From Candidatus Multivorans sp. (GTDB lineage: Bacteria > Acidobacteriota > Thermoanaerobaculia > Multivoradales > Multivoraceae), in NCBI GenBank assembly GCA_965262355.1, contig OZ253534.1:3425794-3489793 (forward strand): a stretch of 64,000 bases of DNA, read 5' to 3'. The notes beneath the pieces are model-generated. The model had not been told where the DNA came from and made no database searches. It saw only the letters and a program-made list of their open reading frames with translations. The position numbers were made by a program, and so were the translations under genes. Below are positions 1 through 64,000 of this stretch, one piece after another; positions within the stretch are counted from its first letter, which is position 1, and every line of letters starts with the position of its first letter.

Positions 1-55
1 CGATCCGCCGGGCCTCGGCGACAACCCGACCGTCGATGGAGAGTGTGACGTTCAT
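1..55 (-). CDS. Partial CDS at window edge (N-terminal fragment, possibly an RHH/VapB-like antitoxin)
   Basis: Reverse complement of 1-55 reads ATG AAC GTC ... = MNVTLSIDGRVVAEARRIA, running off the window. It resembles the N-termini of small antitoxins. Only 18 aa are visible. Confidence 0.25.
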   Translation of the reverse strand, partial: MNVTLSIDGRVVAEARRI

Positions 56-154
56 GAACACAGAATAGGTGTACACGGGATCCGTGACCATCGGGCAGGC
101 GTCCGGGGAGCACGCTGCCCGGCTGGCCGGACTCACGCTTTCCGCAGAGCGGAA

Positions 155-178
155 CCTGACGTATGGTGACACGTCAGG
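155..178. promoter_or_regulatory. Inverted-repeat operator CCTGACGT-N8-ACGTCAGG upstream of the RHH antitoxin
   Basis: cctgacgtatggtgacacgtcagg ~35 bp upstream of the ATG at 213. It shares the TGACACGTCA half-site with the palindrome upstream of the paralog at 34038-34057. Confidence 0.45.
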
Positions 179-212
179 CTTTCGCGGATTGGATGAGACC
201 GGAGGCGAACCG

Positions 213-425
213 ATGTCGGCGATCAAGATCAGCTCGAAGGTCGAAGAGGTAGCCTGGAACAAGCTTCGCGACTTGGCAAGGGAGGACAATCGGAGCGTTT
301 CGGGACTGCTCTCCGAGGCGGTCGAGGAGTACCTGGCGCGTCGCCGGGTACGGCCGGACGTGCTCCGGCATCTGGAGGACTCGATGCGCGAGAACGAGGA
401 GTTGGGGAGGCTCCTGGCGCAGTAG
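213..425 (+). CDS. Ribbon-helix-helix (CopG/Phd-like) antitoxin, orphan paralog of the 34094-34306 gene
   Basis: Internal ATG of ORF 69-425 gives MSAIKISSKVEEVAWNKLRDLAREDNRSVSGLLSEAVEEYLARRRVRPDVLRHLEDSMRENEELGRLLAQ. It is ~85% nt-identical to the antitoxin upstream of the Doc toxin at 34094-34306. No toxin gene follows this copy. Confidence 0.6.
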   Translation: MSAIKISSKVEEVAWNKLRDLAREDNRSVSGLLSEAVEEYLARRRVRPDVLRHLEDSMRENEELGRLLAQ

Positions 426-449
426 CGTCTTCCTCGGCCGAGTTGCACA

Positions 450-1360
450 ATGCCTAGCCGTTCCATGGCAGCGTCTCTCCTTCGCCGCCGACCCCATTCC
501 CTTGGAACCGCCGTTCTCGCGATCGTGCTACTGAGTGCGTTCTCGATGCTTGCGGCGTCTCCGGCTGATGCTTGCTCCTGCTTGGGGCTGGATCATTGGG
601 GTTTTCTGGCGCCGGAGAACGGACGCTTGCCAGCAAACGCGGTTGGCGTCGCGTGGCACAGACCCGTCCGGTCGAAGTCCATCTCATTGGTCTTGGCGCA
701 GGTCTCGGTGGAGATGCAACAGGACGGTGCCTTCCACCAAGTGCCAGCGACGGCTGAGGCAGTTCCTGGCTTCCCCGGCATATTCGCCATCGGGCCGCGG
801 GACGGGTTCAGAGTTGGCACGACCTACAGGTTCGCGGATCACGGCGAGCGCATACGCAAGGCGCCTCGGCAGGTGCTCGTGACGATCGACGGCGCCAGAC
901 TGGAAGCCACGACACCGTTGTCTCTAAGAATCTGGCCGCTTTACTCCGAGACGATCAGGGTGATGGCCACGGGAGGCCCCTCAGCACCGCGCAATGGGTC
1001 GCTCAGGCTCTGACCGAAGTCACGCTGCCGGAGGTTGCCAGCGAATGGGGGGACCAACTCCTGTACCGCACGCTGGTCGACGGTGAAGTCTGGCGCGGCA
1101 AGGTTTCCGCGTGCGCCCACTATCCTCCTGGACGAACCTGGAAGGAGGTCGGCGAAGACCTCGTCTACAGCGCCTGCCCCGAACCGTCCGGTCGTAGCGA
1201 GACTGAAACAGGGGTCACTTATGGCGAGGACGGGGGCCACCGGGGGCTCAGTGCAGCCCAACACGCCGTCAAGGTGCAAGCCTTCCTACCGGGAACCGAC
1301 ATCGTGCTCGAGACGGAGACGCTCACGGTGGACCTGAGTTGCCCAGGTCATCTGGAATGA
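450..1360 (+). CDS. Hypothetical secreted protein with N-terminal CSC motif after the signal peptide; apparent frameshift near 940-1000
   Basis: ORF 450-1013 has a signal-peptide-like N-terminus (AVLAIVLLSAFSMLAASPADACSC). A protein-like reading continues in another frame to a stop near 1358-1360 (…EVWRGKVSACAHYPPGRTWKEVGEDLVYSACPEP…TLTVDLSCPGHLE) with no start codon of its own. The gene ends ~38 bp before the IS630 terminal inverted repeat. Confidence 0.3.
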
Positions 1361-1397
1361 AGCGAGCGTCCTTGACAGGGCGACACCGACCGCTCTG

Positions 1398-2540
1398 CTA
1401 GTGTAGTGTCTCCGACATGGGTTGACAGTCTCGGGCAAGTTCGTCAGTATTCCGTTCATGTGGGAACCAGCGGAACGACTTCACATCGAAGAGAGCGATC
1501 GAGCGCTTCTCAAGAAATGGGTAGAGGCGCCGACGACGACGCAACGCACCGTCCGGCGTAGCCGGATCGTGCTCGCTGCGGCGGAGGGCACGGCCAATCG
1601 GGCGATTGCGGCGAAACTCGGCGTTTCGCGGCCCACGGTGCTGCTGTGGCGTCGTCGGTTCGCGGAGGACGGACCTTCGGGGCTGACCAGGGATCGTCCC
1701 CGCGGTTGCGGAAAGCCGCCGCTCTCGGAGTCGGTCGTGCGTAAAATGATCGAAGCGACGCTGCACGAGAAGCCGCCCGGTCAGACCCACTGGAGCGTGC
1801 GTTCGATGGCTCGGGCCCAGGGCATCAGTCCGGCGGCGGTCCAGCGCATCTGGGTGGCGCACGGGCTGAAGCCCCATCTGGTCAAGACGTTCAAGCTGAG
1901 CAACGACCCCAGGTTCGTGGAAAAGCTGCGGGACGTTGTGGGCCTGTACCGGAATCCGCCCGAGAACGCGCTTGTGTTGTGCGTGGACGAGAAGAGCCAG
2001 ATCCAGGCTCTGGACCGGACCCAGCCGGGCTTGCCGCTCAAGCGCGGCCGCGCGGGAACGATGACCCACGACTACAAGCGCAACGGGACGACGACGTTGT
2101 TCGCTGCGCTGAACGTGTTGGAGGGCACGGTGATCGCGGAGTGCATGGGCCGGCAGCGCCACCAGGAGTTTCTCCGTTTCCTCAAGCGTCTCGACCGTGA
2201 GATCCCGAAGCATCTCGACCTGCACCTGATCCTGGACAACTACCAGACCCACAAACACGCCGCCGTGCGCGCATGGCTGGAGCGAAAGCCTCGCTTCCAC
2301 TTCCATTTCATTCCGACTTCGTCGCCCTGGCTCAACTTGGTCGAACGCTGGCTGGGCGGTCTGACCACGAAGGCGATCCGGCGCGGTGCATTCCAGAGCG
2401 TCAACGACCTCGTAAAGACCATCTACGACTACGTGGAGCACAGCAACGAAAACTCCCGGCCGTTCGTCTGGACGGCCACCGCCGACAGCATCATCGCAAA
2501 GGTTACACGTGGTAAAGCCATGTTGGAGACAGTACACTAG
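1398..2540 (+). mobile_element. IS630-family insertion sequence (single-ORF type) with ~23-bp imperfect terminal inverted repeats
   Basis: Left end ctagtgtagtgtctccgacatgg (1398-). The right end, reverse-complemented, reads ctagtgtactgtctccaacatgg (-2540), i.e. 21/23 matches. A transposase ORF lies inside and its TAG stop sits within the right repeat. Confidence 0.75.
1422..2540 (+). CDS. IS630-family (Tc1/mariner-like DDE) transposase
   Basis: 372 aa. The N-terminal HTH region (RSRIVLAAAEGTANRAIAAKLGVSRPTVLLWRRRF) and the C-terminal DDE region (LVLCVDEKSQIQAL … LHLILDNYQTHKH … PTSSPWLNLVERW) are typical of IS630. Confidence 0.85.
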   Translation: MTVSGKFVSIPFMWEPAERLHIEESDRALLKKWVEAPTTTQRTVRRSRIVLAAAEGTANRAIAAKLGVSRPTVLLWRRRFAEDGPSGLTRDRPRGCGKPPLSESVVRKMIEATLHEKPPGQTHWSVRSMARAQGISPAAVQRIWVAHGLKPHLVKTFKLSNDPRFVEKLRDVVGLYRNPPENALVLCVDEKSQIQALDRTQPGLPLKRGRAGTMTHDYKRNGTTTLFAALNVLEGTVIAECMGRQRHQEFLRFLKRLDREIPKHLDLHLILDNYQTHKHAAVRAWLERKPRFHFHFIPTSSPWLNLVERWLGGLTTKAIRRGAFQSVNDLVKTIYDYVEHSNENSRPFVWTATADSIIAKVTRGKAMLETVH

Positions 2541-2606
2541 CTGACTCTGCTGGAACCGCTGTTCGCTGACGGTTCATCCCCCGCCGGTGGTCGTCGGTGC
2601 CGTCCC

Positions 2607-3983
2607 CTACTTCGGCTCGCGACCGGAAGGCAGGACTCTTCCTTCCGGGTAGTCGGCGCCGGTGATGCTCGCGTCGACAGACCGGTTCCAGGCATCTAGT
2701 TCCGAGCGCATACGGGTGGCAATCTGGGTTTGCTGTTCGATCAGGTTCTGCTGTTCCTGGGGATCGCCGATCAGGTTGTAGAGCTCGTAGGCATCGGGTG
2801 TGTCGGAGGTGTAGTTCCTCATCAGCTTGTAGTCGTTGTCGAGCCAGGCGAGGCCGCCGCTGGCGCGGAAGCCGATGGGCCGATCCCTGCGGGCGGGCTC
2901 GGAGTCGAATACGTGGGCGATGGAGATGCCGTCGCCTATGGCGTTGATCGACATCGGGTCGAGCTTCGCGATCTCGATCAGCGTCGGGAAGATGTCCATG
3001 GTGCTGGCCGGAAAGTTGGAGGTCCTCGGGGCGATGCCGCGTGGCCATTCGATGATCGTCGGTACACGCAAGCCGCCCTCGTAGAAGTCCTTTTTGAAGC
3101 CGCGCAGGTGGCCGGTGGTGTCGGGACGGATGCCGGGATGCTCGGGGCCGTAGTCGATATTGGGCAAACCCCCGTTGTCGCTGGTGAACCACACCAGGGT
3201 GTTGTCGGCGATGCCGAGTTCGCGCAAGCCCTTGCGCAGAGCACCGATGGAGCGGTCCAGGGCGACGATCTCGCCGTGGTGTGCCCTAGAGGCGTCGTCG
3301 AGCGCCGCAAAGGGCTCGGCGTCTTCCGGGAAGGCGGCAAGAGGTCGGTGCGGGGAGGCGTACCAGATCACCGCGAACACAGGTTTGCCGCTTTCCGCCT
3401 GCTCCGAGATGTAGCGCAGCGCTTCGGCGACAAGGACTTCCGACGAGTCGCCCTTGAACTGCTTCGGCGCCCCGTTCTCGCTTAGTGTGGGGTCCAGGTT
3501 GAACTGGTTGGTGTGGCTCAGCCAGTAGTCGAAGCCGAGTTCGCCGGGATTGTGGGGATCGTCCTTGGGGAGCGGATTGTCGCCGCTCGGGTGGACCTGA
3601 TTCAGGTGCCACTTGCCGAAGTGCGCCGTCGCGTAGCCGGCTTGCCGGAACGCCGCGGCGAGCGTCTTCTCCTGCTTGTTGATCGAGTCGCCGACCCGGA
3701 AGACCCCGGTGCGATCGTTCGTGCGACCCGTCATGACCGATGCCCGGGTCGGGGAGCAGCTCGGCGCCCCGGCGTAGAACCGGTCCATGCGCAGGCCGGC
3801 GCGGGCCATGGCGTCGAGATGGGGCGTCTTCAGCAGGGGATGGCCGTAGTAGCCGGTCTGTGCCCAACCCATGTCATCGGCCATGAGCAGCACGACGTTC
3901 GGCGGATCGTCGGCGGCTTCGGCGTAGCAGCCGAAGGCCGCGATCAGCAGCACGGCGGAGAATCTACCGAGGGCGTTCACCAT
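2607..3983 (-). CDS. Sulfatase (arylsulfatase family) with signal peptide
   Basis: Internal start gives MVNALGRFSAVLLIAAFG…VVLLMADDMGW…CSPTRASVMTGR (formylglycine C-x-P-x-R motif) …HFGKWH. The upstream 126 codons of ORF 2607-4361 are Arg/Pro-rich junk. Confidence 0.9.
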   Translation of the reverse strand: MVNALGRFSAVLLIAAFGCYAEAADDPPNVVLLMADDMGWAQTGYYGHPLLKTPHLDAMARAGLRMDRFYAGAPSCSPTRASVMTGRTNDRTGVFRVGDSINKQEKTLAAAFRQAGYATAHFGKWHLNQVHPSGDNPLPKDDPHNPGELGFDYWLSHTNQFNLDPTLSENGAPKQFKGDSSEVLVAEALRYISEQAESGKPVFAVIWYASPHRPLAAFPEDAEPFAALDDASRAHHGEIVALDRSIGALRKGLRELGIADNTLVWFTSDNGGLPNIDYGPEHPGIRPDTTGHLRGFKKDFYEGGLRVPTIIEWPRGIAPRTSNFPASTMDIFPTLIEIAKLDPMSINAIGDGISIAHVFDSEPARRDRPIGFRASGGLAWLDNDYKLMRNYTSDTPDAYELYNLIGDPQEQQNLIEQQTQIATRMRSELDAWNRSVDASITGADYPEGRVLPSGREPK

Positions 3984-4161
3984 GCGATGTCTCCAGCACG
4001 CTCCAGAGTTGTTCCGCGGCCGGGGTGGTTTCCCCGCGAGGAGTCCGACTATCCTACGGTGGCATCGGCGCGCGAAAGCCGGGTTTGGTTGCCGGGTGAA
4101 CCCTCGGGGGTATCCGGGTAGTGTAGAAGCCGATCTAACACTCTTTAGCTGGGAGAACGAA

Positions 4162-4695
4162 ATGCACAAGTACCGAGCAACGATGCCGCTGATCTTCATG
4201 GCCCTGCTGATGACGGCGGCGCTTCCCGCCGTGGCACAGCGCGAAGACGACGCCGGCAGGGCGAGCAAGAACGGCAAGGTGGAGGGGACGATCGACGGCG
4301 TCACGGTGACGCTGGAGTACGGACGCCCCAACGTGAAGGACCGCACGATCTGGGGCGGCATAGTTCCCTACGGCAAGGTCTGGCGTACCGGCGCCGACGA
4401 GGCCACCACCATCACCTTCAGCGCCGACGTCGAGGTCGGCGGCGAGATGCTGGCCGCCGGCACCTACGGCCTCTTCACCCTGCCGGGTGAGAACGAGTGG
4501 ACCGTCATCTTCAACAAGGCCGCCAAGCAGTGGGGCGCCTTCAGGTATGACGCCGGTCAGGACGCGCTGCGGGTGACCGCCACCCCGAAAGCCGTCGACC
4601 ACGTGGAGGCAATGGACTTCGAAGTCGTGGACTCGTGGGTCGTGCTGCGCTGGGAGAAGCTCGCCGTGCCCTTCGAGGTGAAGAAGGCGGGCTGA
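4162..4695 (+). CDS. DUF2911-family secreted protein
   Basis: MHKYRATMPLIFMALLMTAALPAVAQ signal, followed by …TIWGGIVPYGKVWRTGADEATTITFSADVEVGG…GTYGLFTLPGENEWTVIFNK…, characteristic of DUF2911. Confidence 0.55.
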   Translation: MHKYRATMPLIFMALLMTAALPAVAQREDDAGRASKNGKVEGTIDGVTVTLEYGRPNVKDRTIWGGIVPYGKVWRTGADEATTITFSADVEVGGEMLAAGTYGLFTLPGENEWTVIFNKAAKQWGAFRYDAGQDALRVTATPKAVDHVEAMDFEVVDSWVVLRWEKLAVPFEVKKAG

Positions 4696-4721
4696 GTTCG
4701 GCTGGCCGGGCGCCAGGGCCG

Positions 4722-5099
4722 TCAGAAGGCGATCCGCCGGACCCCTTCCACGGCGTCGAAGTGTGCGTCGTTGCTCAGCACGGGTAGGGCGTGTTGGCGG
4801 CAGAGTGCTGCGATCCATGTGTCGTTCGAGGGAATGGGCGTGCCGGCACGCTTGAGCTTCAGCCTGATCCCAGCGTAGAGGTCGGCCGTCGCGGAAGTGA
4901 CGGTGGCCACTTCGGCGAGCGGCAGGTGACGCCGGAGCCATGATTCGTAGCGTGCTTGGTGGCGCAACTGGCGGATGCCGAAGTAGTACTCGCCGAGGAC
5001 GATACTCGGAACGACCAGCCGCTGCGCCGAACGGAGGGGCGCTTCGACCGGCGCGAGCCCCTCGGCCCAGGCCGACAGGGCGTTGGTGTCGAGAATCAC
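4722..5099 (-). CDS. vapC: PIN-domain toxin VapC
   Basis: MILDTNALSAWAEG… with PIN acidic residues. A 4-nt overlap with the upstream antitoxin gene indicates translational coupling. Confidence 0.8.
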   Translation of the reverse strand: MILDTNALSAWAEGLAPVEAPLRSAQRLVVPSIVLGEYYFGIRQLRHQARYESWLRRHLPLAEVATVTSATADLYAGIRLKLKRAGTPIPSNDTWIAALCRQHALPVLSNDAHFDAVEGVRRIAF

Positions 5100-5389
5100 G
5101 GGATGTCGCCGGGCTCGAGCTTCTCGAACTCCTCCTCGATCGCCTTGAGGACGGTTCGGTGCTCATCGCCGAGGTCGGCAAGCTCTCCGAATCCCTCCAT
5201 CCAGGGTGGCTCCGGCGGGTCGGGTGCGCTGTGGCGCGAACGGGCGTGGACTCGTGCGCCGGCAGCGTGGCGACCAAGGTGCAGCTCGACGGCGTCGGTG
5301 AAGAACCGCTTCAGGGTCATGCCGCGGCCGGCGGCGAGGGCTTTGGCGCGGCGGAAGGTCGTGTCCGGCAGTTCGATGGTGGTCTTCAT
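5096..5389 (-). CDS. vapB: VapB-type antitoxin
   Basis: MKTTIELPDTTFRRAKALAAGRGMTLKRFFTDAVELHL… It overlaps vapC by 4 nt. Direct repeats CCATATT-g-CCATATT sit just upstream (5392-5407). Confidence 0.6.
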   Translation of the reverse strand: MKTTIELPDTTFRRAKALAAGRGMTLKRFFTDAVELHLGRHAAGARVHARSRHSAPDPPEPPWMEGFGELADLGDEHRTVLKAIEEEFEKLEPGDIP

Positions 5390-5587
5390 GCCCCATATTG
5401 CCATATTTACGGGCAGGAGCACGGCTCGCGACAAGCGGTCCAGGAAAACGGAAGCCGAATCCGTCCTAGCCGTATGAAGGCAGGCTCCCTAGGCCCAAGG
5501 CAATGCGGTCGATCAAGACCGCAGGCTGACTCTGGTTGACGAAGGGTTGCGGTTGACATACGGTTGCGTCCTAAGAGGAGATGCGAC

Positions 5588-6076
5588 ATGGCCATGGAAA
5601 CGACGATCCAGAAGCTGCGTCCCGAAGAGGCGGCTGAGCAGGTCTTCGCGGCTCACAGGCGCGACAGCGCATGGCTCGATCGCTTCACCGAGTGCCTCGC
5701 CGACTACCGGGAGGGCGCGGTTGGGAGAACAAGCCCCGCTGCCCGGCAGTCGGCCTCGGAACTGGCGCGCACGATCGAGGTTTGGCATCTCAGTCAGGCG
5801 AAGGCCGCCGCGTCTTTCCGTGTCAGCCGTCAGGCGTTCAGCAAGTGGCTGCAACGCGGCGTACCGGCGGACCACGCGGTAGCCGTGGCCGACCTGAAGG
5901 CCGCCACCGATCTGTTGGAGCGCTACATCAAGCGCGACAGGATACCCGCGGTGGTGCGGCGGCCGATACCGGCGCTCGACGGAGTCTCCCTGCTGGAGCT
6001 GCTGGGCCAAGGCGACACGGGCAGGCTCTTGTCCGCATGTCGCGACATGTTCGACTTCGAGCGGGCGCACGGGTGA
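5588..6076 (+). CDS. Xre/ParS/MbcA-type antitoxin (DUF2384-like) of a RES-Xre toxin-antitoxin pair
   Basis: ~160-aa protein immediately upstream of a RES-domain gene, overlapping it by 4 nt (GTGA). Assigned by size and gene context, typical for RES-associated antitoxins. Confidence 0.6.
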   Translation: MAMETTIQKLRPEEAAEQVFAAHRRDSAWLDRFTECLADYREGAVGRTSPAARQSASELARTIEVWHLSQAKAAASFRVSRQAFSKWLQRGVPADHAVAVADLKAATDLLERYIKRDRIPAVVRRPIPALDGVSLLELLGQGDTGRLLSACRDMFDFERAHG

Positions 6077-6621
6077 CGCCGGACCTGGTCGTCGAACGAA
6101 TCCCCGACGATCACTCTTGGTGGCGCATCGCCTACCCGATCTGGGCCGATCCGCTTGACCCTGGTTTCGCGCAACGGCGCGGCGGCCGGTGGAATCCGCC
6201 GGACAGTTTCCCGACGCTCTATCTGAACGAAGACAAGGTCACGGCGCGGCAGAATCTCCGGGCCTTCATCGACGGCTGGCCGTACGAACCGGAGGAGCTT
6301 CGGGACGACAACGGCCCGGTCCTTGTGGAATGCACGTTGCCGCGCCGCCAGGTCGTCTGCGACATGCACACGCCCGAAGGTGTCCGCGCTGCGGGCATGC
6401 CCGCCACGTACCCTCTAGAGAGCGACGGAGCGGTGGTCGGACACGACCGGTGCCAACTCATCGGAAAGCGGGCCAAGGACCAGGGGCTACGAGGTGTCCG
6501 GGCCCGGTCAGCGCGGTCCCCGGACGGCGCCGGGCGCGAGTTGGCTTGGTTCCAGGCTTCCGTTCGCAGCGTCGCCCGGCGAATCGCGACGTTGGCGTTC
6601 CCGGTGTGGCTCTGGGGATAG
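6073..6621 (+). CDS. RES-domain toxin
   Basis: …GGRWNPPDSFPTLYLNEDKVTARQNLRAF…PVLVECTLP… matches the R-E-S domain architecture. GTG start overlaps the antitoxin stop. Confidence 0.75.
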   Translation: MTPDLVVERIPDDHSWWRIAYPIWADPLDPGFAQRRGGRWNPPDSFPTLYLNEDKVTARQNLRAFIDGWPYEPEELRDDNGPVLVECTLPRRQVVCDMHTPEGVRAAGMPATYPLESDGAVVGHDRCQLIGKRAKDQGLRGVRARSARSPDGAGRELAWFQASVRSVARRIATLAFPVWLWG

Positions 6622-7276
6622 AACTGCAGCATCTGGGGCAGCCATAGCCCGATGCTCCGTGGTGTTCTCCAACACCCGGTGGCGAACTTGCTCGCCGGCT
6701 GCGGGCGGCCGGATCCGCAGGTCCGCCGAGCCCTCGTGACACAGCGCGGTAAGGGTCTGCGAACCGGACGTCGCCTGCGCTCGCAACACTGGGACCCTGC
6801 CGAAGTTCGCTTCAGCCGGGAACGGGCTCTTGCGCCATCTGACCCTCAAGGACTTGGCCTTGTCCGCGACTCCGGTCGGTTGCCGGGTCATCCTGGCGCT
6901 AGTGAGCGCCGGACCAGCTGTTGGGGACCGCACCACGGCAGCCGCCAGCGCGGCGCCCGCTCAAGGTCACGTCCGGTGCTAGTCTCCGCCGAGCGACGAC
7001 TTCACTGGGTTCACAAGAGAGCCGGCGAGGTGACGTGCAAGCCTGTCCACCACGGGACCCTGGGAGAAGGAAGGAACAGTGAGGAGAGCCGCTACCGCCG
7101 TCTTGCATATGGAATCGAACTTACCGCACGGCCCTGTAGGTCGCGGGATTCCTACACTTTGGCCCTGCACGAGTTGACTGAAGTCACTCCGAAGGACGCC
7201 CTCCTCGTCACGGTGGAATAGCCGGTGCCGACGGTTCATTCCGGGGTGCCTCCTTGTCCGGTGGGAGCTGCAGATC

Positions 7277-10123
7277 ATGACCGCACCTGAGGGTCTCAGG
7301 CACCTCGTGGAGCGATTCGAGCGCAATCTGGAGTCCTACGTCTCCGGGAGATACAACGAGACACAGCTACGCCGTGAATTCGTTGATCCCCTGTTCGAGT
7401 TGCTCGGCTGGGACGTCAGCAACTCAAACGGTCAACCGGAGGCCTTCAAGGATGTGGTGCATGAAGATGCCCTGAAGATCGGTGGGAGCACGAAAGCTCC
7501 AGACTACGCGTTCCGTGTGGGAGGCGACAGGAGGTTCTTCGTCGAGACCAAGGCGCCGCACAAAAACCTCAGCCGAGACGCAGACGCGGCGTTCCAGCTC
7601 CGGCGCTATGGCTGGTCCGCTAAACTCGATCTCTGCATTCTGACGGACTTCGAAGAGTTTTCAGTATACGACACGCGGGTCCGGCCCTTGAAGACGGATA
7701 GGGCTTCAACGGCCAGGGCTCTCTACATGCGCTACACGGACTACGTCGGCCGCTGGGAAGAACTCGCTCAGGTGTTCTCGCGTGATGCGCTGGTCTCTGG
7801 TGCCTTCGACAAGTACGCTGGCGCTGCGCGATCAATGCGCGGTACGACTGAAGTTGATGAATCGTTTCTTCAAGACCTCGAAGGCTGGCGCACGGCGTTA
7901 GCGAGGAATCTTGCCCTTCGAAACCCGAAGCTCGGACTGCGTCCTCTGAACACAGCCGTCCAGAGGACCCTCGATCGTATCGTGTTCCTTCGCATCTGCG
8001 AAGATCGAGGTATCGAGTCTTACGGACGGCTGATGGCTTTGCTAAATGGCTCTAACGTGTACCGCCGGCTGGCAGAAATCTTCGTCCACGCCGATGAGCG
8101 GTACAACTCTGGCCTGTTTCATTTCCGCGCCGAGGCAGGGCGGAGCGAGCCGCCCGACAGGCAGACTCTCGGCCTCACCATCGACGATGTGGTTCTCAAG
8201 GGGATCATCTCGCGCCTCTACTACCCCGAGAGTCCCTACGAGTTCTCCGTGTTCTCTGCTGACATTCTTGGTCAGGTGTATGAACAGTTCCTGGGCAAAG
8301 TAATCCGGCTGACCGCGGGCCATAGGGCAAAGGTCGAGGAGAAACCGGAAGTACGAAAGGCCGGCGGCGTCTACTATACCCCCGTCGGCGTGGTCGAGTA
8401 TCTAGTCCGTCACACCGTAGGCACCTTGTTAGAAGAGGCGGCAGCACCGGCGAGGGCCGCGGCCCTTCGGATCCTTGATCCCGCATGTGGCTCCGGCTCG
8501 TTCTTGATAGCGGCCTATGAGTCACTACTCTACTGGCATCTCCAGTGGTACCACGAAGACTGCATCGAGAAACACGCGAAGGGTCGGATGCCGAAAGTGT
8601 ACCAGGGGCGGGGAGGCGCATGGCGGTTGACGACTGAGGAGCGGAAACGAATCCTAACGAACAGCATTTTCGGCGTCGACGTGGACCCGCATGCAGTGGA
8701 GGTGACCAAGCTCTCACTTCTCCTCAAAGTGCTCGAGGGCGAGTCGAGCGATAGACTCGAGAGTCAACTGAGACTGTTCCGCCAAAGGGCGCTACCGGAC
8801 TTGGGAAACAACATCAGGTGCGGGAATGCTCTGGTTGGCACAGACTTCTACGAGGGAAGGCAGGATCTACTCTTCGACGCGGAGGAGAGTTTCCGCATCA
8901 ACGCTTTTGACTGGCATGCGGAGTTCCCCCGAGCAATTGGCGACGGGGGCTTCAGCGCTGTCATCGGGAACCCGCCGTACTTGTCCTTTTCAGGAAGACA
9001 GGCGGTTCGACTGGAGGACGGTCTACGTGAGTACTACGACCGACACTACCCGGGCGCTGGTTGGCAAACCAGTCACGGTCTATTTGTTGCAAAGGCGCAT
9101 TCGTTAAGCCATCGTATGGTTGGCCTAATCGTGCCCGATCAGGTCGGTCATTTGGCCGGCTACGAAGCGGTCCGGGCCAGTGTGACAAGCGCCTCGTCGC
9201 TCGTGTCGGTACGCTATTGGGGAGAGAACGTGTTCCCGGGTGTAGTTACGCCGGCTTTGACCTTCATTAGTGACAGGCGCCACGTTGGTAGCACCCGAAT
9301 TGAGAGGGTTGACGGTTCCGAGGCCATGTGCGGGGTGGCTGCGGGCGGGGCGTGGCTTTCTCCCTCACGCCATTCCGCTCTGGTGGATAAGTTGCGAGCC
9401 CAGGCGGCACCTCTGGAAGCTTCTTTTGCGGATCCCGGTGTGCATACAGGGAATTGTTCGAAGAAGCTGATTCTTGCTTCGGATGGCGCCCCTCCGGATG
9501 CGGTTCCCGTTCTTGAAGGGAAGCAGGTGGGGAGGTATTCCTGCCGCCGCCCGCCGAAGGTCGTCCGCCTCGGCTACGAAGCGTCCAAGGGTGAGTACTT
9601 CAGGATCGGGCCTGTCGAACGGTACCGAAGTGCGTCATTCGTGATCCGCCAGACGGCGGGATACCCGATCGTAGGGCCGCGGCAACACGCTGAGTATTTC
9701 CGGAACACGCTACTCGCCTTGTATCCTCCGGAGGACGGCAGGGACGTTCGGTTCGTCGTTGCTGTGTTGAACTCCCGGTTGATGCGTTACGCCTACAAGG
9801 TGCTGGTGGCGGAATCTGAGCAGAAGGCGTTTCCGCAAGTCAAGGTGCGTGCCCTTCGTGGGTTGCCTATTCGGTCCATAGAGTCGTCTACAACCAAAGA
9901 CGCTCATGATATTCTGTCGAGTTTGGTGGACGAGTTGGTCGGCCTCTACGCCGCTATGGAGTCGGCGGAGACGGCCCACGATCGGCAGGTGCTGAAGCGG
10001 AGGATTCACGGTCTGGACGGCGAAGTAGACCGACAGGTCGAAGAGATGTATGGCCTGTCGGATTCCGAGGTCGGGCAGGTCGAACAGTATCTTGACGGAC
10101 TCGGGGTGCTGGATGTGGCTTGA
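7277..10123 (+). CDS. Type IIG-like restriction-modification fusion: N-terminal PD-(D/E)xK nuclease domain, gamma-class N6-adenine DNA methyltransferase, C-terminal target-recognition region
   Basis: PDYAF…FFVETKAP (PD…E-x-K) in the N-terminal 120 aa. Methyltransferase motifs: GGVYYTPVGVVEYLV (motif X), LDPACGSGSFLIAAY (motif I, FxGxG) and VIGNPPY (motif IV, NPPY). 948 aa, in lower-GC DNA. Confidence 0.8.
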   Translation: MTAPEGLRHLVERFERNLESYVSGRYNETQLRREFVDPLFELLGWDVSNSNGQPEAFKDVVHEDALKIGGSTKAPDYAFRVGGDRRFFVETKAPHKNLSRDADAAFQLRRYGWSAKLDLCILTDFEEFSVYDTRVRPLKTDRASTARALYMRYTDYVGRWEELAQVFSRDALVSGAFDKYAGAARSMRGTTEVDESFLQDLEGWRTALARNLALRNPKLGLRPLNTAVQRTLDRIVFLRICEDRGIESYGRLMALLNGSNVYRRLAEIFVHADERYNSGLFHFRAEAGRSEPPDRQTLGLTIDDVVLKGIISRLYYPESPYEFSVFSADILGQVYEQFLGKVIRLTAGHRAKVEEKPEVRKAGGVYYTPVGVVEYLVRHTVGTLLEEAAAPARAAALRILDPACGSGSFLIAAYESLLYWHLQWYHEDCIEKHAKGRMPKVYQGRGGAWRLTTEERKRILTNSIFGVDVDPHAVEVTKLSLLLKVLEGESSDRLESQLRLFRQRALPDLGNNIRCGNALVGTDFYEGRQDLLFDAEESFRINAFDWHAEFPRAIGDGGFSAVIGNPPYLSFSGRQAVRLEDGLREYYDRHYPGAGWQTSHGLFVAKAHSLSHRMVGLIVPDQVGHLAGYEAVRASVTSASSLVSVRYWGENVFPGVVTPALTFISDRRHVGSTRIERVDGSEAMCGVAAGGAWLSPSRHSALVDKLRAQAAPLEASFADPGVHTGNCSKKLILASDGAPPDAVPVLEGKQVGRYSCRRPPKVVRLGYEASKGEYFRIGPVERYRSASFVIRQTAGYPIVGPRQHAEYFRNTLLALYPPEDGRDVRFVVAVLNSRLMRYAYKVLVAESEQKAFPQVKVRALRGLPIRSIESSTTKDAHDILSSLVDELVGLYAAMESAETAHDRQVLKRRIHGLDGEVDRQVEEMYGLSDSEVGQVEQYLDGLGVLDVA

Positions 10124-10859
10124 GCCCTGCTGGCTCACGAATCAGTCCGGCACGGTCATTCGGTTTCGCACATCGCAGCTTCCTCGCCTGCCTGATGCAG
10201 ATGTTGATCTGAGGATCGAGCTTTTTGATGGACGGGTGGTACCGGGGCGATTCCACCTAAACCGGGCCAATCCATACGTAGCGGGCCCTCGGGTTCGGCA
10301 GTTCATTCAGGCGCGCGTGGAGGAGCGGTCGAAGGAGCAAGCCTTGATCAGTATCGCCGGGCGCTATTGGCGTCTTATGGAGGCTCAGCACGTAGTAGCC
10401 GGTGTAGCCGGCTACGGCGTTAGCAGGACGCGTGCGGCCGAAGGGAAACTGGTGGGCAAGGATCTGGAGGGGATTCTTGAGCGGCTCGATGCAATCAGGG
10501 AGAGCTCGGGAAGAAGAGAAGCTTACGAGCGGTTGACTAGGCCGTCAGGACTCAGAGTGTTGGTGATTGGATTAATGGGCCCGACGTGCCAGGTCGAAGG
10601 TTGCGATGCAGCTGAGGCGAGCGCCGAGAAATGGGGTGATGCCGCTGCTGCACTGGCTGTACTCGACGTTCATCACATCGAGGCGGTTGCCAAGGTGCAG
10701 GACCACAGTCCGAAGAACCTCTGTGTGATCTGTGCGAATCATCATCGGCTGATTCATGGGTTTGGTCCGTGGGCTGTACGGCACGAAGACGATGACGTTC
10801 TGTTGGTTCAGGGAGGGAAGAAGCTCCGTATGGTACGTGATCTTTCTAGCTTGGCGTAG
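10113..10859 (+). CDS. HNH endonuclease-domain protein, translationally coupled to the RM fusion (ATGTGGCTTGA overlap)
   Basis: C-terminal HNH/zinc-finger signature CQVEGC…LDVHHIEAVAKVQDHSPKNLCVICANHHRLIHG. The N-terminal ~150 aa have no recognisable domain. Confidence 0.7.
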   Translation: MWLEPCWLTNQSGTVIRFRTSQLPRLPDADVDLRIELFDGRVVPGRFHLNRANPYVAGPRVRQFIQARVEERSKEQALISIAGRYWRLMEAQHVVAGVAGYGVSRTRAAEGKLVGKDLEGILERLDAIRESSGRREAYERLTRPSGLRVLVIGLMGPTCQVEGCDAAEASAEKWGDAAAALAVLDVHHIEAVAKVQDHSPKNLCVICANHHRLIHGFGPWAVRHEDDDVLLVQGGKKLRMVRDLSSLA

Positions 10860-10967
10860 GGGGCCGAGCCTTGCTACTAGCTGCCGTGGGGCCTGCACTG
10901 GTAGGAACGGGGCGAGCTAAGGGCGGTGCTGTCTACGAGGAGTTGCACGACTCGGAAGAGAGAATCT

Positions 10968-12608
10968 CTACCGCACCAGCACGTACAGCAGCACGAGAGC
11001 CCCGGCCAGCACGGCTCCCAGCAGCCGCGGATCCCGGACCCCCGTGATCTCCGACCGGGCCAGGAACGCAAGAGGTGAATCCCACGTCAGGCCGTCGATC
11101 TGCTCCGCCTTCGGCGGCGGCGTCGCCAGGCTGATGGCCACGTAGACGACGCTCAGGATGCAGAAGGACCACCACGCCTGCAGAAGGAACGGAATGCCCA
11201 GGCCGTGGACGGGATCGGAGACGTACTGGACGCCGCCGAGGAAGGCGAAGCCCATGTCGAACAGGAAGACGATGAAGCCGGCCAGGAAGCCGAAGAGAAG
11301 GGTGAAGGTGCCGGCCTGAGCCGTTCCGCGGCGCCAGAACACGCCCCAGACGAGGACGGTCGCGATGGGGGGCGCGATGAACTGCGCCGGCATCTTGTTG
11401 ATGGCTTCGAAGATGGAGCCGAACGCGCCTCCCTGGGTGGACCAGGCGATGGCGACGGCCATGACGGCCACCGAGCTGATGCGCCCGATTCGCACTTGCG
11501 ATGCTTCGGACAGGTTGGGCCGGAAGTGCTTGGCGATGTCGACGGCGACCAGGGTGCCGGTGCTGTTGACGGCGGCGGCGATGGTGCTCATGAGCGCCGC
11601 GAGCAGCGCCGCGGCCATGATCCCGATGAGCCCCGTCGGCAGCAGCTCGGTGATCAGCGTCGGCAGGGCGTCCTTCGGCTCGGCGATGATGTCCCGGAAG
11701 AGCACATAGGCCAGCACGCCCGGCAGGACCATGAAGAACGGGGGCAGAATCTTGAGCAGGGAGGCGAAGAGCGCGCCGTGCTGCGCGTCCCGCAGGGTCC
11801 CTGCTCCCAGCACGCGTTGGACGATGGTCTGGTCAGTGCACCAGTACCACAGGCCGAGGATGGGAAAGCCCAGCAGGAAGCCGTACCAGACCGACCCGGG
11901 ATCGAATCCCTCTTCGCCCGGAACGTGGATCATGCTCAGTTGATTGGGCTTGGTCGCCTCGACGAGGTCGCCGTATGAGTGGATCCCCACCCCGGGCAGC
12001 CTGCTGATGGCGATGGCGGTGATGATGACGGCGCCGGTCAGCAGAATGACGGTCTGGAGGGTCTCCGTGACCACGACCGCCCGCAAGCCGCCGACGGCCG
12101 TGTAGATCACCGTGATGATCGAGATCGCGGCGATGGACGCCAGCGGCGGGATGCCAAAGAACTGCTCGAATACGGCGGCGCCGGCGTACAGGCTGATGCC
12201 GATGTGGATGAGCATCGCCGACATGATGAACATGAAGGAAAGCGTGGTCCGGGCGGCGGGGCTGTAGCGCCGCTCCATGAACTCGGGCAGTGTCTTGATC
12301 CGGCTGCGGAAGTAGATGGGCACGAAGACGAGGCTGAGCAGGATGATCGTGAAGCACGCCATCCACTCGAAGTTCCCCACGGCCATGCCGATGCCGAATC
12401 CGCTCTCCGCGAGCCCGACCAGGTGGATCGTGGAGATGTTCGAAGCGAAGAGAGCGGCGCCCACCACGGGCCACTTCAGGTTGCGGCCGGCGAGGAAGTA
12501 GGACTCGCTGGTATGCCGCTTGATCCCCCGAACCGACCACAGGCCGACGAACAGGATGCCCAGCAGGTAGACGACGATGATCAGAAGATCGACGGGCGCG
12601 ATGGTCAT
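10968..12608 (-). CDS. Sodium:solute symporter (SSS/SLC5 family)
   Basis: 546 aa, 13-14 predicted TM segments, with SSS-typical motifs (…AGRNLKWPVVGAALFASNISTIHLVGL… / …AAALLAALMSTIAAAVNS…). Confidence 0.9.
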   Translation of the reverse strand: MTIAPVDLLIIVVYLLGILFVGLWSVRGIKRHTSESYFLAGRNLKWPVVGAALFASNISTIHLVGLAESGFGIGMAVGNFEWMACFTIILLSLVFVPIYFRSRIKTLPEFMERRYSPAARTTLSFMFIMSAMLIHIGISLYAGAAVFEQFFGIPPLASIAAISIITVIYTAVGGLRAVVVTETLQTVILLTGAVIITAIAISRLPGVGIHSYGDLVEATKPNQLSMIHVPGEEGFDPGSVWYGFLLGFPILGLWYWCTDQTIVQRVLGAGTLRDAQHGALFASLLKILPPFFMVLPGVLAYVLFRDIIAEPKDALPTLITELLPTGLIGIMAAALLAALMSTIAAAVNSTGTLVAVDIAKHFRPNLSEASQVRIGRISSVAVMAVAIAWSTQGGAFGSIFEAINKMPAQFIAPPIATVLVWGVFWRRGTAQAGTFTLLFGFLAGFIVFLFDMGFAFLGGVQYVSDPVHGLGIPFLLQAWWSFCILSVVYVAISLATPPPKAEQIDGLTWDSPLAFLARSEITGVRDPRLLGAVLAGALVLLYVLVR

Positions 12609-13464
12609 TGGGACGGGCTACAGTACACCTCAGCGTTCGGTCCGGTATGCGGCTCCGTCAACTTGGCATTCTGCCTCCATGCCGTGACCGGTCCATCACC
12701 GAAGATGACTTCGTCGAGGCCCGGGAGCAGCTCATCGCCCGCCGAGAGACCCACCTCGATCAGCTTGCGGACAAGCTGCGGGAGGACCGCGTGCGGCGTG
12801 TCGTCGAGCCCCTGCTGAGCGGGGGCGACGAAAGCGATTCCTCTGCCAGGGACATCGAGTACGTACGCGATCTGGGGCTGATCGCCCGGGATGGTCCCCT
12901 GCGCATCGCCAATCCGATCTATGCCGAGGTAGTGCCGCGCGAGCTCACATGGGCGGCCCAGGAACTACTCGTGCAGGACACGGCCTGGTACGTCGATGCC
13001 GATGGCGGCCTGGACGTCGAGAAACTGCTCGGCGCCTTTCAGGACTTCTTCCGGGAGCATTCGGAGCACTGGCTGGGGCGCTTCGACTACGCGGAGGCCG
13101 GTCCGCAGCTTTTGCTCCAGGCGCTCCTGCAGCGCGTCGTCAACAGCGGGGGCCGCATCGAACGGGAGTACGGTCTCGGCAGGGGCCGGACCGACCTACT
13201 GATCGTTTGGCCGCGCGGCGGCGAGGAAGCGCCGCCCGGCGCCGCCGTGAGCCGTTCCGTGGTCGAATGCAAGATCCTTCACAAGAGCCTGGAAAGGACG
13301 ATCGCGGACGGGTTGAGCAGACGGTCGCCTACATGGACCGCTGCGCCGGCCAAGCCGGCCATCTGGTCGTCTTTGACCGCGGCGAGGGGAAGACCTGGAG
13401 CGAGAAGATCTTCCGCCGCGAAGAACGCCAAGACGGTCGGGCCGTCACGGTGTGGGGGATGTGA
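12608..13464 (+). pseudogene. Remnant of an AAA-ATPase-like / PDDEXK_9-family gene, N-terminally truncated and frameshifted
   Basis: Two overlapping frames carry the C-terminal part of this family (…YGLGRGRTDLLIVWPRGGEE…VVECKILHKSLERTIADGL… then …TVAYMDRCAGQAGHLVVFDRGEGKTWSEKIFRRE…). The reading begins abruptly at the symporter gene boundary. Confidence 0.5.
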
Positions 13465-13638
13465 CTGCCGGCGCGGCTGCGCTTGGCGATGGGAGGATTC
13501 CGCTTTGAGAGGCCGCCGCTGCCGGCATCGATTCCACTATTCCCGAGCGCCGATCGTCACTTGATAGTGTTCAATCGTCCTTGAAGATCATGTGGTCGCA
13601 GTAGTCGCAGAAGTCGGGAGAGTTGAAGGAGAGAGATC

Positions 13639-14262
13639 ATGTCCGACAAGACACAGACCCACAAGAGCCTGATTCAGGAGATGACGGTTGGCGAGTTGCT
13701 GACTAGCCACGTCCAGATCGAAGACGCCCTGCGTGTGAGAGAGGTCCTTCGCAGCGCAAACAAGCCCTCCGGGGACTTCGCAGAGCACCTGTTCTGCACT
13801 GCCTTCAACTGGACTCGGGCGTCCAACTCCCAACGTGGCTACGACGCGCGCGGGGAGGATGGGAGCCGCTACCAGATCAAGGGAAGACGTCTTGACCGGC
13901 ACAGCACACCGTCCCGACAGCTTTCAGCTATCCGCAACCTCGCCGACAAGCCCTTCGACATCCTGGCCGCGGTTCTCTTCAGCCACTACTACGGCGTGCT
14001 AAGGGCAGCTCTCATTTCGTGGAGCGTCGTCAAGAGAAAAGCGCGTTACCAAGCCCACACCAACAGTCACATTCTGGTCCTCCGAGACGACATCTGGGAG
14101 ATCGAGGGAGTCGCCGACGTCACCGGTGAGATCAAGCGATGCCTTGATCCCGGCTACGTCGCGCAGAAGAAGGCCGAGTCCGCGTTCCAACAGCTGGTTG
14201 CAAGACTGGGCGAGGACGAGGCGAGAAGGGCGATGACCGCTCACGCCGAAAGGAACCGTTAG
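13639..14262 (+). CDS. Hypothetical protein (207 aa), lower GC; possible nuclease-like core
   Basis: Clean ORF with protein-like composition. No confident family recognised. Segment GYDARGEDGSRYQIKGRRL is loosely PD-(D/E)xK-like. Confidence 0.45.
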   Translation: MSDKTQTHKSLIQEMTVGELLTSHVQIEDALRVREVLRSANKPSGDFAEHLFCTAFNWTRASNSQRGYDARGEDGSRYQIKGRRLDRHSTPSRQLSAIRNLADKPFDILAAVLFSHYYGVLRAALISWSVVKRKARYQAHTNSHILVLRDDIWEIEGVADVTGEIKRCLDPGYVAQKKAESAFQQLVARLGEDEARRAMTAHAERNR

Positions 14263-14659
14263 ATTGGGCGGGCTTCCGCAAGAGGACTCTCCCTAGCGTG
14301 GAGCATCGACCAGACGGTTTACCAACGGCTCAGAACTCTCGAACGCAGCGCGCTGAGTACCCGCCGCAGAGCGCGCGGCGCCGCATCGACCACGTCCCGC
14401 ACCGTTGCCAGCGGCACCTCGACCACTCCCAGACTGCATCCCTTGGGAAACGCGCCGACCCGCTTCCTAGGTGGATACACGCCACCGCCCGACTGCGGGC
14501 AAGTCCAGCGTCAGGTGATTGCCGCTGAGCCCTTCCTGAACTACGGGCCCGAACTCGACGCCACAAGGGTCCGTCGCCTGTGTCGGAGCGACGGCAAACG
14601 CCAAACCGACCACAACGGCGCCCGCCGCTCGTTCCATGGGCCTCGGACTCTCTAAGTAG

Positions 14660-15505
14660 TCAGGGTAGACAGTGGGGGAAGTGCTTCTCTACAACTTCTC
14701 GGTCGCGGTCGGTAACGGGCCAGTTGAACGCTGCGTTGTCTTCGTGCTCTGCAGACCGCACGTACACGCCAAAGGTCTGTCTACTCGACATGACCATGTC
14801 GGCAGTCGGCTTGGTGGCGTTCCGACCTTGCTCCTTGACGCTCGCTCCGTCGACCCGGACCTCCAGAATCTGATCTTCACGGTCGAGGCCACCGTCCCAA
14901 TAGGCCCAGAAATCGAAATCTGCTTCTGGCCCACTGCCTTCTTGACCAACCATCAATGTCACGGAGCAGTCTCTTCCCAGCGATAGGCGCCCGAACAGAT
15001 CCCCCTGGTCACTACGCAACGCAGGAACGAAGGGCGATGTGATGTCGTCAAAGAACGGCACTTTCTCGCCCCAGTCGTTCTCACCGGATTCAAACGTCCA
15101 CCCTGTGGCTTCTTCAGCCTGACTCACCGGCCACGGGTAACCGTTGGATCCTGCGATCTCCATGGCCTCCGTCTTCAGTTCAGCCGTTGCCGAGAAAGAG
15201 CACGGGCGCGCAGGTGGCGCAGTATCGCGAGTGAAGTAGACCCTCTGCACGATGCGGTAGCCGGCACCTCCGACGTTCCCCGCAACATAGTGTGAGTAGC
15301 CTGCCGCCTGACAGGCACTCGCAGCACGAGCAGCGAGGAGTCGTAGTCGCCCCTTTCTGCCGTGAAGGGCCGTGGCAAACACCTGAATGTCGCACTCGTT
15401 CGGCGCAAAGCACTCCAGCCATTTGGGCGTGGTCTTGGCTTGGCTGTGCCCCTCTACAGGGAGTATGAACGTCAGCGCTAGCGCCGTGAACATGCAGGAC
15501 TTCAT
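14660..15505 (-). CDS. Hypothetical secreted protein
   Basis: Signal peptide MKSCMFTALALTFILPVEG, then a Cys-containing secreted-protein-like sequence. Lower GC than neighbours. Confidence 0.45.
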   Translation of the reverse strand: MKSCMFTALALTFILPVEGHSQAKTTPKWLECFAPNECDIQVFATALHGRKGRLRLLAARAASACQAAGYSHYVAGNVGGAGYRIVQRVYFTRDTAPPARPCSFSATAELKTEAMEIAGSNGYPWPVSQAEEATGWTFESGENDWGEKVPFFDDITSPFVPALRSDQGDLFGRLSLGRDCSVTLMVGQEGSGPEADFDFWAYWDGGLDREDQILEVRVDGASVKEQGRNATKPTADMVMSSRQTFGVYVRSAEHEDNAAFNWPVTDRDREVVEKHFPHCLP

Positions 15506-15580
15506 CTGCAACCTACAGGGCGTTCGGATGAGTCTGGTCATTCGGTGACTTCCTCGTAAGGGACCACTATAGCCGTCTCT

Positions 15581-17008
15581 CTATGCGATGATGCCGTCGA
15601 CGATCAGGCCCTCGACGTCCGTCAATCGGAAATCGCGCCCCTGGGAACGGTACGTGAGCCGCTCGTGATCGAGACCCAGGAGATGCAGGATCGTGGCGTG
15701 GAGATCGTGGATGTGGACCTTGTCCTCGATCGCGTAGTAGCCGTAGTCGTCGGTGCGGCCGTGGCTGTGGCCGGGCTTCACGCCGCCGCCGGCCATGAAC
15801 ATGGTGTAGCCGTGGGGGTTGTGGTCGCGGCCGTTGCGGGCCCCGGCCTCGGCGCCGGGAGTGCGCCCGAACTCGCCGCCCCAGAGAACCAGGGTCTCCT
15901 CCAGCAGTCCGCGTGACTTGAGGTCCTTGATCAGGCCCGCCACCGGCCGGTCGACCTCGGCGCAGCTCTGCGGCAGGCCCGTGATCAGGCCCGAGTGGTG
16001 GTCCCACTTCGTGTCCGGACCGTGGGTGGCCTGCACGAAGCGTACGCCCGACTCCGAGAAGCGCCGCGCGAGGAGACAGCGGAGCCCGAAGTTCCGGGTC
16101 ACCGGGTCGTCGAGTCCGTAGAGCCGCCGCGTCGTCTCGGACTCGCCCTCGATGCTCATCAGCTCGGGCGCCTCGGTCTGCATGCGGAAGGCCAGCTCGA
16201 AGGACTCGATGCGGCCCTCGAGCGCCTGGTCGGGTCCGGTCTCCTCGAGCTGTCGGCGCTGCCAGCGCTGCAGCAGATCGAGCTCGCTGCGCTGCACCGC
16301 GGGCGACACCGACTCGTTGTCGAGGAAGTCGATCGTCGCCTCCTCGGTCTTCATCCGGGCCGCGCCTATCGCCGTGCCGTTGTAGGCGGCGGGCAGGAAG
16401 GCCGACGAGTAGTTCTGCACGCCGCCGTGCTGGTACGAGGGGCAGATGGTCATGAATCCGGGCAGGTTCTCGTTCTCGGTGCCCAGTCCGTAGGCGACCC
16501 ACGAGCCCATCGACGGACGCACGAAGCGGTCGCTGCCGGTGTTCATGGCCAGGATGGCGCCGCCGTGGGCGGCGTTGGTGCCCCACATCGAGCGAATGAA
16601 GCACAGCTCGTCGACCACCGAGGCGATGTTGGGCAGCAGCTCGCTCACCCAGGCGCCGGACTGGCCGTGCTGCTTGAACTCCCAGGGGCTCTTGAACAGG
16701 TTGCCGGTCTCGTTGAACTGCACGCGGGGCTTGGCGAAGGGCAGCGGTTTGTTGTCGTCGCGCACCAGCAGCGGCTTGTACTCGAAGAGGTCGTGCTGGG
16801 ATGGCCCGCCGTGCATGTGCAGGAAGATGATCCGCTTGGCCTTCGGGGCGAAGTGCGGTGCGCGGGGCGCCAGCGGGTTCGTCGACGTTGCGGCCAGGAG
16901 GTCGCGTTGAAGCAGCGAAGAGAGCGCCAGACCGCCGAAGCCGCAGCCGCAGGTCTTGAGCATCTGGCGACGGGTGAGAGGCGGCGGCTGGTGGTGAGGG
17001 AAACGCAT
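15581..17008 (-). CDS. DUF1501-family protein (Tat signal; sulfatase-like fold) paired with a PSCyt/DUF1553 protein
   Basis: MRFPHHQPPPLTRRQMLKTCGCGFGGLALSSLL twin-arginine signal, with DUF1501 conservation throughout. Confidence 0.8.
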   Translation of the reverse strand: MRFPHHQPPPLTRRQMLKTCGCGFGGLALSSLLQRDLLAATSTNPLAPRAPHFAPKAKRIIFLHMHGGPSQHDLFEYKPLLVRDDNKPLPFAKPRVQFNETGNLFKSPWEFKQHGQSGAWVSELLPNIASVVDELCFIRSMWGTNAAHGGAILAMNTGSDRFVRPSMGSWVAYGLGTENENLPGFMTICPSYQHGGVQNYSSAFLPAAYNGTAIGAARMKTEEATIDFLDNESVSPAVQRSELDLLQRWQRRQLEETGPDQALEGRIESFELAFRMQTEAPELMSIEGESETTRRLYGLDDPVTRNFGLRCLLARRFSESGVRFVQATHGPDTKWDHHSGLITGLPQSCAEVDRPVAGLIKDLKSRGLLEETLVLWGGEFGRTPGAEAGARNGRDHNPHGYTMFMAGGGVKPGHSHGRTDDYGYYAIEDKVHIHDLHATILHLLGLDHERLTYRSQGRDFRLTDVEGLIVDGIIA

Positions 17009-17020
17009 CGTCTCTTGGTC

Positions 17021-20005
17021 CTAACTGATGTAGATGAACTCGCTCGCCGACAGGATGACGTGGCAGAGCCGTGTCCAGGCGTAGATCTCGGCTTCGTCTT
17101 CCAGCGCCTTGCTGCGCATCTCGTCGAGGAAGGAGAGGCTGTCGGCGACATCGGCGGTGCTGGCGGGCCGCCCGTAGGCGCGGAGGAAGGCGGTATCGAT
17201 GCGTTCGCTGGCGCTCGCGTCTTCGATCTCCAGGAGCCGCTCGGCGAAGCCGCGTGCCGCCTCCTCCACGAGCGGGCTGTTCATCATCACGAGCGCCTGC
17301 CGCGGCACCACCGTCGCGGATCGATTGCCGACCGAGTCGCTGGCGTCGCCGAAATCGAAGCCGGCGAAGATCCTGTAGATGGCGGTGCGCACCACCGGCA
17401 TGTAGATGGAACGCCGTGGGGCGACATAGACGTCGGTGTTGCCGGAGTTGCCGCTTTCGCCGAAGACGTATCCCTTGGGGTCGTACTCCTCCACCCGTCC
17501 GCCCATCGTCAGATCGAGGCGGCCGGCGACCTGCAGCAGGGCGTCGCGAATCGGCTCGATCTCGAGCCGTCGCCGGTTCATGCGCCAGAGGAGGAGGTTC
17601 TCCTCGTCGACGGCGGCGTTGCCGGCGTCGTAGTCGGTCGACAACTGGTAGGTGCTCGACAGCATGATGTCCCGGTGCAGGTTCTTGAGCGACCACCCGC
17701 CTTCGACGAAGCGGCGCGCCAGCCAGTCGAGGAGTTGGGGATGGGTGGGAGCGCTGCCGATGGCGCCGAAGTTGCTCGGCGTCGCGACGATGCCGCGGCC
17801 GAAGTGCCAGCGCCAGACGCGGTTGACGATGACTCGCGCGGTCAGCGGGTGCTCGGGGTGGGTGATCCAGCGCGCCAACTCGAGGCGGCCGCTGGCGTCG
17901 GCGGCCACCGGCGGTGGCGGCGCCAGGTGGTCCGTGACCTTCAGGAAGCCGCGCGGCTCGGGTTCCTCGGCGAGGTTCAGGTGGCTGCCGCGAATGTGCA
18001 CCGGCAGGTCCACGATCTCCGCTTCGTCCACCGCCATGGCGTACGGCGGTTCGGGCGGGGAGGCTTCTTTCAACCGTTCGGCGTCGGCGCGCAGCTCGGC
18101 GAGCCGCTCCAGCGCCTCCGGCGGGTAGAGCTTCTCTTCCTCGTCCTGGTCGAGGCAGAGAATGCAGAAGTAGCCGCCGTAAACCAGCCATCGCAACTCC
18201 TCCTGCTCGCGCGGCAGCATGAAGTCCGAGGGCGCAAGGTCGTCCTCGTCCTTGAGCCCGAGTCGCATGAGGTGCTCTTCCCAGGCGATCTCGATTGTCG
18301 CGAAGAGGCTTCCGTAGCGCCAGGCGACCTCCTCCAGCGTCTTCGGCGCCGGCCCGCGGACGAGGCCCCGGGTCAGGGGCGCGGTCAGCACCTTCTCCGA
18401 GGCGATCATCGCCCGTAACTCTTCGGTCACCTGCTCGTAACGATCGGATGAGGCGGCGGCGAAGGCGTTCCAGATCACGAAGACGGCGCTTGGGCTCGGG
18501 GCATCCCCCTCGACCGGCGGGCCCTCCCGGTACCGGTAGAAGGCCCTGACCCAGAGCTCGACTACCGGTGCTTCCAGCCCCCGGTCCCCGGCGACCCGGG
18601 CGATCATCTGCTGGGCCGCCTGCTGCTTCGCCTCGTCGTCGCTCCAGCTCGGGTAGGCCTCCTCGGCGGCCAGCAGATACCGGGCGATAGCAGCGCGGCG
18701 CGGGCGGCGCAGGGCGTCGTTGTGCTCGCTGACCACCTCGTCGACCTTCTCTTGCGCTTCGGCCACGAGCTTCTGCGCCGCCTCGTACCGGGCGATCGCT
18801 TCTTCCGGGGCGAGGGGCCTCTCCAGCCAGCGCATGCTGCCGGCGTCGCTCATCGTCTCGGTAGAGCGCAGGACACCGGCCAGGGCGTAGTAGTCGGCCG
18901 TGGGGATGGGGTCGAACTTGTGGTCGTGGCAGCGGGCGCAGCCGATCGGCAGGCCCAGAAAGGCGCGGCCCACCGTGTTGACCTGCTCGTCGACGATGTC
19001 GATGAGCATCTTGTCGACGTCCTGCTCGGCGAGCACCTTGGGACCGAGCATCAGAAAGCCGGTGGCGGTGATCTGCTCGAAGCGCTGGGCGTCCGTCTCG
19101 GCCGTCATCAGGTCGCCGGCGATCTGTTCGTGGACGAACCGGTCGAAGGGCTTGTCGCGATTGAAGGAGTCGACCACGTAGTCGCGGTAGCGGAACGCGT
19201 TGCGGAAGGCGATGTTCTCGTCGAGGCCGTTCGAGTCGGCATAGCGGGCGATGTCGAGCCAATGGCGGCCCCAACGCTCACCGTAGTGCGGCGATGCGAG
19301 GAGCCGGTCGACGACCCTGGCGAAGGCGCCGGGGCCCCGGTCGGCGAGGAAGTCGGCGATCTCGGCTTCCGACGGGGCCAAGCCGATGAGATCGAAGGTG
19401 GCGCGGCGGAGCAGGGTGCGTTTGTCGGCCGCGGCCACTGGCTCAAGGCCCTTCCCTTCGAGTCGCGCCAGGATGAAGCGGTCGATCGGCCGGCTGATCC
19501 ACGCCTCGTTCTCGACCTCGGGCGGTGCGGGATCTGCGATCCGGCGGTAGGCCCAATGCTCGCGGCCGGCGGTGTAGTCGAACGACTCGGCTGGCCGGCT
19601 CGCTGCGGTCACCGTCCGCTCGCCGCCGGTCCGTGGGTCGGGAGCGCCCCGGCGGATCCACAGCTCGAAGTCGGCGATCACCGGTTCCGGCAGCTTGCCG
19701 TCCGGCGGCATCTGGGTGAGACGCTCATAGTGGAGCGCCTCGATGAGCAGGCTGTCCTCGGGCGATCCCGGAACGATCACCGCGCCGCTGTCGCCGCCGG
19801 CGCGCAGCCCCTCGGCATCGAGCAGAACCAGCCCGCCGCGGATCTTCTTCGGATCGCCGCCGTGACACTCGTAGCAGCGCTCGGCCAGGACCGGCCTGAT
19901 CTTCGACTCGAAGAACTCTAGATCGGCGGGGTCGGTCTCGGCGGCGCCGGCGACCGTGCCGACTGCCGCCAGCCAGGCGAAGGCAAAGGGCGCAGGACGA
20001 ATCAT
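17021..20005 (-). CDS. PSCyt1 / DUF1549 / DUF1553 multidomain protein (planctomycete-type cytochrome c domain protein)
   Basis: CYECHGGDPKKIRGGLVLLD (PSCyt heme-binding motif) at the N-terminus. 994 aa, in the canonical DUF1553-then-DUF1501 gene-pair arrangement. Confidence 0.8.
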   Translation of the reverse strand: MIRPAPFAFAWLAAVGTVAGAAETDPADLEFFESKIRPVLAERCYECHGGDPKKIRGGLVLLDAEGLRAGGDSGAVIVPGSPEDSLLIEALHYERLTQMPPDGKLPEPVIADFELWIRRGAPDPRTGGERTVTAASRPAESFDYTAGREHWAYRRIADPAPPEVENEAWISRPIDRFILARLEGKGLEPVAAADKRTLLRRATFDLIGLAPSEAEIADFLADRGPGAFARVVDRLLASPHYGERWGRHWLDIARYADSNGLDENIAFRNAFRYRDYVVDSFNRDKPFDRFVHEQIAGDLMTAETDAQRFEQITATGFLMLGPKVLAEQDVDKMLIDIVDEQVNTVGRAFLGLPIGCARCHDHKFDPIPTADYYALAGVLRSTETMSDAGSMRWLERPLAPEEAIARYEAAQKLVAEAQEKVDEVVSEHNDALRRPRRAAIARYLLAAEEAYPSWSDDEAKQQAAQQMIARVAGDRGLEAPVVELWVRAFYRYREGPPVEGDAPSPSAVFVIWNAFAAASSDRYEQVTEELRAMIASEKVLTAPLTRGLVRGPAPKTLEEVAWRYGSLFATIEIAWEEHLMRLGLKDEDDLAPSDFMLPREQEELRWLVYGGYFCILCLDQDEEEKLYPPEALERLAELRADAERLKEASPPEPPYAMAVDEAEIVDLPVHIRGSHLNLAEEPEPRGFLKVTDHLAPPPPVAADASGRLELARWITHPEHPLTARVIVNRVWRWHFGRGIVATPSNFGAIGSAPTHPQLLDWLARRFVEGGWSLKNLHRDIMLSSTYQLSTDYDAGNAAVDEENLLLWRMNRRRLEIEPIRDALLQVAGRLDLTMGGRVEEYDPKGYVFGESGNSGNTDVYVAPRRSIYMPVVRTAIYRIFAGFDFGDASDSVGNRSATVVPRQALVMMNSPLVEEAARGFAERLLEIEDASASERIDTAFLRAYGRPASTADVADSLSFLDEMRSKALEDEAEIYAWTRLCHVILSASEFIYIS

Positions 20006-20137
20006 GGCATTTGGGAAGCTGCTGAGTGGGCTGAACAGCGCAGGCTATCCGATCGCGTTCCGGCGACAGGTGGAGGGATTGGGCTGCAGTAAACTCGTCG
20101 GACGCTCGGTGCCAGACCACAGTGAGAGGGATGTAGC

Positions 20138-21514
20138 GTGAGCGAAGCCTTGGCCAGAAGCGCCCGCTCCGCCACCACGGTCAATCGCCGGAGCACCGAC
20201 CGCTACCTCCGCGAGGACTCGGCTTCACGGTCGCTCTACGAGCGCGCCCTTCAGGTCATGCCCGGCGGCAACAGCCGCCACACCCTGGTGATGGATCCGT
20301 ACCCGATCTACGCGACCTCGGGGCAGGGCTGCATCGTCACCGATGTCGAAGGCCAGGAGCGCATCGACTTCGTCAACAACTACACCTCGCTGATCCTCGG
20401 GCACTCGCACCCTGCGGTGACCGAAGCGGTTGCTCGAGTGATCCGCAAGGGCACGGCCTTCTCCCTGCCGACCGAGACCGACATCCGGCTCGCCGAGCTA
20501 CTCGTAGACCGCATTCCGTACATCGATCAGGTGCGGTTTGCGAACTCCGGCAGCGAGGGCGTGCTTCTGGCCGTCCGGGCGGCACGCGCGGCAACCGGCC
20601 GCAGCAAGATCGCGAAGTTCGAAGGCTGCTACCACGGCATCTACGACTACGCACAAGCCAGCGACAGTTCGCGTCCCAGGAACTGGGGCGACTTGGAAAA
20701 GCCTGCAACAACGCTCGAACCGAGCATGGCGAAAAGCCTTGAGAAGGATGTCGTGACCTTGCCGCTCAACAACATCGAGGTCTGCAGCGATCTGATCGAC
20801 GAGCACCGCGACGATCTGGCGGCCGTGCTCCTGGATCCTCTGCCTGCTGCGCTCGGGCTGATCCCGCCGAGCACCCAGTTCGTGTCGGCATTGCGGGCCA
20901 GGACGAGGGAGTGCGGCGCCCTGTTGATCGCGGACGAGGTGCTCTCGTTTCGCATCGACTACCGCGGCGCCTGCCATCTCCTGGGTGTCGAGCCGGATCT
21001 CGTAGCCCTCGGCAAGATCATCGGCGGTGGCTTCCCCGTCGGTGCGGTCGCCGGAAAGGCCGAGGTGATGTCCGTCTTCGATCACCGCGACGGCGAACTC
21101 GTTCACCACGGCGGCACCTACAACGGCAATCCAGTCACGATGGTCGCAGGCTACGAAACGATGAAGCGCCTGACTCCGGAAGTCTTCGACGAGTTCGACA
21201 GGCTCGGCGACCGTGTCCGCGGCGGGCTCCAGCAAGTACTCGCCAGGCACGGCATCGAAGCCGTGGCGACGGGTCGCGGTTCACTCTTCTCCGTGGTCCC
21301 GGGGGACGAGCCGCCCAAGAACTTTCGAGAAGTCGTCACCGCACGCTCCAAGGCGCCGCAACTCCAGCGCATCGCCCTGGAGATGCTCAATCGAGGGATC
21401 CTGATGGGCGCCCGCGGTCTCTTCGGCGCCCTCTCGACGCCGATGGGAGACGCGGAGATCGATCGCTTCCTCGAGGCTGCGGACGGCGCCGCGGCGCACG
21501 TCCTCGCTGCCTGA
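20138..21514 (+). CDS. Class III (PLP-dependent) aminotransferase, glutamate-1-semialdehyde aminomutase-like
   Basis: …YERALQVMPGGNSRHTLVMDPYPIYATSGQGCIVTDVEGQERIDFVNNYTSLILGHSHPAV…IAKFEGCYHG… GTG start. Confidence 0.8.
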   Translation: MSEALARSARSATTVNRRSTDRYLREDSASRSLYERALQVMPGGNSRHTLVMDPYPIYATSGQGCIVTDVEGQERIDFVNNYTSLILGHSHPAVTEAVARVIRKGTAFSLPTETDIRLAELLVDRIPYIDQVRFANSGSEGVLLAVRAARAATGRSKIAKFEGCYHGIYDYAQASDSSRPRNWGDLEKPATTLEPSMAKSLEKDVVTLPLNNIEVCSDLIDEHRDDLAAVLLDPLPAALGLIPPSTQFVSALRARTRECGALLIADEVLSFRIDYRGACHLLGVEPDLVALGKIIGGGFPVGAVAGKAEVMSVFDHRDGELVHHGGTYNGNPVTMVAGYETMKRLTPEVFDEFDRLGDRVRGGLQQVLARHGIEAVATGRGSLFSVVPGDEPPKNFREVVTARSKAPQLQRIALEMLNRGILMGARGLFGALSTPMGDAEIDRFLEAADGAAAHVLAA

Positions 21515-21532
21515 ACCGGCCGACGAGCCGCA

Positions 21533-24118
21533 TCACGGCACGGTGCGGCCGGCGAGGATGCCGAGGTACTCCTGCACCTGCTGCCGGCTTGACCCGGCGC
21601 CGAGCGCGGCCATCAGGAAGACCCGGGCCTTGAGTCCGTCGAGGTCCTCTCCGCCCACGACTCCCATTTCGTCGAAGGGCGGATAGAGCACCACCCTTCC
21701 CGCTCCCGTGCGTGTTGTGAAGAGGACCACGACATCGTTCTCGATCGCCTCTCGCAGGGCCGGCGCCACGCGCTCCGGCACATTGCCGCGTCCGAACACC
21801 TCCACGACCAGACCCTTGGCGCCATTCTCGACGGCCGCGCGCACCAGATGGCCGTCGCTGCCCGCGACGAGCCGCAACAGGTCGACGTTGGGCTCGATCC
21901 TCGCGGCCGGAATCAGCAGGCGCCTCGTCGGCCGCCGTTTCAGATAGAAGACGCCGTCGTCGAAGCTGCCGAGCGGTCCGACACCCGGCGACACGAAAGC
22001 CTCTACCGCCACCGAGTGGGTCTTGCGCACGTCACGGGCCGCGTGGACTTCGTCGTTCAGGGTCACCACGACGCCGAGCTGTCTGGCCGCTGGTGAGCCG
22101 GCGAGAGTGACGGCGTTGAGCAGATTGCGTGGGCCGTCGGTATCCGTTCGCTGCGGAGAGCGTTGCGCCGCGGCGAACACGACCGGGCGTGGGTCCGCCA
22201 CCAGGAGATCGACGAGGAACGCGGTTTCCTCGAGTGAATCCGTGCCGTGGGTGATCACGACCCCGCTGAGCGAGGCGTCGCGCGCGAAGAGCTCGTTCAC
22301 GCGCTGCGCCAGCAAGAACTGGATCTCGGGCGTCATCTGCGAGCTGCCGATGGCGCTCCAGTCCTCGCCGGTCACCGTCGCTACCCGAGCCAGCTCGGGA
22401 ATCGCCTCGACGAGGTTGGATGCGGTCAGCTTCCCGTCCGTCGCGCTGGCGATCGTGCCGCCGGTCGCCACCACATGGACCTTCGGCAGTTCGCCGCTTC
22501 GGCGCCCCGAACCTCCTCGCCGTAGCGGGCGTCCCGGCCGGGCGCCCGTGACCTCACCGTCGAGCAGAACGAAGACACCGCCCACCAGCACATGCCGCGC
22601 GCCCTTCGCGTAGTGATGCGGGTCGCCGAATGCGGCGGGGTCGTCGATCTCGTCGACCGCGAAGACGGCAATGTCGGCCACGCCGCCTATCCCCAGACGA
22701 CCACGATCCGCGAGGCCGAGCCGATCCGCGGGAAGCGACGACATCTTGCGGATCGCCTCCGGCAGGGACAACACGCCTTCATCGCGCGCATAGTGGCCGA
22801 GGACGCGGGCGAAGGTTCCGTAGTTGCGTGGATGCGGAACTCCCTCGCCGGGCGCCACGATGCCGCCATCGGACGCGATCATCGTCTGCGGGTGCCGCAT
22901 GATCCTGATGACGTCCTGCTCCTCCATCGCGTGGAAGATGCCGCTGAAACCGCCCTTCTCCTGCAGCTCGAGCGCGAGTTCCGCGGCCGCTTCCAGGTCA
23001 TCCCGGGCCTCGCCGCGCCGGGCCAGAATGTCGGCCAGACTCATTCCGTTGAGCGACGGATCCCACTCGCACTGGGAAACGACGACGTTCTTCGGATGTC
23101 CCCCACCGCGGTCGACGCGCAGGGCCTCGACGACGCCGGCTTTGATTCGCGCTCTCGTGTCCGGGTCGCGGAGGCGCGCCAGTAGATCTTCGGGCTCGCC
23201 TTCCAGACTCCAGGCGGGGAAGAGGATCGAGAGCGAGGTGCTCGACGCGGTGTAGGGGTACTGGTCGATCGTCACGTCGACGCCCCTCGCCCGTGCCGCG
23301 TCGACGAGGGCCAGGGACTGTTCGCTGGCGCCCCACATCGGGGCGCCAACCACTTTGTGATGTGTCAACTGCGTCGGCAAGCCGCCCTCCTCGCCGATGC
23401 GGATGGTCTCCTCGACCGCGGCGAGGAGTTCGAGGCCTTCCTCGCGCATGTGACTGACGTGGAAACCGCCAAAACGTGCAGCGACCCGCGCGAGGGCGAT
23501 GACCTCTTCGGTCGTCGCGTAGGCGCCGGGCACGTACTTGAGCCCGGTCGACAGGCCGAACGCCCCTTCGCTCATCGCCTGTTCGACGAGCCGCTTCATC
23601 GCCTCGAGCTCGTCTTCCGTCGGCGCCCTGTCCTCGTTGCCCATCACCTGACCGCGGATCGTGCCGTGGCCGACGGTTAGCCCGAAGTTGATCGCCGGCG
23701 GATGGAGGTCGATGCGCGCCAGGAAGTCGCCAATCGGAAGCGGAGAACTCCCATCCGGCCCCTCGATGACCGTCGTTACGCCCTGGCGGACGTAGTTCTC
23801 GGCCAGCGGATGCCGGAACACGCCCCGCACGGCGTGGCTGTGGATGTCGATGAAACCTGGAGTGACCGCGAGTCCGCTCACGTCGAGGCGTTCGGCGGCT
23901 CGTGCGCCTTCGAGGTCACCGATCGCCGTGATCCGGTCACCCACGATGCCGACATCGGCGCGGTAGGGCTCGCCGCCACGGCCGTCGTAGATCGTCCCGC
24001 CTTCGAGCACCAGGTGATAGCGCGACCCGTCGGCGGCCTGACCGAGGCAGACAGCGGCGGATGACAGGGCGAGGACGGCAGCGGCGGCGCCCCCGGTCGC
24101 CGGCCAGTTCCGACTCAA
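21533..24118 (-). CDS. Fusion protein: N-acyl-D-amino-acid deacylase (D-aminoacylase, amidohydrolase family) plus L-asparaginase, with signal peptide
   Basis: N-terminal half: GGTIYDGRGGEPYRADVGIVGDRITAIGDL…PGFIDIHSH. C-terminal ~330 aa: KVHVVATGGTIAS…VVITHGTDSLEETAFLVDLL (asparaginase TGGTIAG and HGTDT motifs). Start assigned to a TTG giving MSRNWPATGGAAAAVLALSSAAVCLGQA. The upstream ~114 codons of the ORF are Arg-rich junk. Confidence 0.7.
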   Translation of the reverse strand: MSRNWPATGGAAAAVLALSSAAVCLGQAADGSRYHLVLEGGTIYDGRGGEPYRADVGIVGDRITAIGDLEGARAAERLDVSGLAVTPGFIDIHSHAVRGVFRHPLAENYVRQGVTTVIEGPDGSSPLPIGDFLARIDLHPPAINFGLTVGHGTIRGQVMGNEDRAPTEDELEAMKRLVEQAMSEGAFGLSTGLKYVPGAYATTEEVIALARVAARFGGFHVSHMREEGLELLAAVEETIRIGEEGGLPTQLTHHKVVGAPMWGASEQSLALVDAARARGVDVTIDQYPYTASSTSLSILFPAWSLEGEPEDLLARLRDPDTRARIKAGVVEALRVDRGGGHPKNVVVSQCEWDPSLNGMSLADILARRGEARDDLEAAAELALELQEKGGFSGIFHAMEEQDVIRIMRHPQTMIASDGGIVAPGEGVPHPRNYGTFARVLGHYARDEGVLSLPEAIRKMSSLPADRLGLADRGRLGIGGVADIAVFAVDEIDDPAAFGDPHHYAKGARHVLVGGVFVLLDGEVTGARPGRPLRRGGSGRRSGELPKVHVVATGGTIASATDGKLTASNLVEAIPELARVATVTGEDWSAIGSSQMTPEIQFLLAQRVNELFARDASLSGVVITHGTDSLEETAFLVDLLVADPRPVVFAAAQRSPQRTDTDGPRNLLNAVTLAGSPAARQLGVVVTLNDEVHAARDVRKTHSVAVEAFVSPGVGPLGSFDDGVFYLKRRPTRRLLIPAARIEPNVDLLRLVAGSDGHLVRAAVENGAKGLVVEVFGRGNVPERVAPALREAIENDVVVLFTTRTGAGRVVLYPPFDEMGVVGGEDLDGLKARVFLMAALGAGSSRQQVQEYLGILAGRTVP

Positions 24119-25317
24119 CGGTGCTCCAGGAGGAGCGCGAACAGATCGTCGCGCACGCGGTTGCGCAAGCCGCCGCCCTCGTCCTGGTTGAACTGCACGG
24201 CCACCGCAATCCCCGAGTCCCGGTGGTAGTACATCGTGGAGCGCCAACCGGGGAACCAGCCGCCATGGCCCACGAGTTCGCCGTGCGGGGTATCGGCACA
24301 GTAGACGCCGAGCCCGTAGGTCGCCTCGGCGTCTTCCCCCCGGTAGCCGGAGCCCAGCATCTCTTCCAGGTACGGCCCGTCGAGCGCTCGCCCCTCGTAG
24401 AGGATCTTGGCCCAGCGTGCCAGGTCCCGGGAGTTCGAGACGTAGCCGCCGCCTGTCCACTCCGTGCGCGGGTTGAAGGCGGTTAGGCCGTCCTCAGCCG
24501 TCTTGGCCGGTAGGGCGAAGGCATTGTCTTCGCCAAGGTGACCGGGGGCGAGATCGGTGAACGAGCGGCCCAGTTGTTCCTCCGTGCGAGGAAGGTCGTG
24601 ACGGTCGAGGACGCGGCGCCGCGCCTCTTCGTAGTAGTTGCCGCCGGATGCCGCTTCCAGGATGAGGCCCGCAACGATGAACCCGGTGTCGGTGTAGGAG
24701 TACCCCTCGCCGGGCGCGAAGAGAGGCTCCTTGTCGAGGACGAACTGAACCAGCTCGCGTGGTTCGAAGTAGAAGTCCGGGTCGGCGGCCGGACCGCCCC
24801 TTCGGGCCCTGGCTTCCCGGCGCCAGGCGTCGTCGAACACGTGGTCGGTCAAACCGCTCGAGTGACTGAGCAGATGGCGAAGGGTCATCGTCTCGTGGTT
24901 GGGAAGCCGTGTCCACCAGGGCTCGTTCCCGAGCCAGCGGGAGGCCAGGTCATCGAGGCCGAGGAGGCCTTCGTTCGCCATGCTGAGCGCGGTGGCCGCG
25001 GCAAACGTCTTGCCGATGCTGCCGGCCGGCATGCGGTGCTCGGGTGTCATCAACACGCCGCGCTCCGGGTCGGCATAGCCGGTCGCGGCAGAGCCTTCGC
25101 TGCCATCCGGAAGGACGAACGCGGCGGTTCCCCCGATGAATCCCAGCTCGTCGCGCAGTTCATCAAGTCGCTCTTGGAACAGCTCCTCGATCTCCGTCGC
25201 CACCACTGCCTCGCTCCCTTCAGTGCCTGCGATCTCGGAGCCCGTGGGCTCGGTGCACGCCGCGCCCAGGGCAAGCATCGGGAGAAGGGTGAGCCCTGTG
25301 ACCTGCCGGCGAGCCAC
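24115..25317 (-). CDS. Serine hydrolase, beta-lactamase/S12 family (D-aminopeptidase / DD-peptidase-like), probable lipoprotein
   Basis: …HRMPAGSIGKTFAAATAL (S-x-x-K)…YSYTDTGF… Start uncertain (25278-25317). LLPMLALGAAC is lipobox-like. Confidence 0.75.
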   Translation of the reverse strand: MARRQVTGLTLLPMLALGAACTEPTGSEIAGTEGSEAVVATEIEELFQERLDELRDELGFIGGTAAFVLPDGSEGSAATGYADPERGVLMTPEHRMPAGSIGKTFAAATALSMANEGLLGLDDLASRWLGNEPWWTRLPNHETMTLRHLLSHSSGLTDHVFDDAWRREARARRGGPAADPDFYFEPRELVQFVLDKEPLFAPGEGYSYTDTGFIVAGLILEAASGGNYYEEARRRVLDRHDLPRTEEQLGRSFTDLAPGHLGEDNAFALPAKTAEDGLTAFNPRTEWTGGGYVSNSRDLARWAKILYEGRALDGPYLEEMLGSGYRGEDAEATYGLGVYCADTPHGELVGHGGWFPGWRSTMYYHRDSGIAVAVQFNQDEGGGLRNRVRDDLFALLLEHR

Positions 25318-25408
25318 CCGGCAGCTAGCGCGGCAGGAACTGGGTGCGCCGGCGCCCCCGCCGGCTTCCGAGAGACACGCGCCGCGAAGCGGCGACAAAC
25401 CTGGCGCA

Positions 25409-26704
25409 CTAGTCCCACGCATATGCGGCCCGAATTCTTGCCGGCAACTCCTGAAACACGACTGGATTGGCCTCGCTGCTGTTGGCCAGGATGACATAGC
25501 CGTCGCCGCCTTCGAGCGATCCGACGAAGTTCCCGCGAAAGCCCCAGTTGCCGCCGGTATGGCCGAAGAAACGGGCCGGTTCTCCGGGCGGTGCGGGACG
25601 GTGGGGTGTGGTGGCGCCGGCGGTGAAGCCGAGCGCGTACTGACCCACGCCTCCCGGCGTCACCATCTTCCGGGCGAACTCAGCTCCAAGGACCCGGTTG
25701 GAGCGCCCTTCCAGCGAGAGCTGGACCTCGATCAGGAACTTGGCCAGATCGGTCGGAGTCGTCCAAAGCCCCGCGGCATAGAGCTCCGGATAGACGTGCC
25801 ATTTCGCGCGCGGCTCTCCCTCGTCCCCGGCCTCGCCTGTAACAGACCCGCCCGCTCGCGCCGCGTTGACTTCGAGTGCCGCAGGCAGGGGTTGGCAGAA
25901 GCAACTGCGTGTCATGTCGAGTGGATCGAGAATCGTCTCCTGGAGAATATCCGCAAACGGCTGTTCCCGAACGTCGCTCAGAGCGAGTTGCAGGATCGTC
26001 GAACCGCCTCCCGAGTACTCGTAGCGGGTGCCGGGCTGCCAGGCGACGACCACGGGCTCGGTGTTTGCGCGCGTCGTCTGACCTTCACGCCCGAGGATCT
26101 CGGGGACAGTCGGCAGCCCGGCGCCGGCCTCGTAGCCGGGGAATCCCGAGACCGTGGTGCCCGCCGTCATGCTCAGCAGCATCCGTGGAGTCACCAGCGT
26201 CTCGGCAAGCAGCTCGGCGTCATCCTCGAGCCGCCAGGAGCGAAGCAAAGAGTTGATGTCGTCGTCGAGCTCGAAGAGTCCATCCTGAACAGCTCGGAGA
26301 ACCGCCATGGCCGACAGCGGCTTGCTGATCGACGCGGCCTGGAAGAGCGTCTCGACGTCGGCAGGCGCGCCGCTTGTTTCGTCTGCTACGCCATAGGCCC
26401 TGGCCCAGGCCAGCCGGTAGTCCTCGACGACCGCGAGGCTGAGTGCCGGGATGCCGTGCGTCTCCATGAGTTCCGCGAGGCTCTTGCCGGCATCGTCGCT
26501 CGACCCCGGCTGGCGCGGCGCTTCGATCCTGGCGATCCGTTCCGCCGGCTCGTCCGGACTGGCGCCGTCCGGCTGCGCCTGGAGGGGTATGGCGAGAACC
26601 CAGACCAGCAGGAGGCCACGACCTGCCAAGGACAGTAGTCGCTGTGGTCCGATGCCTGTTGCCGAAACGACGAACGCCTGTGGCGGAATCGCCGGGCTCT
26701 TCAT
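25409..26704 (-). CDS. Serine hydrolase, beta-lactamase/S12 family, secreted
   Basis: Signal peptide, then …ETLFQAASISKPLSAMAVL (S-x-x-K)…YEYSGGG…HTGGNWGF…. Confidence 0.8.
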   Translation of the reverse strand: MKSPAIPPQAFVVSATGIGPQRLLSLAGRGLLLVWVLAIPLQAQPDGASPDEPAERIARIEAPRQPGSSDDAGKSLAELMETHGIPALSLAVVEDYRLAWARAYGVADETSGAPADVETLFQAASISKPLSAMAVLRAVQDGLFELDDDINSLLRSWRLEDDAELLAETLVTPRMLLSMTAGTTVSGFPGYEAGAGLPTVPEILGREGQTTRANTEPVVVAWQPGTRYEYSGGGSTILQLALSDVREQPFADILQETILDPLDMTRSCFCQPLPAALEVNAARAGGSVTGEAGDEGEPRAKWHVYPELYAAGLWTTPTDLAKFLIEVQLSLEGRSNRVLGAEFARKMVTPGGVGQYALGFTAGATTPHRPAPPGEPARFFGHTGGNWGFRGNFVGSLEGGDGYVILANSSEANPVVFQELPARIRAAYAWD

Positions 26705-26740
26705 CTCCCGCGGATTCTAGTCCGCGTATTCAGCAAGCCC

Positions 26741-29560
26741 CTAGAACCGCAAACTTATTCGCAGCGCCAACCGCCGAGGCAGGTAGTAGAGGCTGGGTAC
26801 GGGTTCCGTTGGATAGCGCCCCAGACTTGCGTTTGACCAGTAGTAGAAGCCGTCCTCGTCCAAGACGTTCAGGAGCTGCAGGTCGACACCGAGCTTGACG
26901 CGGTCGCCGAGCGGGAATTGTCGCGACAGAGCGAGGTCGACGAAGGTCTTGTCCGGCATCCGGCGGTCCCCGGTGTACGGCTCGAGGGGCACCGTCACCA
27001 CGCCCTGGCTCAGGCGGACGCGCGCCGCGTGCCGCCATGGGCGGCCCTGCTCATAGTTGAGGGCGCCGACCGCCTTGAGCTGCCAGGGCAGGTCGACCAT
27101 TCCCTGAGCCCTGAACACCCACGGCCGGTCACCCTGTGAGAAGCCTCCCTGGTAGAGATGATGGTTGGGGTCCCTGCCCTCCGAGCTGGTGTAGAAAGCG
27201 ACGTTCCCGTTCTGCTGGAGCGGGCGAGGCTGCACTCCCTTCGACTCCGACCAGCCCAGCGAGGAGTCCAGAGACCAGCGGCCGGTGTGGCGCTTGCGGA
27301 AGGTGAGAAAGACCCCTTTGTAGTCCTGCTCGAACTTCGTTCCCGGTGGGGCGTTGGCCGCCGAGCCGGGGTCGTTGGCCTTGCGCAGGGTCGGCTCTGT
27401 GACGACGTTCTTGAGCATGATCGTCTCGCCCGTCAAGGGATTGACGTAGGGAACATCCTCGTACTCGCCGTCGCCCTGGATCTGCCAACCGATCAGGTCC
27501 GTCGTTTCGCTGAGGACGACCTGAGCGCCGAATGCATACTCTCCGACCTGCTGCTCGTAGCCGACGGCGAATTGGTCGGTCTGCGGCCGCTTCATCCCCT
27601 TGACCGGTAGATCGAAGTCGTCGTTGTCGACCGTCCTGAAGTAGGTGAAGGGGCCGTTCCGGTTGGCGCTGTAGCCGAAGCGCGCGGACGGCCGGTTGGG
27701 GTGCGGCTGGTTCCACATCGAAACGACGTTCATCTCGTGGTATCTGCCGATGGAAGCCCGCAGGACACCTTGCCGCTCCCCCTCGCCGACCTGGTAGGCG
27801 ATGCCGAGACGCGGGTCGACGCTCGAGTAGTCGATGACATCGGGATAGTGGGGCGTGAACTCTCCGGTGGTCACGCCGCAGTTGAGCTCACTGCAAAGGT
27901 AGGACTCGAGGATCGGCTCGGAGGGAATCTCTCCCTTGTCCTGGTCGGCACGCACGCCCAGATTCAGCGTCAGCCTGTCGCTGATGCGCCACGAGTCGTC
28001 CACATAGAACCCAAGAGACTCCGTGTCGCCGCCGTAGTAGTGCGCTGCGCGGGTGTAGATGTAGTAGTTGGCCCCGAACTTGTAGTAGTACTTGCCGCCG
28101 AAGCCGGGATAGACGGCGCCGGCCTGCTCGCCGGTATTGCTGTACTGGAAACCGAACTTGAACTCGTGGCTGCCGTTCAGGTCGTCGGCGAAGTGGGTCA
28201 CCTTGGCGTGGCCGCGCTGCCACCACACGGGGTAGAGGTAAGGGTAGGTGGGGCCGCCGCTATGGGTTGGAACAGGCGTGTTGTAGTCGATGAGGGGCGG
28301 CTCCAGGCTGCCGGTCGCCGAGACGTTGCGGTCCCTGTTGATGATGTCGTAGAAGTTGGCCTCAAGCACCGTGTTGGCGCCCACCACCGACTGGAAGCCA
28401 ATCCGCCAGTAGGGGATTTCCTCGTACTCGCGGCTGAAGGCCCCCGGATTCGTCTTGAAGGTCCCGGAACCGCCGGACTGGATTTCCAGGTCCTCGAGAC
28501 GGCCGTGAGCCGTCAGCGTGTTCGAGTCATTGATCGACCAGTCGAGCTTCAGGCTGGTGTGCGTGGCCTTGTCGCTGCGGATGAACTCCGCAATCTCGCC
28601 TGGCTCTACCAGCAGGTCTTCCTTGGTCGTGGCCGCGGCGAAGAAGAACAGCTTGTCCCTCTTCAAAGGCCCGCCCGCCCATAGGCTGTTGTTCTCGAAG
28701 GTGTCTCTCACGAAGCCCTGCTCTTCACCGGCCGCGTTCTCGGCCGTGGCTCCGGTGGCAGTCGTGTCTTCGAACTCACCGGTGTGGGAAAAGCGCCCGT
28801 GGAAGGTGTTGGTTCCCGACTTGGTGACGATGTTGACCGCGGCTGAGGTCATGTTGCCGTACTCGGCTGGGGCGCCGACGCCGAGCACCTGGATTTCCGC
28901 GATGGTGTCGGGATCGGTCCAGCCACCGAAGATGTTGCCGCTGTCCGGGAAGCTGCTGTCGAGCCCATCGACGTTCCAGGCCACGGAGGCCTGATCGCGA
29001 CCGTATCCCGTGGTGTGCCCCGCATAGGCGCCGACGTTGCCGAGGCGGCCGGGCATGCTCATGCCGGGAGCCATCAGGGCGAGCTCCTGGAAGTTGCGCT
29101 GGGTTGTCGGCTTCGCGTCGATGAGCTCTTCGGAGTAGCTGACGCTGCCTGAGGAACTCGTCACGTCAAGGACCGGCGCCTCCGAGGTCACCGTGATCGC
29201 CTCTTCGACTCCTTCGACCCGCATGGAAAAGTCCACGACAGCAACGCCCGAGATCGAGACGCGGACGTCTTCCACCGACTCCGCCTCCAGCCCCTCGAGA
29301 GTCGCGGTGAGCGTCACCACACCGGGAGGAAGCCCGGCGATCAGATAGTCGCCGTTGACACCGGACATGGATGTGCGCTCGCCGCGCACGACGTCGCCCG
29401 TAGCCTCTACCAACACTCCTGGCAGCGGTTCTCCCTCCGCCGAGCGCACCGTCCCGCGTACCGTTCCGACGTTCTGGGCGTAGGCCGCCGTCGCTGCCAC
29501 GAGGACGAGGACGCCCAAGGCGAGAAGACTCGTCGCGGCGGAACTAGGAGATGACTTCAT
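26741..29560 (-). CDS. TonB-dependent outer-membrane receptor with N-terminal carboxypeptidase-regulatory-like domain
   Basis: Signal peptide, then QNVGTVRGTVRSAEGEPLPGVLVEATGDVV…GDYLIAGLPPGVVTLTA (CarbopepD_reg-like). 939 aa. The beta-barrel C-terminus ends …LALRISLRF. Confidence 0.8.
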   Translation of the reverse strand: MKSSPSSAATSLLALGVLVLVAATAAYAQNVGTVRGTVRSAEGEPLPGVLVEATGDVVRGERTSMSGVNGDYLIAGLPPGVVTLTATLEGLEAESVEDVRVSISGVAVVDFSMRVEGVEEAITVTSEAPVLDVTSSSGSVSYSEELIDAKPTTQRNFQELALMAPGMSMPGRLGNVGAYAGHTTGYGRDQASVAWNVDGLDSSFPDSGNIFGGWTDPDTIAEIQVLGVGAPAEYGNMTSAAVNIVTKSGTNTFHGRFSHTGEFEDTTATGATAENAAGEEQGFVRDTFENNSLWAGGPLKRDKLFFFAAATTKEDLLVEPGEIAEFIRSDKATHTSLKLDWSINDSNTLTAHGRLEDLEIQSGGSGTFKTNPGAFSREYEEIPYWRIGFQSVVGANTVLEANFYDIINRDRNVSATGSLEPPLIDYNTPVPTHSGGPTYPYLYPVWWQRGHAKVTHFADDLNGSHEFKFGFQYSNTGEQAGAVYPGFGGKYYYKFGANYYIYTRAAHYYGGDTESLGFYVDDSWRISDRLTLNLGVRADQDKGEIPSEPILESYLCSELNCGVTTGEFTPHYPDVIDYSSVDPRLGIAYQVGEGERQGVLRASIGRYHEMNVVSMWNQPHPNRPSARFGYSANRNGPFTYFRTVDNDDFDLPVKGMKRPQTDQFAVGYEQQVGEYAFGAQVVLSETTDLIGWQIQGDGEYEDVPYVNPLTGETIMLKNVVTEPTLRKANDPGSAANAPPGTKFEQDYKGVFLTFRKRHTGRWSLDSSLGWSESKGVQPRPLQQNGNVAFYTSSEGRDPNHHLYQGGFSQGDRPWVFRAQGMVDLPWQLKAVGALNYEQGRPWRHAARVRLSQGVVTVPLEPYTGDRRMPDKTFVDLALSRQFPLGDRVKLGVDLQLLNVLDEDGFYYWSNASLGRYPTEPVPSLYYLPRRLALRISLRF

Positions 29561-30083
29561 ACTTCCCTCTCTCTAACGATGTTGGTGGGCGGCGGTTACG
29601 TTAGGGGGGTACTCCTTGGCAGTCAAGGGACAATTCTTAGCGCATATGAGTAAATGTTAGCGGTGGTCCGTGCGGAAAGGCCGAAGTCGGCCACGTCAGG
29701 GCTCAACGCCGACGACCACGAGCGGCATCGGCTGGTCTTGAGCGGCCTGGTGAACCTCCGCTGGGGATTCACTTCGCGCCGCACCCTGACCGTTGACGCC
29801 CAGGCGGCGATATTGCGCTGTTCTGGCAATGGGTCTACGTGAGCTCGCTCTACATGGTGAGCTTCTACGTGGCCAAGGGACACGAATCCCTCGGCAGGGT
29901 GGAGCGATGGGTCTGGGTGTGGGCGCCCAACTCGGTGTGGATACTCGTCCCCCTGGTAGGGCTGTTCGTATCCGTTCGCCTGATCCCCGACGGGACCTAT
30001 GGCGTACTGGGCGACTGACGTCGCCGGGCCCGCCGCAGGCGTCGCTGAGCGCGTCGCCTCTCGCTACCTGACGGCCGACGGAA

Positions 30084-31448
30084 TCAGCGACCGCCGCTGG
30101 TCTCGGCTGCCGCTGCTCTCGCTTCGCTCTGCTTCTGCCGGAACTCGCGCAGTTGCTGCATCTGGACCTTCAGTGCATCGGGCACGATGAAGGTGGGCAT
30201 GTTGGTCTGCTGGCTGGTGTCCGTGAACGTGTAGTGGATGAAGCCGACCATCATCTCGTCGGTCGTCGCCTCGCCCCACATCACGTCCGCCGTCGGATCG
30301 GGGTTCGACAGGTTGTCGGCCGAGTTGTCGAACGTTGCGTCGACGCGAATGGTCGTGCCGGCTGGAATCACCCTGGGCTCTGTCGGCGTGTAGGTGAGCT
30401 GCCAGTTGAAGTCGTACTTCGGCACGTCGAGCAGAATGTCCTTCCCGCCGTCGGGGTACTCGGCCGTGAACCTCATCGTCTTGCCCCGCAGGTGCATGTG
30501 AGGCGTGAAGTCGAAGAGCACCGCCTCGTGCTCGGTGGTGTACGAAGACCACGACTGGTAGTTGCTGTCGCCCGCCGGAATGTTCAGCGCCGGATCCACC
30601 AGCCACAGCGTCTCCACCACGTTCTCGGGCTTCTCGTCGTGGAAGTAGAGGCCCATGGTCGTCTGGTCGGTGCCGCCGGTGCCCGCGCCCGGAGTCTTGT
30701 GGTAGTGCATCTGGAAGAACAGCGTGCTGTTCGGCGGCATGCGCATCCCGTGCCCTTCGGCAAACTGAAGCGGCGCAACACCGGGTCCCCAGCCGCTCAC
30801 GAAGGTGAGGTCCAGACTTCCCGTCCGGCTCTGCACGCCGGCGAGTGTGGCGTCGGGCGGCGCGAGGTAGGTCAACTGGTGATGCACCGCTTCGACGAAT
30901 CCGGGGTGGATCTCGATCGCCCTGATCCAGCGTTCTTCGTTGACCGGGTTGTCCACCTGGAGCCACTCGTAGTGATCCTCAACGTCATCGGAGACCTGGA
31001 ACTCCGGTCCCGTGTAGACGGCGTCCGGCGTACCGAGCTTCCAGTCCGAAGAGAAGCTGGGAGGCTCCGGCGCCCGCGCAAGGTCACCGACCGGCGCGCC
31101 CGCGGCCACCCAACGGCTCAATGTCTCGATCTCGGCGTCCGTGAGGCTCGGGTCCTCCACGAACTCCCCGTGCTCCGGGCTCGCGAACCACGGTGGCATG
31201 GAGCGCTCGGTGACGACCCGGCGGATCGACTTCGCCCAGGGGCGCGTCTCGTCGAAGGTCAACAGCGACATGGGCGCGGTCTGTCCGGGTCGATGACAGC
31301 TCGCGCAGTTCTCGTGCAGGATCGGTGCGACGTGGTCCGACCAGGTCACCTCAGCGGGGTCTGCCGCGTTGTTGGCTGCCGGCGCCGCGACGACCGCGCT
31401 CGCGAGGAGCGGGAGGCCGAGAACGAGAAGGGGGAGACGGGACTTCAT
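30084..31448 (-). CDS. Secreted mono-heme cytochrome c domain fused to a PHM/DBH-like copper monooxygenase domain (putative)
   Basis: Signal peptide MKSRLPLLVLGLPLLASAVVA. CASCH heme-c motif. His clusters HHQLTY, HYH and HMHLRGK plus Met-rich stretches recall the CuH/CuM sites of peptidylglycine/dopamine-beta-hydroxylase-type monooxygenases. Confidence 0.4.
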   Translation of the reverse strand: MKSRLPLLVLGLPLLASAVVAAPAANNAADPAEVTWSDHVAPILHENCASCHRPGQTAPMSLLTFDETRPWAKSIRRVVTERSMPPWFASPEHGEFVEDPSLTDAEIETLSRWVAAGAPVGDLARAPEPPSFSSDWKLGTPDAVYTGPEFQVSDDVEDHYEWLQVDNPVNEERWIRAIEIHPGFVEAVHHQLTYLAPPDATLAGVQSRTGSLDLTFVSGWGPGVAPLQFAEGHGMRMPPNSTLFFQMHYHKTPGAGTGGTDQTTMGLYFHDEKPENVVETLWLVDPALNIPAGDSNYQSWSSYTTEHEAVLFDFTPHMHLRGKTMRFTAEYPDGGKDILLDVPKYDFNWQLTYTPTEPRVIPAGTTIRVDATFDNSADNLSNPDPTADVMWGEATTDEMMVGFIHYTFTDTSQQTNMPTFIVPDALKVQMQQLREFRQKQSEARAAAAETSGGR

Positions 31449-31587
31449 GGGTTCTCCTTGCCGGGTGGAGTCCGTGGACTCCGACACCTGGGACGGAACT
31501 GCGTTAGACGGTGATTGTAGCCGGAGGAGCGTACGCCACAGAACATGGGGTACGCCGATCTTCCTGCCGCGCACGCTGCTAGCGCTC

Positions 31588-32559
31588 TCAGTCGAACGCC
31601 GCCAGGATCTCGTCGTCGATCTGCTGCCACGACTCCGGCTGGTTGGGGACGCCGCACAGGATGATCTCCTCGGCGCCTGCCTCGATGTACTGCTGCAGCA
31701 GGTCCTGAATGGAGGGGGCGGTACCCCAGCAGTACCAGGGCCGGCCGGGTGACTTTGCGGCTTCCTGGTCGTTGGCGAAGAGCCGGAAGGGCAGGGCGAC
31801 GGTCCTCTTGATCTCCGCCGGATCGCGTCCGGCGTCCTCGCAGTGACGGTCCAGGACCTCCTGCTTGTGCCGGAAGACATCGACGCCGCCCGGGTGCCAG
31901 AAGTCCAGGTTGCTGATGTCGCCGTAGCGGGCGCAGGTGCGGAGCGTCCGCTTTTCGCCGTTGCCGCCGATCAGGATCGGGATATGGGCCTTCCGGCTAG
32001 AACGCGGCCTGGTCGAACCCGGCGCGAGGGGCGCTTCGTCCAGCCGATAGTGGCGCCCCTCGAACGTGATCTTCTCGTCGTCCTTCTTGGTGAACAGCAG
32101 ACGGATGAGCTGAGCCGCCTCCTCCAGGCGATCGCAGCGCTCGCGAACCGAGGGGAAGTCCCAGCCGTAGGCCTGGTGCTCGCGCTCGAACCAGGCGGCG
32201 CCGATCCCCAGTTCCATGCGTCCGCCGCTGATGTGGTCGACGCTGGCGCAGATCTTCGCCAGGTGCGCGGGATTGCGGTAGGTGATGCCGCAGGCAAGCG
32301 TTCCCAGCCGCACGCGCTCGGTCAGCATCGCCGCCGCGGTGATCAGGGTCCAGACTTCGAGCGCCGACTTGTGCTCGTCGTTGGGGGCCGCGGGCGGCAG
32401 GAAGTGATCCGAGAACCAGAGGCTGCGCCAGCGTCCGTTCTCGATCGTTTGAACGGTGGCCTCGATCTGCGGCCACGGCAGGCGGTAGCTGCTGAGCTGG
32501 GCGCCGAACCCGGTTGGCGCGCTTCGCGCCAACCGTGAACCGGTCCGTGCGCCCGTCAT
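31588..32559 (-). CDS. LLM-class flavin/F420-dependent oxidoreductase (luciferase-like monooxygenase family)
   Basis: …RWRSLWFSDHF…LGTLACGITYRNPAHLAKICASVDHISGGRMELGIGAAWFEREH…. Confidence 0.8.
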   Translation of the reverse strand: MTGARTGSRLARSAPTGFGAQLSSYRLPWPQIEATVQTIENGRWRSLWFSDHFLPPAAPNDEHKSALEVWTLITAAAMLTERVRLGTLACGITYRNPAHLAKICASVDHISGGRMELGIGAAWFEREHQAYGWDFPSVRERCDRLEEAAQLIRLLFTKKDDEKITFEGRHYRLDEAPLAPGSTRPRSSRKAHIPILIGGNGEKRTLRTCARYGDISNLDFWHPGGVDVFRHKQEVLDRHCEDAGRDPAEIKRTVALPFRLFANDQEAAKSPGRPWYCWGTAPSIQDLLQQYIEAGAEEIILCGVPNQPESWQQIDDEILAAFD

Positions 32560-32648
32560 CGGGCGCTCGGCTGAACATTCCATGGGGCCGAAGCTACCTC
32601 AAGTGGTACGCTGTTCCAAGTTTGTTTCCAGCGAGTGCGGAAGTCGAG

Positions 32649-33283
32649 ATGACCCTGGAGGAGCTCAAACGAGACTTCGATCGGGACGGTTACGTCGTCC
32701 TCCGTGGCTTCCTCTCGCCTGAGGAGGTCGAGGAGTTGCGCGCCCACGCCGAGCGATGCCTGAGCCAGGTCAAGAGAGGCGAGGAATACCCGGCGTCGCC
32801 AAGAACCTGAACAAGGTCGATCCCTGGTTCGAGGATCAGCTCGTGCGCGGCAAGCAAACCGAGCTGATCTCCGCGCTGCTCGAGGACGACCTGGAGCCGG
32901 CGACGGCCGGCTGGTTCGCTCGGCTGCCCGGGGAGACGTCCGGGATCAAGCCTCATCTCGATGCCGTCGGTCACCGGCGGAAGGGTGCCACGATCTGGAT
33001 CGCCCTCGACCGGGCGGACAGGGAGAACGGCTGTCTCTACTACGCGAAGGGCACGCACCGGCAGAACCTGCCGAGTCGCATCGGCCTTCCCGGCTTCAGT
33101 GCCGAGTCCGAGGAGGCGGTGGCGGTCGAGGTCGAGCCGGGCGACGCGGTCATTCACAGCTCGCTCACGGTGCACTGGTCGGAAGCGAACCGCAGCCAGC
33201 GTCCGCGCCAGGCGATCACGTACTTCTACTGGGCGGCCTCGTCCCGGGGGGATGCGGGCGGCGCCAACTCGATACGGCGGTAG
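32649..33283 (+). CDS. Phytanoyl-CoA dioxygenase (PhyH) family protein with an apparent frameshift near 32770-32810
   Basis: N-terminus MTLEELKRDFDRDGYVVLRGFLSPEEVEELRAHAERC in one frame. The remainder (…HLDAVGHRRKGATIWIALDRADRENGCLYYAKGTH…AVIHSSLTVHWSEANRS…) is in another frame. Confidence 0.6.
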
Positions 33284-33379
33284 ATCGACGCGGGAGCCAT
33301 TCAGGCAGCAGTCACGGCGGTGGCCCGGCGCGGCTGCCGATATTGACACTGCTCGCCACGTTCCAATACTGTTCCCAAT

Positions 33380-33616
33380 ATGAAGACAATAGCCGTGACC
33401 ATCGACGAAGAGACGCTAGAGCGTATCGATGAGTTGGCCTCGATCCCTGATCGCTACTCCAGTCGTTCTGCTCTGGTGAGGGATGCTCTTGCCGGATACG
33501 TGGCTCGTGAACAGCGCCTGCTCCAGGAAGACCGAGAGCGGCGGATCATCCGGCGGCACAAGGAAACCCTGGGCGAGGAACTGGCGGCCCTCGTCGCGGA
33601 ACAGGCGCAGGATTGA
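33380..33616 (+). CDS. mazE: RHH/MazE-type antitoxin
   Basis: MKTIAVTIDEETLERIDELASIPDRYSSRSALVRDALAGYV… Overlaps the toxin gene by 4 nt (ATGA). Confidence 0.65.
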   Translation: MKTIAVTIDEETLERIDELASIPDRYSSRSALVRDALAGYVAREQRLLQEDRERRIIRRHKETLGEELAALVAEQAQD

Positions 33617-33948
33617 AGCGAGGAGCGATCTACCGAACCCGGGAGCGGACGCCGGAAAGGGGTGGCAAGCCGGGCTTCTACGTCGTCGTGTCGCGCCCCT
33701 TCATTGCCGAGAACGAAGACATCTCGACTGTTGTCTGTGCTCCGCTCTATCGGGAGCACCTGGGCCTTTCGACGGAGGTCGCTTTGGGCCCTGCCGATGG
33801 CCTGCCAATAGACTGTTCGATCCGCTGCGATTTCCTTGCTCTGATGTTCAAGTCGAAGCTCACTGGTTTCGTTACCGAGCTGCCGTCCGCCAGAATGGTC
33901 GACCTGGACGATGCGCTGGCGAGGGCCGTCGGCATCGAACGGCGCTGA
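33613..33948 (+). CDS. mazF: MazF/PemK-family mRNA interferase toxin
   Basis: MKRGAIYRT…KPGFYVVVSRPF…VVCAPL… matches the MazF/PemK core. Confidence 0.75.
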   Translation: MKRGAIYRTRERTPERGGKPGFYVVVSRPFIAENEDISTVVCAPLYREHLGLSTEVALGPADGLPIDCSIRCDFLALMFKSKLTGFVTELPSARMVDLDDALARAVGIERR

Positions 33949-34037
33949 GAGTAGCTGTCGGGCCGACGCCTCAAGCAGCCCCAAGCAACGTCTTCAGGGG
34001 CAGCCAAGGTACCCACCACCGGATCCTTGGGCTTGAC

Positions 34038-34057
34038 CTGACGTGTCATGACACGTC
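34038..34057. promoter_or_regulatory. 20-bp perfect palindrome TGACGTGTCA|TGACACGTCA, putative phd-doc operator
   Basis: tgacgtgtcatgacacgtca lies ~37 bp upstream of the antitoxin ATG. The same half-site occurs upstream of the paralog at 155-178. Confidence 0.5.
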
Positions 34058-34093
34058 ATGCTCCAGCGGATGGAGGAGACTGGAGGCGAACCG

Positions 34094-34306
34094 ATGTCGA
34101 CGATCAAGATCAGCTCGAAGGTGGACGAGGCGGCCTGGAGCGAACTCCACGACCTGGCGAAGGAAACCAGGCGGACCGTTTCGGGACTGCTGTCCGAGGC
34201 GGTGGAGGAGTACCTGGCCCGGCGCCGCGTACGGCCGGATGTGCTCCGGCATCTGGAGGACTCGCTGCGCGACAACGACGAGTTGGGCAAGCTCCTCGCG
34301 CAGTAG
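34094..34306 (+). CDS. phd: RHH (Phd-like) antitoxin
   Basis: MSTIKISSKVDEAAWSELHDLAKETRRTVSGLLSEAVEEYLARRRVRPDVLRHLEDSLRDNDELGKLLAQ. Paralog of 213-425. Confidence 0.7.
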   Translation: MSTIKISSKVDEAAWSELHDLAKETRRTVSGLLSEAVEEYLARRRVRPDVLRHLEDSLRDNDELGKLLAQ

Positions 34307-34326
34307 TGCTTCCCCGTCACTGAGCG

Positions 34327-34710
34327 ATGGATAGGGTCCAGTTCCTCACGCTCGACGAACTGTTGGCGATCCACGAACGCCTCATCGTGCGCTTCGGCGG
34401 TTCAACCGGCGCGCGCGACCTGGGTTTGGCCGAGAGTGCGCTCTTCCGGCCGCAGTCGGGCTACTACGAAGACGTCGTGGCCATGGCTGCGGCGCTGTTC
34501 GAGTCGTTGCTCATCAACCACGCCTTCGTTGACGGCAACAAGCGCGTGGCCTTCTTCGCGACGGATGTCTTCCTGCGCATGAACGGTTGGAGGCTCGTGG
34601 TCGACGATCGTGAGGCGTACATGTTCCTGATCGGTGGGCTTGAGGCGGGGACGCTGGATCGGGACGCGCTGGACGAATGGCTGCGAGCCTCGGTAACGCG
34701 CCTGGAGTGA
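34327..34710 (+). CDS. doc: Doc (death-on-curing) / Fic-family toxin
   Basis: Fic/Doc motif HAFVDGNKRVAFFA in a 127-aa protein, directly downstream of the RHH antitoxin. Confidence 0.85.
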   Translation: MDRVQFLTLDELLAIHERLIVRFGGSTGARDLGLAESALFRPQSGYYEDVVAMAAALFESLLINHAFVDGNKRVAFFATDVFLRMNGWRLVVDDREAYMFLIGGLEAGTLDRDALDEWLRASVTRLE

Positions 34711-35836
34711 GTGCGGCAGTGGCGAAGCCCGAGTCCGACTACCCCTCCGTGGGCGCCGCCAACTACGGGGTCGTGCTCCTGTTCCTCGCCTACGTGCTGT
34801 CGTTCCTCGACCGCAACATCCTTTCGCTGCTGGTCGGTCCGATCCGGGAGCAGTTCGGGATCACCGACTTCCAGTACAGCCTGCTGGCCGGCGCCGCGTT
34901 CGCGCTTGTGTACAGCTTCGCCAGTCTGCCCCTGGGCCTGCTCGCCGATCGCTACTCGCGCAAGCTGATCGTCGCCGCCAGCGTCGCCTTCTGGAGCCTG
35001 GCGACGGCGGCGGGCGGCCTGGCGAACGGCGTGGGGCAACTCTTCGCCTCGCGAATGGCGGTCGGCGCGGGCGAGGCGGGGCTTGCGCCGCCCGCCTACT
35101 CGATCATCACCGACAGCTACCGTCCGGCCCACTTCGGCTACGCGATGTCCTTCTACAAGACGGGGGTGCGGGTCGGCGGCGGTTTCGCCCTGGTCATCGG
35201 CGGCCTGCCCATCGACTACTACACCCGCATCGGTCCGGTCGATCTGCCGCTCATCGGCACGCTGCAACCCTGGCAGGCGACGTTGGTCACGGTCGGTTTG
35301 CCCGGGGTTCTGCTCGCGCTTCTGCTGCAGACGATGGTCGAGCCGAAGCGCAAGGAGCTGGCAGTCTCGCGGAGCGGAAGGGAGCGTTTGCCGGTCGGCG
35401 AGTTCGTCAAGTTCATATGGGAGCGCAAGCGCGTCTATCTGCCGCTGTTCATCGGCTCGTCGATGCTGGCGATGGCCGGCTACGGCTCCTCCGCGTGGTA
35501 CCCCGAGTTCCTGATCCGCAACTACGGCCTGAGCCGCGGGGCCGCCGGAACGAGCTACGGGACGATCACGATCATCACGGGGGTGGTCGGCATCATGGTG
35601 GCGCCCTGGATCGCGAACCGCCTCGCGGCGCGCGGCTACAAGGACGCCTATGGCCCTTGGCACCAGCACCCTGGCCGCGTTCACCGACTTCCTGTTCCAG
35701 GACGACGCCAAGGTCCACTACTCGCTCGCCACCATGCAGGCGATCTTCAAGCCGGCCGGGGCGATCCTGTTCTGGTACTGCCTGTCGGCGTACCGGAAGG
35801 CGATGGCGGAGGCGGGGAAGTGGGAGGTGGACTGAG
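34707..35836 (+). CDS. MFS transporter with an apparent single-nt frameshift near 35640-35660
   Basis: …YVLSFLDRNILSLLVGPIREQFGITDFQYSLLAGAAFALVY… (MFS signature region). After …ARGYKDAY the frame degenerates. The true C-terminus (LGTSTLAAFTDFLFQDDAKVHYSLATMQAIFKPAGAILFWYCLS…) is in the frame of ORF 35650-35835. Confidence 0.65.
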
Positions 35837-35848
35837 GGGAGCGCCGCG

Positions 35849-36184
35849 TCAGGTCAGCACCCGCAGCGCGGCCTCGGGAGCCTTGTCGAGTACTCGCAGC
35901 AGGGCGCGCGCCGCGCCGGTCTGGCAGCGCTTCCCCTGTTCCCAGTTGCGGATCGTCTCGTGCGGCACGTCGATGCGCCGCGCAAACTCCATCTGACTGA
36001 GCCCCAGCCGCCGGCGGACCCGGCGCGCGTACCGCGCCACGTCTTGCATCGCCTCGGCGTCATCCTCGCGCTGCTGCAAGCCGATCTCCGCCTCTGTGGT
36101 GCTGTCCACCTTCGCAGCGTCGATCCTCCCTTCGGGAAAGGTCGCCGGATCGTCGGGATCAATCCTGACGCGCGTTGTGCTCAT
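35849..36184 (-). CDS. HTH (XRE-family) antitoxin partner of a BrnT-like toxin
   Basis: …EAMQDVARYARRVRRRLGLSQMEFARRIDVPHETIRNWEQGKR… HTH. Overlaps the toxin gene by 26 nt. Confidence 0.6.
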   Translation of the reverse strand: MSTTRVRIDPDDPATFPEGRIDAAKVDSTTEAEIGLQQREDDAEAMQDVARYARRVRRRLGLSQMEFARRIDVPHETIRNWEQGKRCQTGAARALLRVLDKAPEAALRVLT

Positions 36185-36455
36185 AGTTCGCGACCTCCTT
36201 CCTGTTGGCCTTGCGGGCCGAGATAATGCGGGTTGCCGAACCCCGTATCGTGTAGACGACGTAGGTCCGCCCGTCGATCATGCCGAGCAGCCTGTACCGA
36301 TCCTCGCCATAGTCCCGTCGCCGATCCTGGGCGACGATTCGGTGCGGATCGAAAAAGGCGCGGACGGCATAGGCGAAGTCGAAGCCGCGACGCTCGAAGC
36401 AGGCATCGTTCTTCGCCTCGTCCCACTCGAACTCCATCCCGATCGTATAGGCCAT
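36159..36455 (-). CDS. brnT: BrnT-family (DUF497) ribonuclease toxin
   Basis: MEFEWDEAKNDACFERRGFDFAYAVRAFFDPHRIV…RIISARKANRKEV. Confidence 0.75.
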   Translation of the reverse strand: MAYTIGMEFEWDEAKNDACFERRGFDFAYAVRAFFDPHRIVAQDRRRDYGEDRYRLLGMIDGRTYVVYTIRGSATRIISARKANRKEVANYEHNARQD

Positions 36456-36602
36456 TGGCCTACCCCTGTCAAGCACGTGTCAGAAGATCGCGCGTCCAGC
36501 TCCGCAGTCAGGCAAGGGCGCTCGGTATCGAACTGCGGTGACTGGATAGCAGGGCCAGCGCCCGTCCGCGTCGGTCAGAGCACCTCCCAGCGGGCGGCTT
36601 TT

Positions 36603-36663
36603 CGGGTAGTCGGAGCCGAGTTATGGGTAGCCTTCTGGGTAGTTGCCCTCGTCTCTTGGGTAG
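36603..36663. repeat. Four direct repeats of TGGGTAG(T/C) with 21/12/21-bp spacing, adjacent to the integrase remnant
   Basis: cGGGTAGTcgg … tGGGTAGCctt … tGGGTAGTtgc … tGGGTAGTttc within 61 bp of non-coding DNA. Confidence 0.45.
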
Positions 36664-36889
36664 TTTCTCTCCGGCGGCTAGATCCTCAGTACAAAGCCTG
36701 AGCCGACATCGAACTCACCCAGTTCCGAAGGCCGCCGCCGGCGTTCCCTCGGGCAGCGGGAACTGCCGGGCGCGTTGGGCGATGCGGATGAAGCGGGAAC
36801 ATCGCTTCGGGGTCCAGGTCGTCCATCGTGGCGCCGACACACTCCTCAGCCTCGAATAGTCTGGATCCGGGCATTGTCGCTGCTTGAGG

Positions 36890-37372
36890 TCAGAGGAAGG
36901 CGGCGCCCGCGTGGTCCTCGAACGCCTCCACCTGACGAATGTAGCGGAGGACCATTTCGGCGCTGGAATGTCTCGTGACCTCCATGATCTTGTCGAGCCG
37001 CGCACCGTGAACGGCGGCGCTGGTGACGAAACCGGCGCGCAGGGAATGCCCCGAGTACTCGGCCGGGTCGAGCCCGATCGCCTGGACGTAGTGCTTGACT
37101 AGGCGCGGGATGTCCGAATGGTGCAAGCGGCGGCCGCGAAGTCGCCCGCCGCGCCATAGGGACTGGAACAGCGGCCCCTCTGCAGCCCGGACGAGCGCCA
37201 GCCATCGTCGCAGGCGCGACACGGCGTTCAGTCCCTTTCCCGCCGGTATCGCGATGCGCTGCCCCTTCGCGGTCTGGTCGGTCTTCGACCTCCGGATGGT
37301 CAGAAACAGGCCGTTGTCTTCACCGGGCTGGCCGATGAAGTCGACGTCTTCGACGTTCCTTGAGGTGCGCTT
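36890..37372 (-). pseudogene. Tyrosine recombinase/integrase fragment (C-terminal catalytic domain only)
   Basis: …FLTIRRSKTDQTAKGQRIAIPAGKG… and …HSLRAGFVTSAAVHGARLDKIMEVTRHSSAEMVLRYIR (integrase H-x-x-R…Y box). The frame is closed by a stop ~160 codons upstream with no N-terminal domains. Confidence 0.65.
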
Positions 37373-37605
37373 TCAGGAAGTCTCCGGCCGCGCCGCGGGA
37401 GCGGTTGTCGAGGATGCCGACAGGGGGCGCAACGAGTCCAGGGGCGTCATGCATCGCCGCGGATGCTAGCCGTAGAAGGGTTCGCTGGGCTTGACTGCCT
37501 GCTGGCTTACCGGGAGGCGATGGAGGAAGCGGGGTAGTGGGAGGTAGATTGAGAGAGCGGGCGAAACGCTGCGCCGTCGCCTGACCGCCGCACCGTAACG
37601 GTCCC

Positions 37606-37911
37606 TCAGCCGTCGAGGGCACGCACGACCGCCTCCGGTTCCCGGTCGATGACAGTCAGCAGGACGCGAGCCGCACGGTCCGGGACTCGTCGACCCTGTT
37701 CCCAGTCCTGCACGGCGCGGGCATCCAGTCCGAACCGGTCCGCGAAGCTCTGGCGACTGAGCTGCATGCGCTTACGGAGCGCAACGATGCGCTCCGCCGC
37801 CGGATCGTCGACGATTCGGCAAGGCAGTCGCGTTTCGCCGCGCACGTGAGCGAGCACTTCTCCGAGGGCAGCTTCCACCTCGCGGCCCGTTTTCGTTCGC
37901 TGAGTCGTCAC
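37606..37911 (-). CDS. higA: HigA-type HTH antitoxin
   Basis: GTG start overlapping the higB stop (GTGA). …LRKRMQLSRQSFADRFGLDARAVQDWEQGRRVPD… HTH. Confidence 0.65.
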   Translation of the reverse strand: MTTQRTKTGREVEAALGEVLAHVRGETRLPCRIVDDPAAERIVALRKRMQLSRQSFADRFGLDARAVQDWEQGRRVPDRAARVLLTVIDREPEAVVRALDG

Positions 37912-38237
37912 GAATCCTCCTCCTTCTTGATTGTGCCCACGAGGCGGGAGAGCGCCCTTCTGTCTGCAGGACTCAGATCGGCCCGATCCGCCTTCGCGTA
38001 GGCGGTCAGCAGGTAGACAGCGCCAGGACCGGCGTGCCAAAAGTAGATCGTGCGGACGCCGCCTCGTTTACCTCGTCCAGACCCAGCCCACCGCTGTTTC
38101 CGAATTCCTCCGGTCCCGCGGATCACGGGCGCAGCGCTCGGGTCGGCAGCAATGGCAGCCTCCATCGCTCGTCGATCTGCTTCAGACATGAGCTTGCGGA
38201 TGGCCCGCTCATAGGTCCTGGTGAAGAAAACGCGCAC
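37908..38237 (-). CDS. higB: HigB/RelE-family toxin
   Basis: …GGIRKQRWAGSGRGKRGGVRTIYFWHAGPGAVYLLTAYAKADRADL… (HigB GK.GG.R.IY motif). Toxin-first gene order. Confidence 0.7.
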   Translation of the reverse strand: MRVFFTRTYERAIRKLMSEADRRAMEAAIAADPSAAPVIRGTGGIRKQRWAGSGRGKRGGVRTIYFWHAGPGAVYLLTAYAKADRADLSPADRRALSRLVGTIKKEEDS

Positions 38238-38284
38238 GGCCGACTATGCGGCAGTGCCGCAGCCCTGTCAAATGGCAGGTCGTA

Positions 38285-39510
38285 CTAGTGTCAAGTCACA
38301 CGTCCTATGTCGCATGAATCGTAGTAGGCTCCTTGCCGTTCGACGACGGCAAGGAGTCTGGCATGAAGCGGTATGTGGTGGAGTTGGAGGAGCAGGAGCG
38401 CGAGGCGTTGGCGACGATTGCGCGCAAGGGTTCGCATCGGTCGCAGAAGGTGATCAACGCGTTGGTTCTGCTCAACTGCGACGAGGGCGAGTTCAACGGG
38501 CGTCGGCCGACCGGCGAGACGATCGCCGGGGTCTTGCGGATCAGTGCGCGCAGGGTGGATCGTGTGAAGAAGCGGTTTGTGGAGGACGGTCTGGAGGCGG
38601 CGCTCGGCAGTCGGCAGGGGCGTCGTCCGAAGTACCTGCGCAAGGCGGATGGCGAGTTCGAGGCGCGGCTGGTCGCGCTCAGTTGCGGAGAGCCGCCCGA
38701 AGGGCGTTCGCAGTGGTCTCTGCGTCTGTTGGCCGACCGTGCGGTGGAGCTCGGCTATATCGACAGCGTCTCGCACGAGACGGTGCGGCGGGTGCTAAAA
38801 AAAACGCTCTCAAACCGTGGCGCCGCGTCGGCTGGGTGATTCCGCCGCAATGCAACGCCGACTTCGCGGCGAACATGGAGCGGGTGCTCGACGTCTATCG
38901 GCGTCCCTACGACGCGAGCTTCCCGGTGGTGTGCATGGACGAGACGCCGCGGCAGTTGATCGCCGAGACACGGGCGCCCATCCCGCCGGCCCCTGGACGG
39001 GAGGTCCGCGAAGACTACGAGTACCGACGCTGCGGCGCCTGCAACGTGTTCATGGCGACCGAACCGCTGGCCGGGCGGCGTCTGACCAAGGTCACCGAGC
39101 GCAGGACCAAGACCGACTGGGCGCGTTTCCTGGAAGACATCGCCGGGCAGTATCCCGACGCCACCCGAATCACGCTGGTGATGGACAACCTCAACACCCA
39201 CCGCCCCGGCGCGCTCTACGAGACCTTCGACCCGGCCCGGGCCAAGGCGCTGTGGGACCGCTTCGAGTTCGTCTACACCCCCAAGCACGGCAGTTGGCTG
39301 AACGTCGCCGAGGTCGAACTCAGCGTGATGATCCGACAGTGCCTCAACCGCCGCATCGACTCCATCGACACCCTACGCGCCGAAGTCGGCGCCTGGCAGG
39401 CCGCCAGAGACCGGATCCAAGCCAAGGTCAACTGGCACTTCACCACCGACGACGCTCGCGTCAAACTCAAGCGCCTCTATCCGACTTTTGACGAGTGACA
39501 CGACACTAGA
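38285..39510 (+). mobile_element. IS630-family insertion sequence (two-frame type) with short imperfect terminal inverted repeats (approximate bounds)
   Basis: Left ctagtgtcaagtcac…; right …gtgacacgacactag, reverse-complemented ctagtgtcgtgtcac. orfA and orfB lie inside. Confidence 0.6.
38363..39498 (+). CDS. IS630-family transposase produced by a programmed -1 frameshift (orfA 38363-38839; orfB continues to 39498) at an A8 slippery run
   Basis: orfA HTH region (…LATIARKGSHRSQKVINALVLLN…). Slippery site gtgctAAAAAAAAcgc at 38797-38804. orfB DDE region (…VVCMDETPRQ…LVMDNLNTHRP…TPKHGSWLNVAEVE…). orfB is in the -1 frame relative to orfA. Confidence 0.8.
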
Positions 39511-39697
39511 GCGCCGGCGAACTCAAGGCCCGACCACCGCTACGCCGACGCGAGCAGGGGACGCCGGTTGCCCAAACGACTTCGCTCGTCACTACTCTTC
39601 GAACCCGGAAGAATCGCCGTGAGCGATGGCGATCGCCAGCTCCTCGAGGAGCTTGTTCTCCGGGAGTTGCCGCAGTCTCAGCTTCTCGAGATCGTGG

Positions 39698-40576
39698 TCA
39701 TGGCTGTTGGCCGTCGTCTACGCGGTAGCGTTCGGCCTCGGCGTCGTAGTCGTCGAACCCGAGGATGTTGCGAAGACGGTCGAAGTCCACACTGTTTGCA
39801 GGTTGGCCGCCGTTGCCCAGTGCCTGTAGCGCCTCGAACATCGCCGCGGTGGCGGCGGATAGCAGCGTCAGCGGGTAGGCCGCGATCCTGTAGCCGATCT
39901 CCTCGAGGCGCGCCGGGGACAGAAGCGGCGTGTCGCCGCCCTCGACCAGGTTCGCCATCTTCGGACCGGGGATCGCTTCGCAGAGCTCGAGCATCTCGCT
40001 CTCCGACTGCGGGGCCTCGAGGAACGTGATGTCCGCGCCGATGTCGGCGAAGGCCTGGCAGCGGGCTACGGCCTCGTCGAACCCGTCGGTGGCGCGGGCG
40101 TCGGTGCGTGCCACGATCACAATGTCGGCGCCCTCCTCGCGTGCGTCCACCGCGGCGTGCACCCGCGACAGGGCCTCGGCACGGGAAACGACACTCTTCC
40201 CCCTCGTGTGCCCGCAGCGCTTGGGCGCCTCCTGATCCTCGATCATCACGCCGGCGAAGCCCGCGTTCGCGTAGCTCCGCACCGTGCGCTTGACGTTCAG
40301 GGCGTTGCCGTAGCCGGTGTCACCGTCGCCGATCACGGGCAGCCGGGTGGCGGAGCAGATGTTGCGTCCCTGGTCGAGCATCTCGCCGAAGGAAATCAGG
40401 CCGGTGTCCGGCATCCCGAGCCGGCTGGCGGACACGGCGAAGCCGCTCATGAAGGTCAGCTCGAACCCCGCCTGCTCGATGAGCCGGGCGGAGAGCGCAT
40501 CGAAGCAGCAGGGCATGACCCGAAGCCCCGGAGCGTCGAGAAGGCCGCGAAGACGCGCCGCGGGGGAGGAACTCAT
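39698..40576 (-). CDS. PEP mutase / isocitrate lyase superfamily enzyme (methylisocitrate lyase or carboxyvinyl-carboxyphosphonate phosphorylmutase-like)
   Basis: …GLRVMPCCFDALSARLIEQAGFELTFMSGFAVSASRLGMPDTGLISFGEML…PVIGDGDTGYGNALNVKRTVRSYANAGFAGVMIEDQ…KRCGH…. Confidence 0.8.
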   Translation of the reverse strand: MSSSPAARLRGLLDAPGLRVMPCCFDALSARLIEQAGFELTFMSGFAVSASRLGMPDTGLISFGEMLDQGRNICSATRLPVIGDGDTGYGNALNVKRTVRSYANAGFAGVMIEDQEAPKRCGHTRGKSVVSRAEALSRVHAAVDAREEGADIVIVARTDARATDGFDEAVARCQAFADIGADITFLEAPQSESEMLELCEAIPGPKMANLVEGGDTPLLSPARLEEIGYRIAAYPLTLLSAATAAMFEALQALGNGGQPANSVDFDRLRNILGFDDYDAEAERYRVDDGQQP

Positions 40577-41358
40577 GCGGTTCGCGATTGGCTGGACAAT
40601 CTCGGAAGCGGGGCCGGGACGTAGCGGATCGGATCACGGTCCTTGTAGCAGACCCAACACTGGCCGGTCTCGCGGCCCGCCGCTGCCAGAATGACAGCAT
40701 CCGCAACCTGAGAGGGCGGCATGAGTCGAAGGTCGGCCTCCCTCACGAAGTCCTCGGCCTCGGGGCCGAAGATCCTGGTGGCGACGGCGGCCGGGCAGAT
40801 CGCGTTGAGCGTGATTCCGCGCTGGGCGAGAGACGGTGCGAGAGCGCGAACCAGGCCGACCACGGCGTGCTTGGTCATCGTGTAGACGGGGTCCACTTCC
40901 CAGGTTGCGAGGCCGGCAACCGAGGCCGTCACGACGATCGCTCCGCCGCCGCGGTTCTCCAGCGCCTGCACGGTCGCACTCACGCCGAAGACGACTCCGT
41001 CGATGTTGGCCCCCATGGCGCGGCGGTAGGCGTCCGCCGGCATGGCTGCGATGTCGAAGGCAGGAAAGTCACCCCCGGCCGCCGGATAGGTCGTCACGCC
41101 GGCGTTGAGATGGACCAGATCGAGCCCGCCGTGGGTCCTGACGATCTCCGAAACAACGCGCGTCCAGGCGTCCCGGTCGCTTACGTCGAGGCGTGCGAAC
41201 TCGCCGCTGACCGCGTCCGCGGCTTCCTGCCCCGCGGCTTCGTCGATGTCCGTGACGACGACATGGGCGCCCTGGGCGGCAAGCGCCTCGCAGGTGGCTC
41301 TGCCGATTCCGGAGGCGCCGCCCGTGACGAGGCAGGTCTTGTTGTCGAAGTGAGCCAT
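40573..41358 (-). CDS. SDR-family oxidoreductase
   Basis: …KTCLVTGGASGIGRATCEALAAQGAHVVVTD… (TGxxxGxG Rossmann motif). Confidence 0.85.
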   Translation of the reverse strand: MAHFDNKTCLVTGGASGIGRATCEALAAQGAHVVVTDIDEAAGQEAADAVSGEFARLDVSDRDAWTRVVSEIVRTHGGLDLVHLNAGVTTYPAAGGDFPAFDIAAMPADAYRRAMGANIDGVVFGVSATVQALENRGGGAIVVTASVAGLATWEVDPVYTMTKHAVVGLVRALAPSLAQRGITLNAICPAAVATRIFGPEAEDFVREADLRLMPPSQVADAVILAAAGRETGQCWVCYKDRDPIRYVPAPLPRLSSQSRTA

Positions 41359-41476
41359 TGGGCGCGTCCTCACGAGCCCGACCATATGAGACTCGGATCG
41401 TCATCGCCCAGGACCCGACCCGGGGTGCCACCGAAGAAGACTCCGGACACGAACACGTTGGTGTCGAGTACGACCT

Positions 41477-41737
41477 TCACCGGCAGCGAACGGCCGCGAT
41501 CGCCGAGGCCACGTCCGATCGCTTCATGCCCGCGCGACGGGCCGCTTCGCGTGCTCGCTCCATGACCTCGTCGAACTCGCGCATCGAGGGCACGGCGATC
41601 GGCTTGAGCACGATCGTGTCTCCTTCGCCTATGACGACGAACTGGACGCCCGGCTCGAGCCCCAACCTCGTCCGGATGGCATCGGGTATGACCACCTGGC
41701 CCTTGGAGGACATCCTGGTCGTCCGGATCTCAGCCAT
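41477..41737 (-). CDS. AbrB/MazE/SpoVT-family DNA-binding protein (orphan antitoxin-like)
   Basis: MAEIRTTRMSSKGQVVIPDAIRTRLGLEPGVQFVVIGEGDTIVLKPI… No adjacent toxin. Confidence 0.6.
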   Translation of the reverse strand: MAEIRTTRMSSKGQVVIPDAIRTRLGLEPGVQFVVIGEGDTIVLKPIAVPSMREFDEVMERAREAARRAGMKRSDVASAIAAVRCR

Positions 41738-41795
41738 GGCGAGAATCTTACCAGTAAGACCGCGAAGTTGCCGTTCTTGACGTCTCCGCGGACCG

Positions 41796-42959
41796 TCAGG
41801 GCCAGAGCGCTCCCGCCGCAAGGGCCTCGGCGAAGCGTGCTATCGGCCAGACCTCGATGCCGTCAGTGGTGGCGAACGACCTCTCCCCGCCGTACAGCAA
41901 GAACCTTCTGGTCAGGCCGGGTAGCTCCTGGATGGCCCGGAGTCCCTTCAACAGGGTGGTGTCGTAGCGTGCTGCGGACTTGACTTCGATCGCCACGTAC
42001 TCGCGCTGACGTTCCAGCAGGAAGTCCACCTCGATGGTCCGCGCCTGCGACGGCGCCCAGTAGGAGATCCGGTCGAAGAGGTCCGAGGTTTCGTTGTAGG
42101 CGCGCAACAGGCCGAGGACGAAACCCTCGAGCAGCGCCCCCCGTTCTTCGGCATGGAGCGATCCGCGCCGTCTCTGGACTTGCCGAGCGAGTCCGGGATC
42201 CACCCAGTAGAGCTTTGGGTGTTTCCGTTCCCGGGTCCTGAGCCTCGCTTCGAAGCCGTCGAGTCTGGTGGCCAGGAGAGTGTCTTCGAGGATGTCCAGA
42301 TAGCCGTCGACGGTGCTTCGGGCGGTGCCGGAGTCCCGGGCCAGCGAGGAGACGTTGACGACCTGACCGTGGTACAGGCCGGCCAGGGGCAGGAACCGAG
42401 CGAAGCCGCCGAGATTCCTCACCAGGGCTTCCGCGCGGATCTCCTCCCGCAGGTACATCTCGACGTAGGCGGCCAGTGTTGCCTCCGGATCTTCCGCGGT
42501 CGCGATGACCGGTATCGAGCCGAGCCGCAGCGTGTCTTCGAGGACAAAGTCGTCACCGAGTTCCTCGGGAACGAAGGGGAACATCAGCTTGCGTACGGCT
42601 CGGCCCGCGAGGAGGTTGGTGCCGGCCGTCTTCAGCTTGCGGGCGCTTGAGCCCAGGAGGGCGAAGCGCAGTCCTTTCTCCTCGATCCTGCGCTGGACCT
42701 CGTTGAGAAGTGCCGGAATCCGCTGGACCTCGTCGACCACCACCCAGGACTCGGGTTCGATCGCTTCGAGCTCGGCTCCGAAGAGGCCGGGATTGGCCAG
42801 CAGATCCTGGTAGAGAGCCTCGTCGAGGAGGTCGAAGCGGTGCGCTTCCGGAAACCGGGAACGCATCCATGTGCTCTTCCCGACGCCGCGAGGGCCGAGC
42901 AGGAAGAAGCTCCGCTTCGGGGCCTGCAGGATGCGCCGATACGTCGACGGTTTGCCCAT
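41796..42959 (-). CDS. AAA+ ATPase with DUF4143 domain
   Basis: …SFFLLGPRGVGKST (Walker A)…VVVDEVQRIP (Walker B)… plus C-terminal DUF4143-like region. Confidence 0.8.
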   Translation of the reverse strand: MGKPSTYRRILQAPKRSFFLLGPRGVGKSTWMRSRFPEAHRFDLLDEALYQDLLANPGLFGAELEAIEPESWVVVDEVQRIPALLNEVQRRIEEKGLRFALLGSSARKLKTAGTNLLAGRAVRKLMFPFVPEELGDDFVLEDTLRLGSIPVIATAEDPEATLAAYVEMYLREEIRAEALVRNLGGFARFLPLAGLYHGQVVNVSSLARDSGTARSTVDGYLDILEDTLLATRLDGFEARLRTRERKHPKLYWVDPGLARQVQRRRGSLHAEERGALLEGFVLGLLRAYNETSDLFDRISYWAPSQARTIEVDFLLERQREYVAIEVKSAARYDTTLLKGLRAIQELPGLTRRFLLYGGERSFATTDGIEVWPIARFAEALAAGALWP

Positions 42960-43098
42960 GAGGCCGTCACTTTACCATGAAAACTGACGGAGACCTGTGC
43001 AGATCGACGGCAAGAGCGGAGCGGTGCAAGCTAGGCTGCGTCAAGATACGGGGCCGTAGAAGCGCACGCCTTGTCGCCCCAATGGAGAGAGGAACGCG

Positions 43099-43422
43099 AT
43101 GTTCAGCACGAATCGGCTGGTGCTCGGCGCCGGCACACTGCTCGTTCTCATCGGAGGGCTGGCGTGTCAGCCCGAGGAGCGAACCGCCGATTCGGAGTTC
43201 TTCGTCAATATCGCCGACAACCCGGCGCTCGATACCGGCAACACGATGCGCCAGCCTGACGGTCAGGGCTACGCGACCTTCGGGCACGTGGTGCGCGGGA
43301 TGGAGATCCTCGAGGAGATTCAGAGCCGCCCGACGCTCACGGAAGCCGGGTCGGAAGTGACACGCGGCCAGATGCTGGAGCAGCCGGTGCCGATCCTGCA
43401 GGCGCGGGTCGTGCGCGACTAG
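43099..43422 (+). CDS. Truncated cyclophilin-type peptidyl-prolyl isomerase (C-terminal half only) behind a lipoprotein-like signal
   Basis: …EFFVNIADNPALDTGN…QPDGQGYATFGHVVRGMEILEEI matches the C-terminal half of cyclophilins. The N-terminal catalytic half is absent. Confidence 0.5.
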   Translation: MFSTNRLVLGAGTLLVLIGGLACQPEERTADSEFFVNIADNPALDTGNTMRQPDGQGYATFGHVVRGMEILEEIQSRPTLTEAGSEVTRGQMLEQPVPILQARVVRD

Positions 43423-43519
43423 GAGCAATCGCCGCGCACCGATCGCCGAAGCCAACGCTGGCCCTGCGGCCGCGTTAGGTAGAAGATGAGCAGCATCCGC
43501 ACCAACCGGGAGCACTGAC

Positions 43520-44269
43520 ATGGCAGAGAAAGTCGCAATCGTGACCGGCGGCGGCAGCGGGATCGGTCGGGCCGTAACGCACGGGCTGGTCGACGATGGT
43601 TACTGCGTGCTCATTGCCGGCCGCCGCGAGGATCGGCTGGCTCAAACGAGGAGCGGCGCGCGCGATCCCGAGAAGATCTCGCTGGTAGCCGCAGACATCA
43701 GCACCGTGGAGGGCGTCCAGGCGGTGTTCGACAAGCTGACGAGCACGTTCGACCGGCTGGACCTGCTGTTCAACAACGCCGGCACCGGCGCGCCGCCCGT
43801 GCCGATGGAAGAGCTGACCCTCGAACAATGGAACCGGGTGGTCGGGGTCAATCTGACGGGTGTCTTTCTCTGCACACAAAGGGCGGTCAAGCTCATGAAG
43901 GAGCAGGATCCCCAGGGCGGACGCATCATCAACAACGGTTCCATCTCCGCACACGTGCCGCGCCCAAACTCCGCCCCTTACACGGCGACGAAGCACGCGG
44001 TCACCGGGCTTACGCGGTCGACGTCGCTCGACGGTCGCAGGTTCAACATCGCCTGCGGACAGATCGACATCGGCAACGCCTACACGAGAATGACGGCGCG
44101 GATGTCCGAGGGCGTGCAGCAACCAGACGGCACTACGAAGCCTGAGCCCACGATGGACGTGCGCGCGGTCGTCGACGCGGTGCGCTACATGGCCGCGCTC
44201 CCGCTCGACGCAAACGTCCCTTTCCTGACGGTGATGGCAAACGAAATGCCGTTCATGGGGCGCGGTTAG
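43520..44269 (+). CDS. SDR-family oxidoreductase
   Basis: [19 protein letters not shown]…[11 protein letters not shown] (catalytic Y-x-x-x-K). Confidence 0.85.
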
Positions 44270-44850
44270 CCCCGGTCCGCCGTGTCCGCCAAACCAGGAA
44301 TCAACCGGCTCATGAGATAGCCGACGGAGACGCCGGTACCGATACCGATCATCGGGTACACGTAGAGGTTGATGTCGGTCCAGAAGGTCGCCCAGGCGAG
44401 GGCGCCGGTGCTTGCCGCCGCGCCGAGCAGCGCACCGGTCTGGTGGGCGCGCCGGGTGAACACTCCGAGCAGGAAGATCGCCACCACGCCGCTGCTGAGC
44501 AGGCCGAGCAGGCTCTGGAAGAAGAAGAACAGCGAGCGCACGTCGAAGCTGGCCAGAACCAGTGCGGTGACGGTGGCCACGGTGCCGGCCAGGACCACCA
44601 CGGTGCGCGCGAAGCCCAGCTCGGCCGATTCGGTGCGCAGACTGCCGAAGCGTTTGAGGAAGTCGTGGCTGAGCGCGGTCGAGATGCTGTGGATGCTGCT
44701 GTCGAGGCTCGACATCGAGGCCGCCAGGATGCCCGCGATCAGCAGACCGGCCGCACCCTCCGGCAGGCGCCCGACGAGTCGCGCGTCGAAACTCCCTGGG
44801 GGTCCGCCGATCTGTATCAGTCCGGGTTCTTCCGACTGCGCCCGCGCCTG
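44266..44850 (-). pseudogene. C-terminal fragment of a sodium:solute symporter (5' end missing)
   Basis: …LLIAGILAASMSSLDSSIHSISTALSHDFLKRF… plus 4-5 TM segments. The N-terminal ~2/3 of an SSS transporter is absent. The upstream part of ORF 44266-45063 is non-homologous. Confidence 0.55.
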
Positions 44851-44869
44851 CTGCAAATGCATCCTCTTC

Positions 44870-47206
44870 TGGACGACTTCATGGGCCCCGGGAATCCCTG
44901 GGGCGTTGCGTTCAGTGAATGGGGCCAGATGTACAGCGTCGATGGTGCGGGCGGCGTAACGCATCTTTCCCTCGGCCAGATCCCGACCACCAACCGGCGC
45001 CGCCTCGACACGATCGGCGAGCCCGGTGGATACGCTGGCATCACGCATCTCGACGGCCGTCACCTGCCAGCGGAATACCGGGGCCAGTTCGCGATCGGCG
45101 ATTTCCAGGCGAATCGCGTGAAGCGGTTTTCGGTTGCGGCCGACGGCTCAGGGGCAGCTCTGAGGTGGGAAGAGCCGCTCATCCATTCGAGTCACCGGAA
45201 CTTCCGCCCGGTGGACGTGAAGGTCGGCCCCGACGGCGCCGTCTATGTCGTCGACTGGTACAACCCGATCATCTGCCACCAGGACGACGAGTATCGCGAT
45301 CCAACGCGCGACAAGGCGTACGGTCGGATTTGGCGGATTAGCTCTGTCTCGGCGCCTCTGGTGAAGCCTCCGAAGCATCCTGGATGCGCCGCTGGAGGAG
45401 GTTGTGGCCGCCCTCGAAGCGCCCGAGCGGTGGACGCGCTATCAGGCGAAGCGCGAGCTCACCCGCCGCGACACGGAGAAGGTCGCAGCCGCCCTCGGAA
45501 GGTGGGTCGCGAGCCTGGATCCGGAGGGCGCAGCGTACGAGCGCCACCTCTACGAAGCGGTCGGCGCCTACGCGACCATCGAGGTTCCCGCACCGGCAGT
45601 CCTGGAGAAGTTGCTGGAAGCGAAGGCGCCGGGCGGACGTGCCTTCGCTTCGCGCATCGTGGGCCGATGGCACGATCGCCTCGAGGATCCGCTGGCACTC
45701 CTCGCCAGGCGCGTGGAAGACGACGACGCGCAGGTGCGTATGGAGGCCGTTGCCGCGGCGGCTGCGATTCCCCAACCGGAGTCCATCACCGTGGTCGCGC
45801 GTGCGGTGGACCGCCCCATGGATGACTCGATGGAGTACGTCTTTTCGCAGGCGATCCAGCACCTCAAACCGCACTGGGAAGCGGCGCACGAGCGCGGAGC
45901 CCTCCAGTTCGCCGAGTCGGCCCATCTCGCCGAGGTGCTCAACCGCGCGGGGGGAAGGGAGCGAATCGCGGACCTTCGCACGATCGCCTTGTCCTACCAC
46001 CTCGACGAAGACACGCGCCTGAGCGCGATCGAGAACCTGCTTGCGATTGGGGGAGAAGACGAGATTGTAGAGTTCGTCTTGACTCTGGATCGCTATGTGA
46101 GTGGCGGCAAGTACGACGCCGATTCCCATGCGCGGGTCCTGGCCGCCGCTGCCAGGGCGACGCGTTCCGGAAGTCTCGAGCCGCATGATCATCCCTGGGG
46201 CCTGGCGAAGATGCTGGAGCACCCGAATCTCCAGCTCCGCGCCAATGCCGCCGTCCTGGCCGGGGTCTGGAGGGCCGGCGAAGCGGAGGAGCGTCTTCTC
46301 GCGATGGCCGGGGATGAGTCGCTTCCCGAGTTCGTGCGGAGCGCCGCTTTCGGCGCCATGGCAAGCCTCGGGGCCGAAGGCGCAAAAGAGCTGCTCGCGG
46401 CCCATGCCGATGCGCCGCATGCACCGACACTGCGCGCCTCAGCGATTGAAGCACTCGTTGTCCTCGACTCGAAAGAGGCGGCGAAGTTGGCGGTCAGACT
46501 GTTCGGGGAACCCGGGTTGGACGACGCCACGGCCACTCGGGCACTTGTCGCATTCCTCAACCGCGAAGGGGGCGTGCCGGCTCTGACTGCGGCGATCGAG
46601 TCTGGCGGACTCGAGCACGATGCCGCGAAGTCGCTGCTCCGTTCCTTCTACGCGAGTGGTCGTTCAGACAACGTCCTCCTGGCTGCGCTCGATACCGCGA
46701 GTGGAGCGGATTCGCTAGAGCTGGACTACGATGCCGGCTTTGTGAAGAGCCTCGCCGAAATTGCGGCAGAGCAGGGTGATGCCGCGCGGGGCGCCGTGCT
46801 CTTCGTCGACCTCGGCTGCGACGCCTGTCACCAGGTCGGCGACCAGGGAGGCCTCATCGGGCCGAGCCTGACGGCGGTGGGTACGACGCTCTCCGCCGAA
46901 CGCATCGTCGAAGAGACGCTGTGGCCGAATCGTCAGATCAAGGTAGGATTCACCGCACTGGAAATCACGACCTCCGATTTCATGATCTACCAGGGCTACA
47001 AGCGCTCGACGAGGGGAAGCGAAGCGACTGGCGATCTCGTGATTCAGGATCTCGCCACAGGGGAGCTGGTCACGATCAAGGCGGAAGACATCCAGGAAGT
47101 TCGTGAGACGGGAAGCCCGATGCCCACGGGCTTGACGTCGTTGCTGTCACAAGCCCAGCTTCTCGACCTTTTCAAGCACGTCACGACCCTGGGCACCAGG
47201 AACTAG
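44870..47206 (+). pseudogene. PVC-type heme-binding CxxCH protein (dehydrogenase beta-propeller tail, HEAT repeats, C-terminal cytochrome c), N-terminally truncated and frameshifted near 45340-45400
   Basis: Frame 1: …NPWGVAFSEWGQMYSVDGAGG…AVYVVDWYNPIICHQDD…AYGRIWRIS. It switches to frame 2: LDAPLEEVVAALEAPERWTRYQAKREL…HEAT-like repeats…FVDLGCDACHQVGDQGGLIGPSL (CxxCH). Only the last ~150 aa of the usual ~400-aa propeller are present. Confidence 0.6.
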
Positions 47207-47314
47207 GAGCTTGCGGGGCAGAACGATCTGACCTGGGAACGCGGGCATCCTGCCCGCATCCGGCGCGAAGCGCCGGCCTCTGGGAGTTCCGTCGCGCTAG
47301 AAGAAGAAGCAGGG

Positions 47315-48070
47315 GTGAAGAAGATGTGGAAGTCCGTCATTGCTGTGCTTGCCCTCGTACCCGCCACCGTGTGGGCTGCAACGGCGCAACAGCAGGACGC
47401 CGAGTTCGTCGCCATATTCGATGGCGAGATGCTGGATGGCTGGCATGCGGTACCGGCCGACTCCATTACGGACTGGTCCGTCGAAGACGGCATGATCGTC
47501 GGACAGGGCAGCGTGGACCGGCTCGTGTACCTCGTCTACGACGACGTCGAGCTGACCGATTTCGAGTTGGAAGTGAGCTACCGCTTTCCCGGGAACGGCA
47601 ATAGTGGAATTCAGATCCACGCCGTGAAGGACCTGAGCGGCAAGCGTCCGTTCGTGGGCTACCACGCGGATCTGGGTCACCTGGGCATTGGACCGCAGGT
47701 GCTCGGCGCATGGGACTTCCACTTCGCCACGCGCGAAGAGTACGCCTGTTTTCGCGGAACGAGCCTCGTGATCGATCCGGACGGAACTACGCACACCAGC
47801 GACGTCGAAGATGGCGTGACGGAAAGCGACATCAATCGTCGTGGCTGGAACGAGGTCCGCGTTGTCGCCAGGGGACGCCACTACCAGTTCTTCATCAACG
47901 GGAAGCTCGCCTCGGAGTTCACCGACAACGCGAAAGAAGAACGTTTTGACAAGGGCGCAATCGGCCTGCAGATTCACGATGCGGGGATGCGCGTGGAGTT
48001 CAGGGACCTGCGGCTGAAGAAGACCGCTTACGGACTCCATCCGGACGTTTCCGTACACGAAGGAGCATGA
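47315..48070 (+). CDS. DUF1080 (3-keto-disaccharide hydrolase-like) domain protein, secreted
   Basis: Signal peptide, then …FDGEMLDGWH…GNSGIQIH…GWNEVRVVARGRHYQFFINGKL…GLQIHD… typical of DUF1080. Confidence 0.75.
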   Translation: MKKMWKSVIAVLALVPATVWAATAQQQDAEFVAIFDGEMLDGWHAVPADSITDWSVEDGMIVGQGSVDRLVYLVYDDVELTDFELEVSYRFPGNGNSGIQIHAVKDLSGKRPFVGYHADLGHLGIGPQVLGAWDFHFATREEYACFRGTSLVIDPDGTTHTSDVEDGVTESDINRRGWNEVRVVARGRHYQFFINGKLASEFTDNAKEERFDKGAIGLQIHDAGMRVEFRDLRLKKTAYGLHPDVSVHEGA

Positions 48071-48981
48071 CGATGACTAGAGTGCATTCGAGCCGTCGGA
48101 CTGCAGCAGTATTCCTGGCGTTCGTGATTTGCCTGACTGGCGCACACGCTCAGCCCGGCGCCGACGAAGGCCCGAGCTTCGGCCAGATCAATCCGGCGCA
48201 GATGGCTCGGATGCTGAATCCTGCCGAGGACGGGCCCTTCTACATGATCAACCTGATCCAGTTCCGGGAGAAGGCGGTCTATCCCGACGGGCGCGAGACC
48301 GACCTCACCGGCCAGGAAGCCAACAATCTCTACAGGCCGATCGACATCCTGGAGGAGATCGGCGCCGAGGTCGTCTTCACGGCCCAGGTCGAGAAGATGC
48401 GGCTGGGCGACGGCACGCAGTGGGACCAGGTGGCCATCGCTCGTTATCCGAGTCGCCGGGCGTTCCTGCAGATGACGCAACGACCGGACTTTCGGGCCCG
48501 ATCGATCCACAAGGACGCCGGCGTCGGTAAGTCGATCGCGATGGTGTCGCATCTCGTTGATCTCCCGACGCCCGAAGGCTTCACTCCGCCGCAACCGGCT
48601 TATCCGGCGACTGCCGACGACCGCCCCTTCGAGATGATCCACGTGCTTCGCTATCGCGCCGCGGCTCGGTACGAGGAAGGCTCCACCGAGCCGGCGATCT
48701 CCGGCCGCGAGGCGATGGAGAAGTACGGCGCTGCCGCCGGCTCGGTCGCCGGGCCGATGGGCGTCTACCCCACGGCGTGGTTCAAGATCGAAGGAGTCTT
48801 CATCGGCGACGGTCGGCCGTGGGACGAGGTGCGGATCAACCACTTCCCGAGCCACGCGACCCTGGCGAAGCACGCGGAGAGCGAAGTTCGGGCGGAAGCT
48901 CAGCGTCACCGGGCCGCAGCCCTCGAGGACAGGTACGCGATCCAGGCGCGCCCGCTGATCAACCGGCTCGGCAGGAAGTAG
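48067..48981 (+). CDS. Secreted protein with tandem DUF1330-like (dimeric alpha/beta-barrel) domains
   Basis: Two internal repeats: FYMINLIQFREKAVYPDGRETDLTGQEANNLY…VAIARYPSRRAFLQM and FEMIHVLRYRAAARYEEGSTEPAISGREAMEKY…VRINHFPSHATLAKH. Paralog at 52791-53801. Confidence 0.55.
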   Translation: MTMTRVHSSRRTAAVFLAFVICLTGAHAQPGADEGPSFGQINPAQMARMLNPAEDGPFYMINLIQFREKAVYPDGRETDLTGQEANNLYRPIDILEEIGAEVVFTAQVEKMRLGDGTQWDQVAIARYPSRRAFLQMTQRPDFRARSIHKDAGVGKSIAMVSHLVDLPTPEGFTPPQPAYPATADDRPFEMIHVLRYRAAARYEEGSTEPAISGREAMEKYGAAAGSVAGPMGVYPTAWFKIEGVFIGDGRPWDEVRINHFPSHATLAKHAESEVRAEAQRHRAAALEDRYAIQARPLINRLGRK

Positions 48982-49024
48982 CGTCCGGATCGATCAACGC
49001 GGAGAAGCCTGCCGAGGAGGAAAG

Positions 49025-49924
49025 CTAAGCGACCGGCCGGTCACCCACGATCGAGACCCGCTCGCCGAAGCGCGACTGCGGGTAGTAGTCCCACACGGCA
49101 TGATGCTGCGTGCAGCGGTTGTCCCAGAGGGTGAGTGTGTTGGGCTCCCAGCGCACGCGACAGGTCAGTGAGACCGTGGTGGCAATGTGCCTGAAGAGCA
49201 TGTCGAGCAGACCCCGGCTCTCCCATCGACGCAGACCGCGGATGTGCGAGGTGAAGCCGCTGTTGACGAACAGGGCCTTGCGGCCCGTCTCGGGATGGCG
49301 GACCACCACCGGGTGCTCGGTCTTCGGGTACTGCTTTCCATCGGGAGCGGCGTAGCCGTACTTTCCGATGTAGGGCAGGGCACCGTCATGGACCGCCACC
49401 AGACCTTCGAGAAACTGCTGCATCCGCTCCGATAGCGTCTCGTAAGCGCGGTACATGTCGGCGAATAGTGTGTCGCCTCCCGAGCCGCACTCGGGAATCT
49501 CCTTGATGTAGAGCATCGACGCCATCGGCGGTTGCTCGTCGCACGACACGTCGGTGTGCCAGCCGTCGCCCGCCGTGTACCTGGACTTCTGCGTGGTCTT
49601 GACGACAAGGATTTCCGGGTCGTGCCCGCCCTTGTACTCGGAGCTCTTGTGCAGCGGGTGGACGTGCAGCGGGCCGAAGGACTGGCCGAAGTCCTTGTGC
49701 TGCTCGCGGGTGAGTTCCTGGTCACGGAAGACCAGCACCTGCCAGTCCAGCCAGGCTTGCCTGATGTCGTCCTTCTGGGACTGGGAGAGCGGCTGGGACA
49801 GGTCGACTCCCTCGATCTCCGCGCCGATATGGGGCGTCAGAGGTCGGATTTCGATGGGGGCTGCGGCGGGCGTCCAGTCAGGGCGCGTTTCGGAAGCGGC
49901 TTGTACGGTCGTGGTGCCGGTCAT
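49025..49924 (-). CDS. TauD/TfdA-family Fe(II)/2-oxoglutarate dioxygenase (copy 1)
   Basis: …HIGAEIEGVDLSQPLS…GWHTDVSCDE…(H-x-D)…HHAVWDYYPQSR… Near-identical paralog at 55259-56158. Confidence 0.8.
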   Translation of the reverse strand: MTGTTTVQAASETRPDWTPAAAPIEIRPLTPHIGAEIEGVDLSQPLSQSQKDDIRQAWLDWQVLVFRDQELTREQHKDFGQSFGPLHVHPLHKSSEYKGGHDPEILVVKTTQKSRYTAGDGWHTDVSCDEQPPMASMLYIKEIPECGSGGDTLFADMYRAYETLSERMQQFLEGLVAVHDGALPYIGKYGYAAPDGKQYPKTEHPVVVRHPETGRKALFVNSGFTSHIRGLRRWESRGLLDMLFRHIATTVSLTCRVRWEPNTLTLWDNRCTQHHAVWDYYPQSRFGERVSIVGDRPVA

Positions 49925-49961
49925 CCTGTCATACGCTCCGCTGTCCACTAATGGAGGAAGG

Positions 49962-50723
49962 ATGATGAAACCAGTTTGCTTTGTCATGGGCGCGGGCGCC
50001 GGGATCGGCGGTACCGCCGGCAAGAGGTTTGCTCGCGAGGGGTACCACGCGGTTCTCTGTCGCCGGAGCGACGAAGACGGGCTGAACGCTCTGGTCGCCG
50101 GCATTCACGAGGAGGGAGGGGATGCGTCCGGCTTTCTCCTGAACGCCGTCAAGGAGAACGCCATCGAGGATCAGATTGCCCAGGTGGAGGAGGAGATCGG
50201 GCCGATCGAAGTGATGATCTACAACCTCGGCGCCCAGATCGGCGATCGGGCGCTCGCCGATACCAGCTACAAGGCCTTCGAGCTCGGCTGGCGCATGGCC
50301 ACGTTCGGCCTCTTCCGGACAGCCTCCGCGGTCTGCCCCCGCATGGCTGAGCGTGGCCATGGAACGCTGATCGTTACCTCAGCCACAGCCGCGGCGCGCG
50401 GCAATGCAGGACAGCACTCCCACGCGGCCGCGATGGGGGGACGCCGCATGCTCTGCCAGACGCTGAACGCCGAGTTCGCCGCAAAGGGAATTCACGTGGC
50501 TCATGTGCTCGTGGATGGATCGGTCGATGCACCGGACACGCTAGGCAAGATGCTTGGGGCAGAGCGGTTCGAGGCTCTCCGGAACACGAAGGGAGCGGCC
50601 GACGGCCTCATCCTGCCCGAGCAGGTGGCGGAGACCTACGTCCATCTCGTGCAACAGCATCGGTCCACCTGGACCTTCGAGTTGGACGTGCGTGCGTACT
50701 CCGACAAGGCCTGGTGGAACTGA
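49962..50723 (+). CDS. SDR-family oxidoreductase, divergent from TauD copy 1
   Basis: MMKPVCFVMGAGAGIGGTAGKRFAREGYHAVLCRRS…. Confidence 0.8.
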   Translation: MMKPVCFVMGAGAGIGGTAGKRFAREGYHAVLCRRSDEDGLNALVAGIHEEGGDASGFLLNAVKENAIEDQIAQVEEEIGPIEVMIYNLGAQIGDRALADTSYKAFELGWRMATFGLFRTASAVCPRMAERGHGTLIVTSATAAARGNAGQHSHAAAMGGRRMLCQTLNAEFAAKGIHVAHVLVDGSVDAPDTLGKMLGAERFEALRNTKGAADGLILPEQVAETYVHLVQQHRSTWTFELDVRAYSDKAWWN

Positions 50724-50841
50724 CGTACCGACGGGTGCTGTTCCCGTCGCGCTGTACAGTGTGCGAGTGGACATCAAGGTAGATACGCGAGGCCGTGAGG
50801 CCGGCCCCCCCGGCTACTTCGACGACGCCGACGGCTTCCTC

Positions 50842-52689
50842 ATGCCGTTGGCTCCCAACACGAGATCCCGCCGCATTCCCCTCGGTGACTTTCCGACCGG
50901 TCCCGAGGTCGGCACGCGACTACCCGAGGTGGTCGCGATCGACCAATACGGTCGCTCGGTCGACCTGCATGCGGACCGCCGTGGCCAACCGGCGGTCCTG
51001 GTCTTCTCCCGATCAGCGGTGTGGTGACCCCCCTGTCGAACCCAGCTGGTCGAGCTGGAGCGAGGAATGGCCGCTTTCGATGCCGCCGGGGTCAAGCTCT
51101 ACACCCTGACCTATGACGAGGTCGATGCGCTCGCCGACTACTCCAATGCCATGGGGGTCACTTTCACCATGCTGTCGGACCCGAACAGCGAGGTGATTCG
51201 AGCGTTCGGGATCCTCAACACGCTCATCCCGCCGGACGAGCACCCCTGGTACGGGATCCCCTTTCCCGGGGCCTACGCGATCGATGCCGACGGCATCATC
51301 GTCGCCAAGTTCTTCGACCGCAACTTTGGTGCGAGATTCGGACCCGAGCAGCTCCTCAACGCTGCTCTCGGCCGGAGGTTCGAGGTGGAGCCCGCGGCAA
51401 GCCCGGCGGAGCAGGTGAGTGTCGACGTGATCCTCGACGCCGACCGGCTGCTCTCGGGCGTCATTCACGAGATCGTCGCGACCTTCCGGGTACCGGAAGG
51501 GCAGCATCTCTACGGCGAGCCGGTACCGGACGGCCTGGTGGCTGCCACGATCGAAGTCGACGACGCTCCCGGCATCATCAGCCGCACTCTGGTCGCACCG
51601 CCTACTTCCAGGTTGACCCTCGCCGGGTCCGGCGACACCCTCGAAGTCTACGAGGGCGACGTGGTGCTGCGGCTACCGATCGCACAAAACGGCAGAGCCA
51701 TGCAGAAGGCCGACGGCAAGCGCTATGTCGACATCAGCGGCAGGGTCCGTTGGCAAGCGTGCGACGACGTGGAGTGCGGTCTACCTCGGTCGCAGAGCTT
51801 CGACTTCCGGGTCGAAGCCGGTTTCCCGGTCCTCCCGGACATGGGCCCAGGGGTGGGACGAGTACCGGAAATGAACGGTGCTGCCCACTTCAAGAAGATG
51901 ATGGAGCGGAAGTCCATGTGGTCCATGCTCAACTGGGGCACGGTGATGGGGATCGACGCCTTCTGCGACGCTCTGGAGTTCCCGCTGCTTCCGCTCCCGG
52001 AGGTGCGGGCCGGTGAACCTACCCGCTACCGACCCGCGGAGGCCGTCGACGATGGCGCCTGGGTTCCCATGATCCCCAACGATGGCGAGGGTGAGAACGA
52101 AGCCGACGTCTACGATCGGCTTCCCGCTTCCCGTCGCTTCGTGCCGAACGTGATTCGGGCCATGTCCCTCGTGCCCGATGCCCTGCGTAATCTGCTCGAC
52201 CTTCTGTTTCCCTTCTACCTGGCGGGTCACAACCCAAAGTCTGGCAGCCTGGACCGCAGGCAGACGGAGTTGGTCGCCGGCCGGTTATCCGCCCTCAACG
52301 AGTGCTTCTACTGAACGACCGCACACGCACAGATGCTCCGGGCGAGCAGTCAGGGCAGCGATGTGGACTTCGAGGCGATCACTAGGGGTGCCAGCGATCA
52401 AGTGACCGGGGTGGCGTATGGCGCAGAGTTGATCGCCTACGCGGATGCGGTAGTTGCCCGGTCACCGGAGGCGACACAGGCCCGCGACGCCGTCCAGAAG
52501 TCGTTGGGAGATGCAGCGGTCGTCGACGTCGCCGCCGTCATCGCGAACTTTCAGCGCATGGTTCGCATCGCCGACGGAATCGGGATCCCCCTCGGCGAAG
52601 AGCTCGATCTTCGCTCGGCGGACCTTCGACACGAGATCAGGATCAACGAATTCGCCAGTGCCGCAGGGCGCAGGATCAGCGCGACGTGA
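50842..52689 (+). CDS. Candidate two-selenocysteine redox protein: TlpA-like thioredoxin-fold domain (W-U-P-P-C), DsbD-alpha-like domain, AhpD-like domain (C-F-Y-U-x3-H). TGA codons at 51025-51027 and 52312-52314 are read as Sec
   Basis: Three consecutive ORFs (50554-51027, 51067-52314, 52333-52689) share one frame and are separated only by TGA codons. TGA 1 replaces the first Cys of …AVLVFSRSAVW[TGA]PPCRTQL… TGA 2 replaces the second Cys of …RLSALNECFY[TGA]TTAHAQ… (AhpD CxxCxxxH). Domain homology is continuous across both TGAs. Hairpins sit 15-20 nt downstream of each TGA. The middle domain carries a DsbD-alpha-like WQACDDVECGLP motif. Start codon uncertain (ATG 50842 or GTG 50761/50767). 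Confidence 0.6.
51042..51058 (+). ncRNA. Putative bacterial SECIS-like hairpin after the first in-frame UGA
   Basis: CCAGC-UGGUCGA-GCUGG (5-bp stem, G-containing 7-nt loop), starting ~15 nt 3' of the UGA at 51025-51027. Confidence 0.35.
52334..52348 (+). ncRNA. Putative bacterial SECIS-like hairpin after the second in-frame UGA
   Basis: UGCUC-CGGGC-GAGCA (5-6-bp stem, GGG apical loop), starting ~20 nt 3' of the UGA at 52312-52314. Confidence 0.35.
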
Positions 52690-52790
52690 GCTGCGGCCCT
52701 CCGCGATCTCGTCGCTACACCCCCCCACCACGCGGTCACCGGTCGGCGGCGGGTGCCAGCTCACGATCCATCACCAAGAGGAGAATCATC

Positions 52791-53801
52791 ATGACTGACG
52801 ACCGCTCCAGCGTTATCAACTTTCTTTCGATCTTTGGGATGTTCATCGTGGCGATCGGGACCGCGGTGTTCTCTCCGCCCGTGTTTGCGCAGTCGTCTCA
52901 GCAGGTCTTCGAAGCTAGCGACGCCGACAGCGACGGCGCGATCAGCAAGGCCCAAACTCCCGATCCCAGCTTCGGGACCCTGAACCCGAACGCGGCAAGT
53001 TTCATGATCGTTCCGCCGGATCAGGACGGAATGTTGTACATCCTCAACCTCATGAAGTACCGGGACAAGGCCGAATATCCCGACGGGCGCGAGACGAACC
53101 TGACGGGCGAAGAAGCCGACAGGCTGTACAACCCGTTACCGGAAGTTGAGAAAGTGGGCGGCGGGCTAGTTTACGCCGGCAGCGTCGAAGCGCAGCTCGT
53201 AGGCAAAGATCCGACGTGGGATCGGGTCGGAATCGTCATGTATCCGAGTCGGGCGAAGATCGCGCAAATGAGGGCGAGCGCGGGTTTCCAAGAGACCGTC
53301 GTTCACAAAGGCCCAAGCCTCGCCGCGTCCCAGATCATCGTCACGATACCCGAAGAAGATTGGACGTATTCGGATAAGCCTCCGGTCACCGCGGCCGACG
53401 TTCCCCATCCGGCGTCCGCCGACGACCCGTCCTTTACTCTCTTTCATCTGGTGAAGTATCGCGCCGTCGCCGAGTACCCCGAAGGCAGCAGCGAACCCCA
53501 ACGGAGTGGACGCGAAGCGATGGACGTGTTTTGGAAATCTCTGGAGGGAAGTCTTCACGAGGCCGGCGTGGAGCCGATGCTCAAAGCGGAAGTCGCCGGT
53601 GTTCTGGTCGGCGACGGGCGAGATTGGGACGACTATCGCATCCTGAGGTTCCCGAGCCGTCGCGCCTACGAGGCCGTACTCGCGAGAATTGAGTCGAGCG
53701 ATTCTGCCATTCACTTTGCCGCTGCCGTCGAGGACGAGTACCGTTTGCAACTGGTGGACCTGATGGACAGGACGGCCAATCCCCCAACGCCTCCGAAGTA
53801 G
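52791..53801 (+). CDS. Secreted protein with tandem DUF1330-like domains (paralog of 48067-48981)
   Basis: N-terminal TM/signal (FLSIFGMFIVAIGTAVFS), then LYILNLMKYRDKAEYPDGRETNLTGEEADRLY…VMYPSRAKIAQM and FTLFHLVKYRAVAEYPEGSSEPQRSGREAMDVF…ILRFPSRRAYEAV. Confidence 0.55.
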   Translation: MTDDRSSVINFLSIFGMFIVAIGTAVFSPPVFAQSSQQVFEASDADSDGAISKAQTPDPSFGTLNPNAASFMIVPPDQDGMLYILNLMKYRDKAEYPDGRETNLTGEEADRLYNPLPEVEKVGGGLVYAGSVEAQLVGKDPTWDRVGIVMYPSRAKIAQMRASAGFQETVVHKGPSLAASQIIVTIPEEDWTYSDKPPVTAADVPHPASADDPSFTLFHLVKYRAVAEYPEGSSEPQRSGREAMDVFWKSLEGSLHEAGVEPMLKAEVAGVLVGDGRDWDDYRILRFPSRRAYEAVLARIESSDSAIHFAAAVEDEYRLQLVDLMDRTANPPTPPK

Positions 53802-53840
53802 GTGCGGGTTCTGTACCGGCCTGACGCCGAGAGACTCAGC

Positions 53841-53935
53841 CGGCGGGCGCGATGGCGTTCCCAACGGGATACGACCCAGCGCTCCGAGCCGTAGGCGAGG
53901 CGCGCCGACCGAATCCCGCTGGGGCCAGCATCGTG
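53841..53935 (-). repeat. Degenerate tandem copy of the tRNA-Glu 3' region (pseudo-tRNA / att-like direct repeat)
   Basis: gcgggcgcgatggcgttcccaacgggatacgaccc (53843-) versus gcaggcgcgatggtgtccccaacgggattcgaaccc at the tRNA 3' end (53939-), ~30/36 identical with a ~96-bp period. It does not fold into a complete tRNA. Confidence 0.5.
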
Positions 53936-53948
53936 CCGGCAGGCGCGA

Positions 53949-54025
53949 TGGTGTCCCCAACGGGATTCGAACCCGTGTTGCCAGCTTGAAAGGCTGGAGT
54001 CCTGACCTGGCTAGACGATGGGGAC
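53949..54025 (-). tRNA. tRNA-Glu: tRNA-Glu (anticodon UUC)
   Basis: Reverse complement folds as acceptor GTCCCCA/TGGGGAC, D-arm GTCT/GGAC, anticodon stem CCAGC/GCTGG with loop CTTTCAA (anticodon TTC), T-arm ACGGG-TTCGAAT-CCCGT, discriminator A plus CCA. Coordinates ±2. Confidence 0.8.
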
Positions 54026-54201
54026 GCGGATTCGGGCCGCGGCTTCGGTGCCGACCGCTGTCGAGCGGCGGAGTATACCGGCAGCGGCCGAAGCCGTGTT
54101 GCAGGAGTCTGACCCGGACATCGGTCTGGGCCGTTTCCTGTTTGGTTGCGGCCGCTGTTGACGATCGGCATACAATCGGCGACAATCAGCTCCGATCAAG
54201 T

Positions 54202-54477
54202 ATGAGCCGTTGTCTCTGGGATCCTGCGAAGAACAGACGCTTGATCGCGGAGCGGGGCGTCAGTTTCGAGGAGGTGGCGACACTGATCGAATCGGGTGCG
54301 CTGGTCGACATCTACGACCATCCGGATCCGAAACGGCCACACCAGCGGATTGCCGTGATCGAGATCGGGGAGTACGCCTACCTGGTTCCTTACGTGGAGA
54401 CGGAAGCAGGCGACTTCTTCCTCAAGACGATCATCCCGAGCCGGAAGGCGACGAAGAAGTACCTGAGGGCGAGGTGA
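54202..54477 (+). CDS. brnT: BrnT-family (DUF497) toxin
   Basis: MSRCLWDPAKNRRLIAERGVSFEEVATLIESGALVDIYDHPDPKRPHQRIAVIEIGEYAYLVPYVETEAGDFFLKTIIPSRKATKKY. Confidence 0.7.
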   Translation: MSRCLWDPAKNRRLIAERGVSFEEVATLIESGALVDIYDHPDPKRPHQRIAVIEIGEYAYLVPYVETEAGDFFLKTIIPSRKATKKYLRAR

Positions 54478-54483
54478 CGAGCC

Positions 54484-54774
54484 ATGACCGAACGCACGAC
54501 GAAGCCCGATTCAGCAGCACTCGACCCTGAGGAGCGCGAGATCCTGAGAGCCTACGAGCAAGGACGTCTCCGAAGAGCCTCGGGCTCTTCTCGGGACGTC
54601 GCCAGGCTGGAGTCCGCGGCCCGCGAGACGCTTCGAAAGGACAAGCGAATCAACATCCGCCTGCCGAGTCACGACCTGGTGGAGATCAAGCGGTTGGCGG
54701 CCCGCGAAGGAGTGCCGTACCAGACTCTCATTTCCAGCATCCTTCACAAGTACGCCACGGGCGAGCTTGGTTGA
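54484..54774 (+). CDS. brnA: BrnA-type antitoxin
   Basis: …RKDKRINIRLPSHDLVEIKRLAAREGVPYQTLISSILHKYATGEL (BrnA C-terminal signature). Confidence 0.7.
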   Translation: MTERTTKPDSAALDPEEREILRAYEQGRLRRASGSSRDVARLESAARETLRKDKRINIRLPSHDLVEIKRLAAREGVPYQTLISSILHKYATGELG

Positions 54775-54787
54775 GCCGCGACGAGTC

Positions 54788-55250
54788 CTAAGCCCTCCGT
54801 CGCAGCAACTCTGCCGAATCCGGTGCGCCGCACTCCACCGCCCACTCCAGGGGTGTGGCGTCGTAAGCGGCGTCGACGATCGACGGGTCGGCGCCGAGAT
54901 CGAGCAGGCAGGCGGCGGCTTCCACCTTGTCGCTGTAACAGGCCCAGAGCAGCGGCGTGCCCCGGAACGGATTCGCGTTCACGTTGGCGCCCAGCTCGAC
55001 GAGAGCTTCGATTGAGCCGCACTGGTTGTTGCGGGCGGCCCAGGACAAGGCCTCGTCGAGCACTTCCTGGCGGGAGAGCGTCCGCTTCCACGACGGGAAG
55101 AAAACCGGGGCGTAGAAGCCGAGCCCCTCGCGGCCCGGCAAGCCAGGTCGAGGAGCGTGCGTCCCTCCTCGTCCCGGTCCGTGAGAACGGCGGGCGAACG
55201 GGCGAGGATGCGGCCGAGCGCCTTGAGATCGCCCTTGGTCGCTGCCTTGG
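54788..55250 (-). pseudogene. Ankyrin-repeat protein gene, N-terminally truncated by the duplicated TauD segment and internally frameshifted (~55100)
   Basis: Ankyrin repeats in two frames (…DEEGRTLLDLACRAA… / …GTPLLWACYSDKVEAAACLLDLGADPSIVDAAYDATPLEWAVECGAPDSAELL). The reading loses homology exactly where the duplicated segment begins (~55252). Confidence 0.55.
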
Positions 55251-55258
55251 CGGTCCTG

Positions 55259-56158
55259 TTAAGCGACCGGCCGATCACCCACGATCGAGACCCGCTCGCC
55301 GAAGCGCGACTGCGGGTAGTAGTCCCACACGGCATGATGCTGCGTGCAGCGGTTGTCCCAGAGGGTGAGCGTGTTGGGCTCCCAGCGCACGCGACAGGTC
55401 AGTGAGACCGTGGTGGCAATGTGCCTGAAGAGCATGTCGAGTAGACCCCGGCTCTCCCATCGTCGCAGACCGCGGATGTGCGAGGTGAAGCCGCTGTTGA
55501 CGAACAGGGCCTTGCGGCCCGTCTCGGGATGGCGGACCACCACCGGGTGCTCGGTCTTCGGGTACGCCTTTCCATCGGGAGCCGCGTAGCCGTACTTGCC
55601 GATGTAGGGCAGCGCACCGTCATGCACCGCCACCAGACCTTCGAGAAACTGCTGCATCCGCTCCGATAGCGTCTCGTAAGCGCGGTACATGTCGGCGAAT
55701 AGTGTGTCGCCTCCCGAGCCGCACTCGGGAATCTCCTTGATGTAGAGCATCGACGCCATCGGCGGCTTCTCGTCGCACGACACGTCGGTGTGCCAGCCGT
55801 CGCCCGCCGTGTACCTGGACTTCTGGGTGGTCTTGACGACGAGGATCTCCGGGTCGTGCCCGCCCTTGTACTCGGAACTCTTGTGCAGCGGGTGGACGTG
55901 CAGCGGGCCGAAGGACCGGCCGAAGTCCTTGTGCTGCTCGCGGGTGAGCTCCTGGTTACGAAAAACCAGCACCTGCCAGTCCAGCCAGGCCCGCATGATG
56001 TCGTCCTTCTGCGACTGGGAGAGCGGCTGGGACAGGTCGACTCCCTCGATCTCCGCGCCGATATGAGGGGTCAGAGGTCGGATCTCGATGGGGGCTGTGG
56101 TGGGCGTCCAATCAGGGCGCGATTCGGAAGCGGCTTGCACGGTCATGATGCCGGTCAT
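55259..56158 (-). CDS. TauD/TfdA-family dioxygenase (copy 2, ~97% aa identity to copy 1)
   Basis: 299-aa product differing from copy 1 at only ~8 positions (e.g. MTGIMTV vs MTGTTTV; IMRAWL vs IRQAWL). Confidence 0.8.
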   Translation of the reverse strand: MTGIMTVQAASESRPDWTPTTAPIEIRPLTPHIGAEIEGVDLSQPLSQSQKDDIMRAWLDWQVLVFRNQELTREQHKDFGRSFGPLHVHPLHKSSEYKGGHDPEILVVKTTQKSRYTAGDGWHTDVSCDEKPPMASMLYIKEIPECGSGGDTLFADMYRAYETLSERMQQFLEGLVAVHDGALPYIGKYGYAAPDGKAYPKTEHPVVVRHPETGRKALFVNSGFTSHIRGLRRWESRGLLDMLFRHIATTVSLTCRVRWEPNTLTLWDNRCTQHHAVWDYYPQSRFGERVSIVGDRPVA

Positions 56159-56208
56159 CCTGTCACACGCTCCGTCGTTGTGGCCGAACTGAAAAGGACG
56201 CGCGTTGT

Positions 56209-56646
56209 CTACTTACGCGGGGAGTAGATGACCCAGATCTTCGTGTAGCCGTCCGTTTCGAAGACTCCGGTCCACTCTTTCGGGACCGTCACTGCCTCCC
56301 CGGCGTTGATCACGAGCTCCGTTCCGTCAGATGACGTCAGAGTGACGCCGCCCTCGAGGAAGTACATGAACTCGTCGACACCGTACGGCTGGGTGATCTC
56401 GATCCGTGTCTGCCCAGACTTATACATGCCGGAAGAGAAGCTCTTGTCGCTCGAGACCAGCGACGTGGCCGTCTGCGTCACGTGCCCGTCGGCGTGGGTC
56501 TTCTCGACCACGTCCGGGCGCTCGAAGATCTTGCCGGCTAGATCTGGCTTGCTGATCTTCGCCGGCCGAACGGTTTCATCACTTGCAGCCATCATGGAAC
56601 TCCCAAGGACTGTTGCACAGAGGATGATCAAGACTCTTCTCTTCAT
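56209..56646 (-). CDS. Cupin-domain protein, secreted
   Basis: Signal peptide MKRRVLIILCATVLGSSMMAAS, then …GVDEFMYFLEGGVTLTSSDGTELVINAGEAVTVPKEWTGVFETDGYTKIWVIY (cupin beta-barrel). Confidence 0.65.
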   Translation of the reverse strand: MKRRVLIILCATVLGSSMMAASDETVRPAKISKPDLAGKIFERPDVVEKTHADGHVTQTATSLVSSDKSFSSGMYKSGQTRIEITQPYGVDEFMYFLEGGVTLTSSDGTELVINAGEAVTVPKEWTGVFETDGYTKIWVIYSPRK

Positions 56647-58667
56647 GGGTGGACTCCTGGGTGAGGTGATCGCCCGAGTGGACGGGCTCGGTCGAGCGAC
56701 AGGCCAAACGCTACGAACTCTGCCGGGGACTCCTTGCCGCCGATCGCGACGACGATGAACTGGCGACCATTGTGTAAGTAGGTCATCGGCGCACCGGTGG
56801 TGCCGGATGGCAGCTCCGTCTCCCACACCACCTCGCCCGTGGCCTTGTCGTAAGCGCGGAACTTCTTGCCCCAGTAGCGGCCTTCTTCCCCCTGGATGCC
56901 GGGGATGGCATCGCTGCCTTCACCGATGAACAGCAGCGTCTTCGTCACTAGCGGTGCCGGTCGCCCAGCGACCCCCAGGGGTGGCACGTCGAGGCCATCG
57001 AGCAGGGGATGGTCTCGAGGCCCATCGCCGTTGGCCGCCATCCACACGTGCTCGCCGCGATGCAGATCGATTGCAGTGATCCGACCATAGGGTGGCTTCA
57101 CAATCGGGAGTCCGTCGAGGGTCGGTACATCGGGACCATCGTAGGCGATCACGTAGCCGAGCGTCGCGTCGCTGTCTTCCGGCTGTTTCAAGGAGTACAC
57201 GCCCGGCCAGGTGTGGGACACGGCGTAGTAGACGCCGGTCTCGGGATCGAAGGCGCCGGTGTGCCAGTTCCCTGTTCCCCACGCTCCCGGATTCGTCAGA
57301 GTGCCAATCTTCCCTTGCTCGTCGTCCATCAGGCCGGGCGGCGTGAAGATCGGCCCGAGACGGAAGGGCTTGACGAGCTCCAGGGCCCGTGCCCGGAGCT
57401 CCGGTGTGAAGTCGATCAGGTCGTCCTCCACGAATCCCTGTCGGTCGAAGGGCGGCGGCTTCGTCGGGAATGGCTGGGTCGGCGACAGTCGCTCCCCGGG
57501 GACCCGTGAGCCAGGCACGGCCCTCTCCTCGATCGGCCACACCGGCTCCCCGGTACGGCGATCGAAGACGTAGAGGAAGCCGGTCTTCGAGGGCTGCATG
57601 ACGGCGTCGATACGCCTCCCATCGACCGTGATCTCACCGAGGGTCGCCGGACCGGCCGTGTCCCACTCCCAGACGTCGTGGTGCACCATCTGAAAGTGCC
57701 AGATTCGCTCGCCCGTCTTGGCGTTCAGTGCCACGAGTGAGTTGGAGTACAGGTTGTCGCCGGGCCGGTGGCCACCGTAGTACGCCGCGGTTGGGGCCGA
57801 GAGCTGGACGTAGACGTAGCCGAGCTCCTCGTCGGCCGATAGGCAGCACCACGACCCGAGGTCACCCGAGTACTCCCACGAGCCGTCGCCCCAGGCCTCA
57901 TTGCCCGACTCGCCCGGCCGCGGCACGACGTGGAACGTCCACAGCCGGCGGCCCGTGCGGACGTCGTAGCCGCGCACATCCTCCGGCGTCGCCTCCTTCT
58001 TGTTGCCGCTGTCGCCGGCGCCTCCGGTGAATCCGGCCACCACGACGACGTCGCCCACGACGAGCGGCCCGGCAGTCCAGGTGAAATCGCCGGCAAGCGG
58101 TCCCGAGAGGCGGAGGCTGACGCGTCCCTGGTCGCCGAAGTCGCCGTCGAACTCGCCACTTGAGGCGTCGACCGAGTACAGGTAGTTGCCGCGTGCGAGG
58201 AACACTCGTTGCTGCTGGCCGCCGGTCCAGAGGTCGACGCCTCGTGGGCTCAAGCCGCGTGCCTCTTCGATCGTCGGCTCGAACGGCGCCTGAGACCACA
58301 AGGTCTTGCCGCTCGCCGGGTCGACGGCGCGCAGCAGGCCAACGAGGTTGGTCAGGAAAAGGCGACCTTCGACCATGATGGGCGTCGATCGCAGGTTGTT
58401 GCCCGGACGCAGCCCGGGGAACTCCTCCTTGAGCTCCGGTTCCAGACCCGGCCGTCGCCAGACGATGCGTAGATCGCCGACGTTCGAGGCGTCAATCTGG
58501 TCGAGCGGCGAGTAGCGCTTGAAGGTGCGGTCGCCGCCGAAGTACGGCCACTCGCCTTCCTGCGCCGCCAAGGTCGACCCCAGCACCAGCACACCGGCCC
58601 ACGCGACCAAGGTTCGGCCCCTGGCGCGAGGCCGAACATCTGAGTTCGCGATCACCTTCCGCACCAC
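56643..58667 (-). CDS. PQQ-dependent dehydrogenase (quinoprotein alcohol/sugar dehydrogenase family, 8-bladed propeller)
   Basis: …EWPYFGGDRTFKRYSPLDQI…RIVWRRPG… W-motif propeller repeats throughout. 674 aa with signal peptide. Confidence 0.8.
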   Translation of the reverse strand: MVRKVIANSDVRPRARGRTLVAWAGVLVLGSTLAAQEGEWPYFGGDRTFKRYSPLDQIDASNVGDLRIVWRRPGLEPELKEEFPGLRPGNNLRSTPIMVEGRLFLTNLVGLLRAVDPASGKTLWSQAPFEPTIEEARGLSPRGVDLWTGGQQQRVFLARGNYLYSVDASSGEFDGDFGDQGRVSLRLSGPLAGDFTWTAGPLVVGDVVVVAGFTGGAGDSGNKKEATPEDVRGYDVRTGRRLWTFHVVPRPGESGNEAWGDGSWEYSGDLGSWCCLSADEELGYVYVQLSAPTAAYYGGHRPGDNLYSNSLVALNAKTGERIWHFQMVHHDVWEWDTAGPATLGEITVDGRRIDAVMQPSKTGFLYVFDRRTGEPVWPIEERAVPGSRVPGERLSPTQPFPTKPPPFDRQGFVEDDLIDFTPELRARALELVKPFRLGPIFTPPGLMDDEQGKIGTLTNPGAWGTGNWHTGAFDPETGVYYAVSHTWPGVYSLKQPEDSDATLGYVIAYDGPDVPTLDGLPIVKPPYGRITAIDLHRGEHVWMAANGDGPRDHPLLDGLDVPPLGVAGRPAPLVTKTLLFIGEGSDAIPGIQGEEGRYWGKKFRAYDKATGEVVWETELPSGTTGAPMTYLHNGRQFIVVAIGGKESPAEFVAFGLSLDRARPLGRSPHPGVHP

Positions 58668-58678
58668 GCGGTCCCGAC

Positions 58679-61135
58679 TCAGAACCAGAACCGGGCCGAC
58701 AGCGTGATGTCACGCCCGGGGAGCGGCGCGAACGTCTTGAGGAAGGACGTATGCACCCTGGCTTCTTCGTCGGTCAGGTTGCGGCCCCGCAGCAGCATGT
58801 CGAGGATCTGGTTCTTCAGCACGAACCGGCGCCCGACATGGGCGTTGAGCATGGTGTAGCCGTCGGTCGGCGCCTCCAGCTCGGCGACGTCGTGCTGGTC
58901 GTCGACGAAGCGCCACTCTACCGCGGCTCGCCAGTCGTGGCCGTGGTAGTGCAGGCCGGCGCCCAGGCTCATTGGCGGAATCCGCGGCAGGTTGCCGCCC
59001 TGGTCCAGCTCGGCGTCGACCGTGTCGCCAAGCAGCTCCAGGTGGAGGTGATTGTCTTCCCATTCCACGACCTCGATCCGGGCTCGGAACTCGGCGCCGG
59101 TCAGCGTCGCGTCGGCCTGGCTGTAGCGGACGACGGCAATGTCCACGACCTTGGCGCCCGTGAACGCCTGGTAGATGAAGTCCTGGAAGTCCTGCCGGAA
59201 CAAGGTCAGTTCGCCTTGGAGGCGGCCCTCGTTCTTGCGCAGGGAGAGATCCAGGCCGTTGCCGACCTCGCGATCCAGGTTCGGATTGCCGATCTCATAG
59301 GTCAGTGTGGCGACATGGACGCCGTCCGCGAACAGTTCCTCGGGGCTCGGCAGGCGGACGGAGCGGGAGGCGGACAGGCCGAGCGTCCACGACTCGTCGG
59401 CCTTCCAGACCAGGCCGGCTGAAGTGGATACCGCGTCGCCCGACCAGGTCGGGCCTCCGGCCGGATCGTGATCGGACTGTTCGAAGCGGGCGCCGAACTG
59501 CCAGCGGATGGCGCCCTTCTCGATCTCCTGGGACGTGAACACCGCCCAACTGTTCGATGCCGTTGGCGGCACGTAGGCCTCTGCACCCACCGCGGCGATG
59601 TCGCGGTCCGAGTACTGGAGTCCGACGGAACCCCGGCTGGCGCCGCGAACCCGCTGGAACATCTCGACCCGGGTCTCGAAGTAGTCGTTCGTGAACACGG
59701 TGCCGGCCTCGTCCCCCTCGAACTCGATGTGTTCGTAGTCCGTGCCGCCCATCCGCACCTCGAGCTTCTCGAAGGCGCCGGAGCGCAGGTGGATGTCGCT
59801 GCGCAGATCGACACGCTGCTGCTTCATGTCGACGCGAACGGGCAGTTCCTCGTCGGCGTGAGCGTCCTCGCCCTCGTGGTCGTCGTCGCCGTCGTCGTGA
59901 TCCTCGTCGCCGTGGTCATCGTCCTCGTCTTCGTCGTGGTGATCGTCCTCGTGATCGAGCCCCTGGTGGCTGTGGGCGCCCGGCGGAATGCCGTAGTTCG
60001 TGTTGAAGCCGCTGACCGACACGCCGAGGAAGCCGCGGTCGCCGAAGAACCGGGTGATGCCGACGCGTCCGCTCTCGGTGTGCAGGTCGGTGTTCGGGAC
60101 GACACCGAACGGGTTCTCGAGGTGTACCTCGCTGTCGTCGTGGTGGTCGTCTTCCTCGTCGTCATGGTCGTCGACTTCGTCGTCGTGGTCGTCCTCAAGA
60201 CGGGAGTGCCCCGGGATCTCGTAGGGGTCCGTTTCCCGGTTGACCGCGGCGATGGCCCAGGCCCATTCGCCGCTGCCGCCGCCCAACTCCAGGGCGCCCA
60301 TTCGTTCGTCTGCAACCGAACCCCCGACGAGGTCGACCGTGCCGCTCAGGGACTTGGCCGCGCGGGTCGTAGGAATGCGTCCGTCGATGATGTTGACGGC
60401 GCCGCCGATGGCGCCCGATCCGTAGCGGAGCGTTGCCGGGCCGCGCAGCACTTCGATCTGCTCGGCGTGAGCCGGCTCGGAGGTCACGGCATGGTCGGCG
60501 CTGACGGCGGAGGCGTCGCCGGTGCCGATGCCGCCGGTCAGCACGCGGACCCGCGCCCCGGACAGGCCGCGGATGATCGGCCGGCCTGCGCCGGGGACGA
60601 AGGATGTCGACGACACGCCCGGCTCTCCTTCGAGGGTTTCGCCGAGTGTCGCGCCCATCCGCAGTTGCAGGTCGGCCCCGCTGAGGACGGAGACCGCGTT
60701 GGACAGCTCGGATTCGCTGCGGAGATCGCCGGTCGCGGTGACCACGATCTCGTCGGAGTGGGCGATGTGATCGATTTCCAGTTCAACGGCCGTCTCCTCG
60801 CCGGCCGCGACGGTGACCGACTGGCTGCTCTGGCCGACGGAGGGAATCTCGACGATCAGGAGGTAGGTGCCGGGCGGTACGGCATCGAAGCGGAACGAGC
60901 CGTCCGTTGCCACCGAGGCGCTGAGGGCGAGTTCAGGGAGCGTGGCGGTGGCGAGTGTGACTCCGCCATCGCCGTGGGTGTGCAGTTCACCGGCGATCGA
61001 GCCGGTTTCCTGGGCGTCGGCCGCCCCAGGAATGAGAAGCAGGGCCAGGGTGCAGAGCAGGGTGCCGACCGGCGGTCGTCGGCTCGGCGGGTCAGGTCTT
61101 TCGGTCCGGGGAGGGTCGGTGCGTGTTGCGAGCAT
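58679..61135 (-). CDS. TonB-dependent receptor (CarbopepD_reg-like N-terminus) with a ~120-aa His/Asp/Glu-rich insert
   Basis: Signal peptide. …GTYLLIVEIPSVGQSSQSVTVAAGEETAVELEI… plug/barrel motifs. Insert DDHDDEVDDHDDEEDDHHDD…HEDDHHDEDEDDDHGDEDHDDGDDDHEGEDAHADEE. C-terminal …LSARFWF. Confidence 0.8.
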   Translation of the reverse strand: MLATRTDPPRTERPDPPSRRPPVGTLLCTLALLLIPGAADAQETGSIAGELHTHGDGGVTLATATLPELALSASVATDGSFRFDAVPPGTYLLIVEIPSVGQSSQSVTVAAGEETAVELEIDHIAHSDEIVVTATGDLRSESELSNAVSVLSGADLQLRMGATLGETLEGEPGVSSTSFVPGAGRPIIRGLSGARVRVLTGGIGTGDASAVSADHAVTSEPAHAEQIEVLRGPATLRYGSGAIGGAVNIIDGRIPTTRAAKSLSGTVDLVGGSVADERMGALELGGGSGEWAWAIAAVNRETDPYEIPGHSRLEDDHDDEVDDHDDEEDDHHDDSEVHLENPFGVVPNTDLHTESGRVGITRFFGDRGFLGVSVSGFNTNYGIPPGAHSHQGLDHEDDHHDEDEDDDHGDEDHDDGDDDHEGEDAHADEELPVRVDMKQQRVDLRSDIHLRSGAFEKLEVRMGGTDYEHIEFEGDEAGTVFTNDYFETRVEMFQRVRGASRGSVGLQYSDRDIAAVGAEAYVPPTASNSWAVFTSQEIEKGAIRWQFGARFEQSDHDPAGGPTWSGDAVSTSAGLVWKADESWTLGLSASRSVRLPSPEELFADGVHVATLTYEIGNPNLDREVGNGLDLSLRKNEGRLQGELTLFRQDFQDFIYQAFTGAKVVDIAVVRYSQADATLTGAEFRARIEVVEWEDNHLHLELLGDTVDAELDQGGNLPRIPPMSLGAGLHYHGHDWRAAVEWRFVDDQHDVAELEAPTDGYTMLNAHVGRRFVLKNQILDMLLRGRNLTDEEARVHTSFLKTFAPLPGRDITLSARFWF

Positions 61136-61363
61136 GGTGGAAAAGCTCCGGGTCCTTGAGTGCCAATCGATTCGATGCGATGGTCGTTGCAGCGAAGGCT
61201 GCCGGGGGGCCTGCCGCGCCGTTCCATGCGGCTGGGGACGACGGGCCAAGGGGCTGACGGGTCCGGGTCGGGACCGATGGCAGAGACTCGGCTCGTCGAG
61301 GCGGAAATGATCCGTTTGCCCCGGCACTGTCTGACGGCGCGGAGGGTTGGGGCCGAGTTCGAC

Positions 61364-61741
61364 TTAGCTTGTTGGGGGGCCGCGGGCGGTGCGCTGCGAG
61401 AAGTCGCCGCTCGTTGGGCGGTTTGCGTCCCAGGGACCGACAGCGGCGGCAAGCCGATAGGGACTCCCGACCGTCGACTTCTTGCGTTCGGCTGCGGTTT
61501 GCGACCGGCCCAGTTTGCAGGCGACACAGGAGTGCCCGTGAGCCGATGTGGCTTCACCGACCGTGGCACGAACGCCGGCCGGAGCGACCTCGTTGTCGTG
61601 GTCGGCGGCGCAGTACGCCGCGTTGGCTGCAGCCGGGTCGTGGCCGTGGCCGCTCGACTCCCAGGCTCCGGTGAGCACCGTGGCGATCGTCAGCGCGATG
61701 GCGTTGACGACGGCAACTGGCGAACCGGGGGTGCGGCGCAT
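61364..61741 (-). CDS. Small secreted His/Cys-containing hypothetical protein upstream of the His-rich TonB receptor
   Basis: MRRTPGSPVAVVNAIALTIATVLTGAWESSGHGHD…CAADHDNE…HGHSCVACKLG… Assigned from signal peptide and codon composition only. Confidence 0.3.
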   Translation of the reverse strand: MRRTPGSPVAVVNAIALTIATVLTGAWESSGHGHDPAAANAAYCAADHDNEVAPAGVRATVGEATSAHGHSCVACKLGRSQTAAERKKSTVGSPYRLAAAVGPWDANRPTSGDFSQRTARGPPTS

Positions 61742-61974
61742 CGGCGGGAATCGTAGCAGAGGACCTCGCAGCGGACCTGTGGAGCCGGCGACCAGGCGAA
61801 CCTCGACGTCGAGGTCGCGTCCTTCCCGGCGTTCAGCAGCCAGCGCACCCGGGAGGTTGGTCGCCAGTTGCGTAGCCGGTGCCGCAGGCGAGCCCGAGGG
61901 CGGCAAGCAGTACCACGCTGATGGGTGCGCTACGCTTCATCGGTTTCCCACCAAATCACGGCCGAGGACTGGAT

Positions 61975-62838
61975 ATGGCAGCAGAAGAGGTTCGCTACGA
62001 ACGGCGCGGCCCGGTCGCGGTTCTCACCCTGGACCGGGCCCGCTACCACAACGCCCAGAGCTGGAAGCTGCTCGACGACCTGGACCGCCAGCTCGACCGG
62101 GCGATGGCCGACGACGATGTCCGCGTCGTCGTGCTGAAGGGCGCCGGCAAGCACTTCTCGTCCGGCCACGACCTGGGCACGCCGGAACAGGAGGCGGACA
62201 TCGAGGCCCGGGGCCTCACCCAGTGGGTTGGCATGGAATGGTACGAGGCGTTCCGTTGGTACAACCTGGACAACACGGTCAAGTGGCGCAACCTGCCGAA
62301 GCCCACGATCGCCATGGTGCATGGCTACTGCATCTTCGGCGGCTGGATGATCGCCGCGTCGATGGACCTGATCTTCGCCGCGCCGAGCGCCCGGTTCCTC
62401 GCCAGCCTGTTCGAGACCTTCACCGTGCCCTGGGACGTCCATCCCCGCAAGGCCAAGGAGCTGCTGTTCGAGAGCCGCTTCATCGACGGGGAGGAAGCCC
62501 GCGAACTGGGCCTGGTCAACCGCGTTTACGCCGAGGACGAACTCGAACGCGAGACCCTGGCCTACGCGGAACGGATCGCCGAGAACGATCCTGCCGTGCT
62601 GCGGCTGGGCAAGCTGGCGGTCAACAAGGCCCAGGACGCGATGGGCTACAGCGCCAACGTCGAGGCTTCCTTCGCCGACTACCTGGTGGTGCGCGAGATC
62701 CGCGGCAGCTCCAGCAGGGTCGACGGCGACCGGCGCCTGGTGGGCGTCGACCTGGCGCTCCGCGGCCAGCGCGGCGGACGGGCCGGGCAGACGCCGGCAG
62801 GCGAAACGGACGCTTCGGAAGCAGGGGAGGACGCATGA
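61975..62838 (+). CDS. Enoyl-CoA hydratase/isomerase (crotonase) family protein
   Basis: …VRYERRGPVAVLTLDRARYHNAQ…VVVLKGAGKHFSSGHDLG…. Confidence 0.8.
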   Translation: MAAEEVRYERRGPVAVLTLDRARYHNAQSWKLLDDLDRQLDRAMADDDVRVVVLKGAGKHFSSGHDLGTPEQEADIEARGLTQWVGMEWYEAFRWYNLDNTVKWRNLPKPTIAMVHGYCIFGGWMIAASMDLIFAAPSARFLASLFETFTVPWDVHPRKAKELLFESRFIDGEEARELGLVNRVYAEDELERETLAYAERIAENDPAVLRLGKLAVNKAQDAMGYSANVEASFADYLVVREIRGSSSRVDGDRRLVGVDLALRGQRGGRAGQTPAGETDASEAGEDA

Positions 62839-63686
62839 GACGCATGAGAACGCCTCGACTTGCCATTGCGATAGCCGTCAGCCTGAGTCTCGCGGCCATT
62901 GCCGCCGCCCAGGAAGACGGCGCGCGGATGTACAACACGGCCAAGCAGAAGCTGATGGCCGGCGAGGGCATCGTCGGCGTCAGCGTCTCCTCGCCGGATC
63001 CCGACAGCTACTGCGCCGCCGCCAACGCCGGCTTCGATTTCACCTGGATCGAGATGCAGCACAGCCCGCTCTCCTACCAGGACGTGGCCCGGATGATCTG
63101 GGCTTGCCGCGGCGCGTCCGCCATCCCCTTCATCCGCGTGCCCGACGCGACGGAGGGCGCCATCCAGAAGGCGGTCGACCTCGGGGCGCTCGGCATCGTC
63201 GTGCCCATGGTGCGCACGGCCGAGAAGATGGAGGCCGCCGTCCGCTTCGCCAAGTTCCCGCCGGAGGGCAGGCGGAGCCTCGGCGGCGGCCAGTACGGCG
63301 CGCTCTGGGGCCGCGACTACCGCGCCACCGCGAACGACAACATCCTCGTCATCGCGATGATCGAGTCGCCGGCCGGAGTCGACGCGGTGGAGGAGATCGT
63401 CGCCGTCCCCGGCGTCGATGTCGTGTTCGCGGCCTCCACCGACCTCTACAGCTTCTCCGGCAAGCGGCAGGGCGAGCCGGAGTACGAGGCGATGGTTGAC
63501 CGCATCCGCGAAGCCGTGCTTGGCGCCGGCCTCAAGCTGGGCGGCCCGCTCGCCTGGCGCGACCGCGACGGCTTCAGCTTCTTCCAAGCTCCCGGCGTCG
63601 GCAGCCTGATCCGCCGCGGCGCCCAGGCGCTGCTCGAGGAGACGGCGTCAGGCGTAGCCGAGATCGAGGGGTCGGAGAACCAGTAG
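62835..63686 (+). CDS. HpcH/HpaI aldolase / citrate lyase beta-like family protein with signal peptide
   Basis: …GIVGVSVSSPDPDSYCAAANAGFDFTWIEMQHSPLSYQDVARMIWAC…IPFIRVPDATEGAIQKAVDLGALGIVVPMVRTAE… ATGA overlap with the upstream gene. Confidence 0.75.
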   Translation: MRRMRTPRLAIAIAVSLSLAAIAAAQEDGARMYNTAKQKLMAGEGIVGVSVSSPDPDSYCAAANAGFDFTWIEMQHSPLSYQDVARMIWACRGASAIPFIRVPDATEGAIQKAVDLGALGIVVPMVRTAEKMEAAVRFAKFPPEGRRSLGGGQYGALWGRDYRATANDNILVIAMIESPAGVDAVEEIVAVPGVDVVFAASTDLYSFSGKRQGEPEYEAMVDRIREAVLGAGLKLGGPLAWRDRDGFSFFQAPGVGSLIRRGAQALLEETASGVAEIEGSENQ

Positions 63687-63751
63687 CGGACGGTGCCCTC
63701 GGGCGCTCCACGGGCCTTGCTGGTGGGAGGCGCTGCCCGTCTGCCAGCTAT

Positions 63752-63780
63752 TTGACCATGGTCATAGACCATGGTCAAAT
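63752..63780. promoter_or_regulatory. Perfect inverted repeat TTTGACCATGGTC-ata-GACCATGGTCAAA, putative operator of the downstream Phd/YefM antitoxin
   Basis: 13-bp arms with a 3-nt spacer, ending ~30 bp upstream of the antitoxin ATG. Confidence 0.5.
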
Positions 63781-63811
63781 GTGCGTGCCCCGAGTCGCGG
63801 AGGAAGAGCCT

Positions 63812-64000
63812 ATGGAAGAGATCGCTGTTTCGAAGTTCAAGGCGACGTGCTTGGCCGTGCTGCAGCGGGTCAACCGAACTGGGGAGTCGGTGCTAGTCAC
63901 GCGTTTCGGCAAGCCTGTCGCCGAGATCGTTCCGCCCGCGCCGGCCGTTCAGCCACGCCGGGTTCTCGGCCAGATGCGGGGTACGGCGAGTATCGTGGGT
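63812..64000 (+). CDS. Phd/YefM-family antitoxin (partial, runs off window end)
   Basis: MEEIAVSKFKATCLAVLQRVNRTGESVLVTRFGKPVAEIVPPAP… (YefM signature). Coordinates ±1. Confidence 0.6.
   Translation, partial: MEEIAVSKFKATCLAVLQRVNRTGESVLVTRFGKPVAEIVPPAPAVQPRRVLGQMRGTASIVG

What the first reader, a model, noticed from the sequence alone, without database searches (positions are those of the whole stretch)
7277..10859. Type IIG-like RM fusion translationally coupled to a separate HNH nuclease
The 948-aa protein has a PD-(D/E)xK motif (PDYAF…VETK) and gamma-class N6-adenine methyltransferase motifs (YYTP, DPACGSGSFL, NPPY), so it could by itself be a Type IIG enzyme. Its stop overlaps the start of a 248-aa HNH/zinc-finger protein (ATGTGGCTTGA). 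Either the fusion's nuclease domain is degenerate and the HNH protein is the cognate restriction enzyme, or this is a two-nuclease defence module. Neither arrangement is the textbook Type IIG layout. The locus sits in lower-GC DNA.
Basis: partly seen in the sequence, partly recalled or inferred. Interest (0 to 1): 0.6.

Follow-up and report, generated by a model that had tools for sequence, protein, structure and literature searches.

The report
Type IIG enzyme with matched HNH nuclease
A bacterial restriction-modification enzyme that already has its own DNA-cutting domain is encoded together with a second small nuclease from an undescribed family, and across many bacteria this nuclease is inherited with the DNA-recognition part of its partner methyltransferase, including inside larger anti-phage systems.

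Summary
A 948-aa Type IIG restriction-modification gene (7277-10123) overlaps by 11 nt a 248-aa gene (10113-10859). Both lie in a 3.6-kb low-GC patch of a planctomycete chromosome.

The large protein has an intact PD-ExK nuclease (D76/E90/K92), gamma-class N6-adenine methyltransferase motifs and a TaqI_C-type target recognition domain (TRD).

The small protein belongs to a rare, unnamed family. It has an N-terminal domain predicted to fold like B3 DNA-binding pseudobarrels, a helical linker, and a zinc-finger HNH nuclease homologous to McrA.

Every full-length family member examined abuts an Eco57I/PglX-like methyltransferase. The partners are Type IIG enzymes, DISARM class 1 DrmMI, ARMADA-type-I-like methyltransferases and methyltransferases paired with PLD-SNF2 helicases.

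The HNH gene follows the TRD, not the enzyme core. None of the 77 sampled Type IIG relatives has an HNH homologue. They are 50-64% identical to the window enzyme in the nuclease domain but have unrelated TRDs. DISARM and ARMADA-like methyltransferases that do have the HNH neighbour share about 41-44% TRD identity with the window.

Best reading: a two-nuclease restriction-modification module whose HNH subunit is matched to the TRD. The "degenerate nuclease", homing-endonuclease and BREX readings are not supported. How the HNH is coupled to the TRD remains inferred.

The parts
7277..10123 (+). Type IIG restriction-modification gene (948 aa): PD-ExK nuclease, helical linker, gamma-class N6-adenine methyltransferase, TRD and C-terminal helices
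   Evidence: ORF. PADLOC REase_MTase_IIG PDLC03604, E 3.3e-162 over residues 6-668. Pfam HSDR_N 61-135, N6_Mtase/MmeI_Mtase/Eco57I 328-653, TaqI_C 744-865.
7499..7552 (+). PD...ExK nuclease catalytic motif (P75-D76 ... E90-T-K92), followed by QLRRY at 7595-7609
   Evidence: Sequence. D76/E90/K92 invariant in 11/11 HNH-linked and 43-44/45 HNH-less relatives.
8372..8980 (+). Methyltransferase catalytic core: YYTP (8372-8383), SAM-binding motif I DPACGSGSFL (8477-8506), motif IV NPPY (8969-8980)
   Evidence: NPP invariant in 56 relatives. Homology to CamA and BREX PglX methyltransferase domains.
9257..9886 (+). Target recognition domain (residues 661-870; TaqI_C-like). This is the part of the enzyme that co-occurs with the HNH gene.
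   Evidence: Pfam TaqI_C. This segment is 41-71% identical only in methyltransferases that carry the HNH neighbour, and absent or marginal in 60+ Type IIG relatives without it.
10113..10123 (+). 11-nt overlap ATGTGGCTTGA: start codon of the HNH gene and stop codon of the Type IIG gene (translational coupling inferred)
   Evidence: Overlaps of 1-11 nt or gaps under 10 nt in most homologous loci.
10113..10859 (+). 248-aa nuclease gene: B3-like domain, helical linker, McrA-type zinc-finger HNH
10113..10412 (+). N-terminal domain (residues 1-100), predicted B3-like DNA-binding pseudobarrel
   Evidence: AF2 pLDDT 89.5 for the isolated domain. Foldseek top hits are almost exclusively B3-like domains, including LlaJI.R1-N, UbaLAI, NgoAVII and plant B3 (probability up to 0.98, TM 0.5-0.56, weak E-values).
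10587..10757 (+). HNH (beta-beta-alpha-metal) nuclease with CX4C...CX2C zinc finger: C159/C164, H187-H188, N202, C204/C207, H210-H211, H215
   Evidence: Invariant columns in 31-32 homologues. The family profile matches ScoMcrA (E 3.9e-8) and EcoKMcrA (E 2.8e-7) across linker and HNH. Pfam HNH scores only 14 bits for the window protein, below the cut-off.
7200..10800 (.). Low-GC patch (0.57-0.62 against 0.64-0.70) coextensive with the two genes; probably a horizontally acquired cassette
   Evidence: No tRNA or flanking repeats. Homologues 65-72% identical occur in unrelated phyla.

Best explanation
The locus is a horizontally acquired, two-gene, two-nuclease restriction-modification module.

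Gene 1 is a complete MmeI/Eco57I-like Type IIG enzyme. Its TRD reads a DNA site. Its gamma-class methyltransferase marks an adenine there as 'self'. Its N-terminal PD-ExK domain cuts unmarked DNA.

Gene 2 is probably translationally coupled to gene 1, so the two proteins would be made together. It is a dedicated second endonuclease with a B3-like DNA-binding domain joined by a helical linker to a McrA-type HNH cleavage domain. Its action is tied to the TRD of gene 1.

I think the more likely coupling is that the small protein works as a trans-acting subunit. It would be recruited to, or licensed by, the TRD-bound enzyme at unmethylated sites. It would supply a second catalytic centre, so that one complex can cut both strands or make an extra cut or nick.

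The close alternative is that the B3-like domain itself reads the same unmethylated site, making the small protein an independent Type IIS-like restriction enzyme protected by gene 1's methylation.

The same nuclease-plus-TRD pair is also found with DISARM class 1, ARMADA-type-I-like and PLD-SNF2/methyltransferase systems. There it would provide a methylation-sensitive cut.

Shown here: gene structure, domain content, conservation of catalytic residues, strict adjacency, co-divergence, and association with the TRD. Inferred: DNA binding by the B3-like domain, methylation sensitivity, physical interaction, and cleavage.
For: (1) Domains.
- The large protein is a Type IIG enzyme.
- The small protein's HNH and zinc ligands are invariant, and its linker plus HNH is homologous to McrA.
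- The N-domain model is confident (pLDDT 89.5). Its structural neighbours are B3-like DNA-recognition domains, several of them from restriction enzymes.

(2) Linkage.
- In every locus with a full-length family member and enough flank, an Eco57I/PglX-like methyltransferase is the immediate neighbour. This holds across Type IIG (WIN, L001, L002, L008, L010, L012-L015, L017, and L021 in reversed order), DISARM class 1 (L004-L006, confirmed by PADLOC), ARMADA-type-I-like (L018, L019) and PLD-SNF2 loci (L020).
- The only copies without a methyltransferase are N-terminally truncated and sit next to transposases.

(3) Association with the TRD.
- The window TRD (residues 661-870) finds 41-71% identity only in HNH-linked methyltransferases. 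These include DrmMI and ARMADA-like enzymes that lack the nuclease domain and share only 33-42% identity over about 120-130 aa of the methyltransferase core.
- None of the 77 sampled Type IIG relatives carries an HNH homologue, although they are 50-64% identical to the window in the nuclease domain and 57-80% in the linker. Of these, 38 have a complete C-terminus and at least 700 bp downstream. Their TRD similarity is at most marginal.
- Pairwise identity of the HNH protein correlates best with TRD identity (r 0.80-0.88, against 0.70-0.80 for the methyltransferase core).

(4) A second family (P0105 type) has a different N-domain but a homologous linker and HNH. It sits after methyltransferases with a different, mutually related TRD (L022, L106, L107).

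(5) The PD-ExK residues are conserved whether or not the HNH is present, so the HNH adds to the resident nuclease rather than replacing it.

(6) The close Type IIG relatives without HNH have no shared coupled downstream gene, so the HNH is a specific addition.
Against: - There is no biochemical or genetic evidence.
- The B3-like assignment rests on predicted structure only, with weak Foldseek E-values (0.02-1) and no sequence-level match.
- The HNH region of the full-length model has low confidence (pLDDT below 50 for residues 190-218).
- The TRD lies at the 3' end of the methyltransferase gene, directly next to the HNH gene. Physical linkage alone could therefore move the two together during recombination.
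- The HNH-containing and HNH-less loci came from different searches, so the contrast is not an unbiased census.
- The reverse test is imperfect. L105 has a TRD about 34% identical to the window's but no HNH, and L104 has the same TRD type without HNH, though its Type IIG gene is frameshifted.
- The B3-like domain diverges faster (34-37% identity) than the TRD (54-56%) between subclades. This does not fit simple reading of the same site.
- If this Type IIG enzyme methylates only one strand, as MmeI does (PMC2731913), a fully independent second restriction enzyme would endanger newly replicated host DNA. This argues for the dependent-subunit version, but nothing here tests it.
Confidence: 0.55

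Rival explanations
1. The small protein is an independent McrA-like Type IV (modification-dependent) restriction enzyme. It merely sits beside the Type IIG gene, as defence genes often cluster. The B3-like domain would read a foreign DNA modification, and there would be no functional tie to the methyltransferase.
For: The linker and HNH are homologous to ScoMcrA and EcoKMcrA, both Type IV enzymes. There is a weak PADLOC hit to mREase_IV (E 0.0019). The architecture of an N-terminal specificity domain plus a C-terminal HNH is that of McrA-type enzymes.
Against: - Adjacency is strict, often with overlapping stop and start codons, in about 20 loci spanning four system architectures and many phyla.
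- The HNH gene associates with the TRD type and co-diverges with it.
- It sits inside the DISARM operon, between drmMI and drmA.
- No full-length solitary copies were found.
- The structural neighbours of the N-domain are B3 domains, which bind unmodified sites. None is an SRA, PUA, EVE or winged-helix modified-base reader.
Confidence: 0.15
2. The HNH protein is the only working restriction nuclease. The Type IIG-like protein acts in practice as its cognate methyltransferase, and its PD-ExK domain is retained but is not the effector.
For: HNH-linked methyltransferases in DISARM, ARMADA-like and PLD-SNF2 loci lack any PD-ExK domain. The HNH can therefore partner a pure methyltransferase. A modular B3-like plus HNH architecture could be a self-sufficient Type IIS-like enzyme.
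Against: D76, E90 and K92 and the QLRRY motif are invariant in all 11 HNH-linked Type IIG enzymes. The nuclease domain is as conserved (46-74% identity) as in the solitary relatives, which must rely on it.
Confidence: 0.12
3. The HNH gene is a selfish or mobile HNH homing endonuclease, or a leftover passenger. It is commonly adjacent to the restriction-modification enzyme but unrelated to it.
For: HNH homing endonucleases are common. The cassette is low-GC and horizontally mobile. L021 lies next to a relaxase.
Against: - The family is tiny: 176 representatives among 1.84 billion.
- It has no match in plasmids and only one marginal match in viral contigs.
- It is never free-standing.
- It always keeps the same position and orientation relative to the methyltransferase (reversed only in L021) and co-diverges with it.
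- Its length is conserved at about 248 aa and its domains are conserved.
Confidence: 0.03
4. The small protein is a guard or back-up effector held inactive by binding the methyltransferase or TRD. It would be released as a toxic nuclease when a phage anti-restriction protein attacks the restriction-modification enzyme. This would be a retaliation or abortive-infection logic, like PrrC with EcoprrI.
For: The tight methyltransferase/TRD association across different systems is what a decoy-guard pair would show. Translational coupling would fix the stoichiometry. The PrrC analogy is from my own knowledge.
Against: Nothing specific supports it. No anti-restriction sensor domain was found. The B3-like domain is best known as a DNA-recognition domain (PMC3973309, PMC12065111). 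Truncated copies that lack a methyltransferase partner fit a toxic nuclease, but they fit a cognate restriction enzyme equally well.
Confidence: 0.1

Closest known systems
MmeI/Eco57I-type Type IIG (IIL) single-chain restriction-modification enzymes
   Same: The 948-aa protein has the same order of parts: an N-terminal PD-ExK nuclease, a gamma-class N6-adenine methyltransferase and a C-terminal TRD. Its closest relatives are solitary single-gene systems.
   Different: Textbook Type IIG systems have no second nuclease. Eco57I is accompanied by an extra methyltransferase, not a nuclease (own knowledge). Sequence similarity to solved members is low: MmeI was not recovered by phmmer against PDB sequences.
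McrA-family HNH Type IV restriction enzymes (EcoKMcrA 6ghc, ScoMcrA 5zmm)
   Same: Homologous helical linker and zinc-finger HNH module (E 3e-7 to 4e-8). The layout of an N-terminal specificity domain plus a C-terminal HNH is shared.
   Different: The N-terminal domain is B3-like, not NEco, SBD or SRA. The gene is obligately paired with an m6A methyltransferase and its TRD, which has no counterpart in McrA biology.
Restriction enzymes that use B3-like pseudobarrel recognition domains (EcoRII-N, BfiI-C, UbaLAI, NgoAVII/CglI R-protein, LlaJI.R1)
   Same: The predicted fold of residues 1-100 matches these domains. The modular recognition-plus-nuclease design is shared. In L018-L020 the module sits with SF2/SNF2 ATPases, which recalls the NgoAVII/CglI R-protein plus N-protein arrangement (own knowledge).
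   Different: The nuclease here is HNH rather than PLD, PD-ExK or McrC-like. There is no detectable sequence similarity. DNA binding is untested. The partner methyltransferase is a PglX-like N6-adenine enzyme.
DISARM class 1 and ARMADA type I (YprA-helicase defence systems with a BrxHII-like helicase and a PglX-like methyltransferase)
   Same: Homologues of the window's HNH protein and of its TRD occur inside these operons, directly after DrmMI or the ArmB-like methyltransferase. The systems are described in bioRxiv 10.1101/2025.09.15.676423 and PMC13463889.
   Different: The window has no DrmA/B/C/D, YprA or SNF2 genes. In the sources checked, the published component lists do not mention an HNH gene.
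Heterodimeric Type IIS enzymes with a large recognition-and-nicking subunit and a small second-strand nuclease (BtsI, BsrDI, BspD6I)
   Same: A mechanistic analogy for the dependent-subunit version: a small protein supplies the second catalytic site to a large site-recognising subunit (own knowledge).
   Different: No homology was tested or expected. Those large subunits are not methyltransferase fusions.

Membership tests
Type IIG restriction-modification enzyme | Endonuclease, methyltransferase and target recognition in one polypeptide | tested here: met
   Pfam HSDR_N 61-135, N6_Mtase/MmeI_Mtase/Eco57I 328-653 and TaqI_C 744-865. PADLOC REase_MTase_IIG, E 3.3e-162.
Type IIG restriction-modification enzyme | Intact PD-(D/E)xK catalytic residues | tested here: met
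   P75-D76...E90-x-K92 present and invariant in 11/11 HNH-linked and 43-44/45 other relatives.
Type IIG restriction-modification enzyme | Gamma-class N6-adenine methyltransferase motifs (motif I before motif IV NPPY) | tested here: met
   DPACGSGSFL at 401-410 and NPPY at 565-568.
Type IIG restriction-modification enzyme | SAM-dependent cleavage at a fixed distance from an asymmetric site, with methylation of that site | not testable with these tools
   Needs biochemistry and methylome sequencing.
HNH (beta-beta-alpha-metal) nuclease | Catalytic His, Asn and metal-binding His, with a CxxC-type zinc finger | tested here: met
   C159, C164, H187, H188, N202, C207, H210, H211 and H215 are invariant in 32 sequences. 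The family profile matches McrA HNH domains at E 4e-8. Pfam HNH for the window protein alone is below the cut-off (14 against 21.4 bits); of the relatives scanned, only P0058 and P0061 reach it.
B3-like DNA-binding pseudobarrel (EcoRII-N/BfiI-C/plant B3) | Seven-stranded pseudobarrel fold with two helices | tested here: inconclusive
B3-like DNA-binding pseudobarrel (EcoRII-N/BfiI-C/plant B3) | Sequence-specific DNA binding | not testable with these tools
   Needs EMSA or a structure with DNA.
BREX (PglX) | PglX equivalog score and companion genes (PglZ, BrxC, BrxL and others) | tested here: not met
   The best NCBIfam PglX hit is 55 bits against a 500-bit cut-off. The neighbours are a RES-domain protein, an SSF symporter, a sulfatase and planctomycete PSCyt/DUF1501 genes.
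DISARM class 1 | DrmA, DrmB and DrmC core with DrmD and DrmMI | tested here: not met
   No such genes lie within 10 kb in the window. Relatives of the HNH gene do sit inside genuine DISARM operons (L005).
Type IV McrA-like restriction enzyme | Modified-base reader domain and modification-dependent cleavage | tested here: inconclusive
   The HNH module is homologous. The N-domain does not resemble known modified-base readers. Modification dependence is not testable here.
HNH homing endonuclease | Free-standing or intron/intein-borne copies with varied insertion contexts | tested here: not met
   All full-length copies are next to an Eco57I-type methyltransferase. There is no match in plasmids and only one marginal match in viral contigs.

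The most novel reading that the evidence does not exclude
The B3-like/HNH protein and its matched TRD form a portable 'recognition-plus-cut' cassette. This cassette plugs into at least four methyltransferase-based defence architectures: solitary Type IIG enzymes, DISARM class 1, ARMADA-type-I-like systems and PLD-SNF2/methyltransferase pairs. In the helicase-based systems, the HNH would make the initial methylation-sensitive nick or break that creates the DNA end or single strand on which DrmAB or YprA motors load. That would supply a missing self/non-self trigger step for these variants. In the window, it would turn a single-active-site Type IIG enzyme into a heteromeric enzyme with two different catalytic centres.
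Probability: 0.3. Interest if true: 0.75.

Novelty: new variant of a known kind. Interest (0 to 1): 0.62.

Why it matters
- Type IIG enzymes are regarded as self-contained. A conserved, TRD-matched second nuclease would be a new subunit arrangement for restriction-modification.
- It offers one way round the single-active-site problem, namely how one nuclease domain cuts two strands.
- The same nuclease family lies inside DISARM class 1 and ARMADA-like operons, where how unmethylated DNA is first recognised and cut is still unclear. The family is therefore a concrete, testable candidate for that step.
- The small protein belongs to a family that no Pfam or NCBIfam model assigns. It may be a compact, programmable-looking nuclease (recognition domain plus HNH) of possible use as an enzyme.
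- The finding that a neighbouring gene follows the TRD rather than the enzyme core is a general comparative-genomic test for specificity-linked partners.

Tried and rejected
- A database search with the TRD segment alone returned only 36 short fragments. No full-length proteins came back, so the reverse test (do all methyltransferases with this TRD have the HNH?) could be done on only three loci. L104 is a frameshifted Type IIG gene without HNH, L105 has a distant TRD without HNH, and L103 is a remnant.
- Searches of plasmids (no match) and viral contigs (one marginal HNH-only match) gave no annotated relatives.
- Cluster look-ups gave no source names for either protein.
- Literature searches found no description of an HNH partner for Type IIG, DrmMI or ArmB. 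The ARMADA/YprA preprint contains no occurrence of 'HNH'.
- Promoter and terminator scans showed nothing above the shuffled expectation. No tRNA or flanking repeats mark the island borders.
- Rejected, degenerate PD-ExK: the residues are conserved.
- Rejected, BREX PglX: score far below the cut-off and no companion genes.
- Rejected, homing endonuclease: never free-standing.
- Rejected, alternative start at 10050 (269 aa): homologues start at the position of 10113.
- The HNH-less Type IIG relatives have no alternative conserved downstream partner.

Full report
**Observation**

The window holds an ORF at 7277-10123 (+, 948 aa). A second ORF, in another frame, has its ATG at 10113 and ends at 10859 (248 aa). 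The sequence ATGTGGCTTGA at 10113-10123 contains both the start of the small gene and the stop of the large one, so the overlap is 11 nt.

- PDYAF at residues 75-79 and VETK at 89-92
- YYTP at 366-369
- DPACGSGSFL at 401-410
- NPPY at 565-568

GC content is 0.57-0.62 exactly between about 7200 and 10800, and 0.64-0.70 on either side. No tRNA gene or flanking repeat marks the borders.

The surrounding genes are ordinary planctomycete chromosome content: a sulfatase, an SSF symporter, PSCyt1/PSCyt2/PSD1 and DUF1501 proteins, and an IS630-type transposase at 1422-2540. No BREX, DISARM or SNF2 genes lie nearby.

**The large protein**

It is a Type IIG enzyme by every sequence test available:
- PADLOC REase_MTase_IIG model PDLC03604, E 3.3e-162, over residues 6-668.
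- Pfam HSDR_N (61-135), N6_Mtase/MmeI_Mtase/Eco57I (328-653) and TaqI_C (744-865).
- BREX PglX, DrmMI and MAD2 models match only through the shared methyltransferase core, far below their cut-offs. NCBIfam PglX scores 55 bits against 500.

Its nuclease is not degenerate. P75-D76...E90-x-K92 and the following QLRRY motif are invariant in all 11 Type IIG proteins that have an HNH neighbour. D76, E90 and K92 are also conserved in 43-44 of 45 relatives that do not.

**The small protein**

No Pfam or NCBIfam model reaches its threshold. Pfam HNH scores 14 bits against a cut-off of 21.4.

The family is small and has no informative annotation (the few source names are 'hypothetical protein'):
- A word-indexed search of 5.8 billion proteins found 55 clusters, nearly all 245-254 aa.
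- An exhaustive profile search of 1.84 billion representatives found 176 hits at E ≤ 1e-3. About 30 of these are full-length relatives.

The alignment shows an intact zinc-finger HNH. C159, C164, H187, H188, N202, C207, H210, H211 and H215 are invariant, and C204 nearly so.

A profile of the family matches the helical linker plus HNH of ScoMcrA (5zmm, E 3.9e-8) and EcoKMcrA (6ghc, E 2.8e-7). The cleavage module is therefore of the McrA type.

The N-terminal 100 residues form a separate, confidently predicted domain. pLDDT is above 90 in the full-length model and 89.5 when the domain is modelled alone. Its Foldseek neighbours in the PDB are almost exclusively B3-like DNA-binding pseudobarrels:
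- LlaJI.R1 N-domain (probability 0.98)
- UbaLAI B3
- NgoAVII B3 (TM 0.53-0.56, rmsd 3.0-3.5 Å)
- plant B3 domains

**Genomic association**

I examined the neighbourhoods of family members from the protein search and from a scan of one genome per species. ORFs were compared by BLAST, and Pfam and PADLOC were run on the neighbours.

Every full-length copy lies directly beside an Eco57I/PglX-like N6-adenine methyltransferase with a TaqI_C-type TRD. It is usually downstream, with a 1-11 nt overlap or a gap under 10 nt. Four architectures occur:
- (a) Type IIG plus HNH, as in the window. Loci: L001, L002, L008, L010, L012-L015, L017. In L021 the order is reversed and the pair lies next to a relaxase.
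- (b) Genuine DISARM class 1, with the HNH gene between drmMI and drmA. Loci: L004-L006. In L005, PADLOC scores are DrmD 1452, DrmMI 1263, DrmA 1766, DrmB 264 and DrmC 193 bits.
- (c) ARMADA-type-I-like: a YprA/DUF1998/Vsr helicase, an SNF2 helicase, the methyltransferase, then the HNH. Loci: L018, L019. The gene order is as described in bioRxiv 10.1101/2025.09.15.676423.
- (d) A PLD-SNF2 fusion, the methyltransferase, then the HNH. Locus: L020.

The hosts span Alphaproteobacteria, Gammaproteobacteria, Chloroflexota, Rhodothermales, Gemmatimonadota, Planctomycetota, Myxococcota and Elusimicrobiota. Identity reaches 65-70% between phyla, which indicates horizontal transfer of the pair.

The only copies without a methyltransferase are N-terminally truncated and lie next to transposases (L007, L009).

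**The key result: the HNH gene follows the TRD, not the enzyme**

A metagenome scan with the window's Type IIG protein returned 77 relatives. None has an HNH-family homologue. Of these, 38 have a complete C-terminus and at least 700 bp of downstream sequence. They share no other coupled downstream gene either.

These relatives are as close to the window enzyme as the more distant HNH-linked ones (L002, L008, L017, L021). Identities to the window are 50-64% in the nuclease domain, 57-80% in the linker and 41-72% in the methyltransferase domain. Their TRD, however, shows no similarity or only marginal similarity (at most 54 bits).

Conversely, the window TRD (residues 661-870) is 43-71% identical in all HNH-linked Type IIG enzymes. 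It is also 41-44% identical in the HNH-linked DISARM DrmMI and ARMADA-like methyltransferases. Those enzymes have no nuclease domain at all and share only 33-42% identity with the window over about 120-130 residues of the methyltransferase core.

Across 136 locus pairs, identity of the HNH protein correlates best with TRD identity (Pearson 0.80-0.88, against 0.70-0.80 for the methyltransferase core).

A second family has 310-350 aa, a different N-domain and a homologous linker and HNH. It also lies directly after Eco57I-type methyltransferases (L106, L107, L022). The TRDs of those methyltransferases resemble each other (45-68% identity) but not the window's. The N-domain type and the TRD type therefore switch together.

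**Interpretation**

The HNH protein is not a passenger, a homing endonuclease or a replacement for a dead nuclease. It is a dedicated partner whose presence depends on the recognition module of the methyltransferase. Two mechanisms fit this.

1. The B3-like domain docks on, or is licensed by, the TRD-bound enzyme, and the HNH supplies a second catalytic centre.
2. The B3-like domain reads the same unmethylated site, so the protein is an independent Type IIS-like restriction enzyme that only a methyltransferase with the matching TRD can hold in check.

I lean to the first, for two reasons:
- MmeI-type enzymes typically modify one strand only (PMC2731913). That would make an independent second enzyme dangerous after replication.
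- The B3-like domain diverges faster than the TRD.

Nothing here decides between the two.

**Caveats**

- The TRD is physically next to the HNH gene, so linkage alone contributes to their moving together.
- The two locus sets came from different searches, so this is not an unbiased census.
- The reverse test was limited. L104 has the same TRD type but no HNH, and its Type IIG gene is frameshifted. L105 has a TRD about 34% identical and no HNH.

**Comparison with known systems**

- The large protein is a member of the Type IIG class.
- The small protein's nuclease is McrA-like, and its N-domain is B3-like.
- The combination, and its obligate pairing with PglX-like methyltransferases, was not found in the literature searched. 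It is not in the published component lists of DISARM or ARMADA that I read.

I classify it as a new variant of a known kind: a restriction-modification module with an added, TRD-matched nuclease subunit from an undescribed family.

**Verdict**

The two-nuclease module is supported. The degenerate-nuclease option, PglX and the homing-endonuclease reading are not.
- Interest is moderate to high, because the same cassette appears in DISARM and ARMADA-like systems and suggests direct experiments.

Noticed in passing
L106 8870-9802; L107 5642-6637; L022 9926-10636: A second small family (P0105 type, 310-350 aa) shares the helical linker and HNH with the window protein but has a different, unassigned N-terminal domain of about 190 aa. 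It too lies directly after Eco57I-type methyltransferases. In L106 a PLD-SNF2 helicase lies 2 kb downstream.
   Followed up: partly
L004 8001-8759; L005 8001-8759; L006 5356-6114: Genuine DISARM class 1 operons (DrmD, DrmMI, DrmA, DrmB, DrmC) carry an extra HNH-family gene between drmMI and drmA. This component is not mentioned in the DISARM and ARMADA descriptions I read. L004 also has an Ea47-like gene between drmD and drmMI.
   Followed up: partly
window 5671-6621 and 6652-7221: Directly upstream of the cassette lie a 316-aa protein with a C-terminal RES domain (Pfam E 2.6e-8) and a 189-aa ORF with no family match. They sit in normal-GC DNA. They may be a RES-type toxin pair or another defence gene. 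No Xre-like antitoxin was recognised.
   Followed up: no
window 1422-2540: An IS630-family transposase (DDE_3 plus HTH domains) lies about 5 kb upstream of the cassette. A long antisense ORF (1398-2537) overlaps it and is probably spurious.
   Followed up: no
L104 4652-7528: A Type IIG gene with the same TRD type as the window (55-63% identity) is broken into at least three frames and has no HNH gene downstream. It may be a decaying copy of the module after loss of the nuclease partner.
   Followed up: partly
L007 730-1266; L009 8001-8693: The only HNH-family copies without an adjacent methyltransferase are N-terminally truncated (178 and 230 aa) and start right after transposase genes. This fits IS-mediated disruption of the module.
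   Followed up: partly
L021 138-6450: Here the gene order is reversed (the HNH gene comes first and overlaps the Type IIG start by 4 nt). The pair follows a MobA/VirD2 relaxase-DUF3363 gene, which suggests carriage on a conjugative or mobilisable element.
   Followed up: no
window 10200-10800: GC skew over the HNH gene is unusually positive (+0.23) compared with the rest of the window (mostly within ±0.1). This is unexplained; it may reflect the composition of the donor genome.
   Followed up: no
window 15567-19274 (-) against 15581-17008 and 17021-20005 (-): A 1235-aa ORF with no family match overlaps two well-supported genes (DUF1501; PSCyt1/PSCyt2/PSD1) on the same strand in another frame. 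It is a typical spurious long ORF in high-GC DNA.
   Followed up: no

What the first reader, a model, noticed from the sequence alone, without database searches (positions are those of the whole stretch)
50842..52689. Single reading frame with two in-frame TGAs on catalytic Cys positions: candidate three-domain, two-selenocysteine redox-relay protein
Three ORFs in the same frame are separated only by TGA codons. The first TGA replaces the first Cys of a thioredoxin-fold WCxxC motif (…VLVFSRSAVW-TGA-PPCRTQL…). The second replaces the second Cys of the AhpD/CMD CxxCxxxH motif (…LNECFY-TGA-TTAHAQ…). Domain homology runs straight through both codons: a Prx/TlpA-like fold before and after TGA 1, and an AhpD-like fold spanning TGA 2. 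A middle region carries a DsbD-alpha-like WQACDDVECGLP motif. Trx-like and AhpD-like selenoproteins are each known separately. A fused Trx/DsbD-alpha/AhpD architecture with two Sec residues would be an unusual intramolecular thiol/selenol relay.
Basis: partly seen in the sequence, partly recalled or inferred. Interest (0 to 1): 0.85.

Follow-up and report, generated by a model that had tools for sequence, protein, structure and literature searches.

The report
Two selenoprotein genes fused by deletion
A 615-codon gene in an uncultured Acidobacteriota genome has two in-frame UGA codons that very probably encode selenocysteine, but it arose recently when a deletion of about 390 bp joined two neighbouring selenoprotein genes of already known types, so it is a neat evolutionary curiosity rather than a new kind of enzyme.

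Summary
Window 50842-52689 (+) is one reading frame of 615 codons, interrupted only by TGA at 51025 (W-U-PPC) and TGA at 52312 (CFY-U-TTAH). Both TGAs sit opposite Cys in Cys-containing homologues. Both are followed by a small hairpin that is conserved with compensatory changes, and both are followed by conserved coding sequence, so both are most likely Sec codons.

The "three-domain relay" is not an evolved architecture. Sister genomes (Ca. Multivorans, 91-94% DNA identity) carry two separate adjacent genes. Gene 1 is a Prx-like UxxC domain plus a DsbD-alpha-like domain (358 aa). Gene 2 is a full-length member of NCBIfam NF041238, "alkylhydroperoxidase-related (seleno)protein", motif CFYUT.

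In the window and in two 99%-identical genomes, a deletion with about 25 nt of filler removed three things: gene 1's stop codon, the spacer, and the first ~125 codons of gene 2. The lost codons include a nearly invariant CxxC.

No other fusion was found among 1.84 billion protein representatives or 86 other gene-2 loci, and gene 1 is never next to gene 2 outside this genus. Other Multivorans genomes lack gene 2 altogether.

Each half belongs to a described selenoprotein class, and multi-Sec fusion selenoproteins are already known. Whether the chimera is functional or a step towards gene loss remains open.

The parts
50842..52689 (+). Chimeric ORF of 615 codons plus stop, with two in-frame TGAs (Sec62, Sec491)
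   Evidence: identical architecture in L001 and L002
50908..51306 (+). Prx-like / TlpA-like thioredoxin-fold domain (residues 23-155), derived from ancestral gene 1
   Evidence: Pfam AhpC-TSA 85 bits and Redoxin 50 bits. The model of Cys homologue P0034 has pLDDT 93 and matches BCP/AhpE peroxiredoxins with TM 0.8.
51025..51027 (+). UGA 1 = Sec62, first position of the U-P-P-C motif
   Evidence: TGA is conserved in the window, L001-L012 and L099-L101. 12 of 14 full-length homologues have WCxxC at this position.
51042..51058 (+). Candidate bacterial SECIS 1: 6-bp stem CCAGCU/AGCUGG with loop GGUCG, the loop starting 20 nt after the UGA
   Evidence: 100% paired in 11 distinct sequences. The closing pair switches C-G to G-C in 4 sequences and there is one G-U. 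Hairpin energy is -10.3 kcal/mol.
51466..51804 (+). DsbD-alpha-like (DsbD_N) domain, residues 209-321, with C-x4-C at Cys307/Cys312 (motif WQACDDVECGLP, nt 51751-51786)
   Evidence: Pfam PF11412 33.6 bits against cut-off 25. Q, C, C and P are nearly invariant in 36 family members.
51914..51938 (+). Fusion junction: ~25 nt of filler (CCATGTGGTCCATGCTCAACTGGGG). It replaces gene 1's TAG, the 16-25 nt spacer and the first ~125 codons of gene 2.
   Evidence: blastn and MAFFT against L003, L004, L005 and L010
51940..52659 (+). Truncated AhpD-related (NF041238, CFYUT) part, residues 367-606. The complete AhpD/CMD-type C-lobe is kept and the N-lobe is lost.
   Evidence: NF041238 scores 265.5 bits (cut-off 175) but only over model positions 111-357. 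The intact L003 gene matches positions 1-357 at 435.8 bits. Residues 414-588 align with almost the whole chain of PDB 6k40 AhpD.
52264..52326 (+). AhpD proton-relay/redox motif E476-x11-C488-F-Y-U491-x3-H495
   Evidence: Read directly from the translation. E, C, F and Y are invariant in alignment A1.
52312..52314 (+). UGA 2 = Sec491, second position of C-F-Y-U
   Evidence: TGA at this codon in 92 motif matches among the fetched gene-2 loci. Cys-form homologues P0180, P0181, P0187 and P0192 read CFYCTS.
52332..52350 (+). Candidate bacterial SECIS 2: stem (GA)UGCUC/GAGCA(GU) with loop CGGGC, the loop starting 24 nt after the UGA
   Evidence: 91.8% of cells paired in 78 distinct sequences. 4 of 7 pairs show double changes and 0 of 500 shuffles reach the observed values. 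Third-codon positions inside the stem are invariant.

Best explanation
The ORF is a young chimeric selenoprotein gene of a Candidatus Multivorans lineage (Acidobacteriota, Thermoanaerobaculia). The ancestor had two adjacent, co-oriented selenoprotein genes. Gene 1 encodes a cytoplasmic-looking Prx-like thiol:disulfide oxidoreductase (U-x-x-C) fused to a DsbD-alpha-like C-x4-C domain. Gene 2 is a full-length member of the AhpD-related CFYUT family (NF041238). A deletion of ~390 bp, patched with ~25 nt of filler, removed gene 1's stop codon, the spacer and the N-terminal lobe of gene 2, and it happened to keep the frame. Each UGA kept its own SECIS hairpin just downstream, so a ribosome with SelB and Sec-tRNA can read both. 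The product would be 615 aa with Sec62 as the exposed nucleophile of the thioredoxin-fold domain and Sec491 at the AhpD nucleophile position. Shown here: the two-gene ancestry, the junction, the Cys/Sec correspondence, the conserved hairpins, and the family assignments. Inferred: actual Sec insertion, production of the full-length protein, and any electron transfer between the halves. My reading is that the gene 1 part works as before, as an intramolecular UxxC / C-x4-C thiol-selenol exchange module. The AhpD-like C-lobe is at best an accidental passenger that may or may not still be active.
For: 1. Ancestry. L003, L004, L005 and L010 (91-94% DNA identity) have gene 1 ending ...KKMIERRK-TAG. 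Then, 16-25 nt later and in another frame, comes a 365-372-aa gene 2 starting MTRAIF.... That gene matches NF041238 end to end at 435.8 bits. The window copy matches only model positions 111-357.
2. Polarity. Gene 1 homologues in other Multivorans genomes (L006-L008) and in an Acidimicrobiales MAG (L011) end at the same place. The L009 copy shifts frame near its 3' end. All gene-2 loci outside the genus (L013-L098) are stand-alone with no gene 1 in the flanks.
3. Rarity. No protein among the best 150 of 1559 hits in 1.84 billion representatives spans both halves. In the 90% cluster of the middle ORF, the listed members other than the window's own 415-aa form are 283, 268 or 148 aa, mostly the 283-aa unfused form.
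4. The fusion is real. The same junction occurs in three assemblies (window, OZ242167.1, OZ251997.1).
5. Sec at UGA1. TGA is conserved down to 41% protein identity. Cys-form homologues have WCxxC. The hairpin shows covariation.
6. Sec at UGA2. The match to the curated (seleno)protein family is above its cut-off. TGA is present in 92 motif matches among the fetched loci. Cys forms read CFYCTS. The hairpin shows covariation.
7. The sequence downstream of both TGAs is under purifying selection: dN/dS is 0.12-0.26 against unfused relatives.
8. [quoted passage not shown]
Against: There are no expression or proteomic data. No selA, selB, selC or selD lies in the 64-kb window, and the rest of the genome could not be searched. 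An in-frame deletion is expected by chance about one time in three, so the intact frame does not prove selection. The dN/dS values average over long branches and cannot date the deletion. The two SECIS hairpins are short, and single-sequence folding is not better than shuffles; the support is comparative only.
Confidence: 0.75

Rival explanations
1. The fusion is a selected, functional three-centre enzyme in which the UxxC thioredoxin-fold domain, the DsbD-alpha-like C-x4-C domain and the AhpD-like CxxU domain pass reducing equivalents along one chain. It would be an AhpC/AhpD-like pair made covalent.
For: All catalytic residues and both SECIS hairpins are intact in three genomes. The frame is preserved across the junction. 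The retained C-lobe corresponds to a whole stand-alone AhpD chain (6k40). dN/dS of the AhpD part against unfused relatives is 0.19-0.26, no higher than between unfused genomes at 0.23-0.39. The two genes were already adjacent, probably in one operon, in sister genomes. [quoted passage not shown] From my own knowledge, M. tuberculosis AhpD reduces the peroxiredoxin AhpC.
Against: The fusion occurs only in one 99%-identical clade. Gene 1 is absent from the flanks of all gene-2 loci outside the genus, L013-L098. Some Multivorans genomes lack gene 2 entirely. The deletion removed a nearly invariant CxxC and one lobe of a tightly packed two-lobe fold. Within the fused clade the AhpD part has 3 nonsynonymous and 0 synonymous differences.
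Confidence: 0.25
2. The AhpD-like tail is a decaying remnant. The deletion is one step in the loss of gene 2 at an unstable locus. The cell effectively makes gene 1 with a useless, possibly misfolded extension, or a product that ends at UGA2.
Against: There is no frameshift or premature stop in 249 codons in any of three genomes. UGA2, its SECIS and the E-x11-C-x2-U-x3-H motif are all intact. Three substitutions are too few for a test. Stand-alone single-lobe CMD/AhpD proteins of ~190 aa are common and fold on their own.
Confidence: 0.3
3. The TGAs are genuine stops. The region holds three independent small genes or a pseudogene.
For: Gene callers split the region: the 415-aa and 118-aa pieces exist as separate database entries. 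No Sec machinery is visible in the window.
Against: The first ATG after TGA1 (51067) lies in the middle of the AhpC-TSA domain. The first ATG after TGA2 (52333) lies inside the CMD core. TGA is conserved, rather than drifting among stop codons, across dozens of divergent loci. Downstream coding sequence is conserved and hairpins covary. Cys replaces the stop in homologues.
Confidence: 0.03
4. The fusion is an assembly or sequencing artefact, for example a collapsed region in long-read MAGs.
For: The three fused assemblies appear to come from the same kind of long-read MAG project (record titles).
Against: An identical junction with the same 25-nt filler appears in three separately assembled chromosomes that differ elsewhere in the gene at 13 codons. 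Both exact ORF pieces are on record on 2 contigs each.
Confidence: 0.03

Closest known systems
NCBIfam NF041238 AhpD_rel_CFYUT, 'alkylhydroperoxidase-related (seleno)protein'. This is 'hypothetical protein 1' of the Sargasso Sea selenoproteome (PMC1088965; listed in PMC13188914).
   Same: The C-terminal 240 residues score 265.5 bits against a cut-off of 175. The C-F-Y-U-T motif is the same, TGA sits at the same codon, and the downstream hairpin GCUC-CGKGN-GAGC is the same.
   Different: Only model positions 111-357 are present. The N-terminal lobe with its nearly invariant CxxC is deleted and replaced by a foreign 357-residue N-terminus.
Prx-like thiol:disulfide oxidoreductase selenoproteins, PF00578, UxxC (Kryukov & Gladyshev class; 'Prx-like 1' of the GOS survey, PMC2398784; PMC13188914 Table 1)
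   Same: It is an AhpC-TSA-type thioredoxin fold with U-x-x-C in place of the peroxiredoxin T-x-x-C. Both Sec and Cys forms exist.
   Different: This subfamily always carries a C-terminal DsbD_N domain with C-x4-C. No NCBIfam model reaches its cut-off. I found no paper that describes this two-domain selenoprotein explicitly.
DsbD alpha domain (PF11412) and its thioredoxin-fold clients such as CcmG/TlpA/DsbC
   Same: The domain family is the same, with the conserved Q-x-C...C-x-x-P signature. It is paired with a TlpA/Prx-like thioredoxin fold, which is the kind of partner DsbD-alpha reduces (the latter point is my own knowledge).
   Different: There is no membrane beta domain and no gamma domain. 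The window protein has no signal peptide, although some homologues (P0001, P0143) have one. Here the two partners are on one chain.
M. tuberculosis AhpC/AhpD system and stand-alone AhpD/CMD proteins (e.g. PDB 6k40, 1gu9)
   Same: The E-x11-C-x2-C/U-x3-H motif is present, with Sec at the position of the second Cys. By my own knowledge that is the nucleophile, Cys133 in MtAhpD. Residues 414-588 align with chain 6k40 residues 23-192.
   Different: Here a Prx-like domain and an AhpD-like domain are covalently joined. The Prx-like domain is not a canonical peroxiredoxin. No lipoamide or DlaT partner is evident.
[quoted passage not shown]
   Same: It is one polypeptide with two SECIS-directed UGA codons, made by joining selenoprotein modules, and one module is AhpD-like.
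   Different: Those are curated families with NCBIfam models. This one is confined to one near-clonal clade and was caught just after its birth.
Sestrin-2 (PDB 5cuf)
   Different: Sequence identity is 10%. The window protein has lost the N-lobe, so it no longer has this architecture.

Membership tests
NF041238 AhpD_rel_CFYUT (seleno)protein | Whole-protein score above the curated cut-off (175 bits) | tested here: met
   265.5 bits
NF041238 AhpD_rel_CFYUT (seleno)protein | Full-length match to the 357-position model, i.e. N-lobe with CxxC plus C-lobe | tested here: not met
   Only positions 111-357 are matched. The intact L003 gene matches 1-357. C53 and C56 are nearly invariant in the family and absent here.
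NF041238 AhpD_rel_CFYUT (seleno)protein | C-F-Y-U-T motif with TGA (or Cys) at the U position | tested here: met
   NECFY-TGA-TTAH in the window. TGA in 92 motif matches among fetched loci and Cys in P0180, P0181, P0187 and P0192.
AhpD / CMD alkylhydroperoxidase core | E-x11-C-x2-C-x3-H proton-relay and redox motif | tested here: met
   E476, C488, U491 and H495 read from the translation. Pfam CMD 26.4 bits against cut-off 23. Alignment to 6k40.
AhpD / CMD alkylhydroperoxidase core | Reduces a peroxiredoxin or has hydroperoxidase activity | not testable with these tools
   This needs an enzyme assay.
Prx-like thiol:disulfide oxidoreductase selenoprotein (PF00578, UxxC) | AhpC-TSA fold with U-x-x-C where Cys-form homologues have C-x-x-C | tested here: met
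   AhpC-TSA 85 bits. W-U-P-P-C aligns with WCxxC in 12 of 14 full-length homologues. The fold was confirmed on the P0034 model.
Canonical peroxiredoxin (BCP/PrxQ type) | P-x3-T/S-x2-C peroxidatic motif | tested here: not met
   In the alignment to BCP 2cx3, the motif Pro is opposite Arg, the Ser/Thr is opposite U62, and the peroxidatic Cys is opposite C65. NCBIfam peroxiredoxin equivalogs score far below their cut-offs.
DsbD alpha domain (PF11412) | Pfam score above the gathering threshold, and two conserved Cys near the C-terminal end of the domain | tested here: met
   33.6 bits against 25. Q310, C312, C317 and P320 are nearly invariant in alignment A4.
DsbD (full protein) | Periplasmic alpha domain linked to a membrane beta domain and a gamma thioredoxin domain | tested here: not met
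   No transmembrane or DsbD beta/gamma match. No signal peptide in the N-terminus as read.
Bacterial SECIS-directed Sec codon | Stem-loop shortly downstream of the UGA with G in the apical loop, conserved with compensatory changes | tested here: met
   SECIS1: 6 bp, loop GGUCG, 100% paired, C-G to G-C switch. SECIS2: 5-7 bp, loop CGKGN, 91.8% paired, 4 pairs with double changes, 0/500 shuffles.
Bacterial SECIS-directed Sec codon | Genome encodes selA, selB, selC (tRNA-Sec) and selD | not testable with these tools
   None in the 64-kb window: the only tRNA is tRNA-Glu, and a motif search was empty.
Bacterial SECIS-directed Sec codon | Sec actually incorporated (Se-75 labelling or mass spectrometry) | not testable with these tools
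   Experimental.
Established multi-Sec fusion selenoprotein family | The same fused architecture recurs in independent lineages | tested here: not met
   Only the window, L001 and L002 carry it, at 99% identity. None among the best 150 hits of the representative search. None in L013-L098.

The most novel reading that the evidence does not exclude
The chimera is functional and under selection. The deletion would then have swapped the native CxxC N-lobe of a sestrin-like AhpD-related selenoprotein for a UxxC thioredoxin-fold plus DsbD-alpha module. The result would be a natural single-chain enzyme with two selenols and four thiols. It would act as a 'Rosetta stone' revealing that Prx-like/DsbD-alpha selenoproteins and NF041238 proteins are redox partners, in an AhpC/AhpD-type couple.
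Probability: 0.2. Interest if true: 0.55.

Novelty: new variant of a known kind. Interest (0 to 1): 0.35.

Why it matters
The locus is a clean, datable example of how multi-selenocysteine proteins can arise. One deletion joins two neighbouring selenoprotein genes, and each brings its own UGA and in-frame SECIS, so nothing else has to evolve.

It also shows that standard annotation fragments such genes into three ORFs. The Prx-like/DsbD-alpha selenoprotein subfamily has no curated model, so PGAP annotates only a piece of it as a 'DsbD family protein'.

If the chimera proves active, it would give a first functional hint for two widespread but uncharacterised marine and soil selenoprotein families. 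If it proves inert, it documents selenoprotein gene loss in progress at an unstable locus.

Neither outcome changes the current understanding of Sec decoding.

Tried and rejected
- The word-indexed search with the full 615-aa query returned a single hit, so it said nothing about the distribution of the fusion. The exhaustive representative search with the middle ORF replaced it.
I therefore used window ORF pieces or X.
- Rfam at gathering thresholds found only the tRNA-Glu and no SECIS family.
- Single-sequence folding downstream of each UGA was no better than shuffles, with z between -0.6 and +0.2. In 65% GC sequence this test has no power, and the MFE fold for UGA2 was not the conserved one. 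The comparative hairpins were used instead.
- The promoter and terminator scan of 50400-53000 found nothing.
- A motif search for SelA, SelB and SelD signatures in all six frames of the window found nothing.
- Clustering of neighbours of gene 2 across L013-L098 found no recurrent partner gene, so no functional hint came from synteny.
- Foldseek of the gene 1 homologue model against the PDB returned only single-domain peroxiredoxins.
- Literature searches for the organism returned nothing useful.
- I considered and rejected a variant genetic code with TGA as a sense codon, because TGA terminates this gene and its upstream neighbour.
Full report
**1. The observation**

Window 50842-52689 (+) translates as a single frame of 616 codons. 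Its only stops are TGA at codon 62 (51025-51027), TGA at codon 491 (52312-52314) and the terminal TGA (52687-52689). With Cys placed at both TGAs, Pfam finds three domains:
- AhpC-TSA at residues 23-155 (85 bits), spanning TGA1.
- DsbD_N at residues 209-321 (33.6 bits, cut-off 25).
- CMD at residues 467-502, spanning TGA2.

A scan of the whole window on both strands looked for TGAs with 60 stop-free, coding-like codons on each side. It returned three sites, and two of them are these. TGA is used as a normal stop by this gene and by the upstream SDR gene, so the recoding is local.

**2. The second TGA lies in an already curated selenoprotein family**

NCBIfam NF041238, 'AhpD_rel_CFYUT, alkylhydroperoxidase-related (seleno)protein', matches at 265.5 bits against a cut-off of 175. 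The family is named after the very motif seen here (C-F-Y-U-T). [quoted passage not shown] The family was first reported in 2005 (PMC1088965).

The family is large. The word-indexed search gave 1248 hits, and most are ~245-aa products that end exactly at the TGA. The few full-length Cys forms (P0180, P0181, P0187, P0192) read CFYCTS. In the loci fetched from genomes and metagenomes, the codon is TGA in 92 motif matches.

The motif is the AhpD proton-relay motif E-x11-C-x2-U-x3-H (E476, C488, U491, H495). Residues 414-588 align with almost the whole chain of a solved AhpD, 6k40.

**3. The first TGA lies in the known 'Prx-like UxxC' class**

Twelve of the 14 full-length homologues aligned have W-C-x-x-C where the window has W-TGA-P-P-C, for example P0034 with WCPYC and P0001 with WCGFC. 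Many database homologues begin just after this position, as expected for Sec forms cut by gene callers. Homologues at 41-46% identity (L099-L101) and two Acidimicrobiales MAGs (L011, L012) keep RSAVW-TGA-PPCR.

The alignment to BCP peroxiredoxin puts U62 opposite the Thr/Ser of P-x3-T-x2-C and puts C65 opposite the peroxidatic Cys. The domain is therefore a CxxC-type oxidoreductase on a Prx scaffold and not a canonical peroxiredoxin. That matches the description of 'Prx-like' selenoproteins (PMC1088965, PMC13188914).

The DsbD_N domain with its two Cys accompanies this domain throughout the family. A model of the Cys homologue P0034 is confident as one unit (pLDDT 93, pTM 0.88). No NCBIfam model covers this two-domain family. 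NCBI annotates only a fragment of it, as a 'DsbD family protein'.

**4. SECIS elements**

Single-sequence folding has no power here, but comparison does.

After UGA1 there is a 6-bp hairpin, CCAGCU-GGUCG-AGCUGG, at 51042-51058. It is paired in all 11 distinct sequences. The closing pair switches from C-G to G-C in four of them, which costs an E-to-Q change, and there is one G-U.

After UGA2 there is the hairpin UGCUC-CGKGN-GAGCA at 52334-52348, extendable to 52332-52350. It is 91.8% paired in 78 distinct sequences. Four of seven pairs show double changes, and none of 500 shuffles reaches the observed values. The third-codon positions inside the stem are nearly invariant even where the amino acid changes.

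Both loops carry a conserved G at the second position, and they start 20 and 24 nt after the UGA. From memory, this fits the published bacterial SECIS model and resembles the E. coli fdhF G23/U24 loop.

**5. The fusion is recent and arose by deletion**

A genome scan returned 12 related loci.
- **Fused.** L001 and L002 (Ca. Multivorans sp., 99% identical) share the 615-codon ORF.
- **Two genes.** L003, L004, L005 and L010 (91-94% DNA identity) have two genes. Gene 1 ends ...KKMIERRK-TAG. Then, 16-25 nt later and in another frame, gene 2 begins MTRAIF... and runs 365-372 aa with its own TGA. This gene 2 matches NF041238 over positions 1-357 at 435.8 bits.
- **Gene 1 only.** L006-L009 and L011 have gene 1 with no gene 2 after it. 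The 3' end of the L009 copy is frameshifted.

Alignment of the junction shows what the fused clade lost: the TAG, the spacer and about 125 codons of gene 2. In their place it carries ~25 nt of unrelated filler at 51914-51938. The lost segment contains a CxxC (C53, C56) that is nearly invariant in the family.

**6. How widespread is the fusion or the pairing?**

It is not widespread.
- None of the best 150 of 1559 hits in 1.84 billion representatives covers both halves.
- In the 90% cluster of the middle ORF, the listed members other than the window's own 415-aa form are shorter, mostly the 283-aa unfused form.
- None of the gene-2 loci outside the genus (L013-L098) has a gene 1 homologue within 3-4 kb.
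- Gene 2 has no recurrent neighbour at all.

The locus itself is unstable in Ca. Multivorans. The adjacent tRNA-Glu gene and the duplicated TauD genes lie in different arrangements in different genomes.

**7. Is the chimera functional?**

This remains open.

For function: the frame, both UGAs, both hairpins and all catalytic residues are intact in three genomes. dN/dS of the AhpD part against unfused relatives is 0.19-0.26, no higher than the 0.23-0.39 seen between unfused genomes. The retained C-lobe equals a complete stand-alone AhpD chain.

Against function: an in-frame outcome has a prior of about one in three. One lobe and one redox motif of gene 2 are lost. Within the fused clade the AhpD part shows 3 nonsynonymous and 0 synonymous differences, against 5 synonymous and 5 nonsynonymous codons in the gene 1 part. 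Sister genomes have lost gene 2 outright.

Mechanistically, full-length product requires two successive SelB-dependent recoding events, so yields should multiply down (inference).

**8. Verdict**

The sequence observation and the 'two Sec on catalytic Cys positions' reading are right. The 'designed three-domain relay' reading is not supported. This is a newborn chimera of two selenoprotein genes of known kinds, in Candidatus Multivorans (Acidobacteriota, Thermoanaerobaculia). Multi-Sec fusion selenoproteins, including ones with an AhpD module, are already catalogued (PMC13188914). I rate it a new variant of a known kind, of modest interest. The main untested points are the Sec machinery of the genome and expression of the full-length product.

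Noticed in passing
window 47841-56842; L001-L010: The locus is structurally unstable among Ca. Multivorans genomes. The tRNA-Glu gene (window 53949-54025, minus strand) lies downstream of gene 1 in some genomes and upstream in others. Gene 2 is intact, truncated or absent depending on the genome. Two TauD paralogues (49025-50104 and 55259-56158, both minus strand) match the same segments of relatives and may drive recombination.
   Followed up: partly
[not shown]
   Followed up: partly
gene 1 family (window 50842-51915; P0001, P0034, P0143 and others): The Prx-like UxxC plus DsbD_N two-domain family is widespread (1559 hits in the representative search, which also include gene-2-type proteins) and has both Sec and Cys forms. 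No NCBIfam model reaches its cut-off, and NCBI names only a 148-aa fragment, as 'protein-disulfide reductase DsbD family protein' (MCY3934058.1). Some members have signal peptides, while the window protein and P0034 do not.
   Followed up: partly
window 52791-53801 (+): A 336-aa ORF with a hydrophobic N-terminal stretch and no Pfam match lies between the chimeric gene and tRNA-Glu. This ~1.1-kb segment is absent at the corresponding place in L003.
   Followed up: no
window 21535 (-): This is the third TGA in the window with coding-like composition on both sides (...GRTVP-TGA-CGSSAGSG...), at the end of the 986-aa ORF 21533-24493. The downstream part overlaps the antisense of the gene at 20126-21514, so it is probably chance.
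   Followed up: no
P0021 (616 aa, from the representative search): This protein is a tandem duplication of the Prx-like plus DsbD_N unit in one ORF. The first copy starts just after its presumed UGA, and the second copy has SxxC instead of CxxC.
   Followed up: no
L084 1170 and 2299: Two gene-2 (NF041238) paralogues lie in tandem on one metagenomic contig, each with its own TGA and hairpin.
   Followed up: no
L013 550-1038 and 1790-2872: On a hydrothermal-vent contig, a 73%-identical gene 2 sits next to a TauD gene, as in the window. Close by is a 162-aa ORF of the GRDB family (PF07355), another selenoprotein family, probably also cut at a UGA.
   Followed up: no
window 51904-51921: The junction creates GGAG followed 9 nt later by an in-frame ATG (51916). 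In principle this could allow separate initiation of an N-lobe-less AhpD-like protein inside the chimeric ORF.
   Followed up: no

What the first reader, a model, noticed from the sequence alone, without database searches (positions are those of the whole stretch)
51025..51060. SECIS-like hairpin 15 nt downstream of the first in-frame UGA
CCAGC-UGGUCGA-GCUGG forms a 5-bp stem with a G-containing apical loop at the distance expected for a bacterial SECIS. It lies in coding sequence that continues the thioredoxin-like domain.
Basis: seen in the sequence. Interest (0 to 1): 0.55.

Follow-up and report, generated by a model that had tools for sequence, protein, structure and literature searches.

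The report
Conserved SECIS hairpin in Prx-like selenoprotein

Summary
The hairpin exists as described: CCAGCU (51042-51047), loop GGUCG (51048-51052), AGCUGG (51053-51058), with 20 nt between the UGA (51025-51027) and the loop. On this sequence alone it is weak evidence. It meets all four published bSECIS criteria, but about 6-10% of TGA triplets in this 65% GC window do too, and window-scale folds are no better than shuffles.

The comparative evidence is strong. All 80 homologous genome loci, from at least six phylum-level groups at 47-100% protein identity, carry the same in-frame TGA, aligned to the first Cys of WCxxC in Cys homologues. All can form the same 6-bp helix. Two pairs covary: C-G/G-C in 59/21 loci with three independent switches, and G-C/G-U/A-U in 69/6/5. 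Synonymous sites in the hairpin are almost frozen (0.42 against 1.66 bits). RNAalifold predicts only this helix. Ten further loci, about 29% identical, keep a hairpin at the same distance. Eleven of 14 Cys forms lack it, including a Cys paralogue beside a Sec paralogue on one contig.

The gene (50767-52689) encodes a Prx-like UxxC domain, a DsbD_N-like domain and an AhpD-related domain with a second Sec (CFYUT). It is a new member of a known kind. SelB binding and the Sec machinery were not tested.

The parts
50767..52689 (+). Selenoprotein gene of 640 codons plus stop, with two in-frame UGA codons. Domains: Prx-like (AhpC/TSA), DsbD_N-like, and AhpD-related (CFYUT). The start is GTG 50767 and the terminator is also TGA (52687-52689).
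   Evidence: Translation. Pfam gives AhpC-TSA 5e-24, DsbD_N 4.5e-8, CMD 6.7e-6. NCBIfam NF041238 AhpD_rel_CFYUT scores 265.5 bits against a cutoff of 175. The GTG start aligns with the conserved ATG of 'M[DE]I[KQE]VD[TK]RG' in homologues.
51025..51027 (+). First in-frame UGA, the predicted Sec codon of the W-U-P-P-C (UxxC) redox motif.
   Evidence: It aligns with the first Cys of WCxxC in Cys homologues P0001, P0031, P0037, P0038, P0066, P0070. TGA is present at this exact codon in 80/80 genome loci and in 10 more distant loci.
51042..51047 (+). 5' arm of the SECIS minihelix (CCAGCU). It comprises the third base of the Thr codon plus the Gln codon and the first two bases of the Leu codon.
   Evidence: fold; 100% of cells paired, with pairs 18-34 and 21-31 of alignment A3 covarying.
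51048..51052 (+). Apical loop GGUCG. The G-U at loop positions 2-3 is invariant in 80/80 loci.
   Evidence: column counts: G24 and U25 (numbered from the U of UGA = 0) are 80/80, loop position 1 is G in 73/80, and the synonymous C of the Val codon is C in 74/80. The layout matches the GGUC loop of E. coli fdhF (G23/U24 role from PMC8659212).
51053..51058 (+). 3' arm of the SECIS minihelix (AGCUGG). It comprises the last two bases of the Glu codon, the Leu codon and the first base of the following Glu/Gln codon.
   Evidence: Codon GAG is used in 78/78 loci with Glu at that position, and never GAA.
52312..52314 (+). Second in-frame UGA, the predicted Sec of the C-F-Y-U-T motif in the AhpD-related domain.
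   Evidence: NCBIfam NF041238 'AhpD_rel_CFYUT, alkylhydroperoxidase-related (seleno)protein' at 7.7e-79. CFY*T..H is also found with TGA in L003, L004, L005, L030 and L074.
52334..52348 (+). Candidate, weaker SECIS hairpin for the second UGA: UGCUC / loop CGGGC / GAGCA, with 24 nt from UGA to loop.
   Evidence: dG is -4.9 kcal/mol, below the -7.5 model threshold. The same stem is kept in L003-L005 and L030, and kept through two U-A to U-G changes in L074. Only 7 loci were available, so this is tentative.

Best explanation
The hairpin at 51042-51058 is the bacterial SECIS minihelix that recodes the UGA at 51025-51027 as selenocysteine. The gene encodes a Prx-like (AhpC/TSA-fold, UxxC) thiol:disulfide oxidoreductase.

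Proposed mechanism (inferred by analogy with E. coli fdhF): when the ribosome reaches the UGA, the 6-bp helix about 14 nt downstream is still folded. Its apical loop presents the invariant G-U at loop positions 2-3. The C-terminal winged-helix domains of SelB, carrying GTP and Sec-tRNA(Sec), bind this loop. That tethers the ternary complex next to the A site, so it outcompetes release factor 2. Sec is inserted as the N-terminal residue of the U-P-P-C redox pair and translation continues through the hairpin.

Because the element lies inside the ORF, it freezes both the peptide (T/S-Q-L-V-E/Q-L-E/Q) and the synonymous sites of those codons.

Shown here: the UGA/Cys correspondence, the helix, its covariation, the suppression of synonymous change, and its link to Sec rather than Cys forms. 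Inferred: SelB binding, actual Sec insertion, and the presence of selA/selB/selC/selD in this genome.
For: (1) The UGA sits at the catalytic Cys position. W-U-P-P-C-R aligns with W-C-x-x-C-[RK] in Cys homologues, within an AhpC/TSA domain.

(2) All 80 genome loci keep the TGA in frame, with the ORF conserved on both sides. By record title they are Acidobacteriota, Actinomycetota/Acidimicrobiia, Dehalococcoidia, Gemmatimonadota, Myxococcota and Pseudomonadales, at 47-100% amino-acid identity. The same gene ends at a TGA that is a true stop, so UGA is not reassigned genome-wide and a local signal is needed.

(3) All four bSECIS model criteria (PMC13188914) are met.

(4) RNAalifold on the 80 sequences (UGA plus 57 nt) predicts this helix and nothing else. 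All 414 distinct pair cells are standard pairs. Sliding the 3' partner by 1-3 nt drops pairing to 1-45%.

(5) Covariation. Pair 17-33 (numbered from the U of UGA = 0) is C-G in 59 loci and G-C in 21, and is never mismatched. It couples a synonymous change (ACC/ACG) to an amino-acid change (Glu/Gln). It switched three times independently on a tree built without the hairpin codons. Pair 20-30 is G-C in 69, G-U in 6 and A-U in 5. A20 arose three times, always with U30.

(6) G-U and U-G pairs are tolerated. They would be C-A mismatches on the antisense strand, so this is a sense-strand RNA structure, not a DNA palindrome.

(7) Third-position entropy at conserved 4/6-fold codons is 0.42 bits in the hairpin (n=4) against 1.66 bits elsewhere (n=77), Mann-Whitney p=4e-4. 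Val is GUC in 74/80 loci and Glu is GAG in 78/78. The Pro and Arg codons directly after the UGA vary freely.

(8) Ten loci of a subfamily only about 29% identical to the window protein (W-U-P-[YF]-C-K-x-Q-L-V-[EQ]-L) keep a 6-7-bp hairpin with the loop starting 21 nt after the UGA. L098 has compensatory A20-U30 and G23-C27.

(9) Eleven of 14 Cys forms have no such hairpin and have a variable peptide there. On contig L105 a Cys paralogue with the same QLVELQ peptide carries GAA, which breaks the helix. A Sec paralogue about 1 kb away keeps the helix.

(10) The loop GGUCG at 20 nt resembles the fdhF loop GGUC at 18 nt. G23/U24 of fdhF are the SelB determinants (PMC8659212).
Against: No experiment and no SelB, SelA, SelD or tRNA-Sec gene was seen. 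The window holds only tRNA-Glu and the rest of the genome could not be searched.

No Rfam family matches, even at E <= 10.

On the single sequence the fold is not better than shuffles at 46-66 nt, and 6-10% of TGA triplets in the window have a comparable hairpin.

There is no bulged U in the 5' arm, which E. coli SelB requires (PMC8659212).

Three Cys-form loci (L083-L085, closely related to one another) keep an equally good hairpin. This shows that the peptide QLVELQ with GC-rich codons can give the structure without a UGA.

Five distant Sec-form loci have hairpins of only -6.7 kcal/mol, above the -7.5 model threshold. Eighteen of the 90 Sec forms in all miss that threshold.

Many of the 80 loci are related, so raw counts overstate the number of independent events. 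The tree-based counts are 3 and 3.
Confidence: 0.9

Rival explanations
1. The hairpin has no RNA function. It is a by-product of a conserved peptide (Q-L-V-E-L) whose preferred GC-rich codons (CAG CUG GUC GAG CUG) happen to be self-complementary. Sec insertion, if it occurs, would then depend on something else.
For: The helix is made of codons for a conserved peptide. Cys-form loci L083-L085 with the same peptide form an equally stable hairpin (-10.1 kcal/mol) without any UGA. In this 65% GC window 6-10% of TGA triplets have such a hairpin.
Against: Codon bias does not explain it. Other Val, Leu and Glu codons of the same genes vary almost to saturation (1.3-2.4 bits), while those in the hairpin are near-fixed.

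Low-GC lineages (L054, L055, L058: CAA CUA GUU GAG UUG) keep the helix through a compensatory G-C to A-U change.

Pair 17-33 links a synonymous site to an amino-acid change and never mismatches among the 80 genome loci. In five distant Sec-form loci that outer pair is mismatched, but an added 23-27 pair keeps a 6-bp helix.

The peptide itself is not required by the protein. Cys forms have THLASFQ, TQLQDLQ, TQLSDLQ, TQLADIN, GHLVQFQ or TQLIEME at that position.

The Cys paralogue on L105 has QLVELQ but a helix-breaking GAA.
Confidence: 0.04
2. The TGA is a genuine stop, a pseudogene lesion or an assembly error. On this view the region holds separate or broken genes and the hairpin is irrelevant, or acts as some other post-stop signal.
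For: Gene callers split the gene. Most database homologues are fragments that begin just after the TGA, for example 'MTQLVELQ...' and 'MELQ...'.
Against: The TGA is at the identical codon in 80/80 independent assemblies from at least six phylum-level groups and in 10 further metagenomic loci.

Protein conservation continues in frame across it. RSAVW on one side and PPCRTQ on the other are among the best-conserved residues.

It replaces the catalytic Cys of Cys homologues.

The fragments after the TGA lack the N-terminal half of the AhpC/TSA fold and would not be functional alone.
Confidence: 0.02
3. The conserved hairpin is a different kind of element that merely overlaps this position. Candidates are a protein-binding DNA palindrome (CAGCTG), a ribosome-pausing or mRNA-stability structure, or a signal for UGA read-through by a near-cognate tRNA (Trp or Cys) rather than by SelB.
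For: CAGCTG is a perfect DNA palindrome. SelB binding was not tested. The bulged U that E. coli SelB needs is absent.
Against: G-U and U-G pairs occur in 7 loci, which is compatible only with sense-strand RNA pairing.

The element is tied to UGA-containing forms and is lost in most Cys forms.

Its distance from the UGA (20-21 nt to the loop) is fixed in 90/90 Sec forms.

Its loop carries the G-U that defines bacterial SECIS loops.

The second UGA of the same gene lies in a family that NCBI curates as a selenoprotein (NF041238).
Confidence: 0.04

Closest known systems
Bacterial SECIS consensus model (bSECISearch; Zhang & Gladyshev 2005, as summarised in PMC13188914)
   Same: It lies in the ORF immediately 3' of an in-frame UGA. 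[quoted passage not shown] The upper stem is 6 bp, the UGA-to-loop distance is 20 nt and dG is -8.8 kcal/mol. All are inside the model's ranges.
   Different: Nothing structural differs. Only the minimal upper helix is conserved. The lower stem seen in this one sequence is not.
E. coli fdhF SECIS minihelix (GGUUGCAGGUCUGCACC)
   Same: Both are minimal hairpins shortly after the UGA, starting 11 nt downstream in fdhF against 14 nt here. The UGA-to-loop distance is 18 nt against 20 nt. The loop is GGUC against GGUCG, and the G-U at loop positions 2-3 (fdhF G23/U24) corresponds to an invariant G-U here.
   Different: There is no bulged U in the 5' arm (fdhF U17, essential for E. coli SelB). The stem is fully paired and more stable (-8.8 against -4.2 kcal/mol). 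The stem sequence and the host gene family are unrelated.
Prx-like thiol:disulfide oxidoreductase selenoproteins (PF00578, UxxC; 'Prx-like 1' of the Sargasso Sea/GOS surveys: PMC1088965, PMC2398784, PMC13188914)
   Same: It has an AhpC/TSA fold, a UxxC motif replacing CxxC, abundant Cys homologues and a marine/symbiont distribution.
   Different: This subfamily carries a C-terminal DsbD_N-like domain with a conserved Q-x-C-x4-C. In this genome it is also fused to an AhpD-related domain, giving two Sec residues in one chain.
NCBIfam NF041238 AhpD_rel_CFYUT (alkylhydroperoxidase-related selenoprotein); 'AhpD-like' CxxU selenoproteins
   Same: The C-terminal 240 residues score 265.5 bits against a cutoff of 175, with the exact CFYUT motif. 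Operon linkage of Prx-like and AhpD-like selenoprotein genes is already reported (PMC13188914).
   Different: Only model positions 111-357 are present. The first ~110 positions are replaced by the fusion to the upstream gene. In close relatives (L003-L005, L030) it is a separate downstream gene.

Membership tests
Bacterial SECIS element (bSECIS consensus model) | Lies within the coding region directly downstream of an in-frame UGA that corresponds to Cys in homologues | tested here: met
   UGA 51025-51027 aligns with the first Cys of WCxxC. The hairpin starts 14 nt downstream.
Bacterial SECIS element (bSECIS consensus model) | Apical loop of 3-9 nt on an upper stem of 4-16 bp | tested here: met
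   The loop is 5 nt (GGUCG) and the stem is 6 bp. Criteria from PMC13188914.
Bacterial SECIS element (bSECIS consensus model) | At least one G in the first two loop positions (typically G[G/U]) | tested here: met
   The loop begins G-G-U. Position 1 is G in 73/80 loci, position 2 is G in 80/80 and position 3 is U in 80/80.
Bacterial SECIS element (bSECIS consensus model) | 16-37 nt between the UGA and the apical loop | tested here: met
   20 nt here. 20-21 nt in 90/90 Sec-form loci.
Bacterial SECIS element (bSECIS consensus model) | Minimum free energy <= -7.5 kcal/mol | tested here: met
   -8.8 kcal/mol for the 17-mer. 72/90 Sec-form loci pass. Five distant loci reach only -6.7 and one -7.3.
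Bacterial SECIS element (bSECIS consensus model) | Structure conserved among Sec-containing homologues, with compensatory change | tested here: met
   100% of cells paired. Two pairs have double changes (CG/GC 59/21; GC/GU/AU 69/6/5), with three independent switches each.
Bacterial SECIS element (bSECIS consensus model) | Bound by SelB and required for selenium-dependent UGA read-through | not testable with these tools
   Needs a binding assay, a reporter assay or mass spectrometry.
Bacterial SECIS element (bSECIS consensus model) | Host genome encodes selA, selB, selC (tRNA-Sec) and selD | not tested
   ARAGORN finds only tRNA-Glu in the 64-kb window.
E. coli fdhF-type SECIS | Bulged U in the 5' arm (U17) in addition to the loop G23/U24 | tested here: not met
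   The stem is perfectly paired with no bulge in 80/80 loci. The loop G-U is present. It works like fdhF but is not of that exact type (PMC8659212).
Rfam RNA families (release 15) | Covariance-model match at or near gathering score | tested here: not met
   No SECIS-type hit in 50000-53500 at E <= 10, and none in the window at gathering thresholds.
Prx-like UxxC selenoprotein (PF00578) | AhpC/TSA domain with Sec in the first position of the CxxC-equivalent motif, and Cys homologues | tested here: met
   PF00578 at 5.2e-24 and 85 bits against a cutoff of 26. W-U-P-P-C against W-C-x-x-C.
NF041238 AhpD_rel_CFYUT | Whole-protein score above the curated cutoff, with the CFYUT motif | tested here: met
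   265.5 bits against a cutoff of 175. The motif C-F-Y-U-T-T-A-H is present. Only profile positions 111-357 of 357 are covered.

The most novel reading that the evidence does not exclude
The peptide Q-L-V-E-L that follows the CxxC motif in this Prx-like/DsbD_N family may be a 'pre-SECIS'. Its commonest codons already fold into a hairpin with a G-U loop at the right distance from the first Cys codon. A single TGY-to-TGA change would then create a working Sec codon. This would explain three observations. The family has very many Sec forms (2187 hits at E <= 1e-20 in one search, almost all listed ones truncated just after the UGA). An almost identical 15-nt element (CAGCUGGUCGAGCUG) is found in at least six phylum-level groups. 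Some Cys forms (L083-L085) carry the intact hairpin. The alternative is that those Cys forms are recent Sec-to-Cys reversions with a fossil SECIS, and that the wide spread reflects horizontal transfer of the gene together with its SECIS. In addition, the two-Sec fusion of a Prx-like/DsbD_N module to an AhpD-related module in Ca. Multivorans could be a self-contained selenium-based peroxide-reducing relay.
Probability: 0.2. Interest if true: 0.5.

Novelty: new member of a known kind. Interest (0 to 1): 0.3.

Why it matters
It shows that the split ORFs at 50767-52689 are one selenoprotein gene with two Sec codons. Automatic annotation will miss this, as the truncated database entries show.

It also provides an unusually clean, covariation-supported example of a minimal bacterial SECIS from uncultured Acidobacteriota and Actinomycetota symbionts. 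The element is a 6-bp stem with loop GGUCG, 20 nt from the UGA. It could serve as a training case for SECIS models, because no Rfam family matched this element, and as a test substrate for non-proteobacterial SelB.

It illustrates how an in-ORF RNA signal freezes both a peptide and its synonymous sites. It does not change the understanding of Sec decoding.

Tried and rejected
(1) Single-sequence thermodynamics. Folds of 46-101 nt around both UGAs were no better than shuffles, so they do not decide the question. The experimentally defined fdhF SECIS also reaches only z = -1.33.

(2) Rfam scans at E <= 10 (region) and at gathering thresholds (whole window) gave no SECIS hit.

(3) The first protein search, with the full 615-aa read-through protein, returned only one hit because candidate words saturated the filter. 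It was replaced by the exhaustive representative search.

(4) The search for related loci with the 31-sequence alignment failed for lack of a conserved stretch. It succeeded with 10 closer sequences.

(5) The lower stem UCG/CGA predicted in the window sequence was rejected as part of the element. Codon 12 is AAR (Lys) in 31 loci and cannot pair, and RNAalifold drops it.

(6) A scan of the window for other in-frame TGA selenoprotein candidates was too noisy in this GC-rich sequence. It gave 191 candidates and only the two known sites were convincing.

(7) A literature search for Sec use in Ca. Multivorans or Ca. Poriferisodalis found nothing relevant.

(8) One contig look-up returned no DNA.

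(9) The idea that the fusion to the AhpD-related domain is a 1-nt indel artefact was rejected. The sequence diverges completely after KKMMER, and the fusion is shared by two separate assemblies.
Full report
**1. What is in the sequence**

The + strand between 50767 and 52689 is one reading frame interrupted by two TGA codons, at 51025-51027 and 52312-52314. It ends at a third TGA, 52687-52689.

The read-through product has three domains. An AhpC/TSA (thioredoxin-fold) domain scores 5e-24. A DsbD_N-like domain scores 4.5e-8. A CMD/AhpD-like domain scores 6.7e-6. NCBIfam places the C-terminal 240 residues in NF041238 'AhpD_rel_CFYUT, alkylhydroperoxidase-related (seleno)protein' at 265.5 bits against a cutoff of 175.

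The first UGA lies in the motif SAVW-U-PPC-R. The second lies in NEC-F-Y-U-TTAH.

The start is GTG 50767. It aligns with the conserved ATG of 'M[DE]I[KQE]VD[TK]RG' in homologues.

The window is 100% identical to chromosome OZ242167.1 of a Candidatus Multivorans MAG. That genus belongs to Acidobacteriota, Thermoanaerobaculia.

**2. The observation**

RNAfold gives CCAGCU (51042-51047), loop GGUCG (51048-51052) and AGCUGG (51053-51058).

The 17-mer alone folds at -8.8 kcal/mol, with z = -2.65.

The published bSECIS model requires a 3-9-nt loop, a 4-16-bp stem, G in the first two loop positions, 16-37 nt between UGA and loop, and MFE <= -7.5 (PMC13188914). Here the values are 5 nt, 6 bp, GG, 20 nt and -8.8.

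On one sequence this proves little. Folds of 46-66 nt are not better than shuffles. Of the 1465 TGA triplets in the window, 9.6% have a model-compliant perfect hairpin and 6.3% have one as stable as this. No Rfam family matches. For scale, the experimentally defined E. coli fdhF SECIS, whose sequence I verified in 5419 E. coli genomes, gives only z = -1.33. Its 17-nt minihelix gives -4.2 kcal/mol.

**3. Homologues with the UGA**

An exhaustive HMMER search with the segment after the UGA found 1670 relatives at E <= 0.001. Many begin at residue 1-2 exactly where the query begins ('MTQLVELQ...', 'MELQ...'). These are gene calls truncated just after a stop. Full-length relatives have W-C-x-x-C-[RK] where the window has W-U-P-P-C-R.

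A scan of GTDB species genomes returned 458 related stretches, of which the best 80 were kept. By record title they come from Acidobacteriota, Acidimicrobiia, Dehalococcoidia, Gemmatimonadota, Myxococcota and Pseudomonadales. They are 47-100% identical in protein to the window.

All 80 have TGA at the identical codon. All 80 share the flanking peptide RS[AV]VW-U-PPCR-x-QLV-[EQ]-L-[EQ].

**4. Structure conservation and covariation**

In the 80-sequence alignment of UGA plus 57 nt (A3), RNAalifold predicts exactly one helix, the 6 bp above.

Every one of the 414 distinct pair cells is a standard pair. Sliding the 3' partner by 1-3 nt gives only 1-45% pairing.

Numbering below starts from the U of UGA = 0.

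- **Pair 17-33** is C-G in 59 loci and G-C in 21, with no mismatch. It links the synonymous third base of a Thr/Ser codon (ACC/ACG) to the first base of a Glu/Gln codon.
- **Pair 20-30** is G-C in 69 loci, G-U in 6 and A-U in 5.
- **Pair 21-29** has one U-G.

On a neighbour-joining tree built without the hairpin codons, both columns of pair 17-33 switch together three times. A20 arises three times, always on a U30 background, and U30 arises about eight times. This is the G-U-intermediate path expected for RNA helices.

The tolerated G-U pairs would be C-A on the other strand. The constraint is therefore on the sense RNA and not on a DNA palindrome.

**5. Synonymous sites**

Codon-level analysis of the 80 genes used 50 codons before and 260 codons after the UGA.

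- Codon entropy in codons 6-10 after the UGA (CAG CUG GUC GAG CUG) averages 0.40 bits. At the other conserved, degenerate columns it averages 1.42 bits (121 such columns in all).
- At 4/6-fold-degenerate conserved codons, third-position entropy is 0.42 bits in the hairpin (n=4) against 1.66 bits elsewhere (n=77). The Mann-Whitney p is 4e-4.
- Val is GUC in 74/80 loci and Glu is GAG in 78/78.
- The two Pro codons and the Arg codon directly after the UGA use all four third bases freely.

Codon bias cannot explain this. The low-GC Dehalococcoidia loci read CAA CUA GUU GAG UUG and still pair.

**6. More distant Sec forms and Cys controls**

A search with a relative about 29% identical to the window protein (P0057) gave 2187 hits at E <= 1e-20. 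Almost all the listed ones were again truncated after the UGA.

DNA for several of them has W-U-P-[YF]-C-K-x-Q-L-V-[EQ]-L and a 6-7-bp hairpin with a GUG or GUC triloop starting 21 nt after the UGA. These are L095-L098, L100-L104 and a paralogue on L105. L098 carries the compensatory A20-U30 and a new G23-C27 pair.

Overall, 90/90 Sec-form loci have a hairpin with the loop 20-21 nt from the UGA.

Cys forms were fetched from metagenomes and contigs (L081-L094, L099, L105, L106). They have a variable peptide at this place, such as THLASFQ, TQLQDLQ, TQLADIN, TQLIEME and GHLVQFQ. Eleven of 14 have no model-compliant hairpin.

The most telling case is contig L105. A Cys paralogue has the same QLVELQ peptide but uses GAA, which breaks pair 21-29. 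A Sec paralogue on the same contig keeps the full helix.

The exception is L083-L085, one close lineage with WCPYCRTQLVELQ. It keeps a -10.1 kcal/mol hairpin. These are either recent Sec-to-Cys reversions with a fossil SECIS, as described for other families (PMC1794560), or forms that pre-date Sec acquisition.

**7. Mechanism**

The best explanation is the standard bacterial one.

- The minihelix presents a loop whose positions 2-3 are an invariant G-U. This has the same layout as G23/U24 in the fdhF loop GGUC.
- In fdhF a 17-nt minihelix 11 nt from the UGA is the core of the element. Within it, U17, G23 and U24 are the only non-variable bases, and mutating U17 or G23 abolishes UGA read-through (PMC8659212).
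- By analogy, SelB carrying GTP and Sec-tRNA(Sec) binds the loop and delivers Sec to the UGA in the A site.
- The same gene terminates at a TGA, so UGA is not generally reassigned and a local signal is required.

Steps shown here: Sec/Cys correspondence, helix, covariation, synonymous constraint, and association with UGA forms. [quoted passage not shown] The window has only tRNA-Glu.

One difference from fdhF is that there is no bulged U in the 5' arm.

**8. Comparison with what is known**

Prx-like UxxC and AhpD-like CxxU proteins have been listed as predicted bacterial selenoproteins with bSECIS elements since the Sargasso Sea and GOS surveys (PMC1088965; PMC2398784). Operon linkage of Prx-like and AhpD-like selenoprotein genes is noted in a 2026 review (PMC13188914). 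NCBI already curates the CFYUT family.

The element is therefore a new, well-supported member of a known kind.

Three aspects are mildly new. First, the depth of comparative support for a minimal SECIS outside Proteobacteria and Firmicutes. Second, the near-identity of the 15-nt core across phyla. Third, the fusion in this genome and in L002 of the Prx-like/DsbD_N gene to a 5'-truncated AhpD-related gene, giving a two-Sec polypeptide. In the close relatives L003-L005 and L030 the two are separate genes.

**9. Verdict**

Novelty is low and interest is about 0.3.

Noticed in passing
window 51880-52314 (compare L003:1200-1360, L004:3830-3990): In the window and in L002 the Prx-like/DsbD_N gene runs in frame into an AhpD-related (CFYUT) domain that lacks about 110 N-terminal profile positions. 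In close relatives (L003, L004, L005, L030) the upstream gene ends at TAG after KKMIERRK, and the AhpD-related gene is separate and in another frame. The sequences diverge completely after KKMMER, so this is a rearrangement or fusion, not a 1-nt indel.
   Followed up: partly
window 52312-52348: The second in-frame UGA (CFY-U-TTAH) is followed by a weaker candidate SECIS: UGCUC / CGGGC / GAGCA, 24 nt to the loop, -4.9 kcal/mol. The stem is kept in L003-L005 and L030 (loop CGUGC), and kept in L074 through two U-A to U-G changes. Only 7 loci were available.
   Followed up: partly
L105:1-2139: One metagenomic contig carries three tandem paralogues of the Prx-like/DsbD_N gene. At least one is a Cys form (WCVYC, no hairpin) and one is a Sec form (W-U-PYC, hairpin intact). 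This serves as a natural same-genome control.
   Followed up: partly
L083:1627, L084:810, L085:1627: Cys-containing homologues (ADWCPYCRTQLVELQ) retain a 7-bp hairpin (-10.1 kcal/mol) at the SECIS position although the codon is TGC. This could be a fossil SECIS after Sec-to-Cys reversion or a pre-existing hairpin.
   Followed up: no
L001-L080 (record titles): The closest relatives of this Acidobacteriota gene include genes from unrelated phyla that are known or likely sponge or marine symbionts: Ca. Poriferisodalis (Acidimicrobiia) at 69-73% identity, a Myxococcota MAG at 74%, and Pseudomonadales/Azotimanducaceae at 47-49%. All share an almost identical 15-nt SECIS core. This suggests horizontal transfer of the gene together with its SECIS.
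   Followed up: no
window 53949-54025 (- strand): tRNA-Glu (anticodon UUC) is the only tRNA in the window (ARAGORN; Rfam). No tRNA-Sec was found in the 64 kb.
   Followed up: yes
window 52686-53801 (+): The next long ORF (371 aa, GTG start) overlaps the selenoprotein gene's terminal TGA by 4 nt. Its function was not examined.
   Followed up: no
codon 28 after the UGA (window about 51109-51111): A conserved Ser codon in the motif L-S-Y-D has unusually low synonymous entropy (0.70 bits). It is the only 4/6-fold codon outside the hairpin below 1.2 bits. The cause is unknown.
   Followed up: no
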